This document shows positions 1-64,000 of a stretch of DNA of 64,000 nucleotides, one piece after another. How positions within the stretch are numbered: position 1 is the stretch's first letter; each line of letters opens with the position of its first letter. Origin of the DNA: a virus. Lineage: Duplodnaviria; Caudoviricetes. The notes under the pieces are model-generated. The model was not told where the DNA came from and ran no database searches. It saw nothing but the letters and a program-made list of their open reading frames with translations. The position numbers and the translations under genes are program-made. The stretch lies in IMG/VR virus record IMGVR_UViG_3300021400_003144. The stretch is one strand, 5' to 3'.

Positions 1-84
1 TTTAATAAATTAAGTAGCAGAGAGAATAATGGTGTATACTTCTATAGAATAAATGGGTATTCAACTGACATAGATAAGTTTATA

Positions 85-2295
85 GTGGAATATTATAAGA
101 CTGCTCTGAATAATGGAGTTATCCTTAGTAAAATACAGAATCCTGATGAAAAGAACTTAGAATACTATAATGAAGTTATGGGCAGTAACTTCATATTAGA
201 CTTGAAATTTATAAAGGATAGTCTAAATAAGTGGCTACCTAGATTAAATAATAGTCAGGCTGATAGTGTAGCTGAAGCTATGTATAATGTTCTTGAAGAT
301 TTAAAGAAGAACGGAAAGACAGATAGTATAATTAAGAACACATATATTAAGTTTATGTGCTGGTTATACTATAAGTTTGAAAGAATAGTAAATCAGTTAG
401 GAAATGAAAATATACCTAAGATACTATATTTTGGCAGTAATATAAGTAGGCATGAATTATTGCTTTTGTCAGTATTAAATAAAGCAGGCTGTGATATAGT
501 CCTAGTTCAAATGCAGGGTGACCTAGAGTATAGTAAGTTAGACAGTGACAATAGCATATCAGACAAGTTAGATATAGAGGGGTTGCAGGAATTTCCTGAT
601 GGGTATTCATTAGATAAAATAAAGCATGACGTTCAGGCAGATGCTGAGACAGATAGACTATATTATAGCTTGTGTTTAAGCAATGGACGAGAAATGAATG
701 GTACTTCTTGGAACAAAAAGATTATAAAGTGTAGCACTAATGATTGGATAGATGACAATAAGATTGATTTTGATAAAGCATTGAGTCTTATACAGACAAC
801 TGGTAAGGTTAGACATGCTAATTTGAATGAGGATACATTCTATAACTGTTTCTTTAGAGTCATTGGTACTGAAGATAAGATGCTTTATGAGGAAAAACTA
901 TTTAAGTTCCAGAGTGAGTTAAAAGCAAATAAACGTAATTTAGTCATTGTAAATAAAGAGATTGGCAAGCCAACTGTTGATGAAGTGTCTAAGGTGAACA
1001 GAACAAATTATAAAGATATCAATAGTTTAATAGCTGGGCTTGCAGGAAATATAAGGTATTTAGGAAATGATGATATACATAGGATTATGATTAAGTCATT
1101 TGTAGATACCATGATTGAGGCTGGTAAAATAGAAGATAACATAAATAGATTGACAAATAAGGCAGTATATTTGATTTGTTGGTTGAACAGATATAAAGAT
1201 AAGCTGTTTAAGGGTTGGATGTACGGAGATACAGCTTGTTTTGTTTATCTAGGTGGCTGTAAGGATTGCAGTGAGTCACTATTTATTAAATTTCTATCTA
1301 AGTTACCTGTGGATATACTTATTTTATGTCCTAGTCAATTACATAAGTGTGTTTTAAAGGATGATGCATTGTATGAGATAATTGGAACAGATTATTTAGA
1401 TATGGAGGTCTTTCCTGAGGAAAATACTAGCATCAGAACATTAGCTTATAATGCTGAAAGAGAGTTGGATACACTGTTATATACAGATTCTGGTATTTAC
1501 AGAGATAAGCAGTTCAGAAAAATAAATACAATTAATCTTAAAACTATGTATGAGGAAATTGCTACTCTTTGGAAAAACTGCTTGCAGTATAGAACAGGAT
1601 TTAATGTGACAGGTGATACAGCTAATTTACCTGTTATATTTGCTAAGGTATCTGGTGTAAAAAATGGAGATATAGATAGGTATTGGTTTGAGATAAGCAG
1701 GCTGATTACACCTGATACATTACTTATAACAAGTGCTCCTTACATAAAGACAAATACATTTTGTTGGAACAATAGCGTTGAGTGTTATAAGCGTGGAAAG
1801 CTTGATAGAGACAGAATAAAATCTAACTATGCATATGCATATAACATACTTAGAGATGATATTCAGAACTTGATTTTAGATAAGCTACAGCTTATGTTAG
1901 ATAAATCTCTAATAAAAGGTATGGGTCAGAATGGAACAGAATATTTAGTAATTGCTGAAATTTTAAGTCTTCCAAAAGAAGTAGTAAGGCTTATACAGAA
2001 GTTTGATTTTACAAAGGTAAATCCTAAGGTTATATATGTGCATACAGGTGATGGCATAGTGTCTATAGAAGATGCAATAATGTTAACTTTCTTGAATTTA
2101 ATTGGGTTTGATATAATTTTGTTTACACCTACTGGATATAACATGCTTGGAACATATATTAATGACTGTAATATAGTAGAATATCAAATTGGTGATTATT
2201 TTTATGACTTGCAAGTTCCAGATTTGCATAATTATAATTTATCTTCACCATTGCAACAAATAAAGAAGTTTTTTATTAAGAGAGGGATTAAATAA
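85..2295 (+). CDS. yceG: YceG-like Ter-associated protein
   Basis: 736 aa with repeated PKILYFG / L...GCDIVL and PKVIYV / LIGFDIILFTPTGY motifs; directly upstream of telA and terD genes, as in Bacillota yce/ter clusters. Confidence 0.75.
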   Translation: MEYYKTALNNGVILSKIQNPDEKNLEYYNEVMGSNFILDLKFIKDSLNKWLPRLNNSQADSVAEAMYNVLEDLKKNGKTDSIIKNTYIKFMCWLYYKFERIVNQLGNENIPKILYFGSNISRHELLLLSVLNKAGCDIVLVQMQGDLEYSKLDSDNSISDKLDIEGLQEFPDGYSLDKIKHDVQADAETDRLYYSLCLSNGREMNGTSWNKKIIKCSTNDWIDDNKIDFDKALSLIQTTGKVRHANLNEDTFYNCFFRVIGTEDKMLYEEKLFKFQSELKANKRNLVIVNKEIGKPTVDEVSKVNRTNYKDINSLIAGLAGNIRYLGNDDIHRIMIKSFVDTMIEAGKIEDNINRLTNKAVYLICWLNRYKDKLFKGWMYGDTACFVYLGGCKDCSESLFIKFLSKLPVDILILCPSQLHKCVLKDDALYEIIGTDYLDMEVFPEENTSIRTLAYNAERELDTLLYTDSGIYRDKQFRKINTINLKTMYEEIATLWKNCLQYRTGFNVTGDTANLPVIFAKVSGVKNGDIDRYWFEISRLITPDTLLITSAPYIKTNTFCWNNSVECYKRGKLDRDRIKSNYAYAYNILRDDIQNLILDKLQLMLDKSLIKGMGQNGTEYLVIAEILSLPKEVVRLIQKFDFTKVNPKVIYVHTGDGIVSIEDAIMLTFLNLIGFDIILFTPTGYNMLGTYINDCNIVEYQIGDYFYDLQVPDLHNYNLSSPLQQIKKFFIKRGIK

Positions 2296-3440
2296 TGGGT
2301 ATTAAGTTTAAATCAGAAGAAAAGGCAGAAACACCAGTAGCAACTGCTCCTGTAGCAGAGGTAAAAGATGAGATTACTGAGGTAGAACAGTATGACATTG
2401 TAGCAGATAGAGAGAAGATGAATGCAGAGCTTGCAAACTCTGAGGAAGTTGATGCTCTCGTAAGTACCATTGAGGTTGATAATCTTGAGAGTATTGTAAA
2501 CTTTGGAGCTGATGTAGCTAGTGAAATTTCAAAGGCTTCAGATGTTGTGCTTAATAGTATGGATATGACTCAGCTTGACGGTACAGGTGAGCTTATGAAG
2601 GCTCTTGCTGACATCATGGAGAAGTTTGATGTTAAGGAAGTTGAAAATGAGCCTAACTTACTTCAAAAGCTTTTTACAAATATGGAAAAGCAGATTGAGA
2701 AGATTATGCATAAGTACAATACAATGGGTAATGAGATTGACAGAATATATGTTCAGCTTAAGCAGTATGAGAGTGAGATTAAGCAGTCAAATAAAAATCT
2801 TGCACTTATGTTTGATACTAATGTAAATTACTATCATGACCTTGTTAAGTACATTCTTGCAGGTGAGCAGGCATGTAAGGAAATTAAAGATTATCTTGAG
2901 CAGAAGCAGAAGGAGTTTGATAAGACTGGAGATACATCACTTCAGTTTGAGATTAATAATCTGAATCAGGCTCTTAGCATGATGGAGCAGAGAACTTATG
3001 ACCTCAGAACAGCTGAGAATGTAGCAATGCAGTCTATTCCTATGATTAAGACAATGGAGTTTAGTAACTATAATCTTGTAAGAAAGATTAATTCTGCATT
3101 TATAATTACACTGCCAGTATTTAAGCAGGCATTAGCTCAGGCTATTTTACTTAAGAGGCAGAAGATACAGGCTGAGTCATTGAGTGCTCTTGATAAGAAA
3201 ACTAATGAGATGCTTGTTAAGAATGCTCAGAACAATATGGAAGTAACTAAGCAGGCAGCTAGACTTGCATCTGGTAGCACAATTAAGATTGATACTCTTG
3301 AAAAGACATGGCAGACAATCACTAGTGGTATTGCTGAGACAAAGCAGATTGAGGAAGAGGCTCGTAATCAGAGAAATAGTGATAAAGTTAGACTTGAAGC
3401 ACTCAAGAATGAATTTATGGCTACTTATAATAAAAAGTGA
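2295..3440 (+). CDS. telA: Toxic anion resistance protein (TelA/YaaN/YceH family)
   Basis: 381 aa helical protein with AMQSIPMIK..N..LVRKINSAF and TNEMLVKNA motifs; ter context. Confidence 0.85.
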   Translation: MGIKFKSEEKAETPVATAPVAEVKDEITEVEQYDIVADREKMNAELANSEEVDALVSTIEVDNLESIVNFGADVASEISKASDVVLNSMDMTQLDGTGELMKALADIMEKFDVKEVENEPNLLQKLFTNMEKQIEKIMHKYNTMGNEIDRIYVQLKQYESEIKQSNKNLALMFDTNVNYYHDLVKYILAGEQACKEIKDYLEQKQKEFDKTGDTSLQFEINNLNQALSMMEQRTYDLRTAENVAMQSIPMIKTMEFSNYNLVRKINSAFIITLPVFKQALAQAILLKRQKIQAESLSALDKKTNEMLVKNAQNNMEVTKQAARLASGSTIKIDTLEKTWQTITSGIAETKQIEEEARNQRNSDKVRLEALKNEFMATYNKK

Positions 3441-3445
3441 GTAGG

Positions 3446-3482
3446 ATTTACATGCTCAATTTAGTAGATTGGGCATGTAAAT
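3446..3482 (+). terminator. Intergenic hairpin
   Basis: ATTTACATGCTCAAT / ATTGGGCATGTAAAT inverted repeat after the telA stop; no strong U tract. Confidence 0.55.
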
Positions 3483-3534
3483 ATTATAAGGTATAATTAA
3501 AATTTTAAATAAATGTTTATTTTGGAGGTATATT

Positions 3535-4116
3535 ATGTCAGTAAAGTTGTCAAAAGGACAGAAGGTTAGCCTTTCTAAGGAAAATCCTAATCTGTATAAA
3601 ATCACTGTAGGTCTTGGTTGGGATGTAAATGAATATGATTCAGGCTATAACTTTGACCTTGACGCTGCAGCTTTTCTTTTAGGTAGCAGAGGAACATGTC
3701 CTACTGAAGATGATTTTGTTTTCTATAATAATCTTAAGCATAAGAGTGGTTCTGTAGAGCACCTTGGTGATAATCTTACAGGTGCAGGAGAGGGTGATGA
3801 TGAGCAGATTAAAGTTGACCTTTCAGCAGTTCCTGATGAAATTGAGAGGATTGCATTTACAGTAACAATTTTTGATGCAACAAAGAGAAATCAGAACTTT
3901 GGTCAGGTATCAAATGCCTATATTCATATCATTGATGATGTTACTGGAAATGAGATTATCAGATATGATTTGGGAGAGGACTTCAGTATTGAGACAGCTG
4001 TAGTTGTAGGAGAGCTTTACAGAAATAATGGAGAATGGAAGTTCAATGCTATAGGCAGTGGTTTCCAGGGTGGTCTTGCAGCATTGTGTGCTCATTTTGG
4101 TATTGATGCTGAGTAA
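3535..4116 (+). CDS. terD: TerD family stress protein
   Basis: [42 protein letters not shown] motifs. Confidence 0.95.
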
Positions 4117-4136
4117 AATATAGGAGGTAGTTTTAA

Positions 4137-4718
4137 ATGGGTATTTGTTTAACTAAAGGGCAGAAGGTAAGTCTTACAAAGGATAATCCAGGTCTTAAGA
4201 ATGTTATAGTAGGGCTTGGCTGGGATGCAAATGTGTTTGATACAGGTGATGCTTTTGACCTTGATGCATCAGTATTTCTTCTTGGTGAAGATGGTAAGGT
4301 TACAAGTACAGATGATTTTGTATTTTATGGAAATAAGGTACATAAGTCTGGTTCAGTAGAGCATCTTGGAGATAACAGAACTGGTGATGGTGAAGGTGAT
4401 GATGAACAGATTAAGGTAGACCTTTCTAAGGTTCCTGAGAACATTAAGAAGATTGTTTTCACTGTTACAATCTATGATTATGAGACTAGAAAGCAGAACT
4501 TCGGACAGGTTGAAAATGCTTATGTAAGAATCATTGATGAAAATACAGGAACAGAGCTTGTAAGATATGACCTTTGTGAAGATTTTAGCATTGAGTCAGC
4601 TGTAGTATTTGGTGAGTTGTATAGAAACAATGGTGAGTGGAAGTTTAATGCTATTGGTTCTGGATATCAGGGTGGACTTGCAGCTCTTTGTAACAACTAC
4701 AACGTAGATGTTGATTAA
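4137..4718 (+). CDS. terD: TerD/TerE family stress protein
   Basis: Same TerD motifs ([27 protein letters not shown]); paralogue of 3535-4116. Confidence 0.95.
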
Positions 4719-4791
4719 ATGAAAAGTATAAAAATGGATTGTTCACAAATAAATGTGAGCAGTCCATTTAAAATTAAATAGGAGATTCAAT

Positions 4792-5421
4792 ATGAGTGTA
4801 AGTTTAAAGAAGGGTGAAAGAATTAGTCTCAGTAAGGAAAGTAAAGGACTTTCAAATATTACAGTAGGTCTTGGATGGCATGAGAATGATGCAAAGGGTG
4901 GAAATGGAGGATTCTTTGGTAAGCTTTTTGGTAGTTCATCAAGTTCAGGAAGCTCTTATGACTTTGACTGTGATGCTTCAGCATTGTTACTTGAGGATGG
5001 AAAGTTTGTAAATACAAGGGATTTGGTCTATTTCGGAAATTTGAGACATATATCTGGAGCAGTAAATCATTCCGGTGATAATCTTACTGGTGGCGGTGAT
5101 AGTGCTAATGACAGTGAACAGATTAAGATTGAACTTGATAAGGTTCCTAATCAGTTTGATAAGATTGTCATTGTAGCTAATATCTATCAGGCTAAATCAA
5201 GGAAACAGCATTTCGGAATGATAAAGAATGCTTTTATCAGAATTGTTGATGAAAAGACAGGAACTGAGATGTGCAGATATGACCTTACAGATGATTATTC
5301 TGGTAAGACAACAATCATCTTTGGTGAGATTTACAGAGATGCAGGCGAATGGAAGTTCAATGCTATTGGTAATGGCACTACAGATGGTAATTTAACTGAG
5401 ATTACAAATAGGTTTAGATAA
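4792..5421 (+). CDS. TerD family protein (TerZ/YceC-like)
   Basis: TerD motifs plus the GGFFGKLFG insertion typical of YceC/TerZ-like members. Confidence 0.9.
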   Translation: MSVSLKKGERISLSKESKGLSNITVGLGWHENDAKGGNGGFFGKLFGSSSSSGSSYDFDCDASALLLEDGKFVNTRDLVYFGNLRHISGAVNHSGDNLTGGGDSANDSEQIKIELDKVPNQFDKIVIVANIYQAKSRKQHFGMIKNAFIRIVDEKTGTEMCRYDLTDDYSGKTTIIFGEIYRDAGEWKFNAIGNGTTDGNLTEITNRFR

Positions 5422-5434
5422 GCATACAGATATA

Positions 5435-8083
5435 ATGGAGAATATGGATAAGATGGAGAAGTTGGATAAAGACATTCTGATTAGAGGACTGACAGATGCT
5501 GAAGTAGAAGAGAGCAAGTCAAAGTTCGGTGTGAATGAGTTAGCTAAGAAAGAGACAGAGTCATTATGGCAGATGTTCTTAGGAGCATTTGATGATATCT
5601 GGATTAAAGTACTTTGTGGTGCTTTGATTTTAAAGATTGTTCTTGCAGTAGTAGGTATGTACATTCCTGAAATGTCAGGTGGAAGTGATGCTATTGAGAT
5701 TATCAGTATTGTAATGGCGATTGCATTGGCAACTGGATTTAGTACATTATCTGAGTATAGAAATACTTCAAGGAGTGAGGCTCTGCAGGAAGAGTACAAT
5801 AAGACATATGCCAAGGTAATGAGAAACGGAAAGCTTGTAAATATTCTTACAAGCGAAATTGTTAAGGGTGATGTAATTCTTGTACAGGCAGGTGATAAGG
5901 TTCCAGTTGATGGTTTAATGTTTGATGGAACTGTAAAGGTATCACAGGCAGCTCTTAATGGTGAGTCAAGAGATGAAACTAAGACAGCTACTGATAGTAT
6001 GGAAGAGGCAGAGTCAACAGATTATTCATCTAAGAGTAAAATCTTTATGGGTTCTGTAGTAACATCTGGTGAGGGTTACATGGTAGCTACAGTAATTGGA
6101 GATGCATCAGAACTTGGTAAGATTAACAAAGCTCTTACAGATAATACTGAAGAGGAAAGAAAAGATACAAGTAGTTTAAAGCTTGAGGTTGTAGCAGCTG
6201 GCATTGGTAAACTTGGTGTATCTGCGGCTGTAATAGCTGGTGTACTTCATGTAGGTCTTACACTAATGAGGGCTAATGAAGAGGCTTCACTAGTAACAAT
6301 TCTACTTCTTGTAGCTGAAGCTGTAATGCTTATGGCAAGTATAGTAATCATGGCTGTACCTGAGGGTCTTCCAATGATGAATAGCTTGGTTCAGAGTATG
6401 AATACAGAGAGCATGTATAAGAAAAATATTCTTGTAAGTCATAAGGCAGCATTCTCTGATTCAGCTTATATGAACGTATTGTTTAGTGATAAGACAGGAA
6501 CAATTACTCAGGGTAATCTTTCACTTGTTGAATTTATTACAGGTGATGGTGAAATTGTACCAAGTATTACAGATAGAGAGTTTATTGAAGCCATTACATT
6601 AAATAACCTGGCTAAGATTTCATCAGAGGGTAAGGCTATTGGTTCAAATAACATGGACAGAGCTCTTCTGACATATGCAATTAATAATGGTTATAATGAC
6701 AGCAAGAATGACCCTTCTAAGGTTGAAGAGATTAGTGGTTTTGACTCAGAAAAGAAGTGTGCTACAGTTAAACTTAAGAACGGAGTCATCTATTGGAAGG
6801 GTGCTACAGAGAATATCATTGATAAGGTTACTCATTATGTAGTATCTGACAGTGAGATAAAAGAGTTAACTGCTGAAGATAAGGAAAAGATTAAAGAAGT
6901 AATGCTTGCTCAGGCAAAGAGAACAATGAAACTTCTTAGTGTAGCTAAGATTGATGGTGATAAGACAATTTTATTTGCAATTCTTTGTTTGAGAGATAAC
7001 GTAAGAACAGATGCTGTTGAAACAGTACAGATTCTTAATAAGGCTGGTATTCAGGTAGTAATGGTAACTGGTGATGCAGAGGAAACAGCAGTAGCTATTG
7101 CAAAGGAAGCTGGTATTTATAATGAAGAGCATGGTGATGTAGTTCTTACTCATGAAAAGCTTGAGGGTATGACAGATGATGAACTTAAGGAAGTTCTTCC
7201 TAAGCTTAGAGTAGTAAGTAGAGCTAAGCCTCTTGATAAGAGGAGACTTGTAACATTGTCACAGCAGACAGATAATGTTTGTGGTATGACAGGTGATGGT
7301 GTAAATGATGCTCCTGCATTAAAGCAAGCAGATATTGGTTTTGCAATGGGTGATGGAACAGCAGTAGCTCAGGAAGCAGGAGATGTAGTTATTCTGAATA
7401 ACAGTCTAACATCTATTAAGGACTGTGTTCTTAATAGTAGAACAATGGCTAAGAGTGTTGGAAAGTTCCTTATTTTCCAGTTGACAGTTAATATCAGTAC
7501 ATTGCTGATTAACATAATTGCTCCAATTCTTGGTTGGACAGAGCCATTCAGTATTGTTCAGATTCTTTGGATTAATCTTATTATGGATACGCTCGCAGCT
7601 ATGGCGTTTGGTGGTGAGCCTATTCTTGATAGATATATGAATGAGAAGCCTGTAAAGAGAACTGATAATATTCTTACAAAGTATATTAAATCAGCTATTG
7701 GATTAAGTGCTGTATTCATTACATTTGGTAGTGTTCTAATTCTTGAGAATGTAGCAGGTGTTACAAGTTATGTAACTCCAGAAGGATGTTCTGACCCAGA
7801 GTTATATAAGAAAACATTTATGTTTGCATTCTTCATTTATAGTATAATCTTCAATAGTTTAAATACAAGGTCTGAAACGATTAATGTATTTGAACATATT
7901 AATGAGAATAAGAGATTCATCTCAGTTATGAGTAGCATCTTTATTCTTCAGACAATTATCATTGAAATAGGTGGTAAGGTATTTAGCACAACCACACTAG
8001 ATATTAAAGCTTTACTTGTTTCAATGGCATTAGCATTCTGCATCATTCCTGTGGATATGGTACGAAAGCTAATTACAAAGTAA
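5435..8083 (+). CDS. P-type ATPase, probably Ca2+-transporting
   Basis: DKTGT phosphorylation site, AVPEGLP, MVTGD, TGDGVNDAPALK, QILWINLIMDT; actuator motif reads NGES instead of TGES. Confidence 0.92.
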   Translation: MENMDKMEKLDKDILIRGLTDAEVEESKSKFGVNELAKKETESLWQMFLGAFDDIWIKVLCGALILKIVLAVVGMYIPEMSGGSDAIEIISIVMAIALATGFSTLSEYRNTSRSEALQEEYNKTYAKVMRNGKLVNILTSEIVKGDVILVQAGDKVPVDGLMFDGTVKVSQAALNGESRDETKTATDSMEEAESTDYSSKSKIFMGSVVTSGEGYMVATVIGDASELGKINKALTDNTEEERKDTSSLKLEVVAAGIGKLGVSAAVIAGVLHVGLTLMRANEEASLVTILLLVAEAVMLMASIVIMAVPEGLPMMNSLVQSMNTESMYKKNILVSHKAAFSDSAYMNVLFSDKTGTITQGNLSLVEFITGDGEIVPSITDREFIEAITLNNLAKISSEGKAIGSNNMDRALLTYAINNGYNDSKNDPSKVEEISGFDSEKKCATVKLKNGVIYWKGATENIIDKVTHYVVSDSEIKELTAEDKEKIKEVMLAQAKRTMKLLSVAKIDGDKTILFAILCLRDNVRTDAVETVQILNKAGIQVVMVTGDAEETAVAIAKEAGIYNEEHGDVVLTHEKLEGMTDDELKEVLPKLRVVSRAKPLDKRRLVTLSQQTDNVCGMTGDGVNDAPALKQADIGFAMGDGTAVAQEAGDVVILNNSLTSIKDCVLNSRTMAKSVGKFLIFQLTVNISTLLINIIAPILGWTEPFSIVQILWINLIMDTLAAMAFGGEPILDRYMNEKPVKRTDNILTKYIKSAIGLSAVFITFGSVLILENVAGVTSYVTPEGCSDPELYKKTFMFAFFIYSIIFNSLNTRSETINVFEHINENKRFISVMSSIFILQTIIIEIGGKVFSTTTLDIKALLVSMALAFCIIPVDMVRKLITK

Positions 8084-8095
8084 TATATACTTTGT

Positions 8096-8126
8096 AGAGG
8101 ATATAGGAAACTATATCCTCTTTTTT
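8096..8126 (+). terminator. Rho-independent terminator
   Basis: AGAGGATATAG-GAAA-CTATATCCTCT followed by a T run. Confidence 0.85.
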
Positions 8127-8147
8127 ATTGTAAAAATATTTAAAATA

Positions 8148-8180
8148 AGTATTGAAATTTATATGAAATTGTGTTATTAT
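8148..8180 (+). promoter_or_regulatory. SigA-type promoter (recurrent element motif)
   Basis: AGTA-TTGAAA, 17 nt ending GTGT, TATTAT. Confidence 0.75.
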
Positions 8181-8221
8181 AAATATAATTGATAAGGTTA
8201 GATTGTACTAGGAGATAAGTT

Positions 8222-8650
8222 ATGGAAAGGTCAGAAGTAGTAAATAAAATCATTGAGAATAGTATTGCATACTTAAATGAGTACTTAAGTGAGATTAATG
8301 TGCATACACTTACACATGGTTGGACAGATAGAGAGAAAGCATACGTTGTAGCTATTATATATGGTATTATAAGATACTTTGAAGATGATGCAGGATTAAG
8401 ACAGGTGGATGCAAAGAGTGGAAAGTATATACTTGATGATGTAAGTATACTATTACTTAGTGAGAGCAGGACTTCCTTAGGTGAGAGAATTTTACATAGG
8501 GTAATAGATAGTATGCATTTAGAGTCAGTATTTTTACTTTCAAGTTGGATGAATGATAGGTTTATTAGAGACAATATAATTGGAACATTTGAACTTTGTG
8601 CATTTGAGAAGAAGCATGAGGGTGAGTGTATGAAGCTTGAGAGTGCTTAA
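8222..8650 (+). CDS. Hypothetical protein
   Basis: 142 aa ORF with AGGAG RBS directly after the promoter. Confidence 0.7.
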   Translation: MERSEVVNKIIENSIAYLNEYLSEINVHTLTHGWTDREKAYVVAIIYGIIRYFEDDAGLRQVDAKSGKYILDDVSILLLSESRTSLGERILHRVIDSMHLESVFLLSSWMNDRFIRDNIIGTFELCAFEKKHEGECMKLESA

Positions 8651-8709
8651 GATTGAGAGTGATTTGATATGAACAGTAATTGTATCAGTAAAGATTTGGA
8701 GGATAGGCA

Positions 8710-9033
8710 ATGGACAATAAAGAAGCATACATTGAACTTCATAAGTTCTATGAAGCTATATTTAAGAGTAACATTAAAAATGTTATTAAAGATGCAGATA
8801 AGCTTGATGAAGCTTTTAAGGTTGCTTTTGATTACTTAACTGTAAAGAAACCAAGCTGTTTAAATGATGATGAAATAGAGACATTTCAGTCATATATTGA
8901 CGATGATGACATGCAAACTGCTTTTGGAAACAGTGACTGGTGTGAAATATATAGTAAGATTACTAATGGTACTTTTACTGGCAAGGCTATAAGACTTAAA
9001 GAACATTGGGATGAAGATGGTGGTGAATATTAA
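8710..9033 (+). CDS. Hypothetical protein
   Basis: 107 aa ORF with GGAGG RBS. Confidence 0.65.
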   Translation: MDNKEAYIELHKFYEAIFKSNIKNVIKDADKLDEAFKVAFDYLTVKKPSCLNDDEIETFQSYIDDDDMQTAFGNSDWCEIYSKITNGTFTGKAIRLKEHWDEDGGEY

Positions 9034-9220
9034 GAATGGTTTTATGAATAAGTTAATACAACAAGCAAAAGAAAAATATCCAGTAAGTATATGCTATAAG
9101 GGCAGATTGACAGTAGAAGAATTAAATGAACTTGAAAAATATTGTGATGTGCATGCTTTTTCAGTATATATGAATGGTACTGTAGTATATAGTATAAGAT
9201 ACAGAAAGGAACAAATATGA
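9011..9220 (+). CDS. Small hypothetical protein
   Basis: Overlaps both neighbours (ATGA coupling to the next gene); start uncertain. Confidence 0.55.
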   Translation: MKMVVNIKNGFMNKLIQQAKEKYPVSICYKGRLTVEELNELEKYCDVHAFSVYMNGTVVYSIRYRKEQI

Positions 9221-9441
9221 CAAGTTTAATTGGAAGTAGATTCTTAGTTGATATAGATGATGAAGATAATGTAGTTGTCAAGTGTAGAACTAATAAGGGT
9301 TTTGAAGATGAAACAGAGAGTATTTTAAAGGGTGGAGCAGAGGCAGAAGAACTTCTTTATGACCTTATATATGCAGTTCAACGACTAGTAAAAGAAAGAG
9401 ATGAGCTGAAAGGCAAGATTGAAAACAATGAGAAAGTATAA
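9217..9441 (+). CDS. Small hypothetical protein
   Basis: 74 aa, AAGGA RBS. Confidence 0.6.
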   Translation: MTSLIGSRFLVDIDDEDNVVVKCRTNKGFEDETESILKGGAEAEELLYDLIYAVQRLVKERDELKGKIENNEKV

Positions 9442-9462
9442 GTTACAAGAAAGGTAAATTAT

Positions 9463-9783
9463 ATGGCTGAGAATAAATCAATACGTACAAATGGTGAAGT
9501 TATAATGCTACTTGCAAATGAATACTATCTTGAGACAAGTAATTGTGGAGAAACAGTTAAGATTCAGTTAGGAGATAATGTAGCAGAGATTGATGGTAAG
9601 TGGTTTAATCAGCCATGTGATGTATCAAGTCTGGCAAAACCTTATCTTATGAAGCTAAAAGCTAAGATGGAAGAAAGAGACAATGATAAGAGTGAAATAG
9701 CTAGTAATAGTATTTATGCAGGCTATCACTTAGCAGTAGAGCATATGATTGAAGAGATTAATACTATGATTGGTGAGAAGTAA
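9463..9783 (+). CDS. Hypothetical protein
   Basis: 106 aa, AAAGG RBS. Confidence 0.65.
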   Translation: MAENKSIRTNGEVIMLLANEYYLETSNCGETVKIQLGDNVAEIDGKWFNQPCDVSSLAKPYLMKLKAKMEERDNDKSEIASNSIYAGYHLAVEHMIEEINTMIGEK

Positions 9784-9798
9784 AATAAAGGGAAAGAT

Positions 9799-10029
9799 AT
9801 GTTTAATCTAGTAGAAAGTGGAAAGTTACTTAAAAAGTTGATTAAAGAGTCAAAGTATTCCATGAGAGAAATCTGTAAGATGCTTAATATAAGTAGAACA
9901 GCTATGTATGCTTGGTTCAGAGGTGAGTCACTGCCATCACTTGATAACTTATTCTTTTTAGCTGAGATACTTGATAAGAGACCAGATGAACTAATAGTTT
10001 ATGAGAGTATTTTAGACAGAGTAGCATAA
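9799..10029 (+). CDS. XRE/Cro-family helix-turn-helix regulator
   Basis: SMREICKMLNISRTAMYAWFRGESLPSLDNLFFLAEIL matches the HTH_3 pattern. Confidence 0.9.
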   Translation: MFNLVESGKLLKKLIKESKYSMREICKMLNISRTAMYAWFRGESLPSLDNLFFLAEILDKRPDELIVYESILDRVA

Positions 10030-10037
10030 TTAAAGTT

Positions 10038-10075
10038 AAGGGCTATTATATAATTAAATATAATAGTTCTTTTTT
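10038..10075 (+). terminator. Rho-independent terminator
   Basis: AAGGGCTATTATAT / ATATAATAGTTCTT plus T run. Confidence 0.7.
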
Positions 10076-10097
10076 ATTTGAATAAAAGTTTTAAATT

Positions 10098-10130
10098 AGT
10101 ATTGAAATTTTAGATAAATTGTGATAAAAT
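10098..10130 (+). promoter_or_regulatory. SigA-type promoter (recurrent motif)
   Basis: AGTA-TTGAAA, 17 nt ending GTGA, TAAAAT. Confidence 0.75.
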
Positions 10131-10147
10131 AATAGAAGTTGAAATAA

Positions 10148-10714
10148 TTGAGATACAAGTTATTAAAGGTGAAGGTAATGACTATACAAGAGAGAATAGA
10201 CATTGATAGAACTTTTGGTACATTAGGTGGTAATGTAAGTAACATTGTAATAACAGATTTACAGGGAACTAAGTTTTGTGAGTCTTTAAGAATGCTAGAA
10301 AGCTATAATGATTTTATATTATATCAACGGTATCAAGGTACAGATAGGTTTCAGTTTGTAGATAGTAGTCGTTATAGTTTTCCTAGAAATATAAGTGTGG
10401 TTGAATCTGTTAAAATATATATTGATAACAATGAATACAATAAATTTATGAGTATACCATATACAGATGATGTGGAGATTTCACAGTTTGGATATGGAAT
10501 TATGATAGAGATTAAATATTATGCTTTAAATAAGCATACTAGACATTATATAAATCAATATATTATAAAAAGATTCATTAGTTTTAAGAAATGGTGTCAT
10601 TCAGATTTAGCTGGGGCAGTATATAAAGTATTAGATACCAGTCTAAATGTGAATGATTACATCATGGATACTTCACATGATAGATACATGGAATATATGG
10701 AATTATTTAAGTGA
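10148..10714 (+). CDS. Hypothetical protein
   Basis: 188 aa ORF; true start possibly the ATG at 10178. Confidence 0.6.
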   Translation: MRYKLLKVKVMTIQERIDIDRTFGTLGGNVSNIVITDLQGTKFCESLRMLESYNDFILYQRYQGTDRFQFVDSSRYSFPRNISVVESVKIYIDNNEYNKFMSIPYTDDVEISQFGYGIMIEIKYYALNKHTRHYINQYIIKRFISFKKWCHSDLAGAVYKVLDTSLNVNDYIMDTSHDRYMEYMELFK

Positions 10715-10731
10715 TGATGAAGGAGTAAAAA

Positions 10732-11001
10732 ATGACAATTGAACTATTTTTAATTTGGATTTTTGTTGAGGTAGCTTGTATTACTGGCATTAGTTATTGC
10801 ATATTTGAGTTTGTACTAATGAGACTTCCATTTAAGATAGTTAGCATAACTAAGTATGATAAGGATACTTATATAATAAAAGTTAGTAGACTCTGGTTGA
10901 AATATGAATATATAACCGGTAGAGAAATGGAAGTTAATGATTTCGATAGAAACATTAATTTTAAAATAGTTATACAGGAAGAGAAAAAGAATGAGCAGTA
11001 A
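10732..11001 (+). CDS. Small membrane protein
   Basis: N-terminal hydrophobic helix, AAGGAG RBS. Confidence 0.6.
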   Translation: MTIELFLIWIFVEVACITGISYCIFEFVLMRLPFKIVSITKYDKDTYIIKVSRLWLKYEYITGREMEVNDFDRNINFKIVIQEEKKNEQ

Positions 11002-11039
11002 AGGGTGAATTTTGAGATTTAAAACGGAGAAGAAAATAA

Positions 11040-11573
11040 ATGATTTGGTTGACCAGTGATTTACATTATAATCACAATAGAGATTTTATATACAAGCCTA
11101 GAGGTTTTAATAGTGTTGGTGAAATGAATAAAGCTATATTAAAGACTTGGGATGGGCAGGTTAAAGATAATGATACGGTTTATGTACTTGGTGATTTAGC
11201 TCTGAATTTAAAGGAAGAAGAACTTAAGAAGTTTGTAGATGGTCTTAAGGGTGAAATTCATATTATTCTGGGTAATCATGATACTATAAACAGGGAGGCA
11301 GTATATAAAACTTGTAAGAACGTAGTAGAAGTAGTCTATGCTAAAGTAATTAAGTATGACAAGATAGTATTTTATTTGAGTCATTATCCAACTTTAGTAA
11401 GTAATTTAAGAGACCAGCCTAGGTATTGTTTATGCGGACATACACATACTAAGAATCCTTTAGAGCATTGGGATTTAGGGAATATAATTCATGTAGAATT
11501 AGATTCTTGGAACAATGCATTGGTTAGTATTGATGATGTAATTAAATTAATTGAAGAAAATTCAGATTTGTAA
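11040..11573 (+). CDS. Calcineurin-like metallophosphoesterase (phage-type)
   Basis: SDLH, VLGD, LGNHD, SHYP, GHTH motifs. Confidence 0.9.
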   Translation: MIWLTSDLHYNHNRDFIYKPRGFNSVGEMNKAILKTWDGQVKDNDTVYVLGDLALNLKEEELKKFVDGLKGEIHIILGNHDTINREAVYKTCKNVVEVVYAKVIKYDKIVFYLSHYPTLVSNLRDQPRYCLCGHTHTKNPLEHWDLGNIIHVELDSWNNALVSIDDVIKLIEENSDL

Positions 11574-11651
11574 TGAGTAGCATATGTAAATAAGATGATA
11601 AGCTTTATAAAAGCATATATCATATAAATAAATTTAAAGGAGTAATAAATT

Positions 11652-12452
11652 ATGAAAGCAAAGAACATTGGAGCAGTAGTTTTAACAGCAGCATTTATGG
11701 TAGCAGGTAGCATGATGAGTTTTGCAGATACAAATGGAGCAGAACTTATCAACAACTATAAGGCTAAGGTTGCCGGAGCACAGTCAGTAACTTGGAATCA
11801 GCAGGACAATATGTATGAGACACATACTAGTAATTATGATGGCACAAGTACATATAAGAATGAAGCATTTTCAACTGTGTTGTTTAACAATGGTTGCAGA
11901 TATACTCAGACAACAGGTCAGACTGGTTCAGATGTTTATGGTTATAATCAGTACAGTGTTGTAAACTATAAGCAGAAGGTTGGAGATAACATACATAATG
12001 TAGAAATGAATAACGGTGTTGTAGGTAATGTATCAGATTATCAGGATGCATTAATGAATCTGAATACACTTGATGCCGTACTTAATGTACATGGAGATGA
12101 AGTACTTACAACAGCAGTTGATGGAACTGGTAATCCTGAGTATGTGGTTTATGGTCATGTAACTAAGGATGAGTTTAGCAAGAGCGAACTTGCACTTAAT
12201 CTTGAAGAGTTAATGTATACAGCAGTTTCAGATATTGGTGATTCAGTTTGGGTAAATCCAACTTATGAAGCACACTTTGATGCAGCTACAGGTGACCTCA
12301 AGTCAATTACAGTTGATGCTTCACCAGCTTATACATACAAGGAGCAGTCAACTGCTACAGCAACTGGTGGTACAGATATAGTTGATTATGTACAGTTGTC
12401 AACATTCAATAACATAAAGTTTAATGAAGGTACCGTTGTAATGCCAGCTTAA
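11652..12452 (+). CDS. Secreted hypothetical protein
   Basis: Sec signal peptide ending SFA. Confidence 0.7.
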   Translation: MKAKNIGAVVLTAAFMVAGSMMSFADTNGAELINNYKAKVAGAQSVTWNQQDNMYETHTSNYDGTSTYKNEAFSTVLFNNGCRYTQTTGQTGSDVYGYNQYSVVNYKQKVGDNIHNVEMNNGVVGNVSDYQDALMNLNTLDAVLNVHGDEVLTTAVDGTGNPEYVVYGHVTKDEFSKSELALNLEELMYTAVSDIGDSVWVNPTYEAHFDAATGDLKSITVDASPAYTYKEQSTATATGGTDIVDYVQLSTFNNIKFNEGTVVMPA

Positions 12453-12478
12453 GTTAATAGCAGGGAGATATAGTAGAT

Positions 12479-13916
12479 ATGCGAAAGATTATTAAATCAG
12501 TAGCAGTATTAACATTAATGACATCTGTAGTAGCTTGTGGTAAAGCTACTACAGATGCAGGAATAGCTAAAGATAAGGGAATAGCTGAGGTAAACACTGA
12601 AGTATCATCAGATGATAAAAGTGAATCAGATGATAAAAATGTAGAAGCAGCTAAAGGTTCCATTGCAGAGCAGGTAACTGTTACTAAAGACTCTGATATG
12701 TATGAAGCCAGAGAGATAGATACAAAAATAACATTTGATGAGTCTGAGAAAAAGCATATACTTGATAACTTATCTGTTGATACATTTGATGATACCTTTG
12801 AAGTAGTTGATGCATTTTGGGGTAACAGCAGTATATCAGGATTAACATTAATGGTTAAGAATAAGCTTGATAGACCTGTGTATATTTGCAGTAAAACTAC
12901 AGGATACACAGGAGATAAGTTCACAGGGTCACATCTGGAGTATAGTAGTCATCCTGCTATTATAGATGCTGGTGAAGTACTTCCAGTATCTATTGGAAGT
13001 TTAAGTTTGGAGTATTTTGGTAAGCCAGACACTATAAAAGTAGAATTACTCAGGGAAGTAGCAGGATTAATGTTTGATGGTCTTACATATAAACCATTAA
13101 GTGAGGAAGATTATACTTTTGAAAAAGGTGAGTTAAATAGTAAGAAATTAAAGAATGGTAAGACTAAATATAGCTGTGAAGTAAACTACAAGCTTAACGG
13201 ATTATCCGATGCTGATATTGAAGGGTATATATGTGGTATTTAAAAAGAATGGAAAGCCAGTATACTCAGAGGATTCACATGTATATAAGCAGTCAGATAC
13301 ATTCAAGTTTAATTTTAATACTGAATATGATGTAGACGACTATGATGTATATTTCTCTTTATATTCTATATATGATGATAATGATAAAGTATCAGAGTAT
13401 AATAATGAAGATTTATTAGCTCTTAAGGATAAGTTAGGTACTCTTGAGGAATGTAAAGATTACATAAGTGATGATGGTCTAATCAAGGTTAGATTGGAAA
13501 GGGCTACAGATCCAGGTTATAGTACTGATTATTTACTATCTATAGAAAATATAGGTAACATTGTAGTTGATACTGATATATTTATAAATGATGATTATAT
13601 CAGTGTGGATGGGCTTAGACATGGGGATGTTGTTCACAGAGCATCAACTATACGTGAAGATGATCTTGACAGCTCTTTAAATGGATTAATGCTATTAGGT
13701 TTTAATAATAAAATAGTAGACCTTAGAAAAGTTGATGGTGATAATCAGTATAATATAGTAGATATACCTGATGAGAATAAAGAACTGGTGCAGGATGATA
13801 GTTTAGCAGATGACGAACAGGTGGTATACAAGTTTAAAGATTATAATGCAGACTACAAATATATAGTTTATTTAACTAGTGAAAAACCTGATAGTATTTA
13901 TAGCACTGATTTGTGA
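12479..13916 (+). pseudogene. Lipoprotein gene apparently split by a frameshift (12479-13243 and 13209-13916)
   Basis: Lipobox VVAC; the two ORFs overlap at GGGTATATATG (13223-13233) and fuse by removing 1 nt or adding TA; the second ORF has no RBS. Confidence 0.55.
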
Positions 13917-13962
13917 GGATTAACAAGGAAGTTAATACGAAAAGGAGTAGTAGAAAAAGACA

Positions 13963-16710
13963 ATGAAATTAACGATTAAGAACAAATTATTATTTTTCCT
14001 GACCTGTGCTGCAATGTCGCTATGGGCAAGTCAGGCATATGCGAAAGATGCAGGCGGATTTTCAGTATATGTATCACAGATAGAACGGCCAAGTGGTTTC
14101 GATAACTGTTATATATGTTTGGAATCATCTAATCTATCACGAATTAACGAAGGAATGTACATTCCTTCAGTGACGTATTCCGTGTTCAAACAAGATGGTA
14201 CTTTTGTAAAATCGTATACATCAAGCCAGTATCAAAGTCAGGTGACGAACAGTTCAGAAGATCTGGAATATGGCGATTATTATATGGAAATCACAGACTT
14301 GCCAAGCCCGTATTATGTTCCGAAAGATTCATCAGGGAAACCTTTAAGATATGAGTTTACGGTTTCGGAAGATAATAAGGTTCCATATATATATGCGAAG
14401 GCAGGTATTAAAACAGGATTGATTAACCTTAAGGCATTGCCTCCCGATAAAAATGAATACGTGTATTTTTATAACGGCGGAAATGGAGCACGTACCACTG
14501 ATAATCTTCGGGATAAATTATATTGGACAGGTTATGATTTAGGTTCACACGATTTCAGAATTATGTTTTCAAATGATATGGATCCAAACTATATAGGAGG
14601 AGTACCAGGTTCTAACGCTCCTACGCCACTGACAATTACTGTTACTGATCCTCATCCCGGCGACATATATAACAAATATCTGGATGTAGAAGCAAGTGAT
14701 TGGTCCAAACTAGGTTTCAATTTAAAAGATATAAGAAAAACATATAATCCTCGTGTAAAAATAAAACATAATGATGAACAGCCGATAGGTACATTTTCAT
14801 TATACAAATATGGTCGAAAAATCGCAGATTGTACACCGGAGAAGGTCTCGTGGGGTACATCAAAAATGACAGAATATTTGCTAAACTTTTCTGAAGCTGG
14901 TCTCTTGTTCAACAGAGATGATATAAGAGAAAAAAATAAATATTATATAGTTCAAAATGTACCGGAAGGTTATGATGAATACACATTCGACACAGAGAGG
15001 AAATATCTTAATATAGACGTCACACTAAATAATGACGAACTTGAGATAAAATGTGAAGATGAATTTGAAATTAATAACCCTCTAAGTGAGATAGATATAA
15101 CCCTCACAAAAACAGCATGGTGGCTCAATGGCATTATAAGCAGTAATGATGAAGTTGTATTATTAAATGAGAATGGCGATGAGCTTGCAAGAACAAAGCC
15201 TGATAAAGATGGTTATTTAAAATGGAATGTGCATTTTACTAAAGATGATATTGGAGAACATACATATTCCTATAAACCAATACCGACAGAAGAAAATAAC
15301 TATAACGAAAGGGAGGCAGATTGGCCTGTAAAAATAGAATTAGGTGAAGATAAGGATGGTAATCTGATAAAAAAACCTGAAACTGACGCATACGCTACAA
15401 ATATGAGCGCTATAATCCCACTTAGGATAAAGGAAACGTTTCCGGCAGGAAAGTACGCACTATATCCAAAAGGAGCATCAGAATCTAGTATAAACCGAAG
15501 GATTATAGAAACTGATGAAAATGGTATATTCGATACAGGATATCTGTTTATTTCAAAATCAGTGAATCATGACAAAGGTGCAGAATATGAATTTGAGTAT
15601 TGTATTAAACAGATATCTACAGAAGATGGTTCGGAACCTGATGAAGAAGAAAAAGAAATTGTTTTAAAAGTAACAATAGAGGACGTGAGAGTTAATAAAG
15701 AAATAAGCACATATAAGGGAGAATTTATAAATCTTGATAAGATAACATTCAATAATGCACCGGCATCGTATGATCTTGTATTAGAGATTCCTGTCGAGAC
15801 ACATAAGGCACCAACAAATAATTTTATCCTTGTAACTGATGATGGTATCGAGCTTGGTGAGTCAAATGTGAAGGATGGCAAATTAAAATTTAACATCACA
15901 CTATCAAAGGATGAGCTTGGTGAGCATACTTTCTATATCTATCAGCTGGATGATGATATCGAAGGATACGAGCTAGATACATCACTACTAGAAGTGAATG
16001 TAAATATCACAAAAGAAAACACCAGAAAAAGCGGAGATGGAGCGAAAATCAATACTGCTGTAACAAATGCACCTATTGAGATAAAAAATGTAAAGCTTGA
16101 AAAGGCATCGTCATCCGAAATACCTAAAAAGAAGAACAATGCAAGTGATATAAAGGCGGATGAGAATAAGACAAATTCAAGCAATGCTGTGATTGGACTT
16201 CAAAATGAGAATGGTAAATCTTTAGAAAATGCAAACAAAGCAGCAGAGGAAGATGTATCAAAAGATAAGGATAAAGCAGCAGAGGCTGAAAAGAAAGTTC
16301 AGAAGAACGAGACATCGGATGATGACGATAATGAAGAAACATGGGATGGCGACTGGATTCTTCAGCCAGATAAGGTTCATTGGAAGTTCAGATTGTATCC
16401 ATCGCCAAGCAATAAATATGTATACGACTGTGATAAAACACTTCCTGTTCACGGAAGATATGGAGAGTATTTCGACTATCATTTCGATAAAGAAGGATAT
16501 ATGGTCACCGGATGGTATTATAATCGCGACAAAAAGAAGTGGTTTTACTACGATACAGACGGAGCAAAGGTATACGGCTGGAAGAAAATTAATGAAAAGT
16601 GGTATTTCTTCAATAATGATAAGAATAGTACATACAGAGGAGAAATGTTCGAAAATTGCAGTGTGAATGGCTATAAGCTTGGAGCAGATGGAGCTCTTAT
16701 TGAAAATTAA
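13963..16710 (+). CDS. Secreted surface protein with Ig/prealbumin-like domains and C-terminal cell-wall (choline-binding-type) repeats
   Basis: Signal peptide ending AYA; twice F.....D.GEHT.Y; C-terminal MVTGWY, KWFYY, YGWKKINEKWYFF and GYKLGADGALI. Confidence 0.75.
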   Translation: MKLTIKNKLLFFLTCAAMSLWASQAYAKDAGGFSVYVSQIERPSGFDNCYICLESSNLSRINEGMYIPSVTYSVFKQDGTFVKSYTSSQYQSQVTNSSEDLEYGDYYMEITDLPSPYYVPKDSSGKPLRYEFTVSEDNKVPYIYAKAGIKTGLINLKALPPDKNEYVYFYNGGNGARTTDNLRDKLYWTGYDLGSHDFRIMFSNDMDPNYIGGVPGSNAPTPLTITVTDPHPGDIYNKYLDVEASDWSKLGFNLKDIRKTYNPRVKIKHNDEQPIGTFSLYKYGRKIADCTPEKVSWGTSKMTEYLLNFSEAGLLFNRDDIREKNKYYIVQNVPEGYDEYTFDTERKYLNIDVTLNNDELEIKCEDEFEINNPLSEIDITLTKTAWWLNGIISSNDEVVLLNENGDELARTKPDKDGYLKWNVHFTKDDIGEHTYSYKPIPTEENNYNEREADWPVKIELGEDKDGNLIKKPETDAYATNMSAIIPLRIKETFPAGKYALYPKGASESSINRRIIETDENGIFDTGYLFISKSVNHDKGAEYEFEYCIKQISTEDGSEPDEEEKEIVLKVTIEDVRVNKEISTYKGEFINLDKITFNNAPASYDLVLEIPVETHKAPTNNFILVTDDGIELGESNVKDGKLKFNITLSKDELGEHTFYIYQLDDDIEGYELDTSLLEVNVNITKENTRKSGDGAKINTAVTNAPIEIKNVKLEKASSSEIPKKKNNASDIKADENKTNSSNAVIGLQNENGKSLENANKAAEEDVSKDKDKAAEAEKKVQKNETSDDDDNEETWDGDWILQPDKVHWKFRLYPSPSNKYVYDCDKTLPVHGRYGEYFDYHFDKEGYMVTGWYYNRDKKKWFYYDTDGAKVYGWKKINEKWYFFNNDKNSTYRGEMFENCSVNGYKLGADGALIEN

Positions 16711-16748
16711 AAGAGATTATAGGGCACACAAGAAAGGTAAATGTTTTT

Positions 16749-17579
16749 ATGAGCTATGAAGTAAAAAATTTTGCACAGGCAGCAGCAGGATTCACCACTG
16801 ACAACGACGACATCAAGATCACAGAGCATGGAGGACCGTTCAGTGTAATCGAGTACGCAAGGGATCTTTCGGTAGGACCGTATACTGCCGAGACTATGTT
16901 CTTTGCATCTAAGATGGGAGTGCATAAGAGACAGGTGGTTTGTGACCTTTCAAAGGGTTCTGTCACTGTACAGGCAGGTGCAATGCAGTGGATGCTTGGA
17001 AATGTAAATGCTTCATCTGGTATTAAGGGTGCAGGTGACCTTATTGGAAAGATGTTTAATGCTAAGGTTACTGGCGAGACAGCTGTTAAACCTGAATATA
17101 ATGGAACTGGTACACTGGTATTAGAGCCTACATACAGACACTTGTTAATACTGAACACAAGAGAGTTTGGTGGAGCTATGGTACTTGATGATGGAATGTT
17201 TCTTGCATGTCAGTCAAATTTAAAATTGCAGACAGTGATGAGGTCAAACTTATCAAGTGCAGTTGCTGGTGGAGAAGGTTTGTTTAACCTTTGTTTAGTA
17301 GGGGATGGATTTGCAGTATGCGAGTCTAATGTACCTAGAGAGGAACTTATAGAAATTGAACTAAATAATGATGAGCTTAAGGTTGATGGAAACTTTGCAG
17401 TAGCTTGGTCACATACACTTCAATTTACAGTTGAGAAGTCAACTAAGAGTATTATAGGTTCAATAGCTAGTGGAGAAGGCTTAGTAAATGTTTACAGAGG
17501 AACTGGAAAAGTTCTTTTAGCTCCTGTAGGTGGGCAGGCAACAAGTTATGCTAGCAATAAAGGTACAATTCATAACTAA
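16749..17579 (+). CDS. AIM24 (DUF124) family protein
   Basis: QAGAMQW, LDDGMFLAC, GGEGLFN, VDGNFAVAW, SGEGLVNVYRGTGKV. Confidence 0.85.
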   Translation: MSYEVKNFAQAAAGFTTDNDDIKITEHGGPFSVIEYARDLSVGPYTAETMFFASKMGVHKRQVVCDLSKGSVTVQAGAMQWMLGNVNASSGIKGAGDLIGKMFNAKVTGETAVKPEYNGTGTLVLEPTYRHLLILNTREFGGAMVLDDGMFLACQSNLKLQTVMRSNLSSAVAGGEGLFNLCLVGDGFAVCESNVPREELIEIELNNDELKVDGNFAVAWSHTLQFTVEKSTKSIIGSIASGEGLVNVYRGTGKVLLAPVGGQATSYASNKGTIHN

Positions 17580-17612
17580 AAATTTTTAAGTTTAAAGGAG
17601 AGTAAGCAGCTA

Positions 17613-18767
17613 ATGGGAAGAGCAGGAGGCGGTAGTTCAGGTGGTGGACACTCATTTGGAGGTGGACATTCATTTGGTGGAAGCAGAGCAGGCGGACACA
17701 CATTTGGAGGAAGCAGTAGAGCAGGGTCTGGAAGTCATAGGTCAACATCAAGTAGCTTTAGTGGATTTAGCAGTTCATCAAGTAGTCATCATAGCAATGA
17801 TAGTTTATTAGGTGAGGTTGCTAGAGGGGCTGCTAGAGAAGTTGGCAGGCAGATGATTAGAAACAGTACAAGTTCAAGACACTATAACAATTATGGTTCT
17901 GGCTATGGTTATGGCGGAATGGGTGGAATGTCTTTTGGAGGCTCTGGTTATGAAACAACATCCAGAAGAGATGAAGGTGGACTTGTTGGAGCAATAGTAA
18001 ATCTTATTGTATTTGTAATTATAGCAGTTGTAGCATTTGGTATTTTTAGTAGAGCTAATGGTTCTGATATAAAAAGTACAATTCAGAGAGAAAAGCTAAC
18101 TGGAACAAGCTATAATGCTAATAGCGTTGTTGTTGGAGATGAGCTTGGATATATTGATTCAACATCAGAGCTTGGTAAGGAACTTAAAGAGTTTTATACT
18201 GATACAGGTGTTCAGCCTTATATCTATATTAAGGGTTATGACCCAAGCTTAACTAGTAACACTGATAAAACAAATTGGGCACAGCAGTTCTATGATAGTC
18301 AGATAAATGATACAAATGGATTTATGTTTATCTATTTTGGTTCAGCTGATGATGTAAATAATAGTATACCAGACTCTCAGAAGGATATAGGGTACATGTC
18401 ATATGTAGTTGGTGGTGCAGCTGGTTCAGTTATGGACGAAGAAGCTTGTGAGATATTCTGGAGTTATGTTGATAGATACTGGACATCAGATATGTCAACT
18501 GAGGATATGTTTGGTACAGTCTTTAGTAAAACAGCTAATTCTATTATGAAAGTTGATAAGACTGATAAGCAAACAGGAATGACAATGGTAATAGTTCTTG
18601 CAGGCTTAGGTATTGGAATTGTAGCAGTAGTATTAATTACTAAGAAGTTTAAGAGAGATAAAGAAAAGGCTGCTGAGACAGAGAGAATACTTAATTCAAA
18701 TATTGATACACTTTCAAATGAAGCTAACAGTGCTTCAAATGATGATACAGTTAACAAATACCTATAG
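17613..18767 (+). CDS. Membrane protein with Gly/Ser-rich N terminus and TPM-like extracellular domain
   Basis: GGGHSF repeats; two TM helices flanking L..FY..TGVQPYIY. Confidence 0.6.
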   Translation: MGRAGGGSSGGGHSFGGGHSFGGSRAGGHTFGGSSRAGSGSHRSTSSSFSGFSSSSSSHHSNDSLLGEVARGAAREVGRQMIRNSTSSRHYNNYGSGYGYGGMGGMSFGGSGYETTSRRDEGGLVGAIVNLIVFVIIAVVAFGIFSRANGSDIKSTIQREKLTGTSYNANSVVVGDELGYIDSTSELGKELKEFYTDTGVQPYIYIKGYDPSLTSNTDKTNWAQQFYDSQINDTNGFMFIYFGSADDVNNSIPDSQKDIGYMSYVVGGAAGSVMDEEACEIFWSYVDRYWTSDMSTEDMFGTVFSKTANSIMKVDKTDKQTGMTMVIVLAGLGIGIVAVVLITKKFKRDKEKAAETERILNSNIDTLSNEANSASNDDTVNKYL

Positions 18768-18828
18768 TAGCTAATAAATAGTATAGGTATATAAATAAAA
18801 TTTTTAAAGATTAAGGAGAGTAACAATT

Positions 18829-19503
18829 ATGTCAATTTTATCACGTTTTTCATCAATTATGGCTTCAAACATTAATGCAGTTCTTGACAAGATGGAGGAT
18901 CCATCTAAGATGATTGACCAGAATCTTAGAGAGCTGAGAGAGAATCTTGCAGAAGTTAAGAAAGAGACAGCTGGTGTTATGGCTGATGAGAAGCAGGCGT
19001 CTAGAAAGCTTCAGGAGTGCAAGGATAACATTGCAACTTGTGAGAAGGCAGCTAAGAACGCATTGGTAGCTGGAAATGAGAATGATGCTCGTAAGATTAT
19101 TGAGAAGAAGGCTACATATGAAGCTAATCTTGACGGTTTACAGAAAACATATGATGCAGCTAAGGCTAATGCAGATAAGATGAGACAGATGCATGACAAG
19201 CTTGCTAATGATATTGCATCACTTGAAGCAAGAAAGGATTCTATCAAGGGCAAGATTGCAGTAGCTAAGGCTCAGGATAGAGTAAACAAGATGACATCTG
19301 GTGCAAGTAAGGCTAATGCATCTATTGAGTCTTTCAATAAGTGGGAGGCTAAGGCTGACAAGATGCTTGACCAGGCAAATGCTGAGGCTGAGCTTGAGGC
19401 TGGACTTCATGCAGATGATGATTTAGTTGGAAAGTATGCTACATCATCTAGTGCAGATACAGAGTCTGAGCTTGAGAGAATGAAGAAAGAGCTTGGTCTG
19501 TAA
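18829..19503 (+). CDS. pspA: PspA/IM30 family protein
   Basis: MSILSRF...NINAVLDKMEDPSKMIDQ, coiled coil, ELERMKKELG end. Confidence 0.92.
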   Translation: MSILSRFSSIMASNINAVLDKMEDPSKMIDQNLRELRENLAEVKKETAGVMADEKQASRKLQECKDNIATCEKAAKNALVAGNENDARKIIEKKATYEANLDGLQKTYDAAKANADKMRQMHDKLANDIASLEARKDSIKGKIAVAKAQDRVNKMTSGASKANASIESFNKWEAKADKMLDQANAEAELEAGLHADDDLVGKYATSSSADTESELERMKKELGL

Positions 19504-19525
19504 AAAGGTTAAATAAGTTATATCA

Positions 19526-19559
19526 ATCCCTTGTAATATAAGTTACAAGGGATATTTTT
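19526..19559 (+). terminator. Rho-independent terminator
   Basis: ATCCCTTGTAA / TTACAAGGGAT plus T run. Confidence 0.8.
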
Positions 19560-19710
19560 ATGCTTTGAGACTAGGGCAATGAGTGTAGCAACAAATAATA
19601 GAGATAGTGAAATGGAATTTAAAGTATTAGGAAAGATAAAGTAGCATAATAAAATTTAATGGAATAATTGAGTTTTATATATGAATCTTGATAATAGTAT
19701 ATGTTAAAAG

Positions 19711-20406
19711 ATGATTTTTATGGAGGGCTATATGGGTAATGTAGTATATTCTATAAGGCACAAGGATTCACTAAATTATGAGCTGAGTGATTTCACGTGC
19801 TATGTAGAAAATTTGGATGAGTTTGAAAGATTATGGTTACGAGAGGAAAGAGATATAGAGGCAATAGCTGACTATTATAAATCTAAGCTTACTCTTAATA
19901 AAAAGAAAAGGTCAGATGATGAAATTCTTAAGAAGCATGATTATGAGATTGTATCATCTGAATTGTTCTATTATTATGATAAAACCCTTAATTTTGCTGA
20001 TGAGGGTGAGAATGATTTCTTAGTACATTTTGAGGGTCTTGAGATAGAAATAAGGGTTATCAGAGTTGATGATGCTTATAAGTTGGTCTATGATTATTGG
20101 GGAAAGGGAGTAAGTGTAATAAATACTCTTGATAAAGATAGGAAGCATAGTTATGAACCTTTAAAGTATCGTGGAAACAGTGTGATTTGGTGTAATATGC
20201 CTGAAATAGACTGGAGGTTTGCAGAGAAGAGCAAGAAGTATGATAAATATACAATGAAGAGAAAGTTCTTTGAGCACTCATCTGTAGGTAGTTTTGTATG
20301 GCTTGTGCTAAATGACAAGGTAAGTAAGGATTATAAGATTGCAAGTCCTGATGATGCAGCTCTTGTAAGTATGATGGCTGATGTAAAGGGTGCACCTGTT
20401 CAGTAG
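19711..20406 (+). CDS. Hypothetical protein
   Basis: 231 aa ORF; likely start at ATG 19732 after GGAGG. Confidence 0.65.
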   Translation: MIFMEGYMGNVVYSIRHKDSLNYELSDFTCYVENLDEFERLWLREERDIEAIADYYKSKLTLNKKKRSDDEILKKHDYEIVSSELFYYYDKTLNFADEGENDFLVHFEGLEIEIRVIRVDDAYKLVYDYWGKGVSVINTLDKDRKHSYEPLKYRGNSVIWCNMPEIDWRFAEKSKKYDKYTMKRKFFEHSSVGSFVWLVLNDKVSKDYKIASPDDAALVSMMADVKGAPVQ

Positions 20407-20429
20407 TTTAGAAAGATAGGCAGGGTGCT

Positions 20430-20872
20430 ATGATTAGTTTGATTGAAGTAAACAAAAAAATGATTCAGAAGATAATAAGCCAGCATATGATGGAGACTGG
20501 TTTAATCTTGAGGGTAAGAACATAAACTCTAAGGAATCTAAATCAGGCGGAGCTAAATTTAAGATTTGGCAAACAAACTTGTACATTAGGGATGAGAAAC
20601 GAACATTGCCAATACATGGTAGGTCAGGATATTACAGAACTTACTTGTTTGACCACAACGGTGAACTTGTGTATGGCTGGTATAAGGATAAGAAAACACA
20701 TAAATGGCACTATTTTAATGAAGATGGTGCAGAAGTTTATGGCTGGCAATTCATTAATAACAAATGGTACTTCTTCAATGATGATATGACAAGCATTGAT
20801 AGAGGTGAAATGCTCAGTAACTGTAACTATAAAGGCTATAAGTTAGGAGAAGATGGTGCATTAATTGGGTAA
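20430..20872 (+). pseudogene. Stand-alone cell-wall-binding repeat module, paralogue of the C terminus of 13963-16710; frameshifted at an A7 run
   Basis: Frame open from about 20459 encodes YDGDW...TLPIHGR...GWY...KWYFFN...RGEM...GYKLGEDGALI; ATG 20430 joins it if the A run at 20454-20460 gains one base. Confidence 0.6.
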
Positions 20873-20879
20873 TTGGTTT

Positions 20880-20916
20880 AATAAAAGTGCTTAGAAATAA
20901 GCACTTTTATTTTTTT
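20880..20916 (+). terminator. Rho-independent terminator
   Basis: ATAAAAGTGCTTA / TAAGCACTTTTAT plus T run. Confidence 0.8.
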
Positions 20917-21101
20917 GAACTATAAGATTTTTACAAAATCAGTTAAATCAGCAGATATAAAGGCGGATGTGCAGAATTGTGTTTAATGATGAAATTAAAA
21001 GTTTGTGCGGAATGGCAAAGGAGTTTATTAAATAAGCCAGTTCCATTTGTAAGTATCAAGCCTATTTTTATAGATAGACCTGAGTGTATAAGGAGGAATC
21101 T

Positions 21102-21672
21102 ATGAGACATTACAATGCTGAAAACAATCCAAGCTATAGAACTTCTAAGGAAGAACAGAAGTACATAGTTGAAAATATGGAGTACCTGTATACAAATGAT
21201 TTGGGCACAAGTAAATATATTGGGTGCAATATTGATGTTTGCATTTACTGATGTACTTGTGTTATTTGGAATGAATGCACCAAGTAGCTTAGCTGGAGCA
21301 GGTAGAACTATTCTGACTATTCTACTTATACTGTATGTACCATTAATACTCTTATTTCTATTTATTATGAGCAATGCATCAAAGATATATACACCAATAG
21401 ATAATATGCAAAACCCTAAAAAAGAGAGAAAGTACAGATGGTTTTATGGAATTATCTTTAATGATGAAAAGGAAGAGTTTAATAAGTGGATGAAGTCCTA
21501 TTTAAACACTTGTGAGGTATCATTAAATGAACATGATTATATCTATTTTGATAGACCTAATTACAGTGTAAAAGATAGAAGTACAGAGTTAAATAATACT
21601 AAAACAGATAATACAGATTTAAAAACTTATAATAAAGATAATGAAACGGATTTTAGAGTATGGACAGAGTAA
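21102..21672 (+). pseudogene. Two-TM membrane protein, probably frameshifted near 21215-21225
   Basis: Perfect AAGGAGG RBS and ATG 21102 open a 49 aa frame (stop 21251) overlapping the RBS-less ORF 21169-21672. Confidence 0.5.
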
Positions 21673-22172
21673 TTTTAATAGCTAACATAATAAGCGGAAT
21701 AGGAACCTTAGGAATGTTAATTTCTACATTTCTAAAAAATAAAGATTCAATGTTAAAGTTAAGTATACTAGATTTTGCATGCAACATGATAGCTAATTTA
21801 ATGCTATTAGGATATTCAGCAGTAGTTATAAATTCACTTGGTGGTGTTAGAGAGGTACTTACACTAAAGGGAAAAATCAATAATAAATTGCTTGTAATGT
21901 TTGTAGGAATTACAACTATACTTAGTATTGCTGTAAATAACAATGGTATAGTGGGATTAATAGCATGTCTAGCTGAGATAGAATATAATATAGGAGCATC
22001 AAAAGTAAAAACTGGAACAGGGTATCAAATAGTATTATCAATAAATTTATTGATGTGGGTAGTTTATTGTGCTTGTATGCACTTGTATAGTACAGGTATA
22101 CTATATTGTATAATTATAATATCTTCTATTGTTAATATAATAAGGCATAAATGTGATGTAGAAGCTAATTAA
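21660..22172 (+). CDS. YgjV-like inner membrane protein
   Basis: 170 aa, multiple TM helices, LLGYSAVVIN..GGVR and NLLMWVVY patterns. Confidence 0.6.
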   Translation: MDRVILIANIISGIGTLGMLISTFLKNKDSMLKLSILDFACNMIANLMLLGYSAVVINSLGGVREVLTLKGKINNKLLVMFVGITTILSIAVNNNGIVGLIACLAEIEYNIGASKVKTGTGYQIVLSINLLMWVVYCACMHLYSTGILYCIIIISSIVNIIRHKCDVEAN

Positions 22173-22286
22173 CAAGCTGATAAATTGTAGTGTTATTCTT
22201 ATGAGTAGTAATAGGTAAGTTAAGAATATTTTTAATGCATGACATTGTAGGTGAGAATTTAATTACATTCTAAAGGAGAATAAAAA

Positions 22287-23114
22287 ATGAGTAAACTTAG
22301 TAGTATAGAAAAAGAGCAGGTATTAACATCACAGAATCATATAGAAGATGGTGATGTTATAGTTTGGTTTAAGGATGCTAATATAACTGCTAAATGGGAT
22401 GCATCTTTTGGAGGATTTACAACAGAGTTAAATATTTATAATTCACCAAAGTTTTGTGATAAACCTCATTATGCTATGAGAGTTCTTTCTACCTATGCAA
22501 TTTATGGAAATACATGGTATGTAGATAGAAGGTCTCTTGTTGGTGATAATTATGACTTGTGGCTCTATAAGGGAGTACCTTTGAGTGAGTGGGTTGAGCA
22601 TTATCCAACATATTTAAGAGACAATAAGTTTAATATAAATGATGAAGTTAGCAGTTTACAGTTACAAATTGGTGACGAAACTTTAGAGAAACTAATTAAG
22701 TATAATTGGTTACAGTTTGTAAATGGTAAAATACATATTGGAAATGAGCATAGATACATAAACTTTGTACATGATTGTAACATCAGAGTCAGGTGGAATA
22801 CAGATGGCACATTTAGTGTAATGTATATGAAGCTTCTGAGTGACCCAGTTGGAGTCAAGGGATTAGAGAATGTATCACTTGAAGAGATAACTTCAAAGGT
22901 AGCTGAATATAGAAAGTGCAGTATAGATAATATAAATGACTATTGGTATTTTGAAGGATACCCATTAAGTAAGTGGATGGAGATGAATAAGAATTTCTTA
23001 AGTGCAGTAACTGATAAAAGGGGTTCAGTTTATAGAACTTCAGGTGGAAGTACAGTTGTTGAAGATACTAAGGTATTTGATAGAGTAACAAAGGGTTTAG
23101 GACTATGTGGCTGA
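22287..23114 (+). CDS. Protein with two tandem RAMA-like domains
   Basis: Internal repeat D(A/C)NI...W ... W.(Y/F).G.PLS.W; the same domain occurs in 48421-50718. Confidence 0.5.
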   Translation: MSKLSSIEKEQVLTSQNHIEDGDVIVWFKDANITAKWDASFGGFTTELNIYNSPKFCDKPHYAMRVLSTYAIYGNTWYVDRRSLVGDNYDLWLYKGVPLSEWVEHYPTYLRDNKFNINDEVSSLQLQIGDETLEKLIKYNWLQFVNGKIHIGNEHRYINFVHDCNIRVRWNTDGTFSVMYMKLLSDPVGVKGLENVSLEEITSKVAEYRKCSIDNINDYWYFEGYPLSKWMEMNKNFLSAVTDKRGSVYRTSGGSTVVEDTKVFDRVTKGLGLCG

Positions 23115-23821
23115 TTGATAAATTCTTTAATAGGTCAAATACTAAGCTTAAGGTAATTGATTGTGATAACAATAGTAAAGAATTAAATAATAAAGGATTA
23201 ATTGGAGATAATAAAAATTCAAGTAAAGTGCTTATAAATAAAGTAAATAAGCACAAGAAGAATTTTGAAGAAGCAGCTGATGAAAATAAGGGTAACCAGT
23301 TGGTTGTAAATAATGGTGAGAAAAAACCAGAAAATTTAGAAGTAGTAAATAGCAGTAGTAGTGAATATAAGTTAAGAAGAGAAGAGTTTAATACTACTGA
23401 TAGAGAAAAAGCTTTACTGGCATGCAGAGGTGTAGAATATTTATTCAGGGGATATAAACCAGATAGTCATAGAGACTGGTTTATATCCATAAAAGATGGA
23501 TATACACAGCTGAGTCAGATATTGGTGTTAGCATATTGTATATGTAAGACAGATGTAACATACTATAATAATGTTGTAAATCAATGTATAGATGATTTGT
23601 ACTTATATTATAGTTCTGTTGACAATGAGAAATTAGAAGAGAATTTACAGTATGTTAGAAAAGGCATAAATGAATGGAATGAAAGCAACAAAGCTTACTA
23701 TAGGGAATTTGACATGATAGCTAATGTACTGTTTGAAGATTGTGTTGAACCTAAGCTAACAGACCCTATGGCAGAGAAGTTATTTAATATGGCAGAAAGA
23801 GACTACTTAAAAGTAGTATGA
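23105..23821 (+). CDS. Hypothetical protein
   Basis: 238 aa ORF overlapping the upstream stop. Confidence 0.6.
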   Translation: MWLIDKFFNRSNTKLKVIDCDNNSKELNNKGLIGDNKNSSKVLINKVNKHKKNFEEAADENKGNQLVVNNGEKKPENLEVVNSSSSEYKLRREEFNTTDREKALLACRGVEYLFRGYKPDSHRDWFISIKDGYTQLSQILVLAYCICKTDVTYYNNVVNQCIDDLYLYYSSVDNEKLEENLQYVRKGINEWNESNKAYYREFDMIANVLFEDCVEPKLTDPMAEKLFNMAERDYLKVV

Positions 23822-23864
23822 ATGAAGTCTGACCATTAAACTAAACATATAGCATTCAGATAGT

Positions 23865-23908
23865 AATAGGTAAGTTATTGGTAAGACAATAGCTTACCTA
23901 TTTATTTT
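23865..23908 (+). terminator. Rho-independent terminator
   Basis: AATAGGTAAGTTATTG / CAATAGCTTACCTATT plus T-rich tail. Confidence 0.75.
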
Positions 23909-23929
23909 GTAAACAAAGGAGATAAATAA

Positions 23930-24484
23930 ATGACAGATTACATTAATACTATGGATTCACTTAAGGAAGTAAGTTATAGCATTAACTATGGATTGGCACT
24001 TTTAGTATTCTTTAGTACACTTTTTGTAGAAGGGCTAATAATTTATAAACACATAGCTGATAAAAGTGAAGCACGTAAGCAGAATTGGATACTCTGTATA
24101 TCAACAATTATAGAGATAATGGCTATGGCATATATTATAATAGGAACTCTGTGTTGGTTAAATGGTAGTTTATCTTATGATAATAATTATCAGAATGGAC
24201 TTTATAATCACTACAGTGAATACAAAGACAATATAAAGAGTGTAAGTGTACCTGGAAATAAGAGTTATAAGTTTAATTTGGTTGTTAATGTAGACAATAC
24301 TGATTATACAATAACATTAGACAAGTATGCTAATAATTATGAAGAGGTAGATACACCAGATTTAGAAGAGTCCTATTATGAGTTATTCAGAGACATTAAG
24401 AATAAAAAAGTTAGAATTAGAAAATATGTAGGTTCCTTAGAACGCAGTGAAATGACTTCAAATACATTCAAGGAGGCTAAGTAA
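23930..24484 (+). CDS. Two-TM membrane protein
   Basis: AAAGGAG RBS; two hydrophobic helices. Confidence 0.65.
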   Translation: MTDYINTMDSLKEVSYSINYGLALLVFFSTLFVEGLIIYKHIADKSEARKQNWILCISTIIEIMAMAYIIIGTLCWLNGSLSYDNNYQNGLYNHYSEYKDNIKSVSVPGNKSYKFNLVVNVDNTDYTITLDKYANNYEEVDTPDLEESYYELFRDIKNKKVRIRKYVGSLERSEMTSNTFKEAK

Positions 24485-24677
24485 TCATAATAGCATGTAT
24501 ATTAGTATGAAGGTAAATACTTAGTGAATAAAATGAATGCATTGATGTATTGAACATAGGACTTTTGGTAGGTTATTAAACAGAATCTTTTGATAGAAGG
24601 AGTATAGTTAATTGTAGATTATATTCGTTCTGTAAAATGTAATTATGGTGTATAAAATTGATAGGAGATAAAGGTTT

Positions 24678-25148
24678 ATGACCAGGGTTATTATTTTCAA
24701 AAGAAAGAGTATCAATAATGAAGTCAGATTTGACTTACTTGAAATTCCTAGAGCAGCAGTACGTGCAAACATTAGTTTAAAGGCATTAAAGGGAGCTATA
24801 GAAGCTGGAACTATAGAGCCTTTAAATATGAAGTTGACTTCAGATAAAAAATTAATAAACAAGAGTAAGAATGATTTACAACCTACAATAGACTGTATAT
24901 TGAGTGAATATAACTTAGAGATGTTGATTGATAACATTTGTAAAGTAAGGTGTTTAAATAGAAGGAATAGTGATGATATAATAACAATTAAGGAGCATAT
25001 GAGAGCTATAATATGGCTATTAGCATTAATGTTCAATCAAATAGATAACATGCTAAAGATGAATAGAGATCATCTGCTGGAGTTAGGGTATACAATATTA
25101 AATAATACTGGTGAGTTTGAGAAATACGATTATAAGGGATATAGGTGA
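24678..25148 (+). CDS. Hypothetical protein, paralogous family (N.K.T(S/A)D..(L/V)I motif)
   Basis: NMKLTSDKKLI; C-terminal MRAIIWLLAL and GEFEKYDY shared with 25588. Confidence 0.65.
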   Translation: MTRVIIFKRKSINNEVRFDLLEIPRAAVRANISLKALKGAIEAGTIEPLNMKLTSDKKLINKSKNDLQPTIDCILSEYNLEMLIDNICKVRCLNRRNSDDIITIKEHMRAIIWLLALMFNQIDNMLKMNRDHLLELGYTILNNTGEFEKYDYKGYR

Positions 25149-25154
25149 TGTATA

Positions 25155-25532
25155 ATGAATGTTGCAAAAAGAACAAATGTAAGAGAAAAAGTAAATGAGG
25201 ATAGCTTAACATCAGCTCAAATAGCCAGAAGAATTGTTGAGGTTAGGCAGGCACAAGTTGCAGGTAACCCAAATGTTGGAGAGTATCATGCTACGGTATA
25301 TGATGATGGCATTTGGAGAGTAGACTTAGAGATATTTGCAGTATCTGGTGTGACAAGGTTCTGGGTATCAAGAGAAGATACATATAGGAATTACAACAAT
25401 TCATTATTTACTATGTATAGAGCTGCTAATGGAGAGCTAAAATATTCTGCTAATTTTAAAATAGCAAAGAAGATTGTAGACAGGTTATTAAAGGTATATA
25501 CTATATTGGAAAAAGTTGGTGTACAGATATAA
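25155..25532 (+). CDS. Hypothetical protein
   Basis: 125 aa, AGGTG RBS. Confidence 0.65.
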   Translation: MNVAKRTNVREKVNEDSLTSAQIARRIVEVRQAQVAGNPNVGEYHATVYDDGIWRVDLEIFAVSGVTRFWVSREDTYRNYNNSLFTMYRAANGELKYSANFKIAKKIVDRLLKVYTILEKVGVQI

Positions 25533-25587
25533 GATTTGGAATAAGTTTAAAGACAATAAAAGAGTTTAGTGAGGAACATAAGAGTTT

Positions 25588-26079
25588 ATGTGTACAGATA
25601 ACTATATAATACTTAAAAGATATGAAACACCATTACATGAGAAATATGCAAAGATGCTATCATTATCTAATGGAAATGTCACTAAAGTAAAGTGGGATGC
25701 TATTAGACAGACATTTATGAATAGAGGCACAGCAAATTGTGTTGTAAAAATCCTAAATTTTAAGAAAACAGCTGATAATAGAGTAATAGAGCTTTCAAAG
25801 AAAGAAATACAGAGTAAGATAGATATAGTACTTGACAGATTTCCATTAGATAAAGTTGAGGACATAATATGTAAGAGGTATAAAATCAATACAGATAATA
25901 GGGCTGGTCTTTATAAATTCAGAGTGAATATGAGAGTGTTTATATGGGTATTGGCTTTATTAAAAGAAGATTGGCATGGTGAGAATCCTGACTTAGACAA
26001 GTTAGTTAATATGATTGAGACTGTAAGAGAAAACAGTGATGGGTCTTATGAAAAATATACATATGCTAAATATGACTAA
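25588..26079 (+). CDS. Hypothetical protein, paralogue of 24678
   Basis: NFKKTADNRVI, MRVFIWVLAL, GSYEKYTY. Confidence 0.65.
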   Translation: MCTDNYIILKRYETPLHEKYAKMLSLSNGNVTKVKWDAIRQTFMNRGTANCVVKILNFKKTADNRVIELSKKEIQSKIDIVLDRFPLDKVEDIICKRYKINTDNRAGLYKFRVNMRVFIWVLALLKEDWHGENPDLDKLVNMIETVRENSDGSYEKYTYAKYD

Positions 26080-26090
26080 GGAGTGCTATA

Positions 26091-27035
26091 ATGGTTAAAG
26101 TTACAGCGATATGTAAGTATACAAAGAACAGGGTAATAAGCTATAAGCTTGTAGACTCTGATGGAAAGTCTGTAATTAAGACAAGTAAAGAAATAAAAGA
26201 GGCTATAAACTCAAAGAGATTGGATGTTGCAAATTTAAAGGTAACGTCTGATAATAGATTGATAATCAGTGTACCTAAGGGTAATAGATCAGAAAACAAA
26301 GATAGGGCTATAAAGTTGGATTCTAATAGTCTGTATGGAAAGATGATTAACACCTGGAAAGAATATAGTGACTTTAAAATGATTGAGTGTAATCTTAAGC
26401 ATACAGAATTTAGTTTTAATGACTATCTGTTAGAGATAGAGAATGTAAGTAAAGATAGTGGTTTAAATATAAATATAGGCTATGGGTATTATGCACACAA
26501 TACCTTATGTATGGTAAGGAATGATAGGGAAATTGAGCCTGCTAATGCATTAATACTTGATATAGTAGAGCTGCTAACTGGTAAGAAAAAGTATGACATA
26601 TCTAATGCAGCTAGAGTTGCATATTATAAGAGCTTGGCTAGAGCAGATTTTGAGCCTTATGAAGATAGTGAGGGCAGATTAACTAATCAGATTATTGATA
26701 GCATGGACACTGAGTTAATTAAATTGCTGGATAGTGGTGGTATTGAACTTCCTGACTATATGATGTTGATACAGAAGAGGATAGATGAGTTTTTAGTCAA
26801 GCATACATATAATTACTATAGTCAATATGTAGTAAATGAGATAAGCTCTAGAAGAAAGAAGAATATCACAGATAGAAAATTAATACATGATTTAACAGAC
26901 AATTATCTGTGGCTTATAGCTTCATTTGGTTTTGGAGAAAAAAGTCTAAACAATAACTTCATGAGAAGTACGTTAATAAATTTACAAGAATACAATAGTA
27001 GAAATATAAGTTACTATAGAATTAAAAGGAGATAA
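26091..27035 (+). CDS. Hypothetical protein sharing the N-terminal domain of 24678/25588
   Basis: NLKVTSDNRLI. Confidence 0.65.
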   Translation: MVKVTAICKYTKNRVISYKLVDSDGKSVIKTSKEIKEAINSKRLDVANLKVTSDNRLIISVPKGNRSENKDRAIKLDSNSLYGKMINTWKEYSDFKMIECNLKHTEFSFNDYLLEIENVSKDSGLNINIGYGYYAHNTLCMVRNDREIEPANALILDIVELLTGKKKYDISNAARVAYYKSLARADFEPYEDSEGRLTNQIIDSMDTELIKLLDSGGIELPDYMMLIQKRIDEFLVKHTYNYYSQYVVNEISSRRKKNITDRKLIHDLTDNYLWLIASFGFGEKSLNNNFMRSTLINLQEYNSRNISYYRIKRR

Positions 27036-27037
27036 AT

Positions 27038-28255
27038 ATGGCTTTTATAGATTATGAAGATATGGCAAAGAGAAATGCAGAATCACTTAGAGTATCAAGG
27101 GCTGATGAAGTATTTACTGTAACTGCTATTGATACTAAGAATCATATAGTTCAGTTAAATGGTAGCATTAATGTTGATGTAGTGTATACACTGTTAAGGG
27201 CAATAGCAAGAAAAGACTGTGCAGTCAAAAACTTTGATGTATTAAAGAAAGAAATTGATGTAATAGGGAATGAAGGTAATAAGTTTATAGTTGATACAGC
27301 TGTAAAGAATTTATTAAGAATGTCTAACTACATAATTGATAAATTTAATCTTGAGCAGAATATCAAAGAGGTTGAGAGCAAGGGCACTGATTGGGTCATT
27401 GATACTAATTATGGTATATACTTTCAGGGTTTAGGTACATCTATATATAAAAATGAATGTCCTGGTTTCAAGGGGTTATTAAACAATGCAGAAATCAAGG
27501 ATAGACTAGATAGGGTTAAAAAAGTAAATCTTATATGTCTGACAGCATTTGATGGTACATTATGGTTAAGTTGTGACATTGAGTCAAATTATTATACTAT
27601 TAACTTTGATAATTGGGATACTGCTAATAATAAGGATTTAATGGACTTTAATGAAAAAACAGGACTGAGGTTTTTCAAAGAGAAATATGTATCCACATAT
27701 GCTAATGTATGCGGATACATAAGAGAAAAAGCTGAACTTCATGCATATAGAGTTAAACTTGGCAGTGAAGATAAATTTATGACTGATATTATTAAAACGG
27801 CTGTAGAAAATATGATTAGAATTGCAAATTTTGTACACTCTAATTCTAACCTCGATGCAGCATATGCTAAGTATGAAGGTGAAAAACATATAGATTCATA
27901 TATTATGTTTTGTCCTGAACATAGCTCAAATCATATAGCACTTGCAACTAAAGAAGATTTTCCTAAGTTCAGAGAATGTATTAATATGCCAGAACTTAAT
28001 GAGAGAATAAATGAAGTTAGGTCTATTACATACAGTCTATTAAAAATAGGAGGTTTAGATTTATACATCACATATGATGTAGAAAATGATAGATATAAGG
28101 TAGGAAGCATTGTAGCTGAAGAGAAGCTTGGAAGTTTCAAAGAAGAATCAGGATTAAAGTGGTACATTTGGGAGAACATTGAGGGTAACTATCACACAGT
28201 ATGCGAGAAGCTTAGACTATGTGCTTCTAACTATCAGAAGCCTAAGTCAAAATAA
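27038..28255 (+). CDS. Hypothetical protein with an internal domain duplication
   Basis: TAVKNLLRMSNY/TAVENMIRIANF, FNEKTGL/FKEESGL, YANVCGYIR/YHTVCEKLR. Confidence 0.7.
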   Translation: MAFIDYEDMAKRNAESLRVSRADEVFTVTAIDTKNHIVQLNGSINVDVVYTLLRAIARKDCAVKNFDVLKKEIDVIGNEGNKFIVDTAVKNLLRMSNYIIDKFNLEQNIKEVESKGTDWVIDTNYGIYFQGLGTSIYKNECPGFKGLLNNAEIKDRLDRVKKVNLICLTAFDGTLWLSCDIESNYYTINFDNWDTANNKDLMDFNEKTGLRFFKEKYVSTYANVCGYIREKAELHAYRVKLGSEDKFMTDIIKTAVENMIRIANFVHSNSNLDAAYAKYEGEKHIDSYIMFCPEHSSNHIALATKEDFPKFRECINMPELNERINEVRSITYSLLKIGGLDLYITYDVENDRYKVGSIVAEEKLGSFKEESGLKWYIWENIEGNYHTVCEKLRLCASNYQKPKSK

Positions 28256-28271
28256 TAAATTAAGTATAGAG

Positions 28272-28305
28272 GCACCTAGAATTTATTTAAGTTCTAGGTG
28301 TTTTT
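28272..28305 (+). terminator. Rho-independent terminator
   Basis: GCACCTAGAATTTA / TAAGTTCTAGGTGT plus T run. Confidence 0.85.
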
Positions 28306-28329
28306 ATTTTGTGTAAAAATAAAATATTT

Positions 28330-28362
28330 AGTATTGAAATTTAAGTAAATATGTGTTATAAT
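28330..28362 (+). promoter_or_regulatory. SigA-type promoter, nearest candidate for transcribing array 1
   Basis: AGTA-TTGAAA, 17 nt ending GTGT, TATAAT. Confidence 0.8.
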
Positions 28363-28396
28363 AATGGTAAAATATAGGAATAGTGAGGAAGTTTAA

Positions 28397-28705
28397 ATGA
28401 GCATAAAAGAAAAGATATACAATCTAGGGGAATTAAGTGAGGATGGAAAAGTTATTAGTATTCCTGTGAGTAGACTAGATGAGATTAATAAGAGGCAGAC
28501 AGAGCGTGAGATAGGCATGTGGGTATATAACAAGGATACTGATAGAACAGAGTGTAACTGTTGTCATGGTAGAGTAGGAAAGTTTACATCACAAGATATG
28601 GATGGTGTAACCACTAAAATTCTAAAAACTATGTATTGTCCTCATTGTGGAGCATTAATGTTAAATGGTGTAGGCAAAGAGATTTATGAGGAAAGTGGAT
28701 GGTAA
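28397..28705 (+). CDS. Zinc-ribbon protein (phage-type)
   Basis: G.W...ECNCC...YCPHCGALM. Confidence 0.7.
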   Translation: MSIKEKIYNLGELSEDGKVISIPVSRLDEINKRQTEREIGMWVYNKDTDRTECNCCHGRVGKFTSQDMDGVTTKILKTMYCPHCGALMLNGVGKEIYEESGW

Positions 28706-28812
28706 GATGTGAACAGTTAAGAAATTAAAGAGCAATGTGAGAGAGGCTTGCTAGAGACAGTATACCTAGCATTAATATAAAAATAAGTTGTAAAAAATAA
28801 GAATTAGAACAG

Positions 28813-29091
28813 ATGAATATGAAATTTGAGCATAAGAAAACTGATGAAAGGCATATTGAAGAATTTGATGAGTCAGTGATGGAAAATTGGGATAGGCATT
28901 TAGAGAAAAATAAGGGTGAAGAAAAACCTGAAGATTTGGAAGATAAATGTAGCAATAAAGATGAAAATAGGCATGGAAAAGCTAGGATACTGATAAGAGG
29001 AGATGGTGGAATGTCTCATAGAGCTTTGATTGAAGCTATAGTAAATAAAGAGATACAAGTAGTTATTTCAGATGATGTAAATAACAGGTAA
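28813..29091 (+). CDS. Hypothetical protein or gene remnant
   Basis: 92 aa, weak RBS. Confidence 0.4.
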   Translation: MNMKFEHKKTDERHIEEFDESVMENWDRHLEKNKGEEKPEDLEDKCSNKDENRHGKARILIRGDGGMSHRALIEAIVNKEIQVVISDDVNNR

Positions 29092-29167
29092 GCTGAGAAG
29101 AGAAAGATGGACAGAACTATAGTTTAAGTGTATTAAAGAGTTTAATTTATTGAGTTCATGTAATAAA

Positions 29168-30094
29168 GTGGACCCTTGTAATAGGGATTGAATTTATTTC
29201 TGTGAGTAACCACATCCTCATAAAATTGAAGAACCCTGCAATAGGGATTGAATAATTTCTGTTACTCTCATATTTAGCATCCAATTAAGTGAACCCTTTG
29301 ATAGGGATTAAATCTTATTTTACACTAGTTCAACCACATGATGATTAAAGAACCCTTCTAATAGGGATTGAGCTTGGTACATTTTGTTATCTTCCTTTAA
29401 ATAAATGAGATGAACCCTTGCAATAGGGATTGAGTAGTCTTATTTAGAAGAGTAGAATGCTGATATTTTGAGTGAACCCTTATAATAGGGATTGAGTTAA
29501 TTGAAAATTAACATTAATATTCATATTCATGATAGTGAACCCTTTAATAGGGATTGATTACCTATACACAATGTCGTAGGCTTGAATGAAGTGAACCCTT
29601 TAATAGGGATTGCATAGGCGAAAAATGTAAAATCATCAAAGTTCTTATTGAACCCTTTAATAGGGATTGCATGGTCAATATTTGCGTTGTTAATTACTAC
29701 TAATAAAGTGAACCATTCTAATGGGGATTGAATAGTACATAATAATGTTTAAGGTTATGTCATATAACAGGAAACCCTTATAATAGGGATTGAATCAGAA
29801 GAGGTGGAAGGCCAACTTTGGACATTTCAAGTGAACCCTTATAATAGGGATTGCATCTATTTTCGTAGTTCCAAATTGCCTTTAATTTAAGAGAACCCTT
29901 GCAGTAGGGATTGCATTAATAGAGACAAAGCGCTCTGTCTATTTTTCTAAAGAACCCTTTAATAGGGATTGTATCATTTCTATCATGTTTTCGAGGTCTG
30001 AACGTTTTAGAGAACCCTTTAATAGGGATTGCATATGCTGATGATTTTTAAAATCACCAAGAGGAAAGTAAGAACCCTTGTAATAGGGATTGTA
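29168..30094 (+). CRISPR. CRISPR array 1: 16 degenerate repeats, 15 unique spacers
   Basis: GAACCCT-(5-6 nt)-AGGGATTG recurring about every 60 bp (29168, 29228, 29289 ... 30070); 3' end resembles the ATTGAAA(C/G) handle. Confidence 0.92.
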
Positions 30095-30128
30095 TTATTA
30101 AATGAAGCAGGGAGAGGAAAGCTTATAT

Positions 30129-30353
30129 ATGAGTAGACACTATACCGTTGAGGTTGAGAAGTTATGTAGAGTATCTGATGTTGAAGCAGATACTCCAAAA
30201 CAAGCCTTGAGAAATGTAATAAGAGAACATGGTATATGTAATGGTTCAATAAGAAGTATTAGTGCAGACACTAAGACTAACTATAGAAAAGCTAAAGTTA
30301 GTTTATTGGGTGGAACTAGAGAGTCTATTAGTTATTTTGAGGTTTCATGGTAG
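30129..30353 (+). CDS. Small hypothetical protein
   Basis: GAGG RBS just after the last repeat; ORF track starts at 30102. Confidence 0.6.
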   Translation: MSRHYTVEVEKLCRVSDVEADTPKQALRNVIREHGICNGSIRSISADTKTNYRKAKVSLLGGTRESISYFEVSW

Positions 30354-30387
30354 CAAAAATCATAGTCACTGATATAGAAAGGAAAAT

Positions 30388-30915
30388 ATGAAAATCAAGA
30401 AAGGGAATATAAAAATAAATGACTTTATGATAAGCCTAAATACTCTTGTAATAGACTATGGTGACCATCAGTATAAATTTAAGATGAAAGAAGTAGTTAA
30501 AGAAGCATTTGGTGAACTTTATGTACCAACTAATACAATAAAGCAGGATAAAGAAACTAAAAAACATAATATAATCATATCTTATGCTGATTTATCTGGA
30601 CTCATAGACTCAAATAAAATAGAAGAAGCTATAGAAGTAGACAAGGAATGTAAAAGTGATATGGAGCAGATAGCATTTTATGACACAGCATTTGCATTCA
30701 TGTGTGGACCATTTATAGTTGCTTTTATGCTTTGGACAGTAAATTTCTTATTAAATTATGTGTTTAAAGGTATAGGGCATACTGGAGAGATGATTATAAT
30801 TGGTATTGTAGTGATTTTTTATCTAATAATATTCGGAATGTTAACTGTTTCTTTTGAAGGTGCCCTAGTAAAAGAGATAAAAGACACTATTAAAAGTCTT
30901 TCATCAGATATTTAG
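30388..30915 (+). CDS. Membrane protein
   Basis: Two C-terminal TM helices. Confidence 0.65.
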   Translation: MKIKKGNIKINDFMISLNTLVIDYGDHQYKFKMKEVVKEAFGELYVPTNTIKQDKETKKHNIIISYADLSGLIDSNKIEEAIEVDKECKSDMEQIAFYDTAFAFMCGPFIVAFMLWTVNFLLNYVFKGIGHTGEMIIIGIVVIFYLIIFGMLTVSFEGALVKEIKDTIKSLSSDI

Positions 30916-30943
30916 AGTGAATAAACATTGGGGGGATATAAAA

Positions 30944-32221
30944 ATGGGCAAGGGTAAGAAAATTTTAGCAGTAGAAATACCTATTGGGTTAATGGCAGTT
31001 AGTATGATGCTTAATGCTTGTAATAATCAAGTTGTAGCTAATGAAAGTAAGAGTGAGACAATGAATATTGCGAAAGTGACAGATGTAAATGAAGCTTTGT
31101 TTAATCTTAGTAAAAATGTGATACAAAGCGAATTGTCAGATACATCAGATAATATAATGGTGTCACCTGTATCTATAGAAAGGTGCTTTGCTTTAGCTAT
31201 AGAGGGAGCAAATGGAGAGACAAGAGAACAGTTAGAAAAAGCAATATATTCTAACTTACCTTTTGAAGATACAGCATATAAGATAGGAACTATTTGTGAT
31301 AAGCTAAGTTACTATGATGTAGATGCATATGATGATAAGAATAATCATATAGATGAGACTAGAAAGGCATTTAAAGTTGCTAATTCTATATGGATAAACT
31401 CAGATGCAGATGATTTTAAGATTAAGACTGAATATAAGGATAGAATAGGCATCAATTATAAAGCTGAAGAGTTTGAGATACCTTTTTCAGATGGACCTAA
31501 TCCTATAAATAATTGGGTAAATACAAATACAGATGGAATGATACCCAGTATATTAAATGATTTAACACCTGATGATATGACTGTACTTGTAAATGCAACT
31601 ATGTTTAAGGGTGAATGGGTTGATAAGTTTGAGAATGATTCACCTGAGAAAAACTTTACAGACTCAGATGGAAGTATAAAGCAAGTTGACTTTATGAGAA
31701 GCTATAAGGATGATAGATATGTACAGATAAAGGATAGAGATGCATTTGTAAAGCAATATAATAACAAGTTTATGTATATTGGAATACTACCTAAAGAAAA
31801 TGAAAGCACTAATGAACTTCTTAAGGAACTAGAATATAAAGATATAATCAAAGGACTTGGAAATAATACCAATTATGATTTAGTTTTAGACTTTCCTAAA
31901 TATAAGTATGAAAGCTCAATGAGTTTAGTAAAAGTATTTAAGCAACTTGGTGTAGATTTAGCATTTGGAAATGAAGCTGATTTCTCTAATATGAGTGATA
32001 AGCCTTTACATATTTCAGATGTTCTACATAAGACCTATGTAGAACTTGATGAAAATGGAACTGAAGCAGCTGCTGTGACAGCTATAACAATGGATTTGAA
32101 TAGTGCAGCTATTGAGCAAACACCTGTTAAAGAGCTAGTATTTAATAGACCATTTATTTATATGATAGTATCCACTAATGATAAGTTGCCGGTCTTTGTA
32201 GGAGTAGTAAATAAATTATAA
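30944..32221 (+). CDS. Serpin (serine protease inhibitor), lipoprotein
   Basis: NIMVSPVSI, GANGET, INNWV..NTDGMI, NATMFKGEW, hinge ENGTEAAAVT, FNRPFIY; lipobox LNAC. Confidence 0.95.
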   Translation: MGKGKKILAVEIPIGLMAVSMMLNACNNQVVANESKSETMNIAKVTDVNEALFNLSKNVIQSELSDTSDNIMVSPVSIERCFALAIEGANGETREQLEKAIYSNLPFEDTAYKIGTICDKLSYYDVDAYDDKNNHIDETRKAFKVANSIWINSDADDFKIKTEYKDRIGINYKAEEFEIPFSDGPNPINNWVNTNTDGMIPSILNDLTPDDMTVLVNATMFKGEWVDKFENDSPEKNFTDSDGSIKQVDFMRSYKDDRYVQIKDRDAFVKQYNNKFMYIGILPKENESTNELLKELEYKDIIKGLGNNTNYDLVLDFPKYKYESSMSLVKVFKQLGVDLAFGNEADFSNMSDKPLHISDVLHKTYVELDENGTEAAAVTAITMDLNSAAIEQTPVKELVFNRPFIYMIVSTNDKLPVFVGVVNKL

Positions 32222-32243
32222 AAATAAATTAGAGGTTTAACAA

Positions 32244-32711
32244 ATGGGAACAGATAAGAAAAAGACTACCAGTGAGAGAAATAGAGAGTACTATCAGAAG
32301 CATAAGAAAGAGATTAATGAGAGACATAGAAAATACTACTTAGAGCATAAAGAAGAGATTCATAAGAAAAACAGAGAGTATAGAGAGGCTCATAAAGAGG
32401 AAAAAGCAGCTTATCAGAGAGAATATTATGCTAAGAATAAAGATAGGGTAAAACAAATAGTTTATAAGAGCATAAAGAATAGACCTGATAAGATTAAAGA
32501 AGCTAATAAGAAATATTATGAGAAGCATAAAGAAGAAATAAAAGAACATAATAAAAAGTATTATGAGCAGCATAGAGAAGAAATAATAGCTAAGAATACT
32601 GAATACTATGAAAAACATAAAGAAGAGCTGAAAGAGAAGAGAAAGAGCAGAAGTGGAAGTGCTACAAGCAGAGAGAAGCTTAAGCTATTTGAAAAGTACA
32701 TGGCTGGTTGA
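32244..32711 (+). CDS. Lys/Glu-rich repeat protein (YYEKHKEEI repeats)
   Basis: About 7 imperfect 15-residue repeats. Confidence 0.65.
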   Translation: MGTDKKKTTSERNREYYQKHKKEINERHRKYYLEHKEEIHKKNREYREAHKEEKAAYQREYYAKNKDRVKQIVYKSIKNRPDKIKEANKKYYEKHKEEIKEHNKKYYEQHREEIIAKNTEYYEKHKEELKEKRKSRSGSATSREKLKLFEKYMAG

Positions 32712-32729
32712 GTTTAAAGAGGTTCAGAT

Positions 32730-33767
32730 ATGAAGAAATATGTAAAAGCTTATGATTCAAAGACTAAGAGTTGGGTAACAGTAGAGGAAATTGCTAGGGC
32801 TGATAGATATGATAAGCCTCGTTATTATTCAGATTGTAACTATGATAGTGACTCTGGAGAAATACTTACTTATGTAAAAGAAAGTAAAGAACTTTATGGA
32901 AAAACAAGTGGCAAAGCTTATGTGAGATGTGCACACTTCAGAAAGTATTGTAGCAATAGTGCAAAAGAGAGGGCACAGATAAATAAATATGTTGCTACTC
33001 AGGAAGAGCATATTAATAAAATAGCTAAGAGCATAGGAAAGAAAATTAAGCAGATTAAAATTCCAGATATAAAGACAAGTGTTCTTGGGGAAGAGTTTGA
33101 TTTATTTAATAGTGGCTATGTTGATGTGACCTATGTAACTACAATAAAAGAAGGTGAGTCAAGTAGTGAAATACCAACACTTGTGTTTGCAACAAAGTAT
33201 CTTGGTGTTGTAGAAACAATCTATGTAAGATTGTTCTATAACAATGAGATGTCTGAGGATAGACATAAGTGGTTACTTGATAAAGGTATAAATTGTTTGG
33301 AAGTAGACATAAGTGAATTGAGAGCAGACATTAAGCAATCATATAAGACATTAAGTAATAAGATATTGAAAGAGATAGTATATAACAGCTATTGGATTTC
33401 AAATGCTTATAAAAAGTCATTTGAAGCTGAAAGAGATATGACAATACTTGATATAAATAATAAAAATATCTTAAAGAAGTCTGATTATGGCAAAGGAAAA
33501 GAGAATAGGTGCTACTTCTTTAAAGACAAGTACAATGAGTTAGCAGGAAGTGATTGTTTAAGTGTAGGAAAAAGACATTCAGTTGATATTTATGAATGTA
33601 AGGATTGTAAGAAGTGCATCTGTATTAAAGATATAGATAGTGATGATATTAATAATGTCCATGTGTATTGTTTTAAAGGTGATATACCTGAGACAAAGTT
33701 AAACATTATAAAGACTATAAATGAAATAAAGCAGACAGCTTTAAGATATTTAGAGCAGAAGTATTAA
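32730..33767 (+). CDS. Hypothetical protein, possibly a CoiA-like nuclease fold
   Basis: AHFR and GINCLEVDIS motifs, C-terminal Cys cluster; family call is weak. Confidence 0.4.
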   Translation: MKKYVKAYDSKTKSWVTVEEIARADRYDKPRYYSDCNYDSDSGEILTYVKESKELYGKTSGKAYVRCAHFRKYCSNSAKERAQINKYVATQEEHINKIAKSIGKKIKQIKIPDIKTSVLGEEFDLFNSGYVDVTYVTTIKEGESSSEIPTLVFATKYLGVVETIYVRLFYNNEMSEDRHKWLLDKGINCLEVDISELRADIKQSYKTLSNKILKEIVYNSYWISNAYKKSFEAERDMTILDINNKNILKKSDYGKGKENRCYFFKDKYNELAGSDCLSVGKRHSVDIYECKDCKKCICIKDIDSDDINNVHVYCFKGDIPETKLNIIKTINEIKQTALRYLEQKY

Positions 33768-33774
33768 GGATGAG

Positions 33775-34302
33775 ATGTTTATTAGTATGGATAGGATAAA
33801 TAAATTGAATATATTAAACAAATTAAAGATTGCAGTAATGATTATTATGTTAATTATTCCATTCATGTTTCTTTCATTTTGTGTCAATAATATTAAAATT
33901 TATGACTTAAAATCAAATGAAATGGTCATTAATAGAAATTCTATTCTAGTTAGTATAGATGGAGAAAAATATACTTTTAATCCTGATAATAGATTAGAAT
34001 ACAAGTTGATGGAGAAAGATCATTCTGTAGAGTATATTGTAGCTGAAAAAGGTGCTGGTAATACTCATAAGTTTAAGTCACAGTCTAATTTCATTGATGA
34101 TAAAGGTGAAATTAAAGATTTTATCAATAAAGATGGAACAGATATAAGTGCTGATAGACTTAAGGAAATTGATAGAACAGCATTAAATAATTTTACAATA
34201 CAAATTACATTTGCTTGTGCTATAATGGTGATAGTGGTATTCATATTATTAAAGTTCATATCATTTTTAGATAAAATTCAACTTAAGGAAATATTGAAGT
34301 AA
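33775..34302 (+). CDS. Two-TM membrane protein (paralogue of 34315)
   Basis: IYDLKSNE, EKDHSVEYIV, FIDDKG, KDGTDIS..RLKEI. Confidence 0.7.
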   Translation: MFISMDRINKLNILNKLKIAVMIIMLIIPFMFLSFCVNNIKIYDLKSNEMVINRNSILVSIDGEKYTFNPDNRLEYKLMEKDHSVEYIVAEKGAGNTHKFKSQSNFIDDKGEIKDFINKDGTDISADRLKEIDRTALNNFTIQITFACAIMVIVVFILLKFISFLDKIQLKEILK

Positions 34303-34314
34303 GGGGTAAGAACT

Positions 34315-34869
34315 ATGACTGAGCTAATAGAAGAGAAGGGCAGAGATGAATCAGAGAAATTTGGATTAGAAAGATGGTTAGACAGTTCTAGTCTTTTAGC
34401 ATATATAATAGCAATGATGTTCGTACTTACACCATTTTTTGTTATATTTCATGAAATGGTGAATGGGAACATATATAACTTAAATTCAAATGAGATATTG
34501 GTTTATGAACATGCAGTGGTTAATGTGGATGGAGTTGAGTCTCTTTTCCTAAAGTCTAATAGGTCTGAATACAAGGCATCTGAAAAAGACCATGATGTAG
34601 AATATATAGTAGGTAATAGACATGATGGCAAACTTTATAACTTCAATTCACAATGTTTTATAGATGAAAATGGTAGGTTTAAACAGTTTATCCATAAGGA
34701 CGGAACAGATTTAAGTGGTGAGAGACTTAAAGAAATTGAGTTTACATTTGTTAAAAACTCATTTGCAATAATGTTTAGAATATATACTATTGGAATTGTG
34801 TTAGTGCTAGTAATAGCAAAGGTTACAGAAATGATAGATAGAAAAAGACTTACAGGAAAGTGGTTATAA
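34315..34869 (+). CDS. Two-TM membrane protein (paralogue of 33775)
   Basis: IYNLNSNE, EKDHDVEYIV, FIDENG, KDGTDLS..RLKEI. Confidence 0.7.
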   Translation: MTELIEEKGRDESEKFGLERWLDSSSLLAYIIAMMFVLTPFFVIFHEMVNGNIYNLNSNEILVYEHAVVNVDGVESLFLKSNRSEYKASEKDHDVEYIVGNRHDGKLYNFNSQCFIDENGRFKQFIHKDGTDLSGERLKEIEFTFVKNSFAIMFRIYTIGIVLVLVIAKVTEMIDRKRLTGKWL

Positions 34870-34884
34870 CATAAATAAGGTTGA

Positions 34885-35224
34885 TAGAACCCTTTTATAG
34901 GGATTAACTGATATTAGCTAAAGGTAAGCATTTGAATTTGCTCCTTTTAGCATTGGAACCCTGTTATAGGGATTGAAACATACAGCACTATACATTGCAG
35001 AAATTTTCACAGATAGAACCCTGTTATAGGGATTAAATGCTTCAGATAGATTTGTAGAAGTCTAGAATTGTATAGATAGAACCCTTGTAATAGGGATTGA
35101 GTGTTTATAGACAAGGTAGTACCTTTAGGAATATGTTTAAACCCTGTTATAGGGATTGACTTATGATTGTACAATCAACGTGTAAGTATTAAGTATTTAA
35201 ACTGAACCCTGTTATAGGGATTAG
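34885..35224 (+). CRISPR. CRISPR array 2: 6 repeats, 5 spacers
   Basis: Mostly AACCCTGTTATAGGGATT; the second repeat ends in canonical ATTGAAAC (to 34979). Confidence 0.88.
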
Positions 35225-35225
35225 A

Positions 35226-35264
35226 TACACCTTTAAATCAAATGGTTTAAAGGTGTAATTTTTT
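35226..35264 (+). terminator. Rho-independent terminator closing array 2
   Basis: TACACCTTTAAA / TTTAAAGGTGTA plus T6. Confidence 0.85.
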
Positions 35265-35277
35265 GTGTAAAAATATG

Positions 35278-35306
35278 TTGACAAAATTATAAAAAAGTGA
35301 TATGAT
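35278..35306 (+). promoter_or_regulatory. Promoter of the cas operon
   Basis: TTGACA, 17 nt ending GTGA, TATGAT. Confidence 0.8.
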
Positions 35307-35349
35307 ATATAAAGAAATTAAGAGTTATGTAACTCAGAAAGGATAATGA

Positions 35350-37227
35350 ATGGTAGACGAAAAATGTAAAGAGCTTTATATAGCAGGTCTACTCCATGAT
35401 GTAGGTAAGTATATACATAAGACTAATGGCAATAAGGCTTCTCATGAGATATTATCTCAGTTGTTTATTTTAGATAATCCTGAGATTTGTATTGGGGCTG
35501 ATGTTGAGAAAATAGCTAACATTGTAGCCAATCATCATGACAGAGGAAAGTATGATAAAAGCTTTGTAGGAAATTTAAAGATAACTCCTGATAAAGTGGT
35601 GTCTGCTGAACTTTGTAAGAAAGCTTATGATAACTATAAGTTGGACTGCTATAAGAGTGAGATAGACATTATTAAAAAGGCTGATAGCTTATCAGCTTCA
35701 TCAGACAGAGCATCTGAGACTGGAGAGTCAGGAAATGGAACAAGTGCTCCATATGCTCCACTAATATCTCCTATTGGAAAAGTATTCAATAAGAGATTAG
35801 CAGTAAGACATGGTAATTCTTACTGTGTTTACAACTTTAGTGGGGATACTGATACTAAAGAAGTTATCATGGAGCTTGATAAGAATTGTGATGAACATAT
35901 AGAGAGTTCCTTTGAGTCTTTCATGAATGACATAAAGGCTATAAAGAGTCTGAATGACCTTGATGATATTCTGAAAAAGCATTGGTCAACTGTCAATGCC
36001 AATACATGGAGACCTAAGGGAGAATCTTTAGGAAACACAACTACTTCCTTGTATGACCATAGTAAAACTACAGCGGCTTTGGCTGTAGGGGCATATCTAA
36101 ATAAATGTGCTGGTGTGGCTGTGGATGATATGTTTGTTTACAGAGTAGTATACAATGGAAATAACAGAAGTCTTGAGGATATTGTTGATAATCTTTTGAA
36201 TGAGATTGGACTATCTCAGTTACATGTAATAAGTTCTACTGATGATGAGGTTTATGCAATTATACCTTATATAAAGTCATTAGAATTTGTAGAAGGTCTG
36301 AGTAAAGAGAACATAATATCTTTTAAGGATTTTGGAGAGACAATAGACTACTTTGTAGCTAAGCATTGGAAATTTAAGGGTTGCAGAGATTCTTTTAGAG
36401 ATAGACTTGGAGAGTGTCAGTATGGTATAACTAAAGTCTTAGGTAAAGTAGATGCAGGCATTGGAGCTGATACTTATATAGCAGATAGACTTGATAGTAA
36501 GTTTATAGGTGGCTATGTAATAGATGGTTATGACTATATACTTGAACATGTACTAACTGAGAATGACTCCATTAGTAAGCTGAGTACTACCTTTAGAATA
36601 TTTGAAGCATTTAATAGAGAAGTAACTAAACTTCTTGACAACAAGGGTAAAATGGTACTCAAGTCTGAACTTGATAAGACTATTTATTCAGCTGATAACA
36701 TTGAGGAAGTGCATAGGATTGAAGTAGAGATACAGTCAATATTTGAGAAGTACTTCGGAGATGCTACAGGGTTGTACTTTACATACTCTAAGTATGACAG
36801 ATATAGCAATACAGTAGAAATGTTGGACAGAGAATTTAATACTAGAGGTGCTAGTCTGAATATTGAGAAGAAGCTTCAGAATGGAGGTCTGTACACTACA
36901 GTTCTTATAGATACTAAGAGATATAAGATAAATAGTTTAAAGATATATAATGAATATGTTGGGTATCTGAGTAAGTGTGATAAATCCTTCTTGTATAAAG
37001 CAAAGCAGATGTATGATGAGCTGTTTAAGTATAACATTGATAAAGACCCTATACATCTTGTAGCTAAGTCAAGACTGTACTATATGAAGTCAAAGGCAGA
37101 TGGAAATAAGGTAAATGTACTTAATGAGATATATAAGTGTGCATTTGATTCTGCAAAAGGTCAGATTAGTGATAATGCATACATAATATATGAAGCATTA
37201 AAAAATGTGTTAACCAATGTGAAGTAA
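35350..37227 (+). CDS. cas10: Divergent, shortened Cas10/Csm1: HD nuclease intact, cyclase GGDD absent
   Basis: AGLLHDVGK, ANHH, KADSLSASSDR, SLYDHSKTTAALA are Csm1 hallmarks; no GGDD anywhere in 625 aa. Confidence 0.85.
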   Translation: MVDEKCKELYIAGLLHDVGKYIHKTNGNKASHEILSQLFILDNPEICIGADVEKIANIVANHHDRGKYDKSFVGNLKITPDKVVSAELCKKAYDNYKLDCYKSEIDIIKKADSLSASSDRASETGESGNGTSAPYAPLISPIGKVFNKRLAVRHGNSYCVYNFSGDTDTKEVIMELDKNCDEHIESSFESFMNDIKAIKSLNDLDDILKKHWSTVNANTWRPKGESLGNTTTSLYDHSKTTAALAVGAYLNKCAGVAVDDMFVYRVVYNGNNRSLEDIVDNLLNEIGLSQLHVISSTDDEVYAIIPYIKSLEFVEGLSKENIISFKDFGETIDYFVAKHWKFKGCRDSFRDRLGECQYGITKVLGKVDAGIGADTYIADRLDSKFIGGYVIDGYDYILEHVLTENDSISKLSTTFRIFEAFNREVTKLLDNKGKMVLKSELDKTIYSADNIEEVHRIEVEIQSIFEKYFGDATGLYFTYSKYDRYSNTVEMLDREFNTRGASLNIEKKLQNGGLYTTVLIDTKRYKINSLKIYNEYVGYLSKCDKSFLYKAKQMYDELFKYNIDKDPIHLVAKSRLYYMKSKADGNKVNVLNEIYKCAFDSAKGQISDNAYIIYEALKNVLTNVK

Positions 37228-37236
37228 GGAGTATAC

Positions 37237-37719
37237 ATGGACGATAATTATTTAAAGGAAATCAAGTCTGGATATACAGACAATGGTGTAGCTAAGCTGA
37301 GTCTGATTGATGGATATCCTCAGAAGTTAGCTAAGGAGTTTAATGAAGCAACTCCAATGTTGTCAACAAAGCAATCAAGAAGTATCTTTGATACTGTGAA
37401 TGGACTTGAGGTTAAGCTTCGTAGAAAGTCAGTATCATTTGATGAAGTCAAGATTGAACTTGGACTACTTAAGTCTAGAATAAATGATAAGGTTAATAAG
37501 GGAAGTATCCCTAAGGTATTCTTTGAGTTCTTTGAGGAAAATATTAAAGCCATTAAGAATGAAAAGGATTTACAGGTGTTTAAGATTCATCTTGAGTCAA
37601 TTTGTAACTATCTCAAGGATGATAAGCAGACTGGAAATAACGGAAGCTACAATAAGGGTACAGGCTATAATGGAAATTATAGACCTAGAACAAATGGATA
37701 TAATAACAATAGAAGATGA
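37237..37719 (+). CDS. csm2: Csm2 (Cas11) small subunit
   Basis: LSTKQSRSIFD and F..HLESICNY resemble Csm2 (T.Q.R.FF, F..F.EA...Y); lies between cas10 and csm3. Confidence 0.8.
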   Translation: MDDNYLKEIKSGYTDNGVAKLSLIDGYPQKLAKEFNEATPMLSTKQSRSIFDTVNGLEVKLRRKSVSFDEVKIELGLLKSRINDKVNKGSIPKVFFEFFEENIKAIKNEKDLQVFKIHLESICNYLKDDKQTGNNGSYNKGTGYNGNYRPRTNGYNNNRR

Positions 37720-37736
37720 AAGTGAGGATATAAATT

Positions 37737-38375
37737 ATGATTAAGGAGCAGATTAAGATTACAGGTGTACTTACAACAGAGTCAGGTATACATATTGGTG
37801 GTACTAAGTCAGACTTAGGAATTGGTTCTATGGACAATCCGGTTGTTAGAGATGCTCTTACAAATAGACCTTATATTCCTGGTTCATCCATTAAGGGAAA
37901 GATGAGAAGTATGTTTGAGCTTAGTGGTTTTGCTAAGGGCAAGACATTACCTTGTGGCTGTGGTGATAAGGATTGTATCGTATGCAAGCTCTTTGGTGCT
38001 CATAGAAATACCAAGTCTGAAGCAGGTCAGACAAGAGTAATGTTCAGAGATGCTTATTTATCACCAGAGTTTGAGAATCTTGATAACACTATTGAAGTTA
38101 AGACTGAGACAGCTATTGATAGAAGGACTGGTACAGCTCAGAATGGTTCTCTGAGACAGAGTGAGAGAGTTGCAGCAGGTGTCAATTTCAACTATGAGAT
38201 TAGCATTCTTGTATGCGATGGAGACAATGCTGATGAGCTTAGGGCTATGGTTGAGAATGGTCTTAGAATGATTGAGGCTACAGGTCTTGGTGGTAAGGTA
38301 TCAGCTGGATATGGTAAGGTTAACTTCAATATTGGTGCTGATTCTTATAAGGTAGAAACTAGGAAGTTTAATTAA
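37737..38375 (+). CDS. csm3: Csm3 (Cas7) backbone RNase
   Basis: GIHIGG, IGSMDNPV (catalytic Asp kept), PYIPGSSIKGKMRS, Cys cluster, ETAIDR, GLGGKVSAGYGKV. Confidence 0.95.
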   Translation: MIKEQIKITGVLTTESGIHIGGTKSDLGIGSMDNPVVRDALTNRPYIPGSSIKGKMRSMFELSGFAKGKTLPCGCGDKDCIVCKLFGAHRNTKSEAGQTRVMFRDAYLSPEFENLDNTIEVKTETAIDRRTGTAQNGSLRQSERVAAGVNFNYEISILVCDGDNADELRAMVENGLRMIEATGLGGKVSAGYGKVNFNIGADSYKVETRKFN

Positions 38376-38387
38376 AGAGGTGTACAG

Positions 38388-39089
38388 GTGTTATATAAAA
38401 TAGAACTTCAACAGAATACGGCTACAATAGGTAATGTTGTAGCCAATACATTATTTGGGGCTTTTCTAACAGCTTATTCAACTATATATACAGTTGATAA
38501 GGACATGATAGATGATATTGTATTATCTGATTTATTTTATAATAACATCTTACCTAAGGGTGTTATTAATAATAAAACAGTGTTCTCAAAGCCTTTTGAA
38601 CATACTCAGATAGAAATGTCAAGAGCTCTTATAGCAAGAGATAATGAATCAACTAATGTTGTAAATAATACTGTTGGTAATATTGATAAGAAATGTTCAT
38701 TCTTTATTAGTACTAAGTTACTTGATAAGAATGACATTGAGGAAATAGTCAAGCTTATGTGTGAGTTTGGTATAGGCAAGTGGAGAAATGTTGGTAAAGG
38801 TCAATTTGAATTTAAGAGCATAGAGGAATATGTACCAAAGACAGATGTAAAGAGATTTGTATGTTTAAGTAGTTTTATTCCGGACTGTGATATAAACGAT
38901 TATGACATCAGTTCTTTAGGTTATACAATTAGAGATGCCTATGCTACCAATGGTATTAAACAGAAGCAGACTATAATGCTTCTGACAGGAACAAGTTTCA
39001 GAACATTCAGAGAAGTTGTTGGAAAGCATGTATATGATGAGAATAGCAATACTTATATACATGGTAAATCAATAGTGATTGGAGTTTAA
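38388..39089 (+). CDS. csm4: Short Csm4 (Cas5) subunit
   Basis: NTLFGAF, LSDLF, glycine loop GIGKWRNVGKGQF. Confidence 0.8.
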   Translation: MLYKIELQQNTATIGNVVANTLFGAFLTAYSTIYTVDKDMIDDIVLSDLFYNNILPKGVINNKTVFSKPFEHTQIEMSRALIARDNESTNVVNNTVGNIDKKCSFFISTKLLDKNDIEEIVKLMCEFGIGKWRNVGKGQFEFKSIEEYVPKTDVKRFVCLSSFIPDCDINDYDISSLGYTIRDAYATNGIKQKQTIMLLTGTSFRTFREVVGKHVYDENSNTYIHGKSIVIGV

Positions 39090-39090
39090 G

Positions 39091-39717
39091 ATGGTTTATA
39101 GATTAGAAAAACTTATTTCAAGTGGAGAAAAAGCAACTAAGGATTTAGGTATTCTTAGCAATATGATATCTAATGCAGAGAATGTGCATGGAATCCTTGG
39201 AGAGCTTTTTAACTTAGAGAATGAGCAGAACTGGAGAGCTAATCATCATATTTTATACAGAAGAGAGACAAATAAGACTTGTGAATTTATTGTTAGATCT
39301 GATGTAGAAATTGATATGAATAAGGCTAAAGAGCTTGGTTTCAGTGTAAAGACAGAAAAAGAAGTTCCAATGACTGGTGTTGTAAAAATCAGACTTGCAG
39401 CGGCTACCTTTAGAACAGAGAAAGGCTCATCAAGTCGTAATAGAAAAGCTATTAAGCTTCAGGATGATAGAATTAACTGGATTAAGTATAAGTTATCCAG
39501 TAAGGGTGAATGTGAAGTTTATGATGTAAATGAAGTAGGCAAGGTAATGAATTTCATGTCTCATAAGGATACAGCTAATGGGCAGGTAATGCTTGAGGGT
39601 TATGATTATGAGGTTAGTCTTAAGGTCAAGGATTCAGAAGGGTTTAAAAAGCTTGTAGAGAATGGTGTAGGACCCAATAAAAACTATGGGTTTGGAATGA
39701 TAGTCTGTAGTGAATAA
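39091..39717 (+). CDS. cas6: Cas6 endoribonuclease of the Cas6e (Cse3/CasE)-like type
   Basis: H...ILYR, IRLAA, NWI..K, L.V.D...F..LVENGVGPNKNYGFGMI; ATG 39091 after GGAG (ORF track start 39079). Confidence 0.8.
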   Translation: MVYRLEKLISSGEKATKDLGILSNMISNAENVHGILGELFNLENEQNWRANHHILYRRETNKTCEFIVRSDVEIDMNKAKELGFSVKTEKEVPMTGVVKIRLAAATFRTEKGSSSRNRKAIKLQDDRINWIKYKLSSKGECEVYDVNEVGKVMNFMSHKDTANGQVMLEGYDYEVSLKVKDSEGFKKLVENGVGPNKNYGFGMIVCSE

Positions 39718-39736
39718 TGATAGTGATTGAACAGAA

Positions 39737-39765
39737 TTAACCTAGACTTATGTAGTCTAGGTTAA
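39737..39765 (+). terminator. Perfect 12-bp hairpin abutting array 3
   Basis: TTAACCTAGACT-TATGT-AGTCTAGGTTAA; no U tract; overlaps the first repeat. Confidence 0.5.
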
Positions 39766-40147
39766 ACCCTTATAATGGGGATTGTATATTGAAAGCATAT
39801 AAGTTTATGAATGCTCTTCCAATTAGAACCCTTATACAGGGATTAAATGTTGATGAACTCTTCCATTTCGTTGAAGGGTTTGAGAGAACCCTTGTGACAT
39901 GGATTGATACATTTGATTCTCCTTTATTCTCTATGTAGAGAACCCTTGTGACAGGGATTGATACATTTGGTAGTGACTTTAATTCTTTAAGCAATGAATA
40001 TCTGAACCCTTGTAATAGGGATTGAATTACTTTGATTTTAGCAATAAACTCAATACTTAGATCTAGAACCCTTTAATAGGGATTGCATTAAAAGCTTTTC
40101 TGCTAGTTACATTACAATATAGGGAGAACCCTTTTATAGGGATTGTA
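39762..40147 (+). CRISPR. CRISPR array 3: 7 repeats, 6 spacers
   Basis: Repeats at 39762, 39824, 39884, 39938, 40002, 40064, 40124. Confidence 0.88.
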
Positions 40148-40168
40148 TTAAGCATAGGAGGTGTATAT

Positions 40169-40876
40169 TTGAATAGAATTTTAAAAATAATAGTCATAAC
40201 TATCTTTAGTTTTATTGGAATATCAGTAATGAGCATAATTCTTTTAATAGGTGGAATACAGCTATTTGTACTCGGATACAACGGAAGTATTCCTGATGTT
40301 GAAGAGAGACCAAAGATTATTGCTCATGAACTAGGGAAGAAATACGGAGATAAGTTCGAAGTACTTAGTTGTGAGCAAGTAAATCTTGGTAGTTACAAGG
40401 TTGCTAAGCACGCAAATATTGGTGAGGCTAAGTGTTTGTCAGATGGAATTAAGTTTAATTATCAAGTAGATTTGAGATGTAGAAAAGATTTATGTGATAA
40501 TTACATTGGATTATTGAATGAACCAGTAATAATGGAGGATATAAAAGAGTTATTAAATGAGAATAACTTAGAAGAATATTTTTATAACTTAGAATTAGAT
40601 ATGAATTATTCATATGAAGCAAAGACATTAGCTGAGTATAAAGAAGATGAAAACATAGTAGTAAAAGTTGATACAGAGGTATATGATTCTGAGGATGCAG
40701 AAAACTATTATAGACTTTTTCATTTATTAAAGGACAATGGGTATGTATTTGATGCTAAGTTAAGAGACAGTGATAATAAAACATATCTAAGTGGTAGACC
40801 TTCAGATACAGATAAAGAAGCATATATAACTGAAGAAAGATTCAGGAATAAAATGGAAGATATAGGAATATACTAA
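40169..40876 (+). CDS. Membrane-anchored protein lying between arrays 3 and 4
   Basis: AGGAGG RBS, TTG start, N-terminal TM, L..KYG..FEV and DNY motifs. Confidence 0.7.
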   Translation: MNRILKIIVITIFSFIGISVMSIILLIGGIQLFVLGYNGSIPDVEERPKIIAHELGKKYGDKFEVLSCEQVNLGSYKVAKHANIGEAKCLSDGIKFNYQVDLRCRKDLCDNYIGLLNEPVIMEDIKELLNENNLEEYFYNLELDMNYSYEAKTLAEYKEDENIVVKVDTEVYDSEDAENYYRLFHLLKDNGYVFDAKLRDSDNKTYLSGRPSDTDKEAYITEERFRNKMEDIGIY

Positions 40877-40900
40877 TGGTGATTTAGTATGTTCTGTGAT

Positions 40901-41049
40901 AAGAACCCTTTTATAGGGATTGATACTTGTAAATTTTATTCAACATACACATTTTAGAAATATTCGTGCTGAACCCTTTTATAGGGATTGTATAATCATA
41001 ACTTCAGAGTTTTCAAGGGCACAGTTTGAACCCTTTTATAGGGATTGGT
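40901..41049 (+). CRISPR. CRISPR mini-array 4: 3 repeats, 2 spacers
   Basis: Three identical cores GAACCCTTTTATAGGGATTG. Confidence 0.85.
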
Positions 41050-41056
41050 GAGCTAT

Positions 41057-41111
41057 AAATAAGTTGGTATAGTACTAGGAAATTAATCTTAGGCTATACC
41101 AACTTATTTTT
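41057..41111 (+). terminator. Rho-independent terminator
   Basis: AAATAAGTTGGTATAG / CTATACCAACTTATTT. Confidence 0.8.
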
Positions 41112-41129
41112 GTGTAAAAATTTTAAATT

Positions 41130-41162
41130 AGTATTGATTTTTATAGATAAAGGTGTTATAAT
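41130..41162 (+). promoter_or_regulatory. SigA-type promoter (recurrent motif)
   Basis: AGTA-TTGATT, 17 nt ending GTGT, TATAAT. Confidence 0.78.
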
Positions 41163-41193
41163 ATATTATATAAAATGTATTTGGAGGTAAAAG

Positions 41194-43431
41194 ATGAGAG
41201 TACTTTTATTACTTAGAGGAGCTCCTGGGTGTGGAAAATCAACATTTATTGATTATAATGGTCTTAGACCTTATGCATTATCTGCTGATGAAATTAGGTT
41301 ACTGTGTCAATCTCCTCAGCAAACACCTGATGGTTCTGTTCAGATTGGGGTAAATCATGAGGAAAAGACCTGGCGTATCTTATTTGATTTGCTTGAAGCT
41401 CGTATGGAGAGTGGAGAGTTTACTATTATAGATGCTACGAACTCTAAAACATCTGAAATGAACAGATATAAAGAGATGGCAGATACATACAGATATAGAA
41501 TGTACTGTGTAGATTTTACAGACTTGCCTATTGAAGAGTGTAAAAGACGTAATGCAGGCAGAGAGCCTCTTAAGAGAGTTCCTGATGAAGCAATAGACAA
41601 GATGTATGCTAGGTTTAAGACTCAGAAGATACCTAGTGGTATCAAGGTAATTAAGCCTAGTGAACTTAGTACAATCTGGATGAAGCCTATTGACTTCTCT
41701 AAGTATAATAAGATAGTTCATATTGGAGATATACATGGATGCTATACAGCTTTAAAGGAATACTTTGATAAGAATGATATAGCTGATGAAAATACCTTTT
41801 ATATCTTTACTGGAGATTATATAGACAGAGGTATTGAGAATGTGGAAGTTATGAATTTCCTCTTTGAAGCAGCTAAGAGAAAGAATGTATTTCTTCTTGA
41901 GGGAAATCATGACAGATCTATTCAGATTTATGGTCATGGTGGTGCTTCAAGAAACAAAGAGTTCGAGTTTGGAACTAGGAAGCAGTTCGAGGATGCTCAT
42001 ATAGATACCAAGGAGCTTAGAAATCTTTATAGAAGATTTGGACAGTGTGCTTATTATACATATGATGATAAGACAGTGCTGGTATGCCATGGTGGAGTAG
42101 CTACTGTTCCTGATAACATAACTAAGTTAGCTACATGTCAGTTAATTAATGGTGTAGGCAAGTTTAGTGATGCAGATACTGTTGAAGATACTTGGATGAA
42201 CACTACTGAGAATAATATGTATCAGATACATGGACATAGAAATACTAAAATGAGTCCTATACAGTCAAGAGATAGAGTGTTTAATCTTGATGGTGCTGTA
42301 GAACATGGTGGTGAGCTTAGAATAGTAGAGCTTACTCATGATGGGTTTAAGTGTATAGGTATTAAGAATACAGTCTTTGCAGAAGATGCAAGCTTAGAGA
42401 ATATGTCTGAGTCAAGTGAGGTTGGAGCAAATGATACTGTAGCTGACTTGATTCTTAAGCTGAGAGCTGATAAAAAGAACATTGAAGAAAAGAACTTTGG
42501 ACATATAAGTTCCTTTAACTTTACAAGAGATGCCTTTATAAACAAAGATAATTGGAATAGCAGAACTGTAAAAGCTAGAGGCTTATATATTGATGTAGAT
42601 AAGCAGAAGATTGCAGCTAGGTCATTTGATAAGTTCTTTAATGTAAATGAAATGCCATTTACTAAGTTTGATATGCTTAAGAACAAGCTTAAATTCCCAG
42701 TGAAAGCCTATGTAAAAGAAAATGGTTTCCTAGGTATTGTAGCATATGATGAATATGGTGACTATGAGGATAACCTGATTGTAACAAGTAAGTCAAGCAT
42801 AACTGGAGATTTTTCAGGCTGGTTAAGAGATATGCTGAACAGAAAGACAGAGTATGATACTCGTAAGAAGATGGCTGAGTTCTGTAAGGCTAATGATTGT
42901 AGCTTGGTATTTGAATGTGTAGACATGGGTAATGACCCTCATATCATTGAATATCCTGAGTCTGAGCTGTATCTGCTTGCTTGTGTAAATAATGAGATTG
43001 AGTTCAAGCAGATGAGCTATAATAAGCTTGAGAAGTTAGGAAGAGAGCTTGGACTTAAGGTTAAGACATTGGCTTATACTCTTAATAATTGGAGTGAGTT
43101 CTATGATTGGTATACAGAGGTCAATGCTGATGACTATAAGTTTAATGATAGAATCATTGAGGGTTTTGTAATTGAAGATGCTTCAGGATTTATGACAAAG
43201 ATTAAGCTTAGCTACTATCAGTTCTGGAAACACATGAGAGCTGTAGCTAGAGAAACATTACGCTATGGTTATATAAGAAAAACTGGTGCATTGACAGATG
43301 AAACATCTAATATGTTCTATGGATTCTGTAGAAATCTATATAATGAGGCAGGAAGTCCTGTTATGAGAGACCTTATACCTAGAGATATAGTCTATCTCAG
43401 AAAGAGATTCTATGATAGTTTAAAGAAGTAA
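41194..43431 (+). CDS. Polynucleotide kinase-phosphatase / RNA ligase fusion (RNA repair)
   Basis: GAPGCGKST and IDATN kinase; GDIHG, GDYIDRG, GNHD phosphoesterase; KFFN, KENG, FE, EGFV, K.K ligase motifs. Confidence 0.9.
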   Translation: MRVLLLLRGAPGCGKSTFIDYNGLRPYALSADEIRLLCQSPQQTPDGSVQIGVNHEEKTWRILFDLLEARMESGEFTIIDATNSKTSEMNRYKEMADTYRYRMYCVDFTDLPIEECKRRNAGREPLKRVPDEAIDKMYARFKTQKIPSGIKVIKPSELSTIWMKPIDFSKYNKIVHIGDIHGCYTALKEYFDKNDIADENTFYIFTGDYIDRGIENVEVMNFLFEAAKRKNVFLLEGNHDRSIQIYGHGGASRNKEFEFGTRKQFEDAHIDTKELRNLYRRFGQCAYYTYDDKTVLVCHGGVATVPDNITKLATCQLINGVGKFSDADTVEDTWMNTTENNMYQIHGHRNTKMSPIQSRDRVFNLDGAVEHGGELRIVELTHDGFKCIGIKNTVFAEDASLENMSESSEVGANDTVADLILKLRADKKNIEEKNFGHISSFNFTRDAFINKDNWNSRTVKARGLYIDVDKQKIAARSFDKFFNVNEMPFTKFDMLKNKLKFPVKAYVKENGFLGIVAYDEYGDYEDNLIVTSKSSITGDFSGWLRDMLNRKTEYDTRKKMAEFCKANDCSLVFECVDMGNDPHIIEYPESELYLLACVNNEIEFKQMSYNKLEKLGRELGLKVKTLAYTLNNWSEFYDWYTEVNADDYKFNDRIIEGFVIEDASGFMTKIKLSYYQFWKHMRAVARETLRYGYIRKTGALTDETSNMFYGFCRNLYNEAGSPVMRDLIPRDIVYLRKRFYDSLKK

Positions 43432-43518
43432 GATGATGTAAAGATTGTGGTCTTGTTATGAAATTAAATTGAACATTGTTTCATAACAAGACCATTTTTA
43501 GATTTAGGGTAGGACATT

Positions 43519-43809
43519 ATGAATAAGGCATTGTTGAAAAAGAGAATAGTAATTGGAATGTTGATATTTGGACTATTGCCTTTTATGCTAATAGCAGGTT
43601 GCTTGATATATGATGCTTTTGATGGTGTAGCTGAGTTTAGTCTATTCATTCCACCTAATAAATGGTACTATGGGTTGGATGCAATAAGGTATGAGTTATT
43701 CTGGGTGTGGGTATTTATGTGTGCATATTGGTATATAAGTATTCCTTGGGTTGTTATATTTATAGCAATTCCTATTGGTTATATTCTATTTATAAGGAGT
43801 AAGGAATGA
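43519..43809 (+). CDS. Small membrane protein
   Basis: Hydrophobic 96 aa ORF. Confidence 0.6.
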   Translation: MNKALLKKRIVIGMLIFGLLPFMLIAGCLIYDAFDGVAEFSLFIPPNKWYYGLDAIRYELFWVWVFMCAYWYISIPWVVIFIAIPIGYILFIRSKE

Positions 43810-44270
43810 AAATAAAAGTAAGAGATATCATGGTTGGCTTAATAATGGGAGTTATGTTATTTTATATAGATATCGTAATGTATGATATTTATTCAAAGAG
43901 TGAGATAAGTGACCATTTAAGTGAAACAGAGTTTTTACTTAGGGAAAATAATGTTGGTTTAAGTGTAGTTACTAGAAATGAAGAAAAGAAAGCTGACCTT
44001 GATGATTTAAGTCTGTATGAAATATTGGAAGAAACAGGTAAGATAAAGTATAATCTTAAAGTTGGTGATAAAACATATGAATTACAGAGTATAGCTGATA
44101 AAGTTGTTAATGATGATGTAATAAGCCTAGAAGAAATTACTGATTCTAGAAGAAAAGAAATAAGTGACATGGTAGGTAAGTTTGATAGCATGTGGGGCAA
44201 TGTTACTATATTTTCAATACTGTTAGGATTAATAGTTGGTACATTTGCATCAGTACGAGGATTAATATAA
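43806..44270 (+). CDS. Two-TM membrane protein (paralogue of 44306)
   Basis: DLDDL, IKY.L..G.K.YEL.SI.DK, ISL.E.TD.RRKE.SD. Confidence 0.7.
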   Translation: MKIKVRDIMVGLIMGVMLFYIDIVMYDIYSKSEISDHLSETEFLLRENNVGLSVVTRNEEKKADLDDLSLYEILEETGKIKYNLKVGDKTYELQSIADKVVNDDVISLEEITDSRRKEISDMVGKFDSMWGNVTIFSILLGLIVGTFASVRGLI

Positions 44271-44305
44271 AAGATAGCTTGAACATTTGATATGGGGGAT
44301 AAACA

Positions 44306-44836
44306 ATGAGTAAAGAGAATTTATCAGTAACTGGGCAAGACATATATATTGGGATTGTATTTGGAGGGTTATGTTCACTAATATTTATAATAGGTTTTGC
44401 ACTTGGAATGCCTATGGACATTAGCAATAAGCTAAATGCATCAGAGTTTTATCTTAGAGGAAATACAAATAAGTTAAACATAATTATGAATGGAGAAACA
44501 GAGGCTGTGGATCTTGATAATTTGACTGTGTATTATAAGTTAGATGAACAAGATGCAGAAAAAGATGCAATAAAGTATGAGCTTATGGCTGGAGAGAAAA
44601 GATATGAGCTGTCAAGTATAAAGGATAAGATTATTGATGGTAAAATAATAAGCTTAGATGAATTTACTGATGCTAGAAGGAAAGAATTAAGTGACTTTAT
44701 AAAAAATGAGTTTAAGAGTATGTATAAATACACATTCATTACGTGGGGATTGGGAGCTGTAGTTGGGGCTATAATAAACATTATACTTAGTTTAAAGGAT
44801 GAGTCAAAGGAAGAATCAAAAAATGGATCTGACTAA
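44306..44836 (+). CDS. Two-TM membrane protein (paralogue of 43806)
   Basis: Same shared motifs. Confidence 0.7.
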   Translation: MSKENLSVTGQDIYIGIVFGGLCSLIFIIGFALGMPMDISNKLNASEFYLRGNTNKLNIIMNGETEAVDLDNLTVYYKLDEQDAEKDAIKYELMAGEKRYELSSIKDKIIDGKIISLDEFTDARRKELSDFIKNEFKSMYKYTFITWGLGAVVGAIINIILSLKDESKEESKNGSD

Positions 44837-45071
44837 ACTAATAACTGACTTTCATACAGGAAAGTGCTTCTGTGCAAAGGGTAAAGATAAGAACTTTAAT
44901 GAAGTATACCTAACCAGATTGAGTAATTTATTGCTTGTAGAAGTTAATAATAGCATAATAGATTTGAATGCAGACTTTGATATAGATAGAAAATCATTGA
45001 TAAGATTGAGAGATAAGCTTATTGAAAATAAAGTTGACATATTAACATTGAATTTTGATAAAGAGGTTTGA
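44823..45071 (+). CDS. Hypothetical protein
   Basis: Overlaps the upstream stop; ORF track start 44799. Confidence 0.55.
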   Translation: MDLTKLITDFHTGKCFCAKGKDKNFNEVYLTRLSNLLLVEVNNSIIDLNADFDIDRKSLIRLRDKLIENKVDILTLNFDKEV

Positions 45072-45080
45072 GAGGTTGAC

Positions 45081-45779
45081 ATGGGTTATACAGATGAGTG
45101 GACATTGGAAAAAATTAAATACTGTATAGATATGTCAAATATGTTTGGTAAGGTATATAAACTAAAAACTGGATGTACTTTAAATATTTTAAATGAAGAT
45201 GTTAGTATACTGAGTGTACCTGATGATGTATATGACATTGGTTATACTTCATTGGCTATTGGAGAATTTGATATACAGTGTAAAACTCTTATAGTAGTTG
45301 GAGGAGTCAATGTTTTTAGTATGAATTATGCTTTTGCTAATAATGTAAGTATAAAAAGAATTGACCTTAGATTCTTTGATATGCAGAAAATATGGAGTAT
45401 GAGTAGTGCATTTGCAGGGTGTATTAATCTAGAAGAGATATTATTTGGGCAGTATGAGTTACATAAATTAAGCTCAATGTCAAGAGCATTTAATGATTGT
45501 AGGTCTTTAAGAGAATTGGATTTGCAATGTGTTTATACAGATGATACTCCAGTAGCAATTGATGCAACATTTGGTAGATGTTATAGGCTAGAGAGATTGA
45601 ATTTAAAGAACATAAGTAATCTAAAATTAGACACTGGAGGTTATTATTATAACTTTTTACATGATTGTGTTAATCTAAAAGAAGTTATCAGTGACAATGA
45701 GATTATTAGTAATGTTTGGAAAAAGCATTTAAAATATATGAAAAACATTAAGGCTGAAAGAGATGCCCTAATGGGTTAA
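45081..45779 (+). CDS. Leucine-rich repeat protein (BspA/DUF285-like)
   Basis: Repeated SM..AF..C..L..LDL. Confidence 0.8.
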   Translation: MGYTDEWTLEKIKYCIDMSNMFGKVYKLKTGCTLNILNEDVSILSVPDDVYDIGYTSLAIGEFDIQCKTLIVVGGVNVFSMNYAFANNVSIKRIDLRFFDMQKIWSMSSAFAGCINLEEILFGQYELHKLSSMSRAFNDCRSLRELDLQCVYTDDTPVAIDATFGRCYRLERLNLKNISNLKLDTGGYYYNFLHDCVNLKEVISDNEIISNVWKKHLKYMKNIKAERDALMG

Positions 45780-45799
45780 AGAAGTTTAAGGGGATTGGC

Positions 45800-46561
45800 A
45801 TGAGTTATACAGATGAATGGACATGTGATAGAATTAAATACATAGCTGAAACATCAAGATGCATGAGTGATGGATACATTATTGATGATGGTGTTACTCT
45901 AAATATTATAAATAAATCTGTTGCTTTAATAGACGTGCATGATAATGTAGCTAAGCTAAAACAATTGTTTTTTGAGATAGAGAGACTTTATAACACTGAG
46001 TGTAAAGTTAGAGAGTTTATGAATAGCTCTGATACAACGATTATAGTGCATGGTGGTCATAATGTTACATCTATGAATAAGTCTTTTAGACTGCATAGAA
46101 TACATATTTCTAATGACAGAGTATACTGTCCTATAAGATTTGACCTCAGATGTTTTGATATGAGAAACGTTAGCCATATGATGAGTACATTTGAGAATTG
46201 TGGTGATACACAGGAGATTTTATTTGGTACTGATAAAGTAAGTAAAATACAAGATATGATGGACACTTTTAGAGATTGCTATTCATTACAAAAGTTAGAC
46301 TTACAGTGTATACATACAGATTGTATAGTACCAGAACTATGGAGAGTATTTGAAAGATGCTATAGTATAGAAGAAATAAACATGCCTAATTTTACTAATG
46401 CAATAATTAATCACTATGGTCAGATATTTGATAACTGCAGAAGTTTAAAGGTTTTGAATTGTCCTAATATAAGGATTAATAAGATTTGGAAAAAAGCTAT
46501 TGAGCATGTAAAAGAATTAGATGCATATTGTGAGTATTATGATTCTATAAATAGAAAATAA
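45800..46561 (+). CDS. Leucine-rich repeat protein, paralogue of 45081
   Basis: Shared M.YTDEWT...IKY start and M...F..C.SL..LDL repeats. Confidence 0.8.
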   Translation: MSYTDEWTCDRIKYIAETSRCMSDGYIIDDGVTLNIINKSVALIDVHDNVAKLKQLFFEIERLYNTECKVREFMNSSDTTIIVHGGHNVTSMNKSFRLHRIHISNDRVYCPIRFDLRCFDMRNVSHMMSTFENCGDTQEILFGTDKVSKIQDMMDTFRDCYSLQKLDLQCIHTDCIVPELWRVFERCYSIEEINMPNFTNAIINHYGQIFDNCRSLKVLNCPNIRINKIWKKAIEHVKELDAYCEYYDSINRK

Positions 46562-46590
46562 TCTTAAAGATAAATGGATTGGACTATAAT

Positions 46591-46815
46591 TAAAAATTGA
46601 TTGAGCAGTGGTAAATTTTTGAATGGGCATTGCAAAGAAGCATTGAGGTAAAAATTGATAGCAGTGAGGGTGTTTTCAAACAAATTTAAAAATAAAATTT
46701 TGTAGGATAAGTTGGAGGTAAGGTGTATTAATTATTTTGTCTTTTGAAAAAATTGGGGGCAGTGCAAAGATACAGTGACGAAAAATTGAGGTAGCAGTGG
46801 GTGCAAAAAATTGAG
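46591..46815. repeat. Non-coding imperfect direct repeats
   Basis: AAAAATTG(A/G)..GCAGTG four times and two copies of GGGCA(T/G)TGCAAAGA...AAAAATTGA..TAGCAGTG.G.GTG. Confidence 0.55.
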
Positions 46816-46911
46816 TTTTTGGTTGGTTGAAAATTTCCGAGTTTATTTATAAAAACAAATGTTCAAGAAAAATAAATAAAAACAAATGTTTTGAAATAAA
46901 AGATGAAAAAT

Positions 46912-46944
46912 AGTATTGACGAAATAGGTTATGAGTGTTAATAT
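46912..46944 (+). promoter_or_regulatory. SigA-type promoter (recurrent motif)
   Basis: AGTA-TTGACG, 17 nt ending GTGT, TAATAT. Confidence 0.7.
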
Positions 46945-46985
46945 ATAAAAGTAAGTTAAATAAAGATTTTGAGAGGGAAATAAAA

Positions 46986-47198
46986 ATGATAGCTATGATT
47001 AGCACTTTGATGCTCATGATATTTATAGGAATTAGCATAATGACTTTTGTTCTTAAGCTTGTATATAAAGCTTTCAGTCTGGCTATATCTGGAATGAGCT
47101 TTGGAGTTCAGGTTGTAGCTAAGATAGCATTTTTAGTACCTGTTATAATAGCAGCAATTTACTGCACTAAATTATTGGGAAATGGATTTATAGCTTAA
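46986..47198 (+). CDS. Small membrane protein
   Basis: GAGGG RBS before ATG 46986; hydrophobic. Confidence 0.6.
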   Translation: MIAMISTLMLMIFIGISIMTFVLKLVYKAFSLAISGMSFGVQVVAKIAFLVPVIIAAIYCTKLLGNGFIA

Positions 47199-47215
47199 TA
47201 GAATTGGAGTAATCA

Positions 47216-47392
47216 ATGATTAAAATTAAGAAAATCAAGAAGAAGTCTGATGGAACCACATTATATAACTGTATGAACTGTTGTAATAAACAAGCTGATT
47301 ATGATATGTTCATTGGAACAATACATCTGACAGTCTGTAAGGATTGTATTAAGCAGGTAAAAGATAACATACTTGATGTTGTTGTAGAGTAA
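47216..47392 (+). CDS. Small zinc-finger protein (58 aa, below the ORF-track cut-off)
   Basis: GGAG RBS; CMNC...CKDC. Confidence 0.6.
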   Translation: MIKIKKIKKKSDGTTLYNCMNCCNKQADYDMFIGTIHLTVCKDCIKQVKDNILDVVVE

Positions 47393-47527
47393 AGAGAAGG
47401 CGGTAGGCTGAGTTGATGTTTAAGGAGGCTTTTGGTCTCCTTTTTAATTTGTAAGTATAACTTTGATATAAATTTAGGCTGTAAAGTGTAAATAGTTATA
47501 AAATTAACAAATAGGAGGTAATTTTTT

Positions 47528-48274
47528 ATGAGTAAGAAACTTAAAAGAAGCATAGAGTCATTTTTTATAGCCCTTGTATTTCTCATAATGATAGCTCCTA
47601 TTGCTATGGTGTTCTCTGAGTGGAAAAATATTAGCATAGCTGAACTTGAAGCCATTAGTGGTTGGGCTCAGACAGTTATGATTATGTCAATAGCAATACC
47701 ATTTATATTAGTGATATATAGTAAGTTAACTAAGAGTTTATGTAGCTACTTCGGTATGCTAGTGCTGAGCATTGGTTTAATGATAGCTACTATACCCTCT
47801 GCTCTATCAAATATAGAAAAAATACCTATAGGATATAAGAATGTGCGTGCTAGGGGTGGAGTTATAACAGTTGATAGTGTTGATGAAGCTACCTATAATA
47901 ACTGGTTAGGCAATAGAGATATAGAGTTTTTCATTGGTAAGAATAAGGCTGAAGAATTTGTTATAGATAGTGTAGCAGAGTTAAATGAACTTGGAGCTGA
48001 ATGGATAGATGATAAGCTAGTAGTAAATTCAGAGAAGTTCAGTGATGAATATAGATTAACATGGTTAAAGAGAGGAATAAGCAGAAGTTTGTTAGCTTCA
48101 TACATATTGATTTTATTTGAACTTTTAGAATTTATAGCATGGAGGTATATAAATAAAAAGTTAGAAGCTGGAGATACAGTATTAGGCATTAAATCAGAGA
48201 GTGAAACAGATGATAATAATGTAAAAACTGTGAGAAAACAATTAGAAGCAATGAGTAAAATAGCAACTCGTTAA
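47528..48274 (+). CDS. Multi-TM membrane protein
   Basis: AGGAGG RBS; four hydrophobic segments. Confidence 0.65.
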   Translation: MSKKLKRSIESFFIALVFLIMIAPIAMVFSEWKNISIAELEAISGWAQTVMIMSIAIPFILVIYSKLTKSLCSYFGMLVLSIGLMIATIPSALSNIEKIPIGYKNVRARGGVITVDSVDEATYNNWLGNRDIEFFIGKNKAEEFVIDSVAELNELGAEWIDDKLVVNSEKFSDEYRLTWLKRGISRSLLASYILILFELLEFIAWRYINKKLEAGDTVLGIKSESETDDNNVKTVRKQLEAMSKIATR

Positions 48275-48285
48275 ATATAGAGTCT

Positions 48286-48322
48286 AAATACACTAACCTG
48301 TTAAAAGGGTTAGTGTATTTTT
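48286..48322 (+). terminator. Rho-independent terminator
   Basis: AAATACACTAACC / GGTTAGTGTATTT plus T. Confidence 0.85.
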
Positions 48323-48420
48323 ATGTATAAACTAAATGTCTTGTTGAATAGCATTATAAGCTAGTAAATAGTAGTTATTAAATTTTAAAATAAAATTTTA
48401 AGTTTATTTATGGGGGCAAC

Positions 48421-50718
48421 ATGAGCAAGACATTAGACTTTAGTAAAGATAAGGAGCTTATAAGACAGGATAGTACTGGTGAATATATAGAAGTAACATT
48501 AAATGTTAAGAAAGCTTTTGGAAAAGGTCGGTTATATAGTGATGGTAGCATGCTGATAGAAGAAGGACACTATAAAGCATGTGTACCTAGTGCAAATGAA
48601 GTATTCAAAAAGGCATACAGAAGTGACTTAGGTTTAAATGCAGATTCTGATGGTGATATTAAAAATATAAGAGTTGGAAGTGCATCAGGAGCAGCTAATA
48701 TCTTAGTGGGTGGTTTAAGTTCAGGTTATATTGTTTGGAAAGACAAGAAAGATAGGATTGTAGACTTTTATAGAGATACACATAATGAAAAAAGTGAAAC
48801 ACCTAAGAAAAGAGTAATTGCAGAGGTATTAGACCAAAAACCTCGTAGAAAGAATATAGGAACAGAAGGAAAGCCTTTAGAGACACTTGTAAATCCTGAT
48901 GTAAAGCAGATATTAGGTGATAAAGTTCATCTTGAAGAAGGTGATGAACTTACATGGTATAGAGATGCAAATATAAATATAATATGGCATACAGATGGCT
49001 CCTGTGATTTATTTGAGAGGGAGCACATAGGGATTTGTGGGGCTGTCTTTAGGATAGTGTATGGACACTGGAGAGGTAAGGGTGAGCATGGTTCTGGAAT
49101 GGAGCCTCAGCATTGGATATATAAAGGTATCAAAGTTTCTGATATTTTAAATGTTTATCCTAATTTTTGGAAAGCATGCGAAAATAGCCTAGATTATGGA
49201 GATAACACAGAAGCTGAGGATAACAGGAGTTATGAAATGGGCAGAACAAGCAATAAAGAAGCAGTTGATAAAGAAGGTGTAACTAAAGAAGCTGTTAGGC
49301 AACCTAAGTATTACTATGAGTCAACTAGGCTAAAATATAGAACAACAAATTCTGATGTACAATGCAGTGCTGTTAGAGATATTAATAAGATAAAAAGTCA
49401 ACTGTTTTATGAAGGTAGCAATAGCAATCAAGACACACCTTGGAAAATAGCAGAAGATATGATAGACCTACTTCCAGAAAGTGTATGGAATCCTCATACA
49501 AAGTTCTTAGACATCTATTGTAAGAGTGGTATATTCTTAGAAGTTATAAAGAATACACTTAAAGATAAATGTTATGAACAGTATAGAGAAATGGGATTAG
49601 CAACAGATACAGAGATAAACAAGTATATATTTGAGAATCAATTATATGGATTATGTTGGTCAAAAAGAAATTATGAATATACAGCTGAGAGTTTATTCAT
49701 GGTTAGAAGTCCTATGAATAGCTATAATATAAAGAAGTTAAGTGAAGTACTTAAGGCAGAAGAAAATACAGAAATATTAAAAGATGAACATGACGGAAAT
49801 ACGGATGAATACATAAAGAGAGATTATGTAACATTGGGATTGATTAAGAAATACAGGAAAAAGAATGAATATACAGGAGAAGATGAAATGACAATAGATG
49901 TAGTAGTAGGAAATCCGCCATATAACAAAGATATATACATTGACTTTGTAGAGAATGGGCATAAGATTGCAAGACAATACTGCTGTTTCATAACACCTGC
50001 CAAGTGGCAAGCCAAAGGTGGAGAAAAGAACGAGTCATTTCGTAAGAATATAGTTCCTCACATGAGTAAGATCGTTTATTATCCTAACACACCAGATGTA
50101 TTCTTTATAGGGGAAGCTGCTGGAATATCAGCATACAGAATAGATAAAGAAATATATGAAAAGAAAAAATTAGTTGTTAAAAGTAGCATACCAATTCTTA
50201 GGGGTAGCTGTGAGTTAACACATGATATGCCATTAGATATATGTGGGTGGAATATTATTAACAAAGTAAAAGGAAAAAGGATGTCTCTCAAAAATTATAA
50301 CACTGATAAGAAGTATAAAGTTTGGGTTAATAATCTTGTTGGACTTAGTGGTGGAGGCGGAGATTGGCACACATGTCTGTTTTCCAGAGACGGAAAGACT
50401 AATTTTTTAGGGAAGGTATCTTTATCAACATGTCTAGAAGAAGAAAAGAAAATGACTTTTAATCAGAAATGCTGTTTTTCATCAGACACTAAGATAGCAT
50501 GTGAAGCATTTAAGGCATATATATATACAAGGCTAGTTAGATTCTTACTTTATATAGGAAGGTGTGGTAACTCTGTAACAAATGATGAGACATGGCGTTT
50601 CGTCCCCGATCCAGGTGCATTTGACCACATCTTCACCGACCAAGAGTTATACACTAAATATAAATTGACTCAAGAAGAAATCAATGTAATTGAGTCAGTT
50701 ATAAAGGAGCGTAAGTAA
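48421..50718 (+). CDS. N6-adenine DNA methyltransferase (Eco57I-like) with N-terminal DUF4357-like and RAMA-like domains
   Basis: TP..IAEDM, KFLDIYCKSG.FL, VVGNPPY, ITPAKW, WRFVP, D.ELY.KY.L; SASGAA..VGG..SG...WKD at the N terminus. Confidence 0.85.
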   Translation: MSKTLDFSKDKELIRQDSTGEYIEVTLNVKKAFGKGRLYSDGSMLIEEGHYKACVPSANEVFKKAYRSDLGLNADSDGDIKNIRVGSASGAANILVGGLSSGYIVWKDKKDRIVDFYRDTHNEKSETPKKRVIAEVLDQKPRRKNIGTEGKPLETLVNPDVKQILGDKVHLEEGDELTWYRDANINIIWHTDGSCDLFEREHIGICGAVFRIVYGHWRGKGEHGSGMEPQHWIYKGIKVSDILNVYPNFWKACENSLDYGDNTEAEDNRSYEMGRTSNKEAVDKEGVTKEAVRQPKYYYESTRLKYRTTNSDVQCSAVRDINKIKSQLFYEGSNSNQDTPWKIAEDMIDLLPESVWNPHTKFLDIYCKSGIFLEVIKNTLKDKCYEQYREMGLATDTEINKYIFENQLYGLCWSKRNYEYTAESLFMVRSPMNSYNIKKLSEVLKAEENTEILKDEHDGNTDEYIKRDYVTLGLIKKYRKKNEYTGEDEMTIDVVVGNPPYNKDIYIDFVENGHKIARQYCCFITPAKWQAKGGEKNESFRKNIVPHMSKIVYYPNTPDVFFIGEAAGISAYRIDKEIYEKKKLVVKSSIPILRGSCELTHDMPLDICGWNIINKVKGKRMSLKNYNTDKKYKVWVNNLVGLSGGGGDWHTCLFSRDGKTNFLGKVSLSTCLEEEKKMTFNQKCCFSSDTKIACEAFKAYIYTRLVRFLLYIGRCGNSVTNDETWRFVPDPGAFDHIFTDQELYTKYKLTQEEINVIESVIKERK

Positions 50719-50755
50719 TATGTATTAATAATTAATTTATACATAGAATAAAAAG

Positions 50756-50837
50756 AGTACCCCTTATAATGGGGATTGAATATATTTTTTATACAGCTCT
50801 TCATCTGTGAAAATAGAACCCTCGTTGGGGATTGAAT
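50756..50837 (+). CRISPR. CRISPR mini-array 5: 2 repeats, 1 spacer
   Basis: ACCCCTTATAATGGGGATTGAAT and GAACCCTCGTTGGGGATTGAAT. Confidence 0.8.
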
Positions 50838-50880
50838 TTATTATAGGTAATAACATTAAGTTTGGGAGGAAAGTTTAAGT

Positions 50881-51327
50881 TTGAGTCAAAATAGCATAGT
50901 GAGATTAAGTAAAGACAATATAAATGAGCTTCTTGATTTTTGTAAAGGAAAATATCCATTAACAAAAGAAGTTGCTCATAATATATGTATAGGAACACAT
51001 CCTGTTAATCCTTGTACTCAAGTTTATGGTGTATTTTATAATGAAAATGGAAAAAGTGAGCTTGTAGCAATAATGACTGCAACATATAGCATTGTATTTC
51101 CGCACGAAGATGGAACTAGAATAGTACATATTAGTGGGGCATATACAAAAGATAATTTCAGAAATAGGGGATATGCATCTGATTTGTTAAAGGCTATCGA
51201 AAGAGATGCAAGGGATTATTTTCATGCAGATTATATGTGTTGTGATTCAATAGCAAATGAACTATATAAGAAAAATGGATTTAAAGAACCAGATGTAGAG
51301 ACAAGATTGTGGAAACAATTATCTTAA
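50881..51327 (+). CDS. GNAT family acetyltransferase
   Basis: YT...FRNRGYASDLL and A..LYKKNGF. Confidence 0.88.
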   Translation: MSQNSIVRLSKDNINELLDFCKGKYPLTKEVAHNICIGTHPVNPCTQVYGVFYNENGKSELVAIMTATYSIVFPHEDGTRIVHISGAYTKDNFRNRGYASDLLKAIERDARDYFHADYMCCDSIANELYKKNGFKEPDVETRLWKQLS

Positions 51328-51426
51328 CTTAAAATATAGCATTGAACAGGGTTTAATCAGATAAACTACTGAGAAAGATAAAGAAGCATGATGTAAAAAC
51401 AAGTGTTTAAATGGAGGCTAGATAAA

Positions 51427-52086
51427 ATGGATAATAGTGATAGGATTAAGCAGTTAGAGAGAATAGGAGTATCACCTGACAATACAACTAACTACACTGA
51501 TGGTATAGTTAACCCATATAGAAGTGTAGCATTAGCAATGATAGAGCGTGGTGAAGCAGTTCCAAATGACTTAGTAGAGCAGATAAATTACTTTGATGGC
51601 TGTAAGGTAAATACACAGGCTGAAGTTCAGGAGGATAATGTTTCAAGTGAGCTTGTAGAACAGGTAGATAACTTTGATAGTGAAAGTGATATACAGGCTA
51701 AAGTTCATGAGAACAGAGAACTTACCATTGGTTTAAATTTAATGCCAGTACTAATTATGCTTATGCTAATAACTGTACTTGGATGGTCTAGAAATACACT
51801 TAAGGAAAATACTCCGTATAATAGAATAACGGAGTTTGTATCAAGATATAACTTAAGTATACCAGAGGATAAGATTACAGAGACTATTGAAAGTATTGAT
51901 AGTAAGTTTAAAGATAACAAAATAGCTGTTGTAGAATTAATAGATGCCAATGGAAATATTAATACTTATGCACTAGATGGTACATATGTATATAGAGGAG
52001 CTGTACAATCTGAAAAATTCACTGGTATATTTAAAGTAAAAGATGATGGTTCATATGAGACAGTAGAGAGACAGGTAGAAAATTAA
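51427..52086 (+). CDS. Membrane-anchored hypothetical protein
   Basis: GGAGG RBS before ATG 51427; short internal repeat LVEQ.(N/D).FD...(T/I)QA.V. Confidence 0.6.
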   Translation: MDNSDRIKQLERIGVSPDNTTNYTDGIVNPYRSVALAMIERGEAVPNDLVEQINYFDGCKVNTQAEVQEDNVSSELVEQVDNFDSESDIQAKVHENRELTIGLNLMPVLIMLMLITVLGWSRNTLKENTPYNRITEFVSRYNLSIPEDKITETIESIDSKFKDNKIAVVELIDANGNINTYALDGTYVYRGAVQSEKFTGIFKVKDDGSYETVERQVEN

Positions 52087-52134
52087 GAGTCAGCAAGTGC
52101 TAGACAATAAAAGCATGACAATAAAAGGCTGGGC

Positions 52135-53484
52135 TTGAATATGAGTATTATTAATTTTGAAAATAGGACAAGGTGGATACGTGATTATAACATAGCTAAG
52201 ACTTGTACGCCTATCAAAATAGCAAGAGATATGGTAAGTTTAATTGATGAAAAGTATTTCAATCCAGATTCAAAGTTTTTAGACATATATTGTAAGTCTG
52301 GAACAATACTTGAAGCCATAAAAGATAGATTAATGGATTCTAAAAGTATGATTGAAGCTTTTCCAAGTCAAAGAGATAGATATTATCATGTATTAGAACA
52401 TCAGATATATGGATTAGTATGGGAAGATGTAGGCATTAATTGTGAAGAAATGTCTAATATAAATGTATTTGGTACATATGTAAATAGTAACATAAAGATG
52501 TTTAAAATAGCTTCAAAGAATAAAAAAGACGCATATAAGATATTGGATAATATAACATTTTTTAAGGATGAGATACAGAAGATTTTTGGAGAAAAGGATA
52601 TGAAGTTTAACATAGTAGTTGGAAATCCACCATATAACAATGATGCATATCTTGACTTTGTTAAAGCAGGTTATCAACTTTCAACTCAGTATAGTACATT
52701 TATAACTCCTGCTAAATGGCAGGCTAAGGAGGGGTACAAGAATGAGCAGTTCAGAGAGACCATAGTTCCTCATATGAGCAAGATAGTTTATTATCCAGAT
52801 TGCGTTGATGTATTTGGAATATCAGAATTAGGTGGAATTTCTTATTACACAATTGATAAAAATAATATACACGATACTAAAGATATAATAAATAAATGCG
52901 AACTCCAACCTTTACTAAATAGCAGTATGAACAGGGAAATAAATAGTACCCTTTGGAATAGTGCACAAAGCATAATAGAAAAAATAAAAAGCAGTGATGA
53001 TTATAAATTATATGTATTACAGGACATAAAACAAAATAGAAAAACTTGTACAATAAACATAAATAAGCAAATTCCTACAGAGCGTAGTCATATATGGGAT
53101 TGGAATAATTCATGTATAGACCCAAAGTATGTAGGTCATGGTGGTTGCTTACTAAATAAAAATGATGGTAGTACACCATTACTTGGCAGAGCAAAATTTT
53201 TAAGGCATGCTGAAAATGGCTCAGGTACTTCAATAAATATATTTACATCAGATAGTGAACTTGAATGTAGGTCATTTACATCATGGGTTTACAGTAAGTT
53301 TATAAGATTTTTATTAATAATAGCATTATGCAGTAACTCAGTAATGAATGATATTACGTGGCGTTTTGTACCAGACCCTGGTAAATTTGACCACATATTT
53401 ACAGATAAAGAACTTTATGAAAAATACAATCTGACAGAAGATGAAATCAATATCATTGAGTCAATAATTAAGGAGCGTAAGTAA
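52135..53484 (+). CDS. Second N6-adenine DNA methyltransferase (Eco57I-like), paralogue of 48421
   Basis: KFLDIYCKSG, VVGNPPY, ITPAKWQAK, WRFVPDPG.FDHIFTD.ELY, IES.IKERK. Confidence 0.88.
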   Translation: MNMSIINFENRTRWIRDYNIAKTCTPIKIARDMVSLIDEKYFNPDSKFLDIYCKSGTILEAIKDRLMDSKSMIEAFPSQRDRYYHVLEHQIYGLVWEDVGINCEEMSNINVFGTYVNSNIKMFKIASKNKKDAYKILDNITFFKDEIQKIFGEKDMKFNIVVGNPPYNNDAYLDFVKAGYQLSTQYSTFITPAKWQAKEGYKNEQFRETIVPHMSKIVYYPDCVDVFGISELGGISYYTIDKNNIHDTKDIINKCELQPLLNSSMNREINSTLWNSAQSIIEKIKSSDDYKLYVLQDIKQNRKTCTININKQIPTERSHIWDWNNSCIDPKYVGHGGCLLNKNDGSTPLLGRAKFLRHAENGSGTSINIFTSDSELECRSFTSWVYSKFIRFLLIIALCSNSVMNDITWRFVPDPGKFDHIFTDKELYEKYNLTEDEINIIESIIKERK

Positions 53485-54249
53485 ATGATATCACAATCAG
53501 TTATACTTGAAGAAATTGATAATGGGTGCTATGGTTGTTATGCTAAAGGCACTGATGGAAATAAGATTAAGAACAATGAAGGTGTTAAAAACCTATTAAT
53601 GAATGAGATAAAGACTCTAGAAGATTTAGAGTCTTTAAATAATATAAATGAATATGAAGTAGATAAGGCATTCTTAGACAAAATGAAGTATATCAAAGAG
53701 CATAAGAATGAAACTGATAATCTGATATATACAGGTGGGTTGGACTTCTTCAAAGGTTTAAAGAAAGCACTTGAAGATGGAGTTGCTGGTGACTTAGCAG
53801 ATTTGAAAGAGTGGCAGGCACTTAAAGAACAAACAGAGGCTGATATTAATGAAAAACTTAGCAAGGCTGATGCTAATGAAGCTGATGAAGAGATTGAGAA
53901 TCTTAGGAAGGAACTTGCTGATGCTCAGACTGAAATTAAGAAAATTGAAGATAAATTTAATGATGAACGTGACAACTTCATGGAGCACTATGTAGTTCCT
54001 GAGACTCAAGATACTACAGATGAATTACCTGCAAGTGTAGCTGAGGGTTTATGTTCTGATGATATTTACATTAAGAAAACAGCTAAGGCTATTGTTATTT
54101 TAGGGGTAAATAATATGTCTAGAGCATTTAGAGCTGATGATGGATATACTAATGTAAAGAAAAGACAAGATGAGAAAGCTTATAACACAATGTTTAAGTT
54201 AATGACACGAAAGAGATTTTCAGAGAAATATAATATATTCTTTATTTAA
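53485..54249 (+). CDS. Hypothetical coiled-coil protein
   Basis: Starts immediately after the MTase stop. Confidence 0.65.
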   Translation: MISQSVILEEIDNGCYGCYAKGTDGNKIKNNEGVKNLLMNEIKTLEDLESLNNINEYEVDKAFLDKMKYIKEHKNETDNLIYTGGLDFFKGLKKALEDGVAGDLADLKEWQALKEQTEADINEKLSKADANEADEEIENLRKELADAQTEIKKIEDKFNDERDNFMEHYVVPETQDTTDELPASVAEGLCSDDIYIKKTAKAIVILGVNNMSRAFRADDGYTNVKKRQDEKAYNTMFKLMTRKRFSEKYNIFFI

Positions 54250-54267
54250 TAATTAGGATGGGCAAAG

Positions 54268-55494
54268 TTGATTATGGATAACAACATTGATTATGAGAGT
54301 GAACTTGTTGACAAACTTATTGATGCAGTTTTCTTTGATGAGAATAAGACAAATACATCTGATAAGAATGATAAAGTATCTGAAGCAGAACACTCAGATA
54401 ATTCTGATAAAGCAAAAGAAGCTGATAAAGCAAAAGAAGCTGATAAAGCAAAAGAAGCTGATAAAGTAAAAGAGGCTGAGCATTCAGATAAATCAGATGA
54501 AGCAAGCAAGGCTGAAGAAACAAATGCATCTGACAAGGCTAAAGAAGCTGTTATAGCTGATGAAGTAAGACAGTTAACAGATGAGCAAACAGAACAAATA
54601 ATAAATGCTCTTGCAGATAAGATAGCTAATGGAGATAGAGCTGATATTCTAAAGCAGATAGCTAAGAAAGTGAATGAGATAAACCTTGAAAATCAGTGGG
54701 AATATACTCCTAATGAAAGTACAGGTGAGTTTAATACAAAAGATTTATATGAAGATTCTACTATAACAGCTGCTAGAGACATATTAAATAAATCTCATAG
54801 ACTCCTTATATTAGGAAGTACAGGTACTGGAAAGACAGAGTTAGCTTATCTGTTAGCTCATAAGTTTACTGGTGAAGCTGTTGCTAGTGGAGATATTAAG
54901 CTGTCAAAAGTATGTGTTATAAATGCTAGAGATGGTAAGAGCATATGGGTAGATGATGTTAACACTGAGAGATATGTAGGTGAACTAAATAGATTTAATG
55001 AGTATATAAAGAAAAATAATGAAACAGCAAGTGATGAGGCTGAGACTTGTAAATATGTGCTCATATGCAATGAAATACAGGCAAGTGATGCAGGGTATTT
55101 GTTAGGAAGTCTTTGGGAAGATGCAAATAACTCTGAAAAGAAGCTTAATAAACTTGAGGATAACCTTTATATAATCTTTACTGCTTGTACTGACCAGGAT
55201 TTTGGTATAGATGACCAGATTAAACAAAGAATAAACAGTGTTGATGTTGGTTATATAAGTAGTAAGTATCAAGATAAGCATAAAAAGATAGTTGAAGCTT
55301 ATAAAGATAAATGTAGTAACATTGAAGAAATACTTAATAACATTGAATATATAAATGATAAAGAAGAGTATTCAATTATAACTATGAGAAAGTTTATGGG
55401 TTTATTAAATGGTGAGGGTATAGAGTTCAGTGATTATATAAAAGAAACCTATAAAGATGAGGTTAGTAAAATAAAAATTAAGCAAGCAGGGTAG
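54268..55494 (+). CDS. Divergent McrB-like AAA+ NTPase
   Basis: Walker A GSTGTGKT; YVLICNEIQ for DEINR; NLYIIFTAC.DQD for NLYIIGTMN..D. Confidence 0.7.
   Translation: MIMDNNIDYESELVDKLIDAVFFDENKTNTSDKNDKVSEAEHSDNSDKAKEADKAKEADKAKEADKVKEAEHSDKSDEASKAEETNASDKAKEAVIADEVRQLTDEQTEQIINALADKIANGDRADILKQIAKKVNEINLENQWEYTPNESTGEFNTKDLYEDSTITAARDILNKSHRLLILGSTGTGKTELAYLLAHKFTGEAVASGDIKLSKVCVINARDGKSIWVDDVNTERYVGELNRFNEYIKKNNETASDEAETCKYVLICNEIQASDAGYLLGSLWEDANNSEKKLNKLEDNLYIIFTACTDQDFGIDDQIKQRINSVDVGYISSKYQDKHKKIVEAYKDKCSNIEEILNNIEYINDKEEYSIITMRKFMGLLNGEGIEFSDYIKETYKDEVSKIKIKQAG
54404..54475 (+). repeat. 18-bp in-frame tandem repeat, 4 copies
   Basis: CTGATAAAGCAAAAGAAG encoding (DKAKEA)n. Confidence 0.9.
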
Positions 55495-55503
55495 GTAAAG
55501 TTT

Positions 55504-56592
55504 ATGGGTCATGTTATAAGTGATGATACAGTTGTTGAAATGATAAGTTACCTATCTGGATTAAAGAAGAGCGATGTAAAGAGTGGCTCAAATCTTAAAG
55601 AATTGTTGAAAAAGACTATAACTGATTTAGCTAGAAAGTTATATTTGAGAAATGAGCTGTATCTTAAAAAAGCAGACATAAAGTATGATAGTGTAGAACA
55701 TATATTAAATAAGAACGGAATCTTTAGATTTAAGAGTAATGCAATAATATATAAGACTCTTAAAGAGATAGGTGGAACAGTATATTTTGATGATACTAAT
55801 GATAAAAGCAGCTCTTCTGAGGTGAATAAATCAGATGATAGCAGTAGTGAAGCAGACAAATCTAAAGAGTTTAAAGATGCTAATAACAGAAGAGTTATAG
55901 CTACAATAGCTGATAATCTTACTGAATCTGATTGGGATGTAACCTTTAGAGCTGGTTCTAAAGATAGATTGAGTTTATTGAGACTATGCAGGATGTATCA
56001 TAGGCAAGAACTGATATCAGATGTAAAGACAAAAAATCATGCAGAAGCAGTTAAGGTTGCATGGGAAAGAGAATGTGACTTATTCGAGGAAGTTATTAGA
56101 AAGCATACAGTTGATAAATTTAAGGGTAATGATATAAATGTTAGTGATACTAATAAAATAGTAAGTATTAACAGTAAAGAAAAACCATATGCTCTTAGTC
56201 TTGAGACAGATATAATTGTAAAGAGTCCTAATAAACTGATAATTATAGACTGTAAGGTTTATAAGAACATAAAGTCATGGTCACATGGTAAGCCTAAGTA
56301 CAGGTCTAATGGCAATAGATTCCAAGTCAATAGCTATATAGGAAGTGCATTACAGAAAGAAGAATATAAAAGAGACTTAGCTGAAGGCATTTTAGTTCAT
56401 TTAGTACCTACTGATGCTGATGAAGATACAATGAAGATGCATCAGGCTAACTTAACAATAGAAGATGAAAGACCTATAGAGTTATGGGTTATACAGGACA
56501 AAGGTTTAAATAGTATTTTTAAGGAGTATGATGAACTGCTAAGAACAAAGTTAGAAGCAGAGCAGGATGAAGATAAGGCTGAGATAAGCTAA
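55504..56592 (+). CDS. McrC-like PD-(D/E)xK nuclease
   Basis: LFEEVIR, LETDIIV, IIIDCKVY, NRFQVNSY; follows the McrB-like gene. Confidence 0.7.
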   Translation: MGHVISDDTVVEMISYLSGLKKSDVKSGSNLKELLKKTITDLARKLYLRNELYLKKADIKYDSVEHILNKNGIFRFKSNAIIYKTLKEIGGTVYFDDTNDKSSSSEVNKSDDSSSEADKSKEFKDANNRRVIATIADNLTESDWDVTFRAGSKDRLSLLRLCRMYHRQELISDVKTKNHAEAVKVAWERECDLFEEVIRKHTVDKFKGNDINVSDTNKIVSINSKEKPYALSLETDIIVKSPNKLIIIDCKVYKNIKSWSHGKPKYRSNGNRFQVNSYIGSALQKEEYKRDLAEGILVHLVPTDADEDTMKMHQANLTIEDERPIELWVIQDKGLNSIFKEYDELLRTKLEAEQDEDKAEIS

Positions 56593-56610
56593 GTTAGGAC
56601 AGGAGTTAAG

Positions 56611-56838
56611 ATGGTGGGCACTAATGTTATTATAATGATTGCCATATTAGTTATAGTGTTTATACTGCTTGCAATAGCTAATACTATAATATTAAAAATT
56701 CAGACTATTAAATATAAAAAGAAATACACATCAATAAATAGTGAATCTGAAACTGATACAGATGGACTGACATATGACAATATTATATACATTGGTGATT
56801 ATGTAGATAAGTCAAAGAAGTCTAAGAATAGCAAATAG
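56611..56838 (+). CDS. Small membrane protein
   Basis: AGGAG RBS; N-terminal TM. Confidence 0.55.
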   Translation: MVGTNVIIMIAILVIVFILLAIANTIILKIQTIKYKKKYTSINSESETDTDGLTYDNIIYIGDYVDKSKKSKNSK

Positions 56839-56854
56839 GTGGGGAAGTGAGTTT

Positions 56855-58867
56855 ATGGAGGCAACTTTCACAGCAACAGATATAGTATGGATGCTAGTGT
56901 TGACAGAGATACTTACAGCACTTATCATGTCATTTAAAAATAAAGCTATTAAGGGAACGAAAGAAACTAAAGAGTCAAAAGAGACAAAAGAGACTAAAGA
57001 TAAAAATGAAGAGCTTGTTTTAAAGTTGAAAGAAGCATCTGATACTGTTAAGAAGCAGAAGTTAGAGATAAATAGTTTAAAAGCAGGAAATGCAAGACTC
57101 AAGAGTTTAGTAGAGGGACTTGATAACGATAAGGGTAGTCTTAAGAGAGAAAATGAAGAGCTTAAGACAGAGAATAATAGGATTATAAAAGATAATAATA
57201 GGCTTGTAAAAGATAGTGAGATACTTATAAAAGAGAATAAGAGACTTAAGAGTTCAGTAAATAACTTAGATAAAGATTTTAATTCTCTTATACATAGAAA
57301 TACAGTGCTAAAATCAAATAATGATAAGCTTATAAAAGAGAATGATAATATTAAGGATTCATCAGGTAACTCAAGTAGATTAAATAAAGATACAAATAGA
57401 CTTAAGGCTGAAAATGAGAAACTTATAAAAGAGAATGAAAGACTTAAAAGTTCCTTAGCTAGCTTAGATAGATATGCTAATAATCTTAGAAGTTATGATA
57501 TAGGACTGCGAATGAGTAATGAGAAGCTTCAAAAATCATTAGATATCAATGTAGATGAACTTAAGGCTGAGAATACAAAGCTAAAAGCAAAGAATGAAAC
57601 TCTTTTAAAAGAGAATGAGAGTTTTATAAAAGAGAATAAACAGCTTAGAGATGCTAATAATCTTAGAAGCAAGAACATAGGGCTTAAGACTGAGAATGAA
57701 GGACCTAAGAGTTCATTAAATAAATCAGATATTGATATTACTTATCTTATGATTGCAAATGGAGAGCTAAAGGAATGTAATAAAAAACTTGTGAAAGAGA
57801 TAGAAGCTGTAAAGTCTGAATATAAAGACAAATTAAGTGAGGTGATAGCTGAAAGAGATAAGGCAAGTAACTATTTTGATTTATATAAGTTTAATTCAAG
57901 CAATGAGATAGACAATCTTACAAACGAAAATGCAGGGCTAAAGAGTGAAAATGAAAGGCTTCAGAATTTATCAAGTGGCTTAAATAAAGATGATAATTTC
58001 AAGTTTGAAAACATGGAGCTGAGAGCAGAGAATGAGAGGCTTCAAAGTGAGATAGAATCTATACAGGCTGAATGTAGAGAAAAGCTAAGTGCAGTAATAG
58101 GTGCAAGGAATAAGGAAAGTAACTATTCTGATATAGTTAAGTATAACCTAAGTGAAGAGATAGAAGATCTTAAAAATGAAAAAGATAAGCTTATAAGTGA
58201 AATAGAAACTGTAAAGTCTGAATATAAAGACAAATTAAGTAAGGTAATGGCTGAAAGAGATGAGGTAAGGAATTACCTTGATACAGTTAATAATGAGAAG
58301 TTTAAATTAAGTAAAGAAGTAGAAAGACTTAAAGATGGAAGAGATAAGACAAGTTATTACTTTGGTACACTTGATAAAGATAAGGTTAGACTATATAAAA
58401 CGATAGCAAGACTTAATGATGAGAAGGGTAGGCTAAGAACTAATTTAGAAAGTCTTAAAGTTGAAATGGATGGACTTAAAGCTGAAAATAATAAGCTGAC
58501 TAATTACTTTGGCCTAATAAGCTTCAATTCAAGCAGAGAGATAAATAGACTTAAAGCTGAAAAAGATGAGCTTATAAGTGAGTTAAAAGGTCTTAAAGAA
58601 GATGAGGATACTTTAAGATCTAATTTAGAATATACTAAAATTGAAAGAAATAAGGCAAGAGATTATATTAATATACTTAATAGGGAAAATGTTAGCTTAA
58701 GTAGGGAGCTAGAGAGTATTAAAAATGCTAAACAAAATGGAGTAAGGAATTATATTAATATAGTTAATTTTAATTTGAATGCAGAGATAGATAGTCTTAG
58801 AACTGAAAATGATAATCTTAGAGTTGAAAATGATAGTCTAGTAGAGGCAATAGAAAATCTATATTAG
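56855..58867 (+). CDS. Membrane-anchored long coiled-coil protein
   Basis: N-terminal TM, LK.EN..L heptads, internal duplication GTAAAGTCTGAATATAAAGACAAATTAAGT (57809 and 58211). Confidence 0.75.
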   Translation: MEATFTATDIVWMLVLTEILTALIMSFKNKAIKGTKETKESKETKETKDKNEELVLKLKEASDTVKKQKLEINSLKAGNARLKSLVEGLDNDKGSLKRENEELKTENNRIIKDNNRLVKDSEILIKENKRLKSSVNNLDKDFNSLIHRNTVLKSNNDKLIKENDNIKDSSGNSSRLNKDTNRLKAENEKLIKENERLKSSLASLDRYANNLRSYDIGLRMSNEKLQKSLDINVDELKAENTKLKAKNETLLKENESFIKENKQLRDANNLRSKNIGLKTENEGPKSSLNKSDIDITYLMIANGELKECNKKLVKEIEAVKSEYKDKLSEVIAERDKASNYFDLYKFNSSNEIDNLTNENAGLKSENERLQNLSSGLNKDDNFKFENMELRAENERLQSEIESIQAECREKLSAVIGARNKESNYSDIVKYNLSEEIEDLKNEKDKLISEIETVKSEYKDKLSKVMAERDEVRNYLDTVNNEKFKLSKEVERLKDGRDKTSYYFGTLDKDKVRLYKTIARLNDEKGRLRTNLESLKVEMDGLKAENNKLTNYFGLISFNSSREINRLKAEKDELISELKGLKEDEDTLRSNLEYTKIERNKARDYINILNRENVSLSRELESIKNAKQNGVRNYINIVNFNLNAEIDSLRTENDNLRVENDSLVEAIENLY

Positions 58868-58897
58868 GATATATTGAAAAGTGTTTGAGGTATAGAT

Positions 58898-59293
58898 ATG
58901 AGTAGAAAGAATAGAGAAAAAGATAAGAAGCGTGAGCAGAGAATATATGAAGAGTACAAGAGGATAAAGAGAGTGAACAGTAAGCCTTATAGGATACTCA
59001 TTAAACTAGACACACTTTTATTGAACTATTGTGATTGTGTAAGTCGGTGTGGTCATAAAGATCCTTCTGGAACTTTTTTAGTTATAAACTTAATATTACT
59101 TAGTGAATATGCATTTTGTTATACTATAGTTGTGCCACAAGTTTTTGGTGAATATACAGTTCTAATAGGAACTTTAGCATTTATAGTCTTTGTAGGAACA
59201 CTAATAAAGTTATGCAGAATGTTTAAGGAGTGTAATAAGATAGACAATACATTTGTGTCTAAATCAGGTAAGGAGGATACAAAATCAGTATGA
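58898..59293 (+). CDS. Membrane protein
   Basis: GAGG RBS; two TM helices. Confidence 0.6.
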   Translation: MSRKNREKDKKREQRIYEEYKRIKRVNSKPYRILIKLDTLLLNYCDCVSRCGHKDPSGTFLVINLILLSEYAFCYTIVVPQVFGEYTVLIGTLAFIVFVGTLIKLCRMFKECNKIDNTFVSKSGKEDTKSV

Positions 59294-59889
59294 ATTTAAA
59301 AGAAGCTGTATTACAAAGAGATAATGTACATTATGTTAATTTATATATTGATGAGATTCGTGACTATATTAGTTGCAACGTAGCTGATAGTAATGGTAAA
59401 TACATGTATGAAAATCCTGAACTCAGTATAGATGATTTGGAAGGCATAGAGTTTAATGATGTTACAGACTTTGATTTTTCTAAATGTGACTGTGCTTTTA
59501 ATGGATATCTCGTAACATTGAATGAGGAAACCATTAAAAAACATACAGATGAAAATAAAGCATATAAAGAGCTTAACAAGCTATTAATTAAAAAGTATAC
59601 TAAATATGTAGAAATGTATAAACGTAGTGAAAAATTCAGTCTAGAAGATTGGATACTATACCCATCAGCTATTATACCATTTGATGCATTTGTAGCATTT
59701 GAGGTACTTGATGCATTGCAGAATACACAATCAAATCAAAGAATACTTATACTGGGTGGATTAGCAGTTCTATGCATAGCATTTCATATATTTATAGTTG
59801 GATACTATTTAACAGATAGAGATGTACATAAAATATGTAAGGAATACAGGGAAGAATATGAAAATAAATTAAAACAAACTTTAGGATAA
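59290..59889 (+). CDS. Membrane protein
   Basis: AGGAGG RBS; C-terminal TM helices. Confidence 0.6.
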   Translation: MNLKEAVLQRDNVHYVNLYIDEIRDYISCNVADSNGKYMYENPELSIDDLEGIEFNDVTDFDFSKCDCAFNGYLVTLNEETIKKHTDENKAYKELNKLLIKKYTKYVEMYKRSEKFSLEDWILYPSAIIPFDAFVAFEVLDALQNTQSNQRILILGGLAVLCIAFHIFIVGYYLTDRDVHKICKEYREEYENKLKQTLG

Positions 59890-59916
59890 AGCGAGGACAC
59901 TATGACTTTAAGTTGA

Positions 59917-60254
59917 AGTGAACCCTTGCAATAGGGATTGAATCTGTACCATACATTTCATTTACTTGCTCTATAGAGTGAACCCTTGCAATAGGGATTG
60001 AATTTTATAATAATGCTCTATGCATTCATTATAATTTAGTGAACCCTTACAATAGGGATTGAATTTATCACCGTTATCGTCGCTGTCGTAATCCTTGGAG
60101 TGAACCCTTGTAATAGGGATTGAATTGTTAGAAAACAAATTATTGACTGTTAATTATTAAAAGTGAACCCTTGTAAATAGGGATTGGATTTATTTTCTAA
60201 GTTTTTAAATATGCTATTAGGTCTATAAGCGAATCCTTGTGATAGGGATTGAAT
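59917..60254 (+). CRISPR. CRISPR array 6: 6 repeats, 5 spacers (best conserved)
   Basis: AGTGAACCCTTGCAATAGGGATTGAAT twice, then progressively decaying copies. Confidence 0.92.
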
Positions 60255-60313
60255 AGAAAAGAACTTGAGTCTAACAGGGTATTAAAAACAATTAGTGAGG
60301 TACAAATTTAATT

Positions 60314-61081
60314 ATGCATTATAATGAGGTAGATTCAGAGAATACAGACATTCCAGAGTCTGTCAGGCAAGAAAGAAGAATACGAAAAGCAAATGAAGAA
60401 AGACCATTAAGACCTGAGGAAGTATCAGAAGCTTATGAAACTGGTAATTTTAACAAGCTGGCTGATAGATATGAAGAGCTAGGGTATGCTAGTCTTGCAA
60501 AGCAATACAGGAACAAAAATAAAGAAGAAAGCAAAAAGAAAAGTAATAAGCTACTAAAATTCTGTATATTATTCATAATTACATTTATAATTGCACTATT
60601 TTCAATTTATATGTATTCAGAATACAAGGTAAGTATTATAGAAATTGCAATAAGTTCATTGCTTATATCATTTGTATTATATATGTCATTTTTTTCTGAG
60701 CATGTACATATACTAATTATAATCAAGCATTGTCTTGTGTTTATTGGTTCAATACTTATTATTGGTTGCATTTTTATATCTGTTATAGCATGCTTTGTGG
60801 ATATTAAAATACCTGTAAATAAGGTACAACAAGAATCAGTACAAGAGGTTACACAGGAGACAGAAGTAGAGACAGAGGCAGAACTATCAATATGGATAAC
60901 TACTACACGTGTAAAAGTAAGGACTGAACCCAATGTAAATTGTACTGTACTTGGTGTATTAGATGCAGGTGTACAAGTAGATTATAAAGGAGATGCTAAT
61001 GCAGATTGGATAATCATAAATTATAATGGACAAGAGGCTTATGTAGCTAAACAGTACATTGAAGTAGTAAAGGGTGATTAG
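60314..61081 (+). CDS. Membrane protein with C-terminal SH3b domain
   Basis: Three TM helices; VKVRTEPN...VLG.L..G...W..I.YNGQEAYV..QYI. Confidence 0.8.
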   Translation: MHYNEVDSENTDIPESVRQERRIRKANEERPLRPEEVSEAYETGNFNKLADRYEELGYASLAKQYRNKNKEESKKKSNKLLKFCILFIITFIIALFSIYMYSEYKVSIIEIAISSLLISFVLYMSFFSEHVHILIIIKHCLVFIGSILIIGCIFISVIACFVDIKIPVNKVQQESVQEVTQETEVETEAELSIWITTTRVKVRTEPNVNCTVLGVLDAGVQVDYKGDANADWIIINYNGQEAYVAKQYIEVVKGD

Positions 61082-61324
61082 AATAATACATGGGTATAGA
61101 CATATCAAAAGAAAGAAGAGAAAATAAAAGATAATCAAATATTAAAAGCTTATTGGGGTATTTACAGGTATGATTGAAACTGAGAATCATTTAAATGAAG
61201 AACATGACGAGATAATTGGTTTAGATTTATATAAAGTAGAGTTGTTATATGAATAGGAGCATAACAAATATGCAGTTAAAAGGAATAAAGATTCTAAAGG
61301 AAACATAGTTGGATACAAAGATGA

Positions 61325-61411
61325 GAGAACCCTTGCAATAGGGATTGAATTTCTGTAAGATATTTATAAATTTTTTCTAATGTTGAGTGAACCCTTGCAA
61401 TAGGGATTGAT
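61325..61411 (+). CRISPR. CRISPR mini-array 7: 2 repeats, 1 spacer
   Basis: GAACCCTTGCAATAGGGATTGA twice, 62 bp apart. Confidence 0.85.
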
Positions 61412-61436
61412 AAAATAACAAATTTAAGGGGGGCAT

Positions 61437-64000: not shown

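Follow-up and report, generated by a model that had tools for sequence, protein, structure and literature searches.

A cas operon on a giant rumen element

The window analysed here is a stretch of 64,000 nucleotides, 64 kb of a 283-kb contig, from a giant one-strand element of a sheep-rumen sample. At 35350–39717 it carries a compact operon of five plus-strand genes in the order cas10-csm2-csm3-csm4-cas6e, separated in the ORF list by gaps of 1–17 nt. The first gene (35350–37227, +) encodes a Cas10/Csm1-like large subunit of 625 aa. It is followed by csm2, the Cas11 small subunit (37237–37719, +; 160 aa), csm3, a Cas7 (37737–38375, +; 212 aa), a csm4-like Cas5 RAMP gene (38388–39089, +; 233 aa) and a gene for a Cas6e-like crRNA endoribonuclease (39091–39717, +; 208 aa). 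For the last of these, the gene caller chose the ATG at 39091 rather than an alternative TTG start at 39079, which would give 212 aa.

A preliminary description had proposed that this five-gene operon has its own promoter and belongs to a mobile element. We could indeed locate a sigma-70-type promoter at 35278–35306 (+), with TTGACA and a TG-extended TATGAT separated by 17 nt (11/12 matches, the top score in the region), and the carrier does look like a large mobile element. An intrinsic terminator-like hairpin of 14 pairs with a T-run (35226–35257, +) closes the upstream unit and precedes the cas promoter, and a six-repeat CRISPR mini-array (34883–35227, +) is found immediately upstream of this promoter. 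On the other side, a seven-repeat array (39760–40149, +) starts 43 nt past the cas6e stop. There is no plus-strand terminator in these 43 nt, and the array is probably co-transcribed with the cas genes. Further downstream, an ORF without family match (40169–40876, +; 235 aa) lies between two mini-arrays in the same putative transcription unit as the cas genes; the second of these mini-arrays has three repeats (40899–41051, +). The unit is likely ended by a hairpin at 41059–41113 (+), with 14-bp arms at 41059–41072 and 41094–41107 and then a T-run. This terminator was read from the sequence; the consensus terminator scan missed it because its loop is long.

Cas10 keeps the HD residues and has no GGDD motif

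A family scan of the first ORF detected an HD domain and, for Csm1, an N-terminal match (TIGR02578, E-value 3.9e-19, under the curated cutoff). An AF2 model of the protein (pLDDT 88) gave a full-length Foldseek match to III-A Csm1 (E 2.7e-16, TMq 0.64), and structural alignment with III-A Csm1 placed 527 residues at Z 20.4, while III-B and III-D reached Z 14. [quoted passage not shown] The zinc-finger insert of its sister proteins is missing.

The preliminary description had reported HD motifs, no GGDD and an ELDK in its place. The Cas10 strings quoted there are present in the protein, and the residues H16, D17, H62, H63 and D112 of the HD domain are invariant in alignments of 28 and of 11 sequences. 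In the same alignments the GGDD position is variable among relatives (SELD, SSFD, LSLD, QTLS). The assignment of ELDK to this site is based on an HMM alignment, in which it falls on the GGDD of Lactococcus lactis Csm1 within a domain that is weak by itself, and on the AF2 model, in which residues 440–443 are found at the turn between Palm2 strands 436–439 and 443–448, the usual place of GGDD. Both agree with the earlier assignment.

One could imagine that such a Cas10 still signals, via a non-canonical active site or another messenger that is read by an unrecognised effector. The Palm2 fold of the model is intact (Z about 11 against nucleotide cyclases), a single motif Asp is left in many members (ELDK, SFDK, SLDS), and many of the neighbouring genes are without known family. 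However, the clade shows no conservation at the motif position, the operon has no constant additional gene beside it in 7 loci, and the scans of the window gave no CARF or SAVED match. We therefore regard continued signalling as very improbable.

Remaining subunits, Cas6e and genes missing from the window

Csm2 matches PF03750 (43.8 bits) over its cutoff and Csm3 scores 182 bits with TIGR02582, for which the cutoff is 90. Csm4 stays under the cutoff of 55 with TIGR01903 (47 bits) and is recognised by the PADLOC Csm4 profile (1.6e-15). Cas10 is thus accompanied by the Cas7, Cas5 and Cas11 subunits of a type III effector. A typical Csm4 has about 300 aa, so that the protein of the window is short, as had been noticed before. 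The retained catalytic Asp of Csm3 could also be confirmed: Asp33 corresponds in the alignment to the catalytic D33 of Streptococcus thermophilus Csm3, and neither this residue nor a four-Cys cluster varies among 8 loci.

The preliminary description had taken the last gene for a Cas6e-like Cas6. It matches the Cas6e family of type I-E, with PF08798 over the cutoff (56 bits); with TIGR01907 (cutoff 45.2) the window protein scores 34.7, under the cutoff, and its relative in locus L001 scores 47.8, over it. His33 and a C-terminal glycine-rich loop are invariant across the relatives.

PADLOC, NCBIfam or Pfam scans of 28 neighbouring ORFs and tblastn searches with Cas1e, Cas2e and Csm5 queries revealed no Csm5, CARF protein, Cas1 or Cas2 in the window, as the preliminary description had stated. 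The Csm6/CARF effector of III-A likewise had no match among these 28 ORFs, which all come from the 64 kb of the 283-kb contig, and the fifth RAMP gene (the Csm5 of III-A) is absent from the window and from 7 related loci. Of the type I-E Cascade subunits Cas8e, Cse2, Cas7e and Cas5e, and of Cas3, none was detected among the operon and neighbour ORFs.

Repeats, arrays and spacers

The window contains 45–47 repeats in about ten intergenic blocks between 29 and 64 kb, every one of them in gene orientation. The biggest array of the element (29167–30096, +), with 16 degenerate repeats at a period of 56–63 nt, is a likely source of guides in trans. Several other blocks have 1–3 repeats only and no leader. 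The repeats consist of a short hairpin followed by ATTGAAT, the 8-nt tag being AUUGAAUN; the consensus over 47 repeats is A47 T47 T47 G40 A31 A32 T38. RNA folding closes the hairpin directly 5' of AUU or AUA. Stem and tag are conserved and the loops are variable. The same organization, an I-E-like hairpin and then an 8-nt tag, is found in the repeats of every locus, and in all loci examined for repeats an array lies downstream of cas6e or cas1. The repeat of the relative L005, ATCCCCAC-loop-GTGGGGATAGAAC, is presumably comparable to the E. coli I-E repeat type.

The repeats of the window are unusually degenerate and are scattered inside operons. Such an arrangement would also fit a processing or a regulatory role.

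As regards the sense of targeting, the spacers lean towards pyrimidines, with a purine fraction of 0.46 as against 0.59 for the coding strand. One of them, read in frame as its reverse complement, encodes a variant of a peptide that occurs in both of the flanking methyltransferase genes (25/35 and 27/35 nt). With 24/30 it gives the top match of all 36 spacers, the others reaching 18–22. No protospacers were found in GenBank phages (two array regions queried), in IMG/VR (two spacers) or in JGI metagenomes (the methyltransferase spacer). When all spacers were compared with the window and the related loci by blastn-short, the matches stayed at chance level and none was significant. A search of sequencing runs found the stretch only in the likely source sample, with no RNA run listed as containing it.

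The distribution of the repeats suggests that the system might be directed at the element itself, with Cas6e and the repeats punctuating its long one-strand transcripts and the effector tuning its own genes. The many gene-oriented blocks, of which several are tiny and leaderless, the confinement of conservation to stem and tag, and the gene that is flanked by arrays inside the cas transcription unit would all fit. However, none of the spacers matches the window or the related loci significantly; the residues for interference (HD, Csm3 Asp) are strongly conserved, and the arrays of the relatives are ordinary ones in the ordinary place beside Cas1e-Cas2e. On balance, it seems improbable that self-regulation is the main role.

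Relatives and adaptation genes

The same gene order was found in about 40 protein clusters, mostly on one-strand contigs of 40–430 kb. The five-gene order is identical in six further loci. Their Cas10 identity is 31–51%, and Csm3 is 61–72% identical among relatives (45% in the distant locus L009). A decaying, non-functional III-A remnant could explain why Csm5, Csm6, Cas1 and Cas2 are absent, why Csm4 is short and why the repeats are degenerate. It is hardly credible, however, that a remnant would keep five intact ORFs in synteny despite this divergence, together with invariant catalytic residues and a strong promoter.

The preliminary description had also treated the lack of Cas1 and Cas2 as characteristic of the system. 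This view could not be upheld. Genuine type I-E cas2e-cas1e stand beside the effector genes in three loci, one of which is more distant while the others represent two lineages: relatives with the identical five-gene order carry type I-E cas2-cas1 directly 3' of cas6e, and the distant locus reads cas6e-cas10-csm2-csm3-csm4-cas2e-cas1e. The Cas1e of the relatives scores 275 bits with a cutoff of 216, and Cas2e is likewise over its curated cutoff. Because adaptation genes occur in both lineages and the distant locus, their absence from the window is lineage-specific. No contig of 282,865 bp, the length of the scaffold of the window, turned up among the 120 best relatives of the Cas1e of L001, an observation that is suggestive only.

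Searches for further Cas10 relatives gave nothing in GenBank phages or PLSDB plasmids (tblastn), in IMG/VR (single-protein and family-alignment scans) or in GTDB species genomes (family alignment). An alignment of the wider clade retrieved from GTDB ordinary Cas10 loci that were nearly all GGDD-positive, none of them with cas6e or cas1e. The system marks a family of 200–430 kb rumen and gut elements that is absent from standard virus, plasmid and genome collections.

Comparison with known CRISPR systems

With the III-A systems of Lactococcus lactis, Streptococcus thermophilus and Staphylococcus epidermidis (Csm), the operon shares the order cas10-csm2-csm3-csm4, the Csm1 fold with its HD motifs, a III-A-type Csm2 and a Csm3 that passes the III-A equivalog cutoff with its catalytic Asp retained. 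In contrast to III-A, it has no GGDD, Csm5 or Csm6/CARF; its Cas10 has about 130 aa fewer and no zinc-finger insert; Cas6e replaces Cas6, the repeats are I-E-like hairpins, and the adaptation genes, where present, are Cas1e/Cas2e. These latter features, namely the Cas6e family, a hairpin adjoining an 8-nt tag and Cas1e/Cas2e over the equivalog cutoffs in relatives, are shared with type I-E, which differs in having Cascade and Cas3 where the window has a type III effector.

The closest concept, likened by description, is subtype III-F. To our knowledge, III-F loci are without cas6 and adaptation genes. III-F is defined by an HD-positive Cas10 with a dead cyclase and by the absence of effectors (PMC11229360), a profile that the operon of the window shares along with the single Cas7, Cas5 and Cas11, the lack of cOA effectors and the reductive state. 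The system might therefore be a III-F member that has acquired cas6e and, in some lineages, cas1-cas2. III-F has been grouped with Csm-type complexes, its example being Thermotoga lettingae Tlet_0097-0100 (PMC8036902), and our family falls in a wider GGDD-less Cas10 clade (52 rows) that forms a discrete tree branch well apart from canonical Cas10. However, most III-F loci have no arrays (PMC12669027), whereas cas6e and arrays are constant in all loci examined here and cas2e-cas1e recur frequently. III-F is also predicted to target DNA only (PMC8036902), whereas the catalytic Asp of Csm3 is kept. Among 58 Thermotogales genomes, we found mostly GGDD-positive Cas10s and no clear III-F locus; the sole untruncated GGDD-less Cas10 (725 aa) belongs to a canonical III-A-like locus with a Csm5-sized fifth gene. 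The family also has no relative in the GTDB species genomes. Membership in III-F therefore appears rather unlikely to us.

The overall reading of the preliminary description stands for the effector and its processing enzyme, that is, a III-A-derived Cas10 without cyclase motif and with its HD domain, one Cas7, no Csm5 or CARF, and a real Cas6e; it fails for the absence of Cas1/Cas2 as a system trait. Compared with III-F by description, the operon is a new variant, possibly one at the level of a subtype. In the literature searched, we came across no subtype of this gene composition and nothing matching a phage- or plasmid-borne type III system with Cas6e. The combination of a type III effector without alarm-signal motif and a type I-E Cas6e, joined in relatives by I-E spacer-capture genes, is rare and conserved, and the same literature gave no description of it.

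Proposed mode of action

The reading that we moderately favor is a signalling-free type III effector on a mobile element that is supplied with guides by type I-E-style biogenesis. Cas6e would cleave each repeat where the hairpin ends on its 3' side and leave guides with an 8-nt AUUGAAUN 5' tag. The tag would be bound by Csm4-Cas10, and the guide of about 32 nt would be lined by Csm3 and Csm2. After pairing of the complex to complementary transcripts, Csm3 would cleave the RNA in 6-nt steps, and target binding would activate the HD nuclease of Cas10 on single-stranded DNA of the locus under transcription. The complex would make no cyclic oligoadenylate and recruit no CARF effector. Cleavage of RNA and single-stranded DNA, the lack of cOA synthesis and the sparing of the carrier through lost signalling are all predicted from the motifs. 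The targets would probably be transcripts that rival elements or phages produce in rumen Clostridia.

Such a system would be a compact type III effector from nature, made of five proteins and expected to detect RNA and to cleave RNA and ssDNA with no collateral signalling, with guide production through the well-understood Cas6e hairpin. It adds a conserved lineage, predicted to be cyclase-dead, next to III-C, III-F, III-G and III-H, and it shows that modules for effector function, processing and adaptation can be drawn from different CRISPR types and stably joined on giant mobile elements.

A more speculative and rather doubtful extension is a Cascade-like type III complex, in which Cas6e stays on the untrimmed 3' hairpin and caps the complex in place of the missing Csm5, so that complexes have a fixed length. 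A prediction of the Csm3-Cas6e complex scored 0.07, which says nothing either way. [quoted passage not shown] The family offers a testable candidate for this stripping-down. With IV-C and plasmid type IV systems it shares carriage on mobile elements, a Cas10-like HD large subunit without cyclase and a Cas6e-like Cas6. Its Cas7 and Cas5, however, are not of the Csf type that marks IV-C: Cas7 scores 182 bits with Csm3 and 42 bits with type IV Cas7, and Cas5 scores 55 bits with Csm4 and 16 bits with IV-C Cas5. The Asp of Cas7 and the Csm2-type Cas11 are further differences from type IV. Cas6e itself shows a weak PADLOC match to the Cas6 of IV-A3 (E 7e-6).

Operon organization and conserved residues

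Five closely packed ORFs, all on the + strand, occupy 35350-39717 and were assigned by profile to Cas10/Csm1, Csm2, Csm3, Csm4 and Cas6e. Upstream lie a terminator (35226-35257) and a sigma-70-type promoter that no other in the region matches in quality (35278-35306; TTGACA, 17 nt, TG-extended TATGAT), in agreement with the preliminary description of a five-gene operon with its own promoter. Csm3 is unambiguously the III-A equivalog, with 182 bits against a cutoff of 90, and Csm2 and Cas6e pass their Pfam cutoffs. Csm4, already described as short, has 233 aa and a weaker match, and the Cas10 ORF matches only the HD domain and the N-terminal part of Csm1.

The Asp of Csm3 that had been taken as catalytic, Asp33, corresponds in an alignment to D33, the catalytic residue of S. 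thermophilus Csm3; both this residue and a four-Cys cluster are invariant in eight loci. Cas6e has an invariant His33 near its N-terminus and keeps the C-terminal loop G-x-G-x-x-K-x-Y-G-x-G, which aligns with E. coli CasE and, together with the Pfam match, bears out the earlier reading of this Cas6 as Cas6e-like. Scans with PADLOC, NCBIfam or Pfam detected no Csm5, CARF/SAVED protein, Cas1 or Cas2 among 28 ORFs lying at 26-63 kb, and tblastn searches of the window for Cas1e, Cas2e and a Csm5 taken from other loci gave no match, so the reported absence of Csm5, Csm6/CARF, Cas1 and Cas2 from the window holds.

Cas6e is followed by a seven-repeat array (39760-40149), an orphan ORF of 235 aa, a three-repeat array (40899-41051) and, as read from the sequence, a long hairpin with a T-run (41059-41113). 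Since no + strand terminator was found directly after cas6e and the arrays precede this hairpin, the guides are probably co-transcribed with the cas genes.

A Cas10 without the cyclase motif

An AlphaFold2 model of Cas10 built on 28 homologues was confident (pLDDT 88, pTM 0.89) and superimposed over its whole length on III-A Csm1 (Foldseek, E 2.7e-16). VIA-align gave a Z of 20.4 with 527 aligned residues for III-A Csm1, versus about 14 for III-B and III-D Cas10. The HD motifs were said to be kept; H16, D17, H62, H63 and D112 are invariant or nearly so among relatives, as are the SLYDH..TTAA and DSISK motifs. The placement of ELDK at the position of the GGDD cyclase motif was recovered in a profile alignment to L. 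lactis Csm1, where E-L-D-K falls on G-G-D-D in a domain that is weak alone; in the predicted structure, residues 440-443 form the turn between two Palm2 strands that is the usual GGDD site. Relatives read SELD, SSFD, LSLD, QTLS or SISE here, so this position is not conserved in the clade. A Cys-rich zinc-finger insert before Palm2, present in sister proteins, is lost in the family.

Relatives and distribution

A search of 5.8 billion proteins yielded 38 Cas10 clusters (606-679 aa, 33-51% identity), several of them on contigs of 230-430 kb. When 1.84 billion representatives were searched exhaustively with the profile, only 13 had E < 1e-30; beyond these, E drops to 1e-17, with ordinary Cas10. 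A tree built from 154 Cas10 proteins recovers the family as a group with 100% support, nested in a 52-row GGDD-less group (606-732 aa); the other 102 proteins, most of them GGDD-positive, are set apart from that larger group, again with 100% support. Six further loci show the order cas10-csm2-csm3-csm4-cas6e. The operon thus belongs to a family and is not an accident.

In two lineages cas6e is followed directly by cas2 and cas1, both scoring higher than the curated cutoffs for type I-E (275 and 254 bits for Cas1e, against 216), and in the wider clade one distant member is arranged cas6e-cas10-csm2-csm3-csm4-cas2e-cas1e. Among the 120 best relatives of a Cas1e linked to the family, the nearest named ones belong to MAGs of Lachnospiraceae and Oscillospiraceae and share about 40% identity with it, suggesting that the source, and probably also the hosts, are Clostridia. 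None of these 120 lies on a contig as long as the 282,865-bp scaffold that carries the window's Cas10, which is at most a hint that this scaffold lacks such a Cas1e. No relatives were found in GTDB species genomes, IMG/VR, GenBank phages or PLSDB.

Two other loci may be mentioned here. A divergent family member (L010) carries an IS605 OrfB/TnpB-type gene (10046-11053 of that locus) a few kb from its cas operon. On a 374-kb contig of a Clostridia MAG lies a III-A locus (L020, 8010-13386) that looks canonical and includes csm4 and csm5; a pattern search of its 785-aa Cas10 shows neither GGDD nor GGDE.

Arrays and spacers

An array with a period of about 60 nt immediately follows cas6e or cas1 in every related locus examined for repeats. 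The repeats of family loci consist of a short hairpin and then AT(T/A)GAA(T/C); they fold as predicted, with the hairpin stopping just before the tag, and that of one locus (L005) is closely like the I-E repeat type. Within their stretches of about 20 kb, relatives have a single array adjoining the cas genes. The window holds 45-47 copies of one degenerate repeat (29167-63806). All are on the + strand and form about ten blocks between genes, some with only 1-3 copies and without a leader. Stem and ATTG.AT tag are conserved, whereas the loop differs among copies in both length and sequence. In another locus (L006, 14494-15855), two variants of the repeat, ACTCTT..AGAGATTG and ACCCT..AGGGATTG, occur together in the array that follows cas6e, with the stem altered on both arms.

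The 36 window spacers lean towards pyrimidines, the opposite of the coding strand. No exact protospacer was found (GenBank phages, IMG/VR and JGI metagenomes with selected spacers or arrays; the window and related loci with all spacers). The spacer of a two-repeat mini-array (50781-50815) is antisense, with 25/35 and 27/35 nt matching, to the segment coding for IFTD.ELY.KY in the two Eco57I-like methyltransferase genes on either side; its reverse complement encodes, in frame, a variant of this shared peptide motif. Judged by sequence, it looks aimed at a third methyltransferase allele. The antisense match fits guides against transcripts of sibling elements.

Proposed mechanism and relation to known subtypes

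We propose that Cas6e would cut each repeat hairpin at its 3' base, that Csm4 and Cas10 would hold the 8-nt tag, and that Csm3 and Csm2 would coat the guide. Pairing with a transcript would lead to cleavage by Csm3 and activate the HD nuclease on nearby single-stranded DNA; cyclic oligoadenylate would not be produced, and no CARF effector would take part. Given the lack of Csm5 and the constant presence of cas6e in the operon, Cas6e may remain bound to the 3' hairpin and cap the complex as in Cascade.

Subtype III-F has been described as HD-positive, cyclase-dead and effector-less (PMC11229360), as a predicted DNA targeter (PMC8036902) and as the likely ancestor of type IV (PMC13676074); one paper relates III-H to it (PMC12669027). 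By description, the clade shares the functional profile of III-F, but differs from it in that subunits and gene order are of III-A type, Cas7 is predicted to be catalytic, Cas6e is encoded in the operon, the arrays are I-E-like and Cas1e-Cas2e often accompany the effector. It is possibly a novelty at the subtype level. As to the earlier suggestion that the subtype may be unclassified, a type III-A-like cyclase-dead effector with Cas6e and I-E-like arrays was not found described in the literature searched. The modules themselves are known, however, and the operon is a recombination of them. The system is coherent and conserved, and apparently undescribed.

The surrounding element

The window has a G+C content of about 31%, a strong purine skew and nearly all long ORFs on the + strand. 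Its Cas10 is recorded on a 282,865-bp scaffold of an ENA metagenome assembly, which by its name would belong to a sheep-rumen study of 2014; the sole sequencing run containing the stretch carries the label gut metagenome. Genes for virions, conjugation or housekeeping were not seen in the window. The genes outside the cas operon are accessory, among them a STAND NTPase and the two methyltransferases. The cargo includes a stress block of YceG, TelA and TerD together with a P-type cation ATPase (1-8083), as well as a serpin gene (30917-32221), and is unusual for a lytic phage.

RNA-repair genes adjoin the cas operon in two lineages. In the window, a kinase/metallophosphatase/Rnl1-type ligase fusion of 745 aa (41194-43431) lies just downstream; in L001, a related locus, an RNA 2'-phosphotransferase, a metallophosphatase and an RtcB-like ligase (3772-9610) lie immediately upstream of cas10. 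A promoter-like element of about 62 nt (TTGAAAT/TTGATTT .. TATAAT) occurs in four copies before operons of the window (8121, 10071, 28303 and 41103), and a 670-aa protein (56855-58867) consists mostly of coiled-coil-like repeats with a 21-nt period (7 aa).

Follow-up and report, generated by a model that had tools for sequence, protein, structure and literature searches.

A gene in a spacer-like position between CRISPR-type arrays of a large viral element, with possible release of its message by a Cas6e-like nuclease

A CRISPR array of the canonical kind is a unit in itself: an AT-rich leader at one end supplies the promoter, and adaptation genes (cas1, cas2) go with it. Al-Shayeb and colleagues reportedly described, in 2020, huge phages and other mobile elements whose CRISPR-Cas loci have small dispersed arrays and no adaptation genes. 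The locus described here, in a window of 64 kb (the whole stretch of DNA that was analysed; features are given on its + strand), resembles those loci in lying on a large element (~283 kb) with interference and processing genes, no cas1 or cas2 in view, and several short arrays of one repeat family. It differs from them in that the arrays sit inside operons without a leader, coding genes occupy spacer-like positions, and a type III-like effector is found with a processing enzyme and repeats that are type I-E-like.

Integron cassettes consist of a promoterless ORF and an attC site, are captured by the tyrosine recombinase IntI and are expressed from Pc. Each cassette has a single attC site, an imperfect palindrome of 57-141 nt that contains R''/L''/L'/R' boxes. 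Our locus shares with integrons the presence of promoterless genes in the same orientation between hairpin-forming repeats, apparently read from an upstream promoter (consensus scans only), but neither IntI nor attI is seen and no integrase or recombinase family occurs in the 64-kb window. Unlike attC, the repeats are ~24 nt long, come in runs of 2-16 with spacers of 30-45 nt, have a cognate Cas6e-like enzyme and are not present as one per gene. Unlike a phage moron, an inserted gene that brings its own promoter and terminator and lies between conserved neighbours, the embedded gene (ORF235) appears to have no promoter of its own, and the only terminator, which is shared, lies after array 4. 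Cas6-family nucleases such as Csy4 have been used synthetically to cut operon transcripts into independent mRNAs. As in the Csy4 device, a repeat hairpin stands here on either side of a coding sequence, from which a nuclease would free a separate mRNA; that device is engineered, whereas a natural case would be new, and one full-text literature search found no report of natural Cas6 processing of mRNAs.

As far as the available parts of the sources go, crRNA-like regulators can arise from mini-arrays and standalone repeats in cas loci (Shmakov et al. 2023, bioRxiv 10.1101/2023.03.03.530964), and virus-borne mini-arrays (PMC6858448) and solitary-repeat RNA anti-CRISPRs (PMC10651486) have also been described. 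The present locus likewise has repeats beyond a canonical array and beside genes, possibly giving a regulatory repeat-derived RNA. The systems covered in those parts, however, involve short RNAs that include partial spacers, whereas here a 708-nt gene and blocks of 1.7 kb and 4.8 kb lie between full repeats. The accessible portions of two other accounts indicate that cyanobacterial Tn7-like transposons target CRISPR arrays (PMC11837452) and that the PhiAP1.1 prophage integrates into type II-A repeats (10.1101/2020.10.09.333658). The outcome described there, with foreign DNA at a fixed array position and the array split in two, is similar to the layout reported here. According to the same portions, those inserts are of kilobase scale and have their own transposase or integrase genes and ends, but the insert in our locus is a bare Shine-Dalgarno sequence plus an ORF, without a mobility gene or terminal repeats of its own.

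A core of ~24 nt is conserved among the repeats; in it, a short CCCT/AGGG hairpin, with a stem of only 4-6 bp, is followed by an ATTGAAT-like handle. With up to 2 mismatches permitted across the two half-sites and loops limited to 4-8 nt, 45 distinct repeats were counted on the + strand and 0 on the - strand, with 1 chance-like match at 15076. They form 9 or 10 clusters within 28-64 kb, at many gene junctions, and are spaced ~60 nt apart (periods mostly 56-65 nt). The spacers, 36 of 30-45 nt and one of 73 nt, are all unique, without duplicates, and none has a match of more than 16 nt elsewhere in the window. When up to 3 mismatches are allowed, the window contains 18 matches to the core GAACCCTTTTATAGGGATTG, and none of 100 shuffles contains any; four of the matches in the window are exact (40126, 40903, 40971 and 41028). 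The repeat hairpin is thermodynamically weak, and since the minimum-energy fold of its 101-nt context does not contain the canonical CCCU/AGGG stem, cutting would depend on recognition by a protein.

The original prediction described these repeats as arrays, which holds, but missed both their CRISPR nature and the matching Cas6e-like gene. Judged from their sequence, they are CRISPR repeats, probably in the type I-E style: short, direct and co-oriented, with a regular period and unique spacers of near-constant length, and with a cognate cas operon nearby that includes a Cas6e-like repeat-processing nuclease. Arrays 3 and 4 depart from the canonical form in that the sequence before them leaves no space for a leader and gives no good match to a promoter, and no Cas1 or Cas2 family was detected among the 74 ORFs of the window with Pfam or with NCBIfam. 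The whole reads as a set of arrays, on an element that uses one strand, without leaders or promoters of their own, which sit inside transcription units or at their 3' ends.

Upstream of array 3, a block of reduced type III-like effector genes (35350..39089) comprises a Cas10/Csm1-like gene with an HD domain (35350-37227), Csm2 (37237-37719), Csm3 (37737-38375) and a Csm4-like gene (38388-39089), assigned with Pfam, NCBIfam and PADLOC. Csm3 reaches 182 bits against a curated cut-off of 90, and the Cas10-like and Csm4-like proteins fall below theirs (68.8 vs 170 and 47.3 vs 55 bits, respectively). The operon is completed by a gene for a Cas6e/CasE-like endoribonuclease (39079..39717; PF08798, E 7.8e-15; PADLOC Cas6e, E 1.5e-17), for which NCBIfam casE gives 34.7 bits, under the curated cut-off of 45.2. 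Its C-terminal half aligns to E. coli CasE (E 0.002), and neither His37 nor the glycine-rich loop G.G..K.YGFG varies among the 6 family members. By these matches, a type III-like effector is combined here with a processing enzyme and repeats of a type I-E-like kind. Array 3 starts 47 nt after the end of cas6e. The Cas6e-like enzyme is presumed to cut the repeats, at a site that we assume by analogy with the E. coli and T. thermophilus Cas6e.

Array 3 (39764..40149) has 7 repeats with heterogeneous loops, and array 4 (40903..41051) has 3 repeats with identical TTTTAT cores and 2 spacers. It had been pointed out before that the last repeat of array 3 (40126-40149) bears the loop variant of array 4; this is correct, and the TTTTAT...ATTG core is confined to four consecutive positions spanning ORF235, the other six repeats of array 3 all being different. 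ORF235 (40169..40876; 235 codons, TTG start) was said to lie tightly between two identical cores, and the exact-core positions and the distances on either side confirm it. The Shine-Dalgarno sequence AGGAGG (40156..40161, as read from the letters) begins 6 nt past the 8-nt handle and ends 7 nt before the TTG, which places the start 19 nt past the end of repeat plus handle (40149); on the other side, 26 nt separate the stop from the next core. These non-coding remainders of 6 and 26 nt total about one spacer. The insert between the repeats is 757 nt long, has a single ORF without a family match, and shows no inverted or direct terminal repeats besides the CRISPR repeats.

A spurious ORF was rejected for ORF235, since it has homologues and a Shine-Dalgarno sequence; P0044 (42% identity) and P0045 (38%) match it over the full length, including the N-terminus, and P0049 is a further homologue; these three are encoded on contigs of 30-33 kb. 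To judge from these features, ORF235 is a genuine gene, with a product predicted to be membrane-anchored. An N-terminal membrane helix (3-39) is predicted at pLDDT 83-90 by AlphaFold run without an alignment, in a model whose overall mean pLDDT is 50.2. No family was assigned to the protein in Pfam, PHROGs, NCBIfam or PADLOC. The composition of the gene is typical of the element (GC z -0.8, GC3 z -0.8, codon use z +0.4). The ESM Atlas returned only hypothetical proteins of Bacillota for ORF235, some with YfjL_N in a minority of their members, and this is taken as a lead only.

A promoter-like site, TTGACA-17-TATGAT (11/12, consensus match only), precedes the cas operon at 35278..35306. After array 4 lies an intrinsic terminator (41057..41116), in which a long hairpin (41057-41109) is followed by UUAUUUUUG; it folds at -28.1 kcal/mol (z -6.68), and 0 of 200 shuffles fold as well. 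The next unit begins with another promoter-like site, TTGATT-17-TATAAT (10/12), at 41134..41162, before a Pnkp-like RNA repair gene (41194-43431). In a consensus scan of 39700-40175, the best match to a sigma-70-like promoter was only 8/12, so ORF235 looks promoterless, as had been proposed for the cargo in general, when set against the 10-11/12 found before the cas operon and after the terminator. Promoter-like sites are not commoner in this AT-rich DNA than in its shuffles (73 found against a shuffle mean of 84.4), and thus the lack of a good match is weak evidence for the absence of a promoter. The order of these signals suggests one transcription unit, made up of a promoter at 35278, five cas genes, 7 repeats, ORF235, 3 repeats and the terminator at 41057-41109, in which ORF235 is probably co-transcribed with the guide RNAs and excised along with them. 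We infer both the co-transcription and the Cas6e cutting; two metatranscriptome runs of the same sample (X2 and X3) gave no transcripts over 34000-46000.

We consider it rather likely that ORF235 is a promoterless gene within a split or surrounding array, and that its mRNA is freed when Cas6e cuts the guide precursor. The repeats would serve the reduced type III-like effector, whose operon ends with the Cas6e-type RNA-cutting enzyme. This enzyme would cut at the 3' base of each repeat hairpin, a step required for guide RNA production, and because every hairpin would be cut, the same cuts would release the ORF235 message. The released RNA would be ~0.78 kb long, with an 8-nt repeat tag at its 5' end, 6 nt before the ribosome-binding site, and a repeat hairpin at its 3' end. 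ORF235 would be a 'giant spacer' in that physical sense.

The same layout is found elsewhere in the window. Array 1 (29171..30097, 16 repeats) belongs to a unit apparently read from a promoter-like site at 28334-28362, with a seven-gene operon directly after it, and array 2 (34887..35257, 6 repeats) is followed at once by a terminator (35226-35257); the two arrays bracket a 4.8-kb operon, at about 30130-34869. Further downstream, a two-repeat mini-array (61327..61413) ends 13 nt before the Shine-Dalgarno sequence of a trio of overlapping genes without family assignment (61437..63131). This trio is bracketed by repeats, two of which follow it (63141, and a short-loop variant at 63240) before a terminator (63278-63315), in a segment spanning 63141..63315. 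On the left side of the trio, the ATG is 27 nt from the core end and 23 nt from the handle end, and the stop is 9 nt from the next core; the 26 and 8 bp of the original prediction reflect no more than another way of counting the ends. At three places the bracketing is tight: 6-13 nt separate the handle from the Shine-Dalgarno sequence, and 9-26 nt the stop from the next core. On the + strand, a hairpin with a T-run immediately follows array 2, array 4 and the pair of repeats at 63141/63240. It seems that the element relies on ordinary operon promoters for at least nine arrays.

A search of metagenome contigs with alignment A1 yielded only L002 (38% identity) and L003 (34%). Both have the same cas operon, then arrays whose repeats end in GGGGATAGAAY, and L002 also encodes Cas2e and Cas1e. 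The arrays of both are uninterrupted and ORF235 is absent beside their cas operon, which indicates that it is not a conserved partner; at these identities, the two loci are too distant for synteny outside the cas operon. Megablast of 35000-43500 and tblastn of the Cas10-like protein and ORF235, both against phages and plasmids, gave no match, and a distant blastn of 39720-41120 against phages gave only one 31-nt match inside ORF235 (E 0.4), taken as chance. No such locus was found in viral contigs with the repeat patterns, the Cas6e-like protein, ORF235, the 286-aa gene of the trio or alignments A1 and A4. In genome contigs, the repeat pattern had 1 single-copy match, in a Dehalococcoidia MAG, which was also attributed to chance. 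A search with the Cas10-like protein found 38 proteins of this kind, the closest of which, P0007 and P0008, share 50-51% identity with it.

ORF235 occupies a spacer position in what most likely was a single array, and the four identical cores across it fit the original impression of one array split by a gene. As we infer the order of events that split the array, ORF235 would have been inserted into a spacer, or the array would have grown or recombined around ORF235. Two random repeats share a core with P = 0.042, and of 36 pairs of neighbouring repeats inside arrays, 8 are identical. Identical repeats flank one of the eight gene-sized gaps, that of ORF235, and since the flanks of the other seven differ, the split-array argument is limited to this gap. 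Moreover, the polarity of arrays 3 and 4 is odd, with degenerate repeats nearest the cas genes and four identical ones at the 3' end, the opposite of L002, and this reversal is unexplained by simple insertion into an ordinary array. In an alternative reading, ORF235 came first and two separate arrays, never a single one, arose or were copied on both sides of it, perhaps through ectopic integration of spacers at repeat-like sites or the duplication of parts of an array. We regard this as unlikely. With clusters at many gene junctions in 28-64 kb, the seeding of arrays at junctions seems to be frequent in this element, and the seven gaps with different flanks and the native composition of ORF235 point the same way. 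Yet the restriction of the TTTTAT...ATTG core to four consecutive positions across the gene argues against separate origins; the window has no cas1 or cas2 for seeding, although L002 has both Cas1e and Cas2e, and independent seeding does not explain a last repeat that stands 6 nt from the Shine-Dalgarno sequence. Integration of a 'giant spacer' by Cas1-Cas2 was rejected, given that no cas1 is in view and that the type I-E integrase measures out about 33 bp. Also rejected was a chimeric assembly at the repeats, as these are shorter than the assembler's words and a second contig agrees. This separate 47-kb Logan contig comes from X1, the only run found to contain this DNA, and spans 34000-46000 with 0 differences; as X1 probably is the sample of origin, the contig does not represent independent DNA.

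The repeats could also be recombination or insertion points, at which promoterless cassettes are gained, lost or swapped exactly at the repeat boundaries, either by an unseen recombinase or by homologous or annealing recombination between the ~24-nt repeats of co-infecting relatives. The tight bracketing at three places, the identical repeats flanking ORF235 and its promoterless appearance are consistent with such exchange, and all 45 repeats are direct and co-oriented, as repeat-mediated exchange would need. There are precedents for DNA entering arrays at fixed positions, in Tn7-like elements (PMC11837452) and in a prophage (bioRxiv 10.1101/2020.10.09.333658), but both, in the available parts of these sources, bring their own integration genes. 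Here, in line with the earlier statement that no recombinase is visible, the 74 ORFs of the window include no integrase, resolvase or transposase family (Pfam, E <= 0.01), and the sole recombinase-related match, weak and sub-threshold, is between a 76-aa protein of Cro/C1 type and a helix-turn-helix family of transposases. Given the reported ~283 kb of the element, a recombinase may lie outside the 64-kb window. The single gap with identical flanks, the native composition of ORF235 and the uninterrupted arrays of L002 and L003 argue against exchange as well, and no 40145-to-40903 joint, from a deletion or a circle, occurs in the contigs of run X1, which drop rare forms. Three joints in contigs that link repeats of different arrays have sides of 20-23 nt and were read as cross-mapping. 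Exchange at the repeats is in our opinion decidedly unlikely, and integron-like gene capture by them finds little support here. We give the slimmest chance to a functional coupling, in which the CRISPR machinery controls the expression of ORF235 and output tracks how much Cas protein is present. After the Cas6e cut, the mRNA would have the 8-nt tag that type III complexes bind. A complex assembled on its first 35-45 nt would sit over both the Shine-Dalgarno sequence and the start codon, and compete with ribosomes or trigger trimming. The geometry fits (handle end at 40149, Shine-Dalgarno sequence at 40156-40161, start at 40169), and the trio and the operon that follows array 1 are preceded by the same layout. 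However, the handle varies between repeats (GAAT, GCAT, GTAT and GATA), no ORF235 is apparent beside the cas operon of L002 or L003, and tight packing is common in phage-like genomes anyway.

If Cas6e cuts the repeats as proposed, the locus would be a natural instance of the processing of mRNAs by a CRISPR nuclease, so far an engineering trick, and guide-RNA production would be linked to the expression of the genes of the element. It would also bear on how arrays arise, split and spread in elements without adaptation genes. If a gene has merely landed in a non-essential array, the locus would be a minor curiosity of genome packing. A broader reading, which we think quite unlikely, is that the repeats double as operon punctuation, with Cas6e excising messages of 0.8-4.8 kb as 'giant crRNAs', the CRISPR machinery shaping or gating the embedded genes, and the co-oriented repeats offering portable homology for the swapping of promoterless blocks. 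In each 'giant crRNA', the ribosome-binding site would lie a few bases downstream of an 8-nt type III tag.

A 12-bp hairpin is present directly 3' of cas6e (39737..39765), without a T-run on the + strand and with a 3' arm that overlaps the first repeat of array 3; the 83-nt stretch around it folds at -21.6 kcal/mol (z -3.4).

The repeat clusters of the window, among them the two around ORF235, the 235-codon gene at 40169-40876, are CRISPR arrays. With at most three mismatches, the core (repeat half-sites plus loop) of the two repeats flanking ORF235 has 18 matches in the window, which has a G+C content of 32%, against 0 in 100 shuffles. A census with the half-sites AACCCT and GGGATTG, allowing up to two mismatches together and a loop of 4-8 nt, gave 45 repeats on the + strand, which also holds every ORF accepted as a gene, and 0 on the - strand; one further match, at 15076, is chance-like. 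The repeats form array 1 (29171-30097, 16 repeats), array 2 (34887-35228, 6), array 3 (39764-40149, 7), array 4 (40903-41051, 3) and clusters at 50759 and 50816 (2), 59920-60256 (6), 61327-61413 (2, a mini-array before a trio of overlapping genes) and 63141 and 63240 (2), with a single repeat at 63782. Their conserved part, from GAACCC to about ATTGAAT, spans about 24 nt. Within clusters, 36 spacers measure 30-45 nt and one more 73 nt; no two are alike, and none matches more than 16 nt elsewhere in the window. The 73-nt spacer separates repeats 63141 and 63240 and shows 71% complementarity to the promoter region of the gene that follows (63165-63226 against 63309-63370). A short-loop variant, GAACCCT(C/A)GTTGGGGATTG, is common to the repeats at 50816-50839 and 63240-63263, each of which closes a two-repeat cluster, and may be a 'terminal repeat' form.

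Upstream, array 3 adjoins cas genes, all on the + strand. By Pfam, NCBIfam and PADLOC searches, they encode a Cas10/Csm1-like protein of 625 aa (35350-37227), with an HD domain and an N-terminal part matching Cas10/Csm1; Csm2 (37237-37719); Csm3 (37737-38375; 182 bits, cut-off 90); a Csm4-like protein (38388-39089); and a Cas6e/CasE-like protein (39079-39717). In the last of these, His37 and the glycine-rich loop are invariant in all six aligned family members, and the C-terminal half aligns to Escherichia coli CasE (E 0.002). A large protein collection contains 37 relatives of the Cas10-like protein (33-51% identity), and the encoding loci of two were compared. At locus L002 the same operon is followed by Cas2e and Cas1e and then by one array of at least 16 repeats; on L003 it is followed by one array of 24 repeats. 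No ORF of at least 70 aa lies on the coding strand inside either array. Repeats at both loci end in GGGGATAGAAY, which resembles the type I-E repeat. Searches of the phage, plasmid, viral, genome and metagenome contig collections gave no locus closer than 38% Cas10 identity. Directly after cas6e there is a 12-bp hairpin (39737-39765) with no T-run on the + strand. The first repeat of array 3 shares part of its 5' half with the 3' arm of this hairpin, which might mask the repeat or attenuate read-through.

ORF235 starts with TTG, 7 nt downstream of AGGAGG. It matches no family in Pfam, PHROGs, NCBIfam or PADLOC, and in a word-based protein search of 271 candidates it matched only itself. An exhaustive HMMER search returned six proteins at E <= 0.001, ORF235 included. 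Since two of them, P0044 (42% identity) and P0045 (38%), align with it from the N-terminus to the end, ORF235 is, judged by its homologues, a real gene with a TTG start. For P0044 and P0049, distinct homologues, the longest contig given is in both cases 33,502 nt; the two may be paralogous and lie on the same contig. Apart from an N-terminal helix, residues 3-39, which is read as a putative membrane anchor, the predicted structure of ORF235 is of low confidence (mean pLDDT 50.2). Its neighbours in the ESM Atlas, a lead only, are hypothetical proteins from Bacillota that are similar in length.

A consensus scan placed promoter-like sites at 28334, 35278, 41134 and 63350 (each 10 or 11 of 12), and + strand terminators, consisting of a hairpin and a T-run, at about 28301, 35256, 41104, 47441, 48316 and 63310, three of the six with repeats directly upstream. 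The terminator after array 4 folds with -28.1 kcal/mol (z -6.68). Promoter-like sites are no commoner in the region than in shuffles, so the unit map is proposed by reasoning rather than measured. In the simplest map, positions 35278 to about 41110 would form one unit, comprising the cas genes, seven repeats, ORF235, three repeats and the terminator. The preceding unit would have a like shape, with the promoter at 28334, two genes, array 1, seven genes, array 2 and a terminator; its seven-gene block most likely starts at ATG 30130, which is preceded by GGAGAGG. The unit ending at 63310 would resemble them at its end (array, gene, two repeats, trio, two repeats, terminator). Promoter-like matches in the stretch from the cas6e stop to ORF235 score 8 of 12 at best, and ORF235 appears to be a promoterless passenger in the proposed guide-RNA transcription unit. 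The repeat handles, the 8-nt repeat tails, contain TTGAAT, TTGCAT, TTGTAT or TTGATA (for example 40143-40148 and 59938-59943), resembling a -35 hexamer, and internal promoters could arise where a spacer has a TATAAT-like box at a suitable distance; an example is 40969-40996 (9 of 12, with TG).

The original prediction placed ORF235 between two identical cores and noted the array 4 loop in the last repeat of array 3. Both observations hold: the exact core, TTTTAT...ATTG, occurs only at 40126, 40903, 40971 and 41028, four consecutive positions spanning the gene. There are 26 core variants among the 45 repeats, two randomly drawn repeats are identical with P = 0.042, 8 of 36 neighbouring pairs within arrays are identical, and only one of the eight gene-sized gaps between clusters, that of ORF235, has identical flanking cores. 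A single array split in two is favoured about fivefold, a modest margin, over a pair of unrelated arrays, and ORF235 most likely sits in a split array. The non-coding remainders, 6 nt separating the handle from the Shine-Dalgarno sequence and 26 nt downstream of the stop codon, add up to about one spacer; they fit, and do not prove, a bare Shine-Dalgarno-plus-ORF segment within a former spacer. The split leaves unexplained the polarity of arrays 3 and 4, where degenerate repeats adjoin the cas genes and the uniform repeats are those most distant from them; in L002 this order is reversed.

It had been proposed that the repeats capture or exchange promoterless cassettes in an integron-like way, and the layout does resemble a cassette array, with promoterless genes running in one direction and parted by hairpin repeats. 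However, these repeats are not attC-like and belong with the element's own Cas6e, and no recombinase family has a match within the 64-kb window, as had been noted. Known routes of DNA into CRISPR arrays, Tn7-like elements (PMC11837452) and a repeat-integrating prophage (10.1101/2020.10.09.333658), both depend on genes of the inserted DNA, whereas the 757-nt insert with ORF235 carries no such gene. The composition of ORF235 is ordinary for the element and bears no foreign signature (z among 74 ORFs: GC -0.8, GC3 -0.8, codon use +0.4). Contigs of the sole run with this DNA, which cannot reveal rare forms, contain no variant joint. A cassette-capture mechanism at the repeats is unsupported, and we regard it as improbable.

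In established systems, Cas6e cuts the repeat hairpin at its 3' base, leaving on the downstream RNA an 8-nt 5' handle, which type III complexes bind. If the arrays here serve to make guides, the same cuts, at about 40141/40142 and 40918/40919, would free an RNA of about 777 nt containing ORF235, with AUUGUAUU at its 5' start, the ribosome-binding site 6 nt on and a repeat hairpin at its end. The 1.7-kb trio (61437-63131) and the 4.8-kb operon between arrays 1 and 2 would be released likewise. Such processing may simply tolerate a gene at a dispensable site, or it may tune that gene's expression. A limited full-text search of open-access papers gave work on mini-arrays, on regulators resembling repeats, on recombination of arrays and on insertions into them, but neither ordinary genes between CRISPR repeats within one operon nor natural Cas6 processing of mRNAs, which does not prove absence.

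Directly after the terminator of array 4, 41194-43431 encodes a 745-aa Pnkp-like fusion of kinase, phosphoesterase and RNA ligase (phrog_8238, E 1e-210), with tblastn matches in 159 phage records, SPbeta-like and Staphylococcus phages included. Pnkp-like enzymes repair RNA ends that carry 5'-OH and 2',3'-cyclic phosphate groups, as left by Cas6-family cuts; the adjacency may be coincidence. Among the seven genes of the 4.8-kb block (30130-34869) is a serpin gene (30917-32221; PF00079, E 3.6e-74), unusual cargo for a phage-like element. The trio has no PADLOC match; its first gene weakly matches DUF4869 (E 2.3e-4, below cut-off), its middle gene (61876-62274) encodes a P-loop-like ESGTGKT as read from the DNA, and the trio may form a small module built on an NTPase. 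At 56855-58867, a gene for a 670-aa coiled-coil protein contains internal repeats with a 21-nt (heptad) period (families D2, D6, D10 and D11). Tandem paralogues at 45081-45779 and 45800-46561, with BspA-type leucine-rich repeat and DUF285 matches, have 5' ends 85% identical over 47 nt.

Follow-up and report, generated by a model that had tools for sequence, protein, structure and literature searches.

A two-repeat CRISPR array between the methyltransferase genes of a probable large phage carries a spacer antisense to their gene family

The window analyzed here is a stretch of 64,000 nucleotides that corresponds, in reversed orientation, to positions 58873-122872 of a 282,865-bp metagenome scaffold in ENA. 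Its G+C content is 32%, its long open reading frames lie nearly all on the + strand, and its accessory genes are of phage type, e.g. a polynucleotide kinase-RNA ligase fusion and a tellurite-resistance-like gene; the element is probably a large phage or phage-like genome. A megablast comparison of 25 kb of the window with phages gave no match, and Rfam and tRNA scans of the window were empty.

At the locus under study, two methyltransferase genes enclose a CRISPR mini-array and two further genes (Table 1), and the + strand is the transcribed strand of all neighboring genes. PF07669 and a conserved C-terminal module, WRFVPDP..FDHIFTD.ELY.KY.L..EEI..IES.IKERK, identify the two flanking products as predicted Eco57I-type N6-adenine DNA methyltransferases (proteins P0001 and P0006, both found on the 282,865-bp contig); an identical methyltransferase 1 is encoded on two other contigs. 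The hairpin upstream of the operon is the sole + strand terminator-like site within 48000-54500. The mini-array starts 38 nt past the stop codon of methyltransferase 1 and no + strand terminator lies between that stop codon and the next genes, so the array is probably part of the operon transcript. An McrBC identity for the two genes after the methyltransferases (54268-56592) was not confirmed by Pfam, which reported an nSTAND3-type NTPase (E = 4e-7) and a weak NERD nuclease match (E = 0.004).

Table 1. Coordinates of the features discussed, as positions in the window
Feature	Position	Strand	Remarks
Effector operon: HD-Cas10, Csm2, Csm3, Csm4-like, Cas6e-like	35350..39717	+	Pfam and NCBIfam
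Terminator-like hairpin upstream of the methyltransferase operon	48286..48320	+	14-bp stem, then T run
Methyltransferase 1, predicted Eco57I-type N6-adenine, 765 aa	48421..50718	+	PF07669 E = 1.3e-16; weak DUF4357; N-terminal extension
Resident protospacer-like site 1 (IFTDQELYTKY)	50628..50662	+	25/35 identity; 10/34 mismatches to guide, one G-U
Repeat 1 of the mini-array	50757..50781	+	Hairpin CCCC-TTATAAT-GGGG (50760-50774), then tag ATTGAAT (50775-50781)
Spacer	50782..50815	+	Guide reads as the + strand and is antisense to methyltransferase mRNA
Repeat 2 of the mini-array	50815..50837	+	Hairpin CCCT-CGTT-GGGG, then tag ATTGAAT
GNAT acetyltransferase gene	50881..51327	+	PF13508, PF00583; directly after the mini-array
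227-aa gene between the methyltransferase genes	51403..52086	+	No Pfam or NCBIfam match
Methyltransferase 2, predicted Eco57I-type, 449 aa	52135..53484	+	PF07669 E = 7.6e-11
Resident protospacer-like site 2 (IFTDKELYEKY)	53394..53428	+	27/35 identity; 8/34 mismatches, 2 G-U

The single spacer of the mini-array measures 33-34 nt and runs from 50782 to about 50814/15, its 3′ border being uncertain by 1-3 nt; base 50781, which the original prediction had included, is the last T of the repeat tag and hence lies outside the spacer proper. The other 34 spacers extracted measure 28-44 nt. Both repeats keep an intact hairpin through compensatory stem changes, together with the exact ATTGAAT tag, and the hairpin of repeat 1 is present in the centroid fold. 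They match the repeats of the element's own arrays, a family of about 45 copies in the window (consensus GAACCCTTnnAATAGGGATTGAAT), all on the + strand and grouped in about nine loci between 29.2 and 63.8 kb with spacings of 54-69 nt. Stem and ATTG.AT tail are conserved throughout the family and the loops are variable; the repeats are short (about 25 nt) and heterogeneous, and the arrays are dispersed, in the 3′ regions of ordinary genes. The segment 50782-50815 is a genuine CRISPR spacer between two repeats of the element's own family. Searches with the repeat pattern returned one chance match in 185,579 species genomes and none in IMG/VR, and the large array had no meaningful match in INPHARED.

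The five-gene effector operon of the window begins with a Cas10 of 625 aa, whose HD domain (PF01966, E = 6e-8) has its HD motif at residue 16 and whose match to the Csm1 model TIGR02578 covers residues 8-250 only, with a score below the cut-off. Neither this protein nor 37 homologues contain a GGDD/GGDE motif, and the N-terminal HD motif is kept in all 38 family members. Csm3 scored 182 bits against TIGR02582 (cut-off 90), Csm2 31.7 bits (cut-off 30.6) with a Pfam match in addition, and the Csm4-like protein 47.3 bits, under its cut-off of 55; the Cas6e-like protein and the HD domain were recognized by Pfam. The Asp of the Csm3 motif GSMDNPV aligns with that of GAIDSPV in the solved Csm3 structure 6ifn_F, the catalytic residue for RNA cleavage. 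Judged from these protein signatures, the effector is a predicted RNA-cleaving type III-like complex. No CARF or SAVED ancillary gene was recognized in or beside the operon, and no Cas1-Cas2 genes were found near it or elsewhere in the window.

A search of IMG/VR and INPHARED returned no relatives of this Cas10. The Cas10 family (about 620 aa, HD-positive, GGDD absent) occurs on contigs of up to 430 kb, and the gene order Cas10-Csm2-Csm3-Csm4-like-Cas6e-like is conserved in the lineage (L037, 10001-17050; L034, 4539-10500; L036, 10001-15500). Part of the lineage also encodes an I-E-type Cas2, with or without Cas1. On the 396-kb contig L037, Cas2 and Cas1 follow the Cas6e-like gene and precede a polarized 25-repeat array, whose first four repeats are identical and whose later ones decay; other relatives carry arrays of 13-19 repeats. 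Since relatives combine Cas1-Cas2 with a polarized array, the lineage does acquire spacers, and the element of the window has either lost its adaptation genes or keeps them elsewhere. The hairpin repeats of the relatives' arrays (13-25 repeats) are likewise heterogeneous.

As originally predicted, the spacer is antisense to the 3′ ends of the two flanking methyltransferase genes: the reverse complement of 50781-50815 reads T-ATT-TTC-ACA-GAT-GAA-GAG-CTG-TAT-AAA-AAA-TAT-A, encoding IFTDEELYKKY, and the nucleotide identities claimed for both resident sites (Table 1) were confirmed. Most differences are indeed synonymous, namely 7 of 10 in the upstream gene and 6 of 8 in the downstream gene by a codon count made by eye. 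The two resident sites are the two top scores for the spacer reverse complement on the + strand of the whole window, and these 3′ coding ends of two non-cas genes are its sole matches there. Of 300 shuffled versions of the spacer, one reached a best window-wide score of 26, fifteen reached 25 and the rest 24 at most, a control in which the real matches beat or equal nearly all shuffles. The two genes are paralogues and the sites correspond in both position and reading frame; two such in-register, in-frame matches are not due to chance. A peptide-level scan, covering the 32 of 35 extracted spacers that had a stop-free frame, gave z = 7.6 for the mini-array spacer and no value above 2.2 for any other; the nucleotide scan agreed, and the idea that other spacers of the window have resident homologues was rejected on both.

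Homology to the methyltransferase family amounts to 24-30/34 inside the spacer and falls to 1-4/24 and 7-9/24 in the flanks, whichever family member is compared. Such a stop at the repeat borders fits a captured spacer, and an inverted gene remnant was rejected on this ground. The protein tables of the 283-kb contig list no third family member of 245-1339 aa, so the source of the spacer was probably foreign. By sequence comparison, the spacer appears to have been captured from the conserved 3′-terminal module of a gene of the same family as the flanking methyltransferases, and all that the synonymous bias shows is a functional donor gene subject to purifying selection.

No perfect protospacer was found in IMG/VR, in 241 million metagenome records, in INPHARED or in PLSDB; exact protospacer 30-mers numbered zero in IMG/VR, and the PLSDB spacer search gave chance matches only. 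A degenerate FTDEELYKKY pattern retrieved 29 loci from the metagenome collection, which lacks the source contig itself, and one from IMG/VR, none of them perfect. Every one of these loci is the 3′ end of an open reading frame ending in ...WRFVPDPG.FDHIFTDEELYKKYNLT.EEINIIESVIKERK. Methyltransferase 3′ ends are also where a near-perfect database hit had originally been expected; the best alleles (L004 and L014) have 4/34 mismatches (30/34, numbered from the tag) and several others 5. Alleles obtained by protein look-ups, including two probably from related phages, match at 26-29/34, and a human-gut phage contig in INPHARED (MT835565) has a 26/27 match at the 3′ end of the gene for a 511-aa methyltransferase. 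A search of IMG/VR with the downstream-module pattern IIESVIKER returned zero hits.

The contexts of the near matches are mixed: phage-like, an McrBC defence island, tandem module reading frames by a resolvase, and plainly bacterial. The target may, as originally proposed, sit on a competing relative, but the near-match contigs have nothing in common with the window except the methyltransferase, and the best, 4-mismatch allele lies on a contig of 2.4 kb. Relatives or likely relatives carry the family at no more than 26-29/34, namely L037 (same cas operon), L040 (same DUF285 genes upstream of the methyltransferase) and L039 (only phage-like). The methyltransferase genes of L037 lie 3 kb after the cas locus with no repeat beside them, and those of L040 and L039 are followed by the next gene about 10 and 54 nt past the stop codon, which leaves no room for a mini-array.

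Among 156 family representatives (50%-identity clusters retrieved with the methyltransferase 2 tail as query), IFTDEELYKKY is the commonest 11-mer, with 46 occurrences (24 of 103 in a second sample). The resident versions also occur elsewhere in this set, IFTDKELYEKY five times and IFTDQELYTKY once. The 11-mer varies much only at positions 5 and 9, the very positions at which the two non-synonymous resident differences fall. Over the 111-nt tail module, pairs of external alleles have a median nucleotide identity of 77%, and the residents compared with external alleles have medians of 73-78%, with best external matches of 81-83%. The spacer is 71-89% identical to alleles encoding the same peptide and 71-77% identical to the residents; both ranges are ordinary family divergence. 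The further claim that the resident copies escaped the guide by silent divergence therefore gains no specific support: their distance from the spacer is about that between any two members of the family.

Codon usage was in line with this. The tail of methyltransferase 1 (50551-50670) has a GC3 of 0.47 over 30 codons, the 99th percentile of the window, but the value for its 111-nt module is 0.41 and the norm of the family is 0.38-0.49 in most alleles; synonymous recoding of the methyltransferase 1 site was rejected, C-rich codons being the family norm over the module. The same module of methyltransferase 2 has a GC3 of 0.23; the tail of methyltransferase 1 may be a later gain, or that of methyltransferase 2 may have shifted to the codon usage of the element. 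IFTNEELYKKY is the version found in P0222, which at 85% identity is closest to the methyltransferase 2 tail, and 3 of its 8 differences over 70 residues fall inside the 11-residue site, a weak hint of escape that we count as not significant.

The last ~40 codons of family members (50593-50703 and 53359-53469 in the window; L003-L031) are conserved at the nucleotide level and are also found on short reading frames, on tandem reading frames in L019, as a 30-aa fragment in L022 and L031, and repeatedly within one predicted protein (P0037). The tail module looks like a shuffling junction for target-recognition domains.

Whether residents and foreign alleles would be told apart was approached through predicted duplex energies, which refer to free RNA. 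A perfect target gave -47.9 kcal/mol, the best external allele -41.8 and other external alleles -27 to -34, against -15.1 for site 1 and -22.6 for site 2; the background had a mean of -9.2 and a minimum of -22.2. Perfect runs between the guide and the residents are at most 6-7 nt long, with dispersed mismatches. Published tests summed up in a preprint (bioRxiv 10.1101/2023.09.03.556089) showed type III-A to tolerate several mismatches per 10-nt segment and to need a duplex of roughly 25 bp. By inference, alleles with 4-5 mismatches could plausibly be targeted, whereas the resident genes are probably not hit, with the reservation that site 2 (8 mismatches, 2 G-U) is not safely beyond type III tolerance.

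We lean, by a little more than even chances, towards the reading that the mini-array supplies the type III-like system with a hard-wired guide, aimed at those members of the element's methyltransferase family that it does not itself carry, the residents being spared by ordinary divergence. The mini-array would be transcribed within an operon of methyltransferase 1, mini-array, GNAT gene, 227-aa gene and methyltransferase 2; the Cas6e-like nuclease would cut the guide out at the two hairpin repeats, and the guide, with its 5′ AUUGAAU tag, would be loaded into the Csm-like complex. This complex would pair with transcripts of non-resident family members on co-infecting phages, mobile elements or host islands, whereupon Csm3 would cleave the RNA and the HD nuclease of Cas10 would attack the transcribed DNA. 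No cyclic-oligoadenylate signal would be made, and 8-10 dispersed mismatches would spare the resident genes.

The original idea of a third, foreign allele as target thus holds in part: it is backed by the genuine spacer, its antisense orientation, the type III-like effector and the position of all near matches at family 3′ ends, and no perfect allele was found in the collections searched. The added suggestion that silencing a rival's methylase could expose it to restriction appears needless, as an HD type III effector would be expected to destroy any target that is transcribed, DNA included. That the target encodes a methyltransferase probably matters little, the module serving as a conserved, expressed sequence shared by many rivals.

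A guide antisense to methyltransferase mRNA has the orientation required for RNA targeting by type III systems. The purine fraction over all spacers is 0.47, compared with 0.595 for sense and 0.405 for antisense coding sequence; the spacers are only partly polarized, which fits a majority, not all, being antisense to coding DNA, and for the mini-array guide the orientation argument rests on one spacer.

It is unlikely, though less so than the other alternatives, that the guide is a fossil, captured once from a foreign family member, with its target gone or the unit unused and its location due to chance or to hitch-hiking of a cassette. With no Cas1-Cas2 near the operon or in the window and with heterogeneous, degenerate repeats, an old spacer with an extinct target is conceivable. 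The failure to find a perfect target in any of the collections searched suits such a history, as do the differences between the two repeats of the mini-array and the roughly 1 in 9 chance that random placement among nine array loci would put it beside homologues. Several features argue against decay: both repeats have kept hairpin and tag, the effector genes are intact, the reverse complement of the spacer is open and still encodes the commonest motif of the family, and many living alleles stand at 4-5 mismatches.

The adjacency to the methyltransferase genes is suggestive, not decisive; it would suit either a cis-regulatory role or a linked cassette of a guide plus immune alleles. A specific version of the latter, in which the mini-array and its two mismatched flanking alleles form a linked, RNA-guided allelic-exclusion cassette against incoming rival copies, strikes us as doubtful. 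If true, the transcripts and, through the HD nuclease, the DNA of a rival restriction-modification-like module would be destroyed after co-infection or recombination, and the guide would be kept by the protected alleles for joint inheritance.

Improbable, in our estimate, is a regulation of the element's own methyltransferases, an alternative that had been raised from the outset as mismatch-tolerant tuning and that could work through a weak, mismatched guide or through pairing in cis with the methyltransferase 1 3′ end, affecting processing or stability. The adjacency is natural for a cis regulator, given the 38-nt distance in the same operon with no terminator between, and in both the minimum-energy and the centroid fold of 50615-50845 the spacer is predicted to pair with the methyltransferase 1 3′ end about 120 nt upstream. 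This fold has z = -2.2, with 6 of 200 shuffles folding as well, and we regard the pairing as a weak, expected by-product of the antisense similarity. Complementarity to the residents is poor, with energies within or just beyond the background; a regulatory guide should fit its own target more closely than foreign ones, and the reverse is seen (30/34 foreign, 24-26/34 resident). An active HD nuclease would, moreover, make self-recognition dangerous. The cr-like RNAs reportedly have guides that match cas promoters or 5′ regions and repress transcription, whereas here non-cas genes are partly matched, at their 3′ coding ends, and the fit to foreign alleles is far better. What the two have in common is a very short array with a spacer partly complementary to genes of its own genome. 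Regulatory RNAs of this kind, from stand-alone repeats and mini-arrays whose partly matching spacers regulate cas genes, are known (bioRxiv 10.1101/2023.03.03.530964) and offer a precedent.

Quite improbable, too, is counter-defence, in which the preferred mechanism would be aimed at a restriction-modification system or defence island of the host or a prophage that includes this methyltransferase family. Phage CRISPR systems directed against host defence elements are established (PMC11656645), and two of the near-match contigs fit: L025 carries a UvrD helicase, two Eco57I-type genes, an AAA_5 ATPase and McrC, and L031 has LacI and metabolic genes beside a module fragment. The family is also found in phage-like contexts, however, as in L011 with a lysozyme, MT835565 and L039/L040; knock-down of the methyltransferase alone would not relieve restriction; and with the repeat absent from the species genomes searched, no link to a host can be drawn. 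It is hardly credible that the segment is a non-CRISPR feature, i.e. an inverted remnant or recombination site of the methyltransferase 3′ module, for example for switching of target-recognition-domain cassettes, for although the module is conserved in nucleotides across otherwise divergent genes (the 77% median), its tandem reading frames adjoin a resolvase in L019 and one predicted 2081-aa protein (P0037) matches a 63-aa tail query in 14 separate stretches, the homology here starts and stops at the repeat borders, the length equals that of other spacers (31-44 nt), 24-26/34 identity to the residents is too low for homologous exchange and no recombinase gene was recognized among the scanned neighboring genes.

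The guide against non-resident methyltransferases would be a variant of a known theme, that of virus-borne mini-arrays in inter-element conflict. The Saccharolobus portogloboviruses SPV1 and SPV2 carry mini-arrays that act in inter-virus conflict (PMC11656645), and the resemblance extends to a viral array of one or two spacers, to a spacer resembling a type of gene carried by related viruses and to the proposed role, the exclusion of co-infecting rivals. Their arrays copy host repeats and borrow host Cas proteins, whereas the present repeats belong to the element's own type III-like system; no exact target virus was found for the present guide, and its unit is embedded in an operon with a resident homologue of the target on either side. 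What sets it apart is this combination of an own effector, an operon-embedded unit and a position between target homologues.

Huge (jumbo) phages known from metagenomes also encode CRISPR-Cas systems, some of them without adaptation or nuclease modules (PMC11656645). The element shares with them a large, phage-like contig of 283 kb with its own effector and arrays and no adaptation genes nearby, and the same operon recurs in relatives on contigs of up to 430 kb; it differs in its roughly nine dispersed loci of short (~25 nt), heterogeneous repeats and in the pairing of an HD-positive, cyclase-dead Cas10 with a Cas6e-like nuclease. Inactivated Cas10 cyclases characterize the type III subtypes III-C, III-F, III-G and III-H (PMC12669027), with which the present system agrees in a Cas10 without GGDD, a retained HD domain and no recognized CARF/SAVED gene in or beside the operon, and from which it departs in a Csm3 that retains its Asp and in the I-E-type Cas1-Cas2 and long arrays of some relatives.

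The mini-array spacer is the only one of the 35 extracted with a nameable target class, and it provides a first handle on the aim of an HD-only, type III-like phage system with dispersed, operon-embedded arrays. The targets so named are sense transcripts from a conserved gene family, of which the element has diverged copies of its own. An active guide would mean that the virus directs a mismatch-tolerant, RNA-guided nuclease to the best-conserved stretch of a widespread gene and yet keeps its own copies safe. For measuring that tolerance a simple test set is at hand: a perfect target, natural alleles at 4-5 mismatches and the resident sites at 8-10. Should the guide be linked on purpose to the spared alleles, it would represent a new form of gene-cassette conflict, at present a possibility only.

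Some observations concern the arrays of the window at large. Many repeat loops (29160-63810) read TATAAT, TGTAAT or TGCAAT, similar to the -10 box of a promoter. The 16-repeat array has one spacer (29436-29471) in common, at 31/32 nt, with an array (9979-10015) of L034, an element distinct from the present one although of the same study; the two Cas10 proteins are only 51% identical, and the spacers adjoining the shared one differ; the shared spacer, not found in IMG/VR, indicates a conserved target or an exchange of array pieces. The short-loop variant of repeat 2 is seen again at 63241, where a two-repeat unit (63139-63320) has the same pair of repeat variants as 50757-50837, first a long loop and then a short NGTT loop. 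Its 75-nt interval apparently includes an eroded middle repeat, and the unit ends in a strong terminator-like hairpin (63283-63314).
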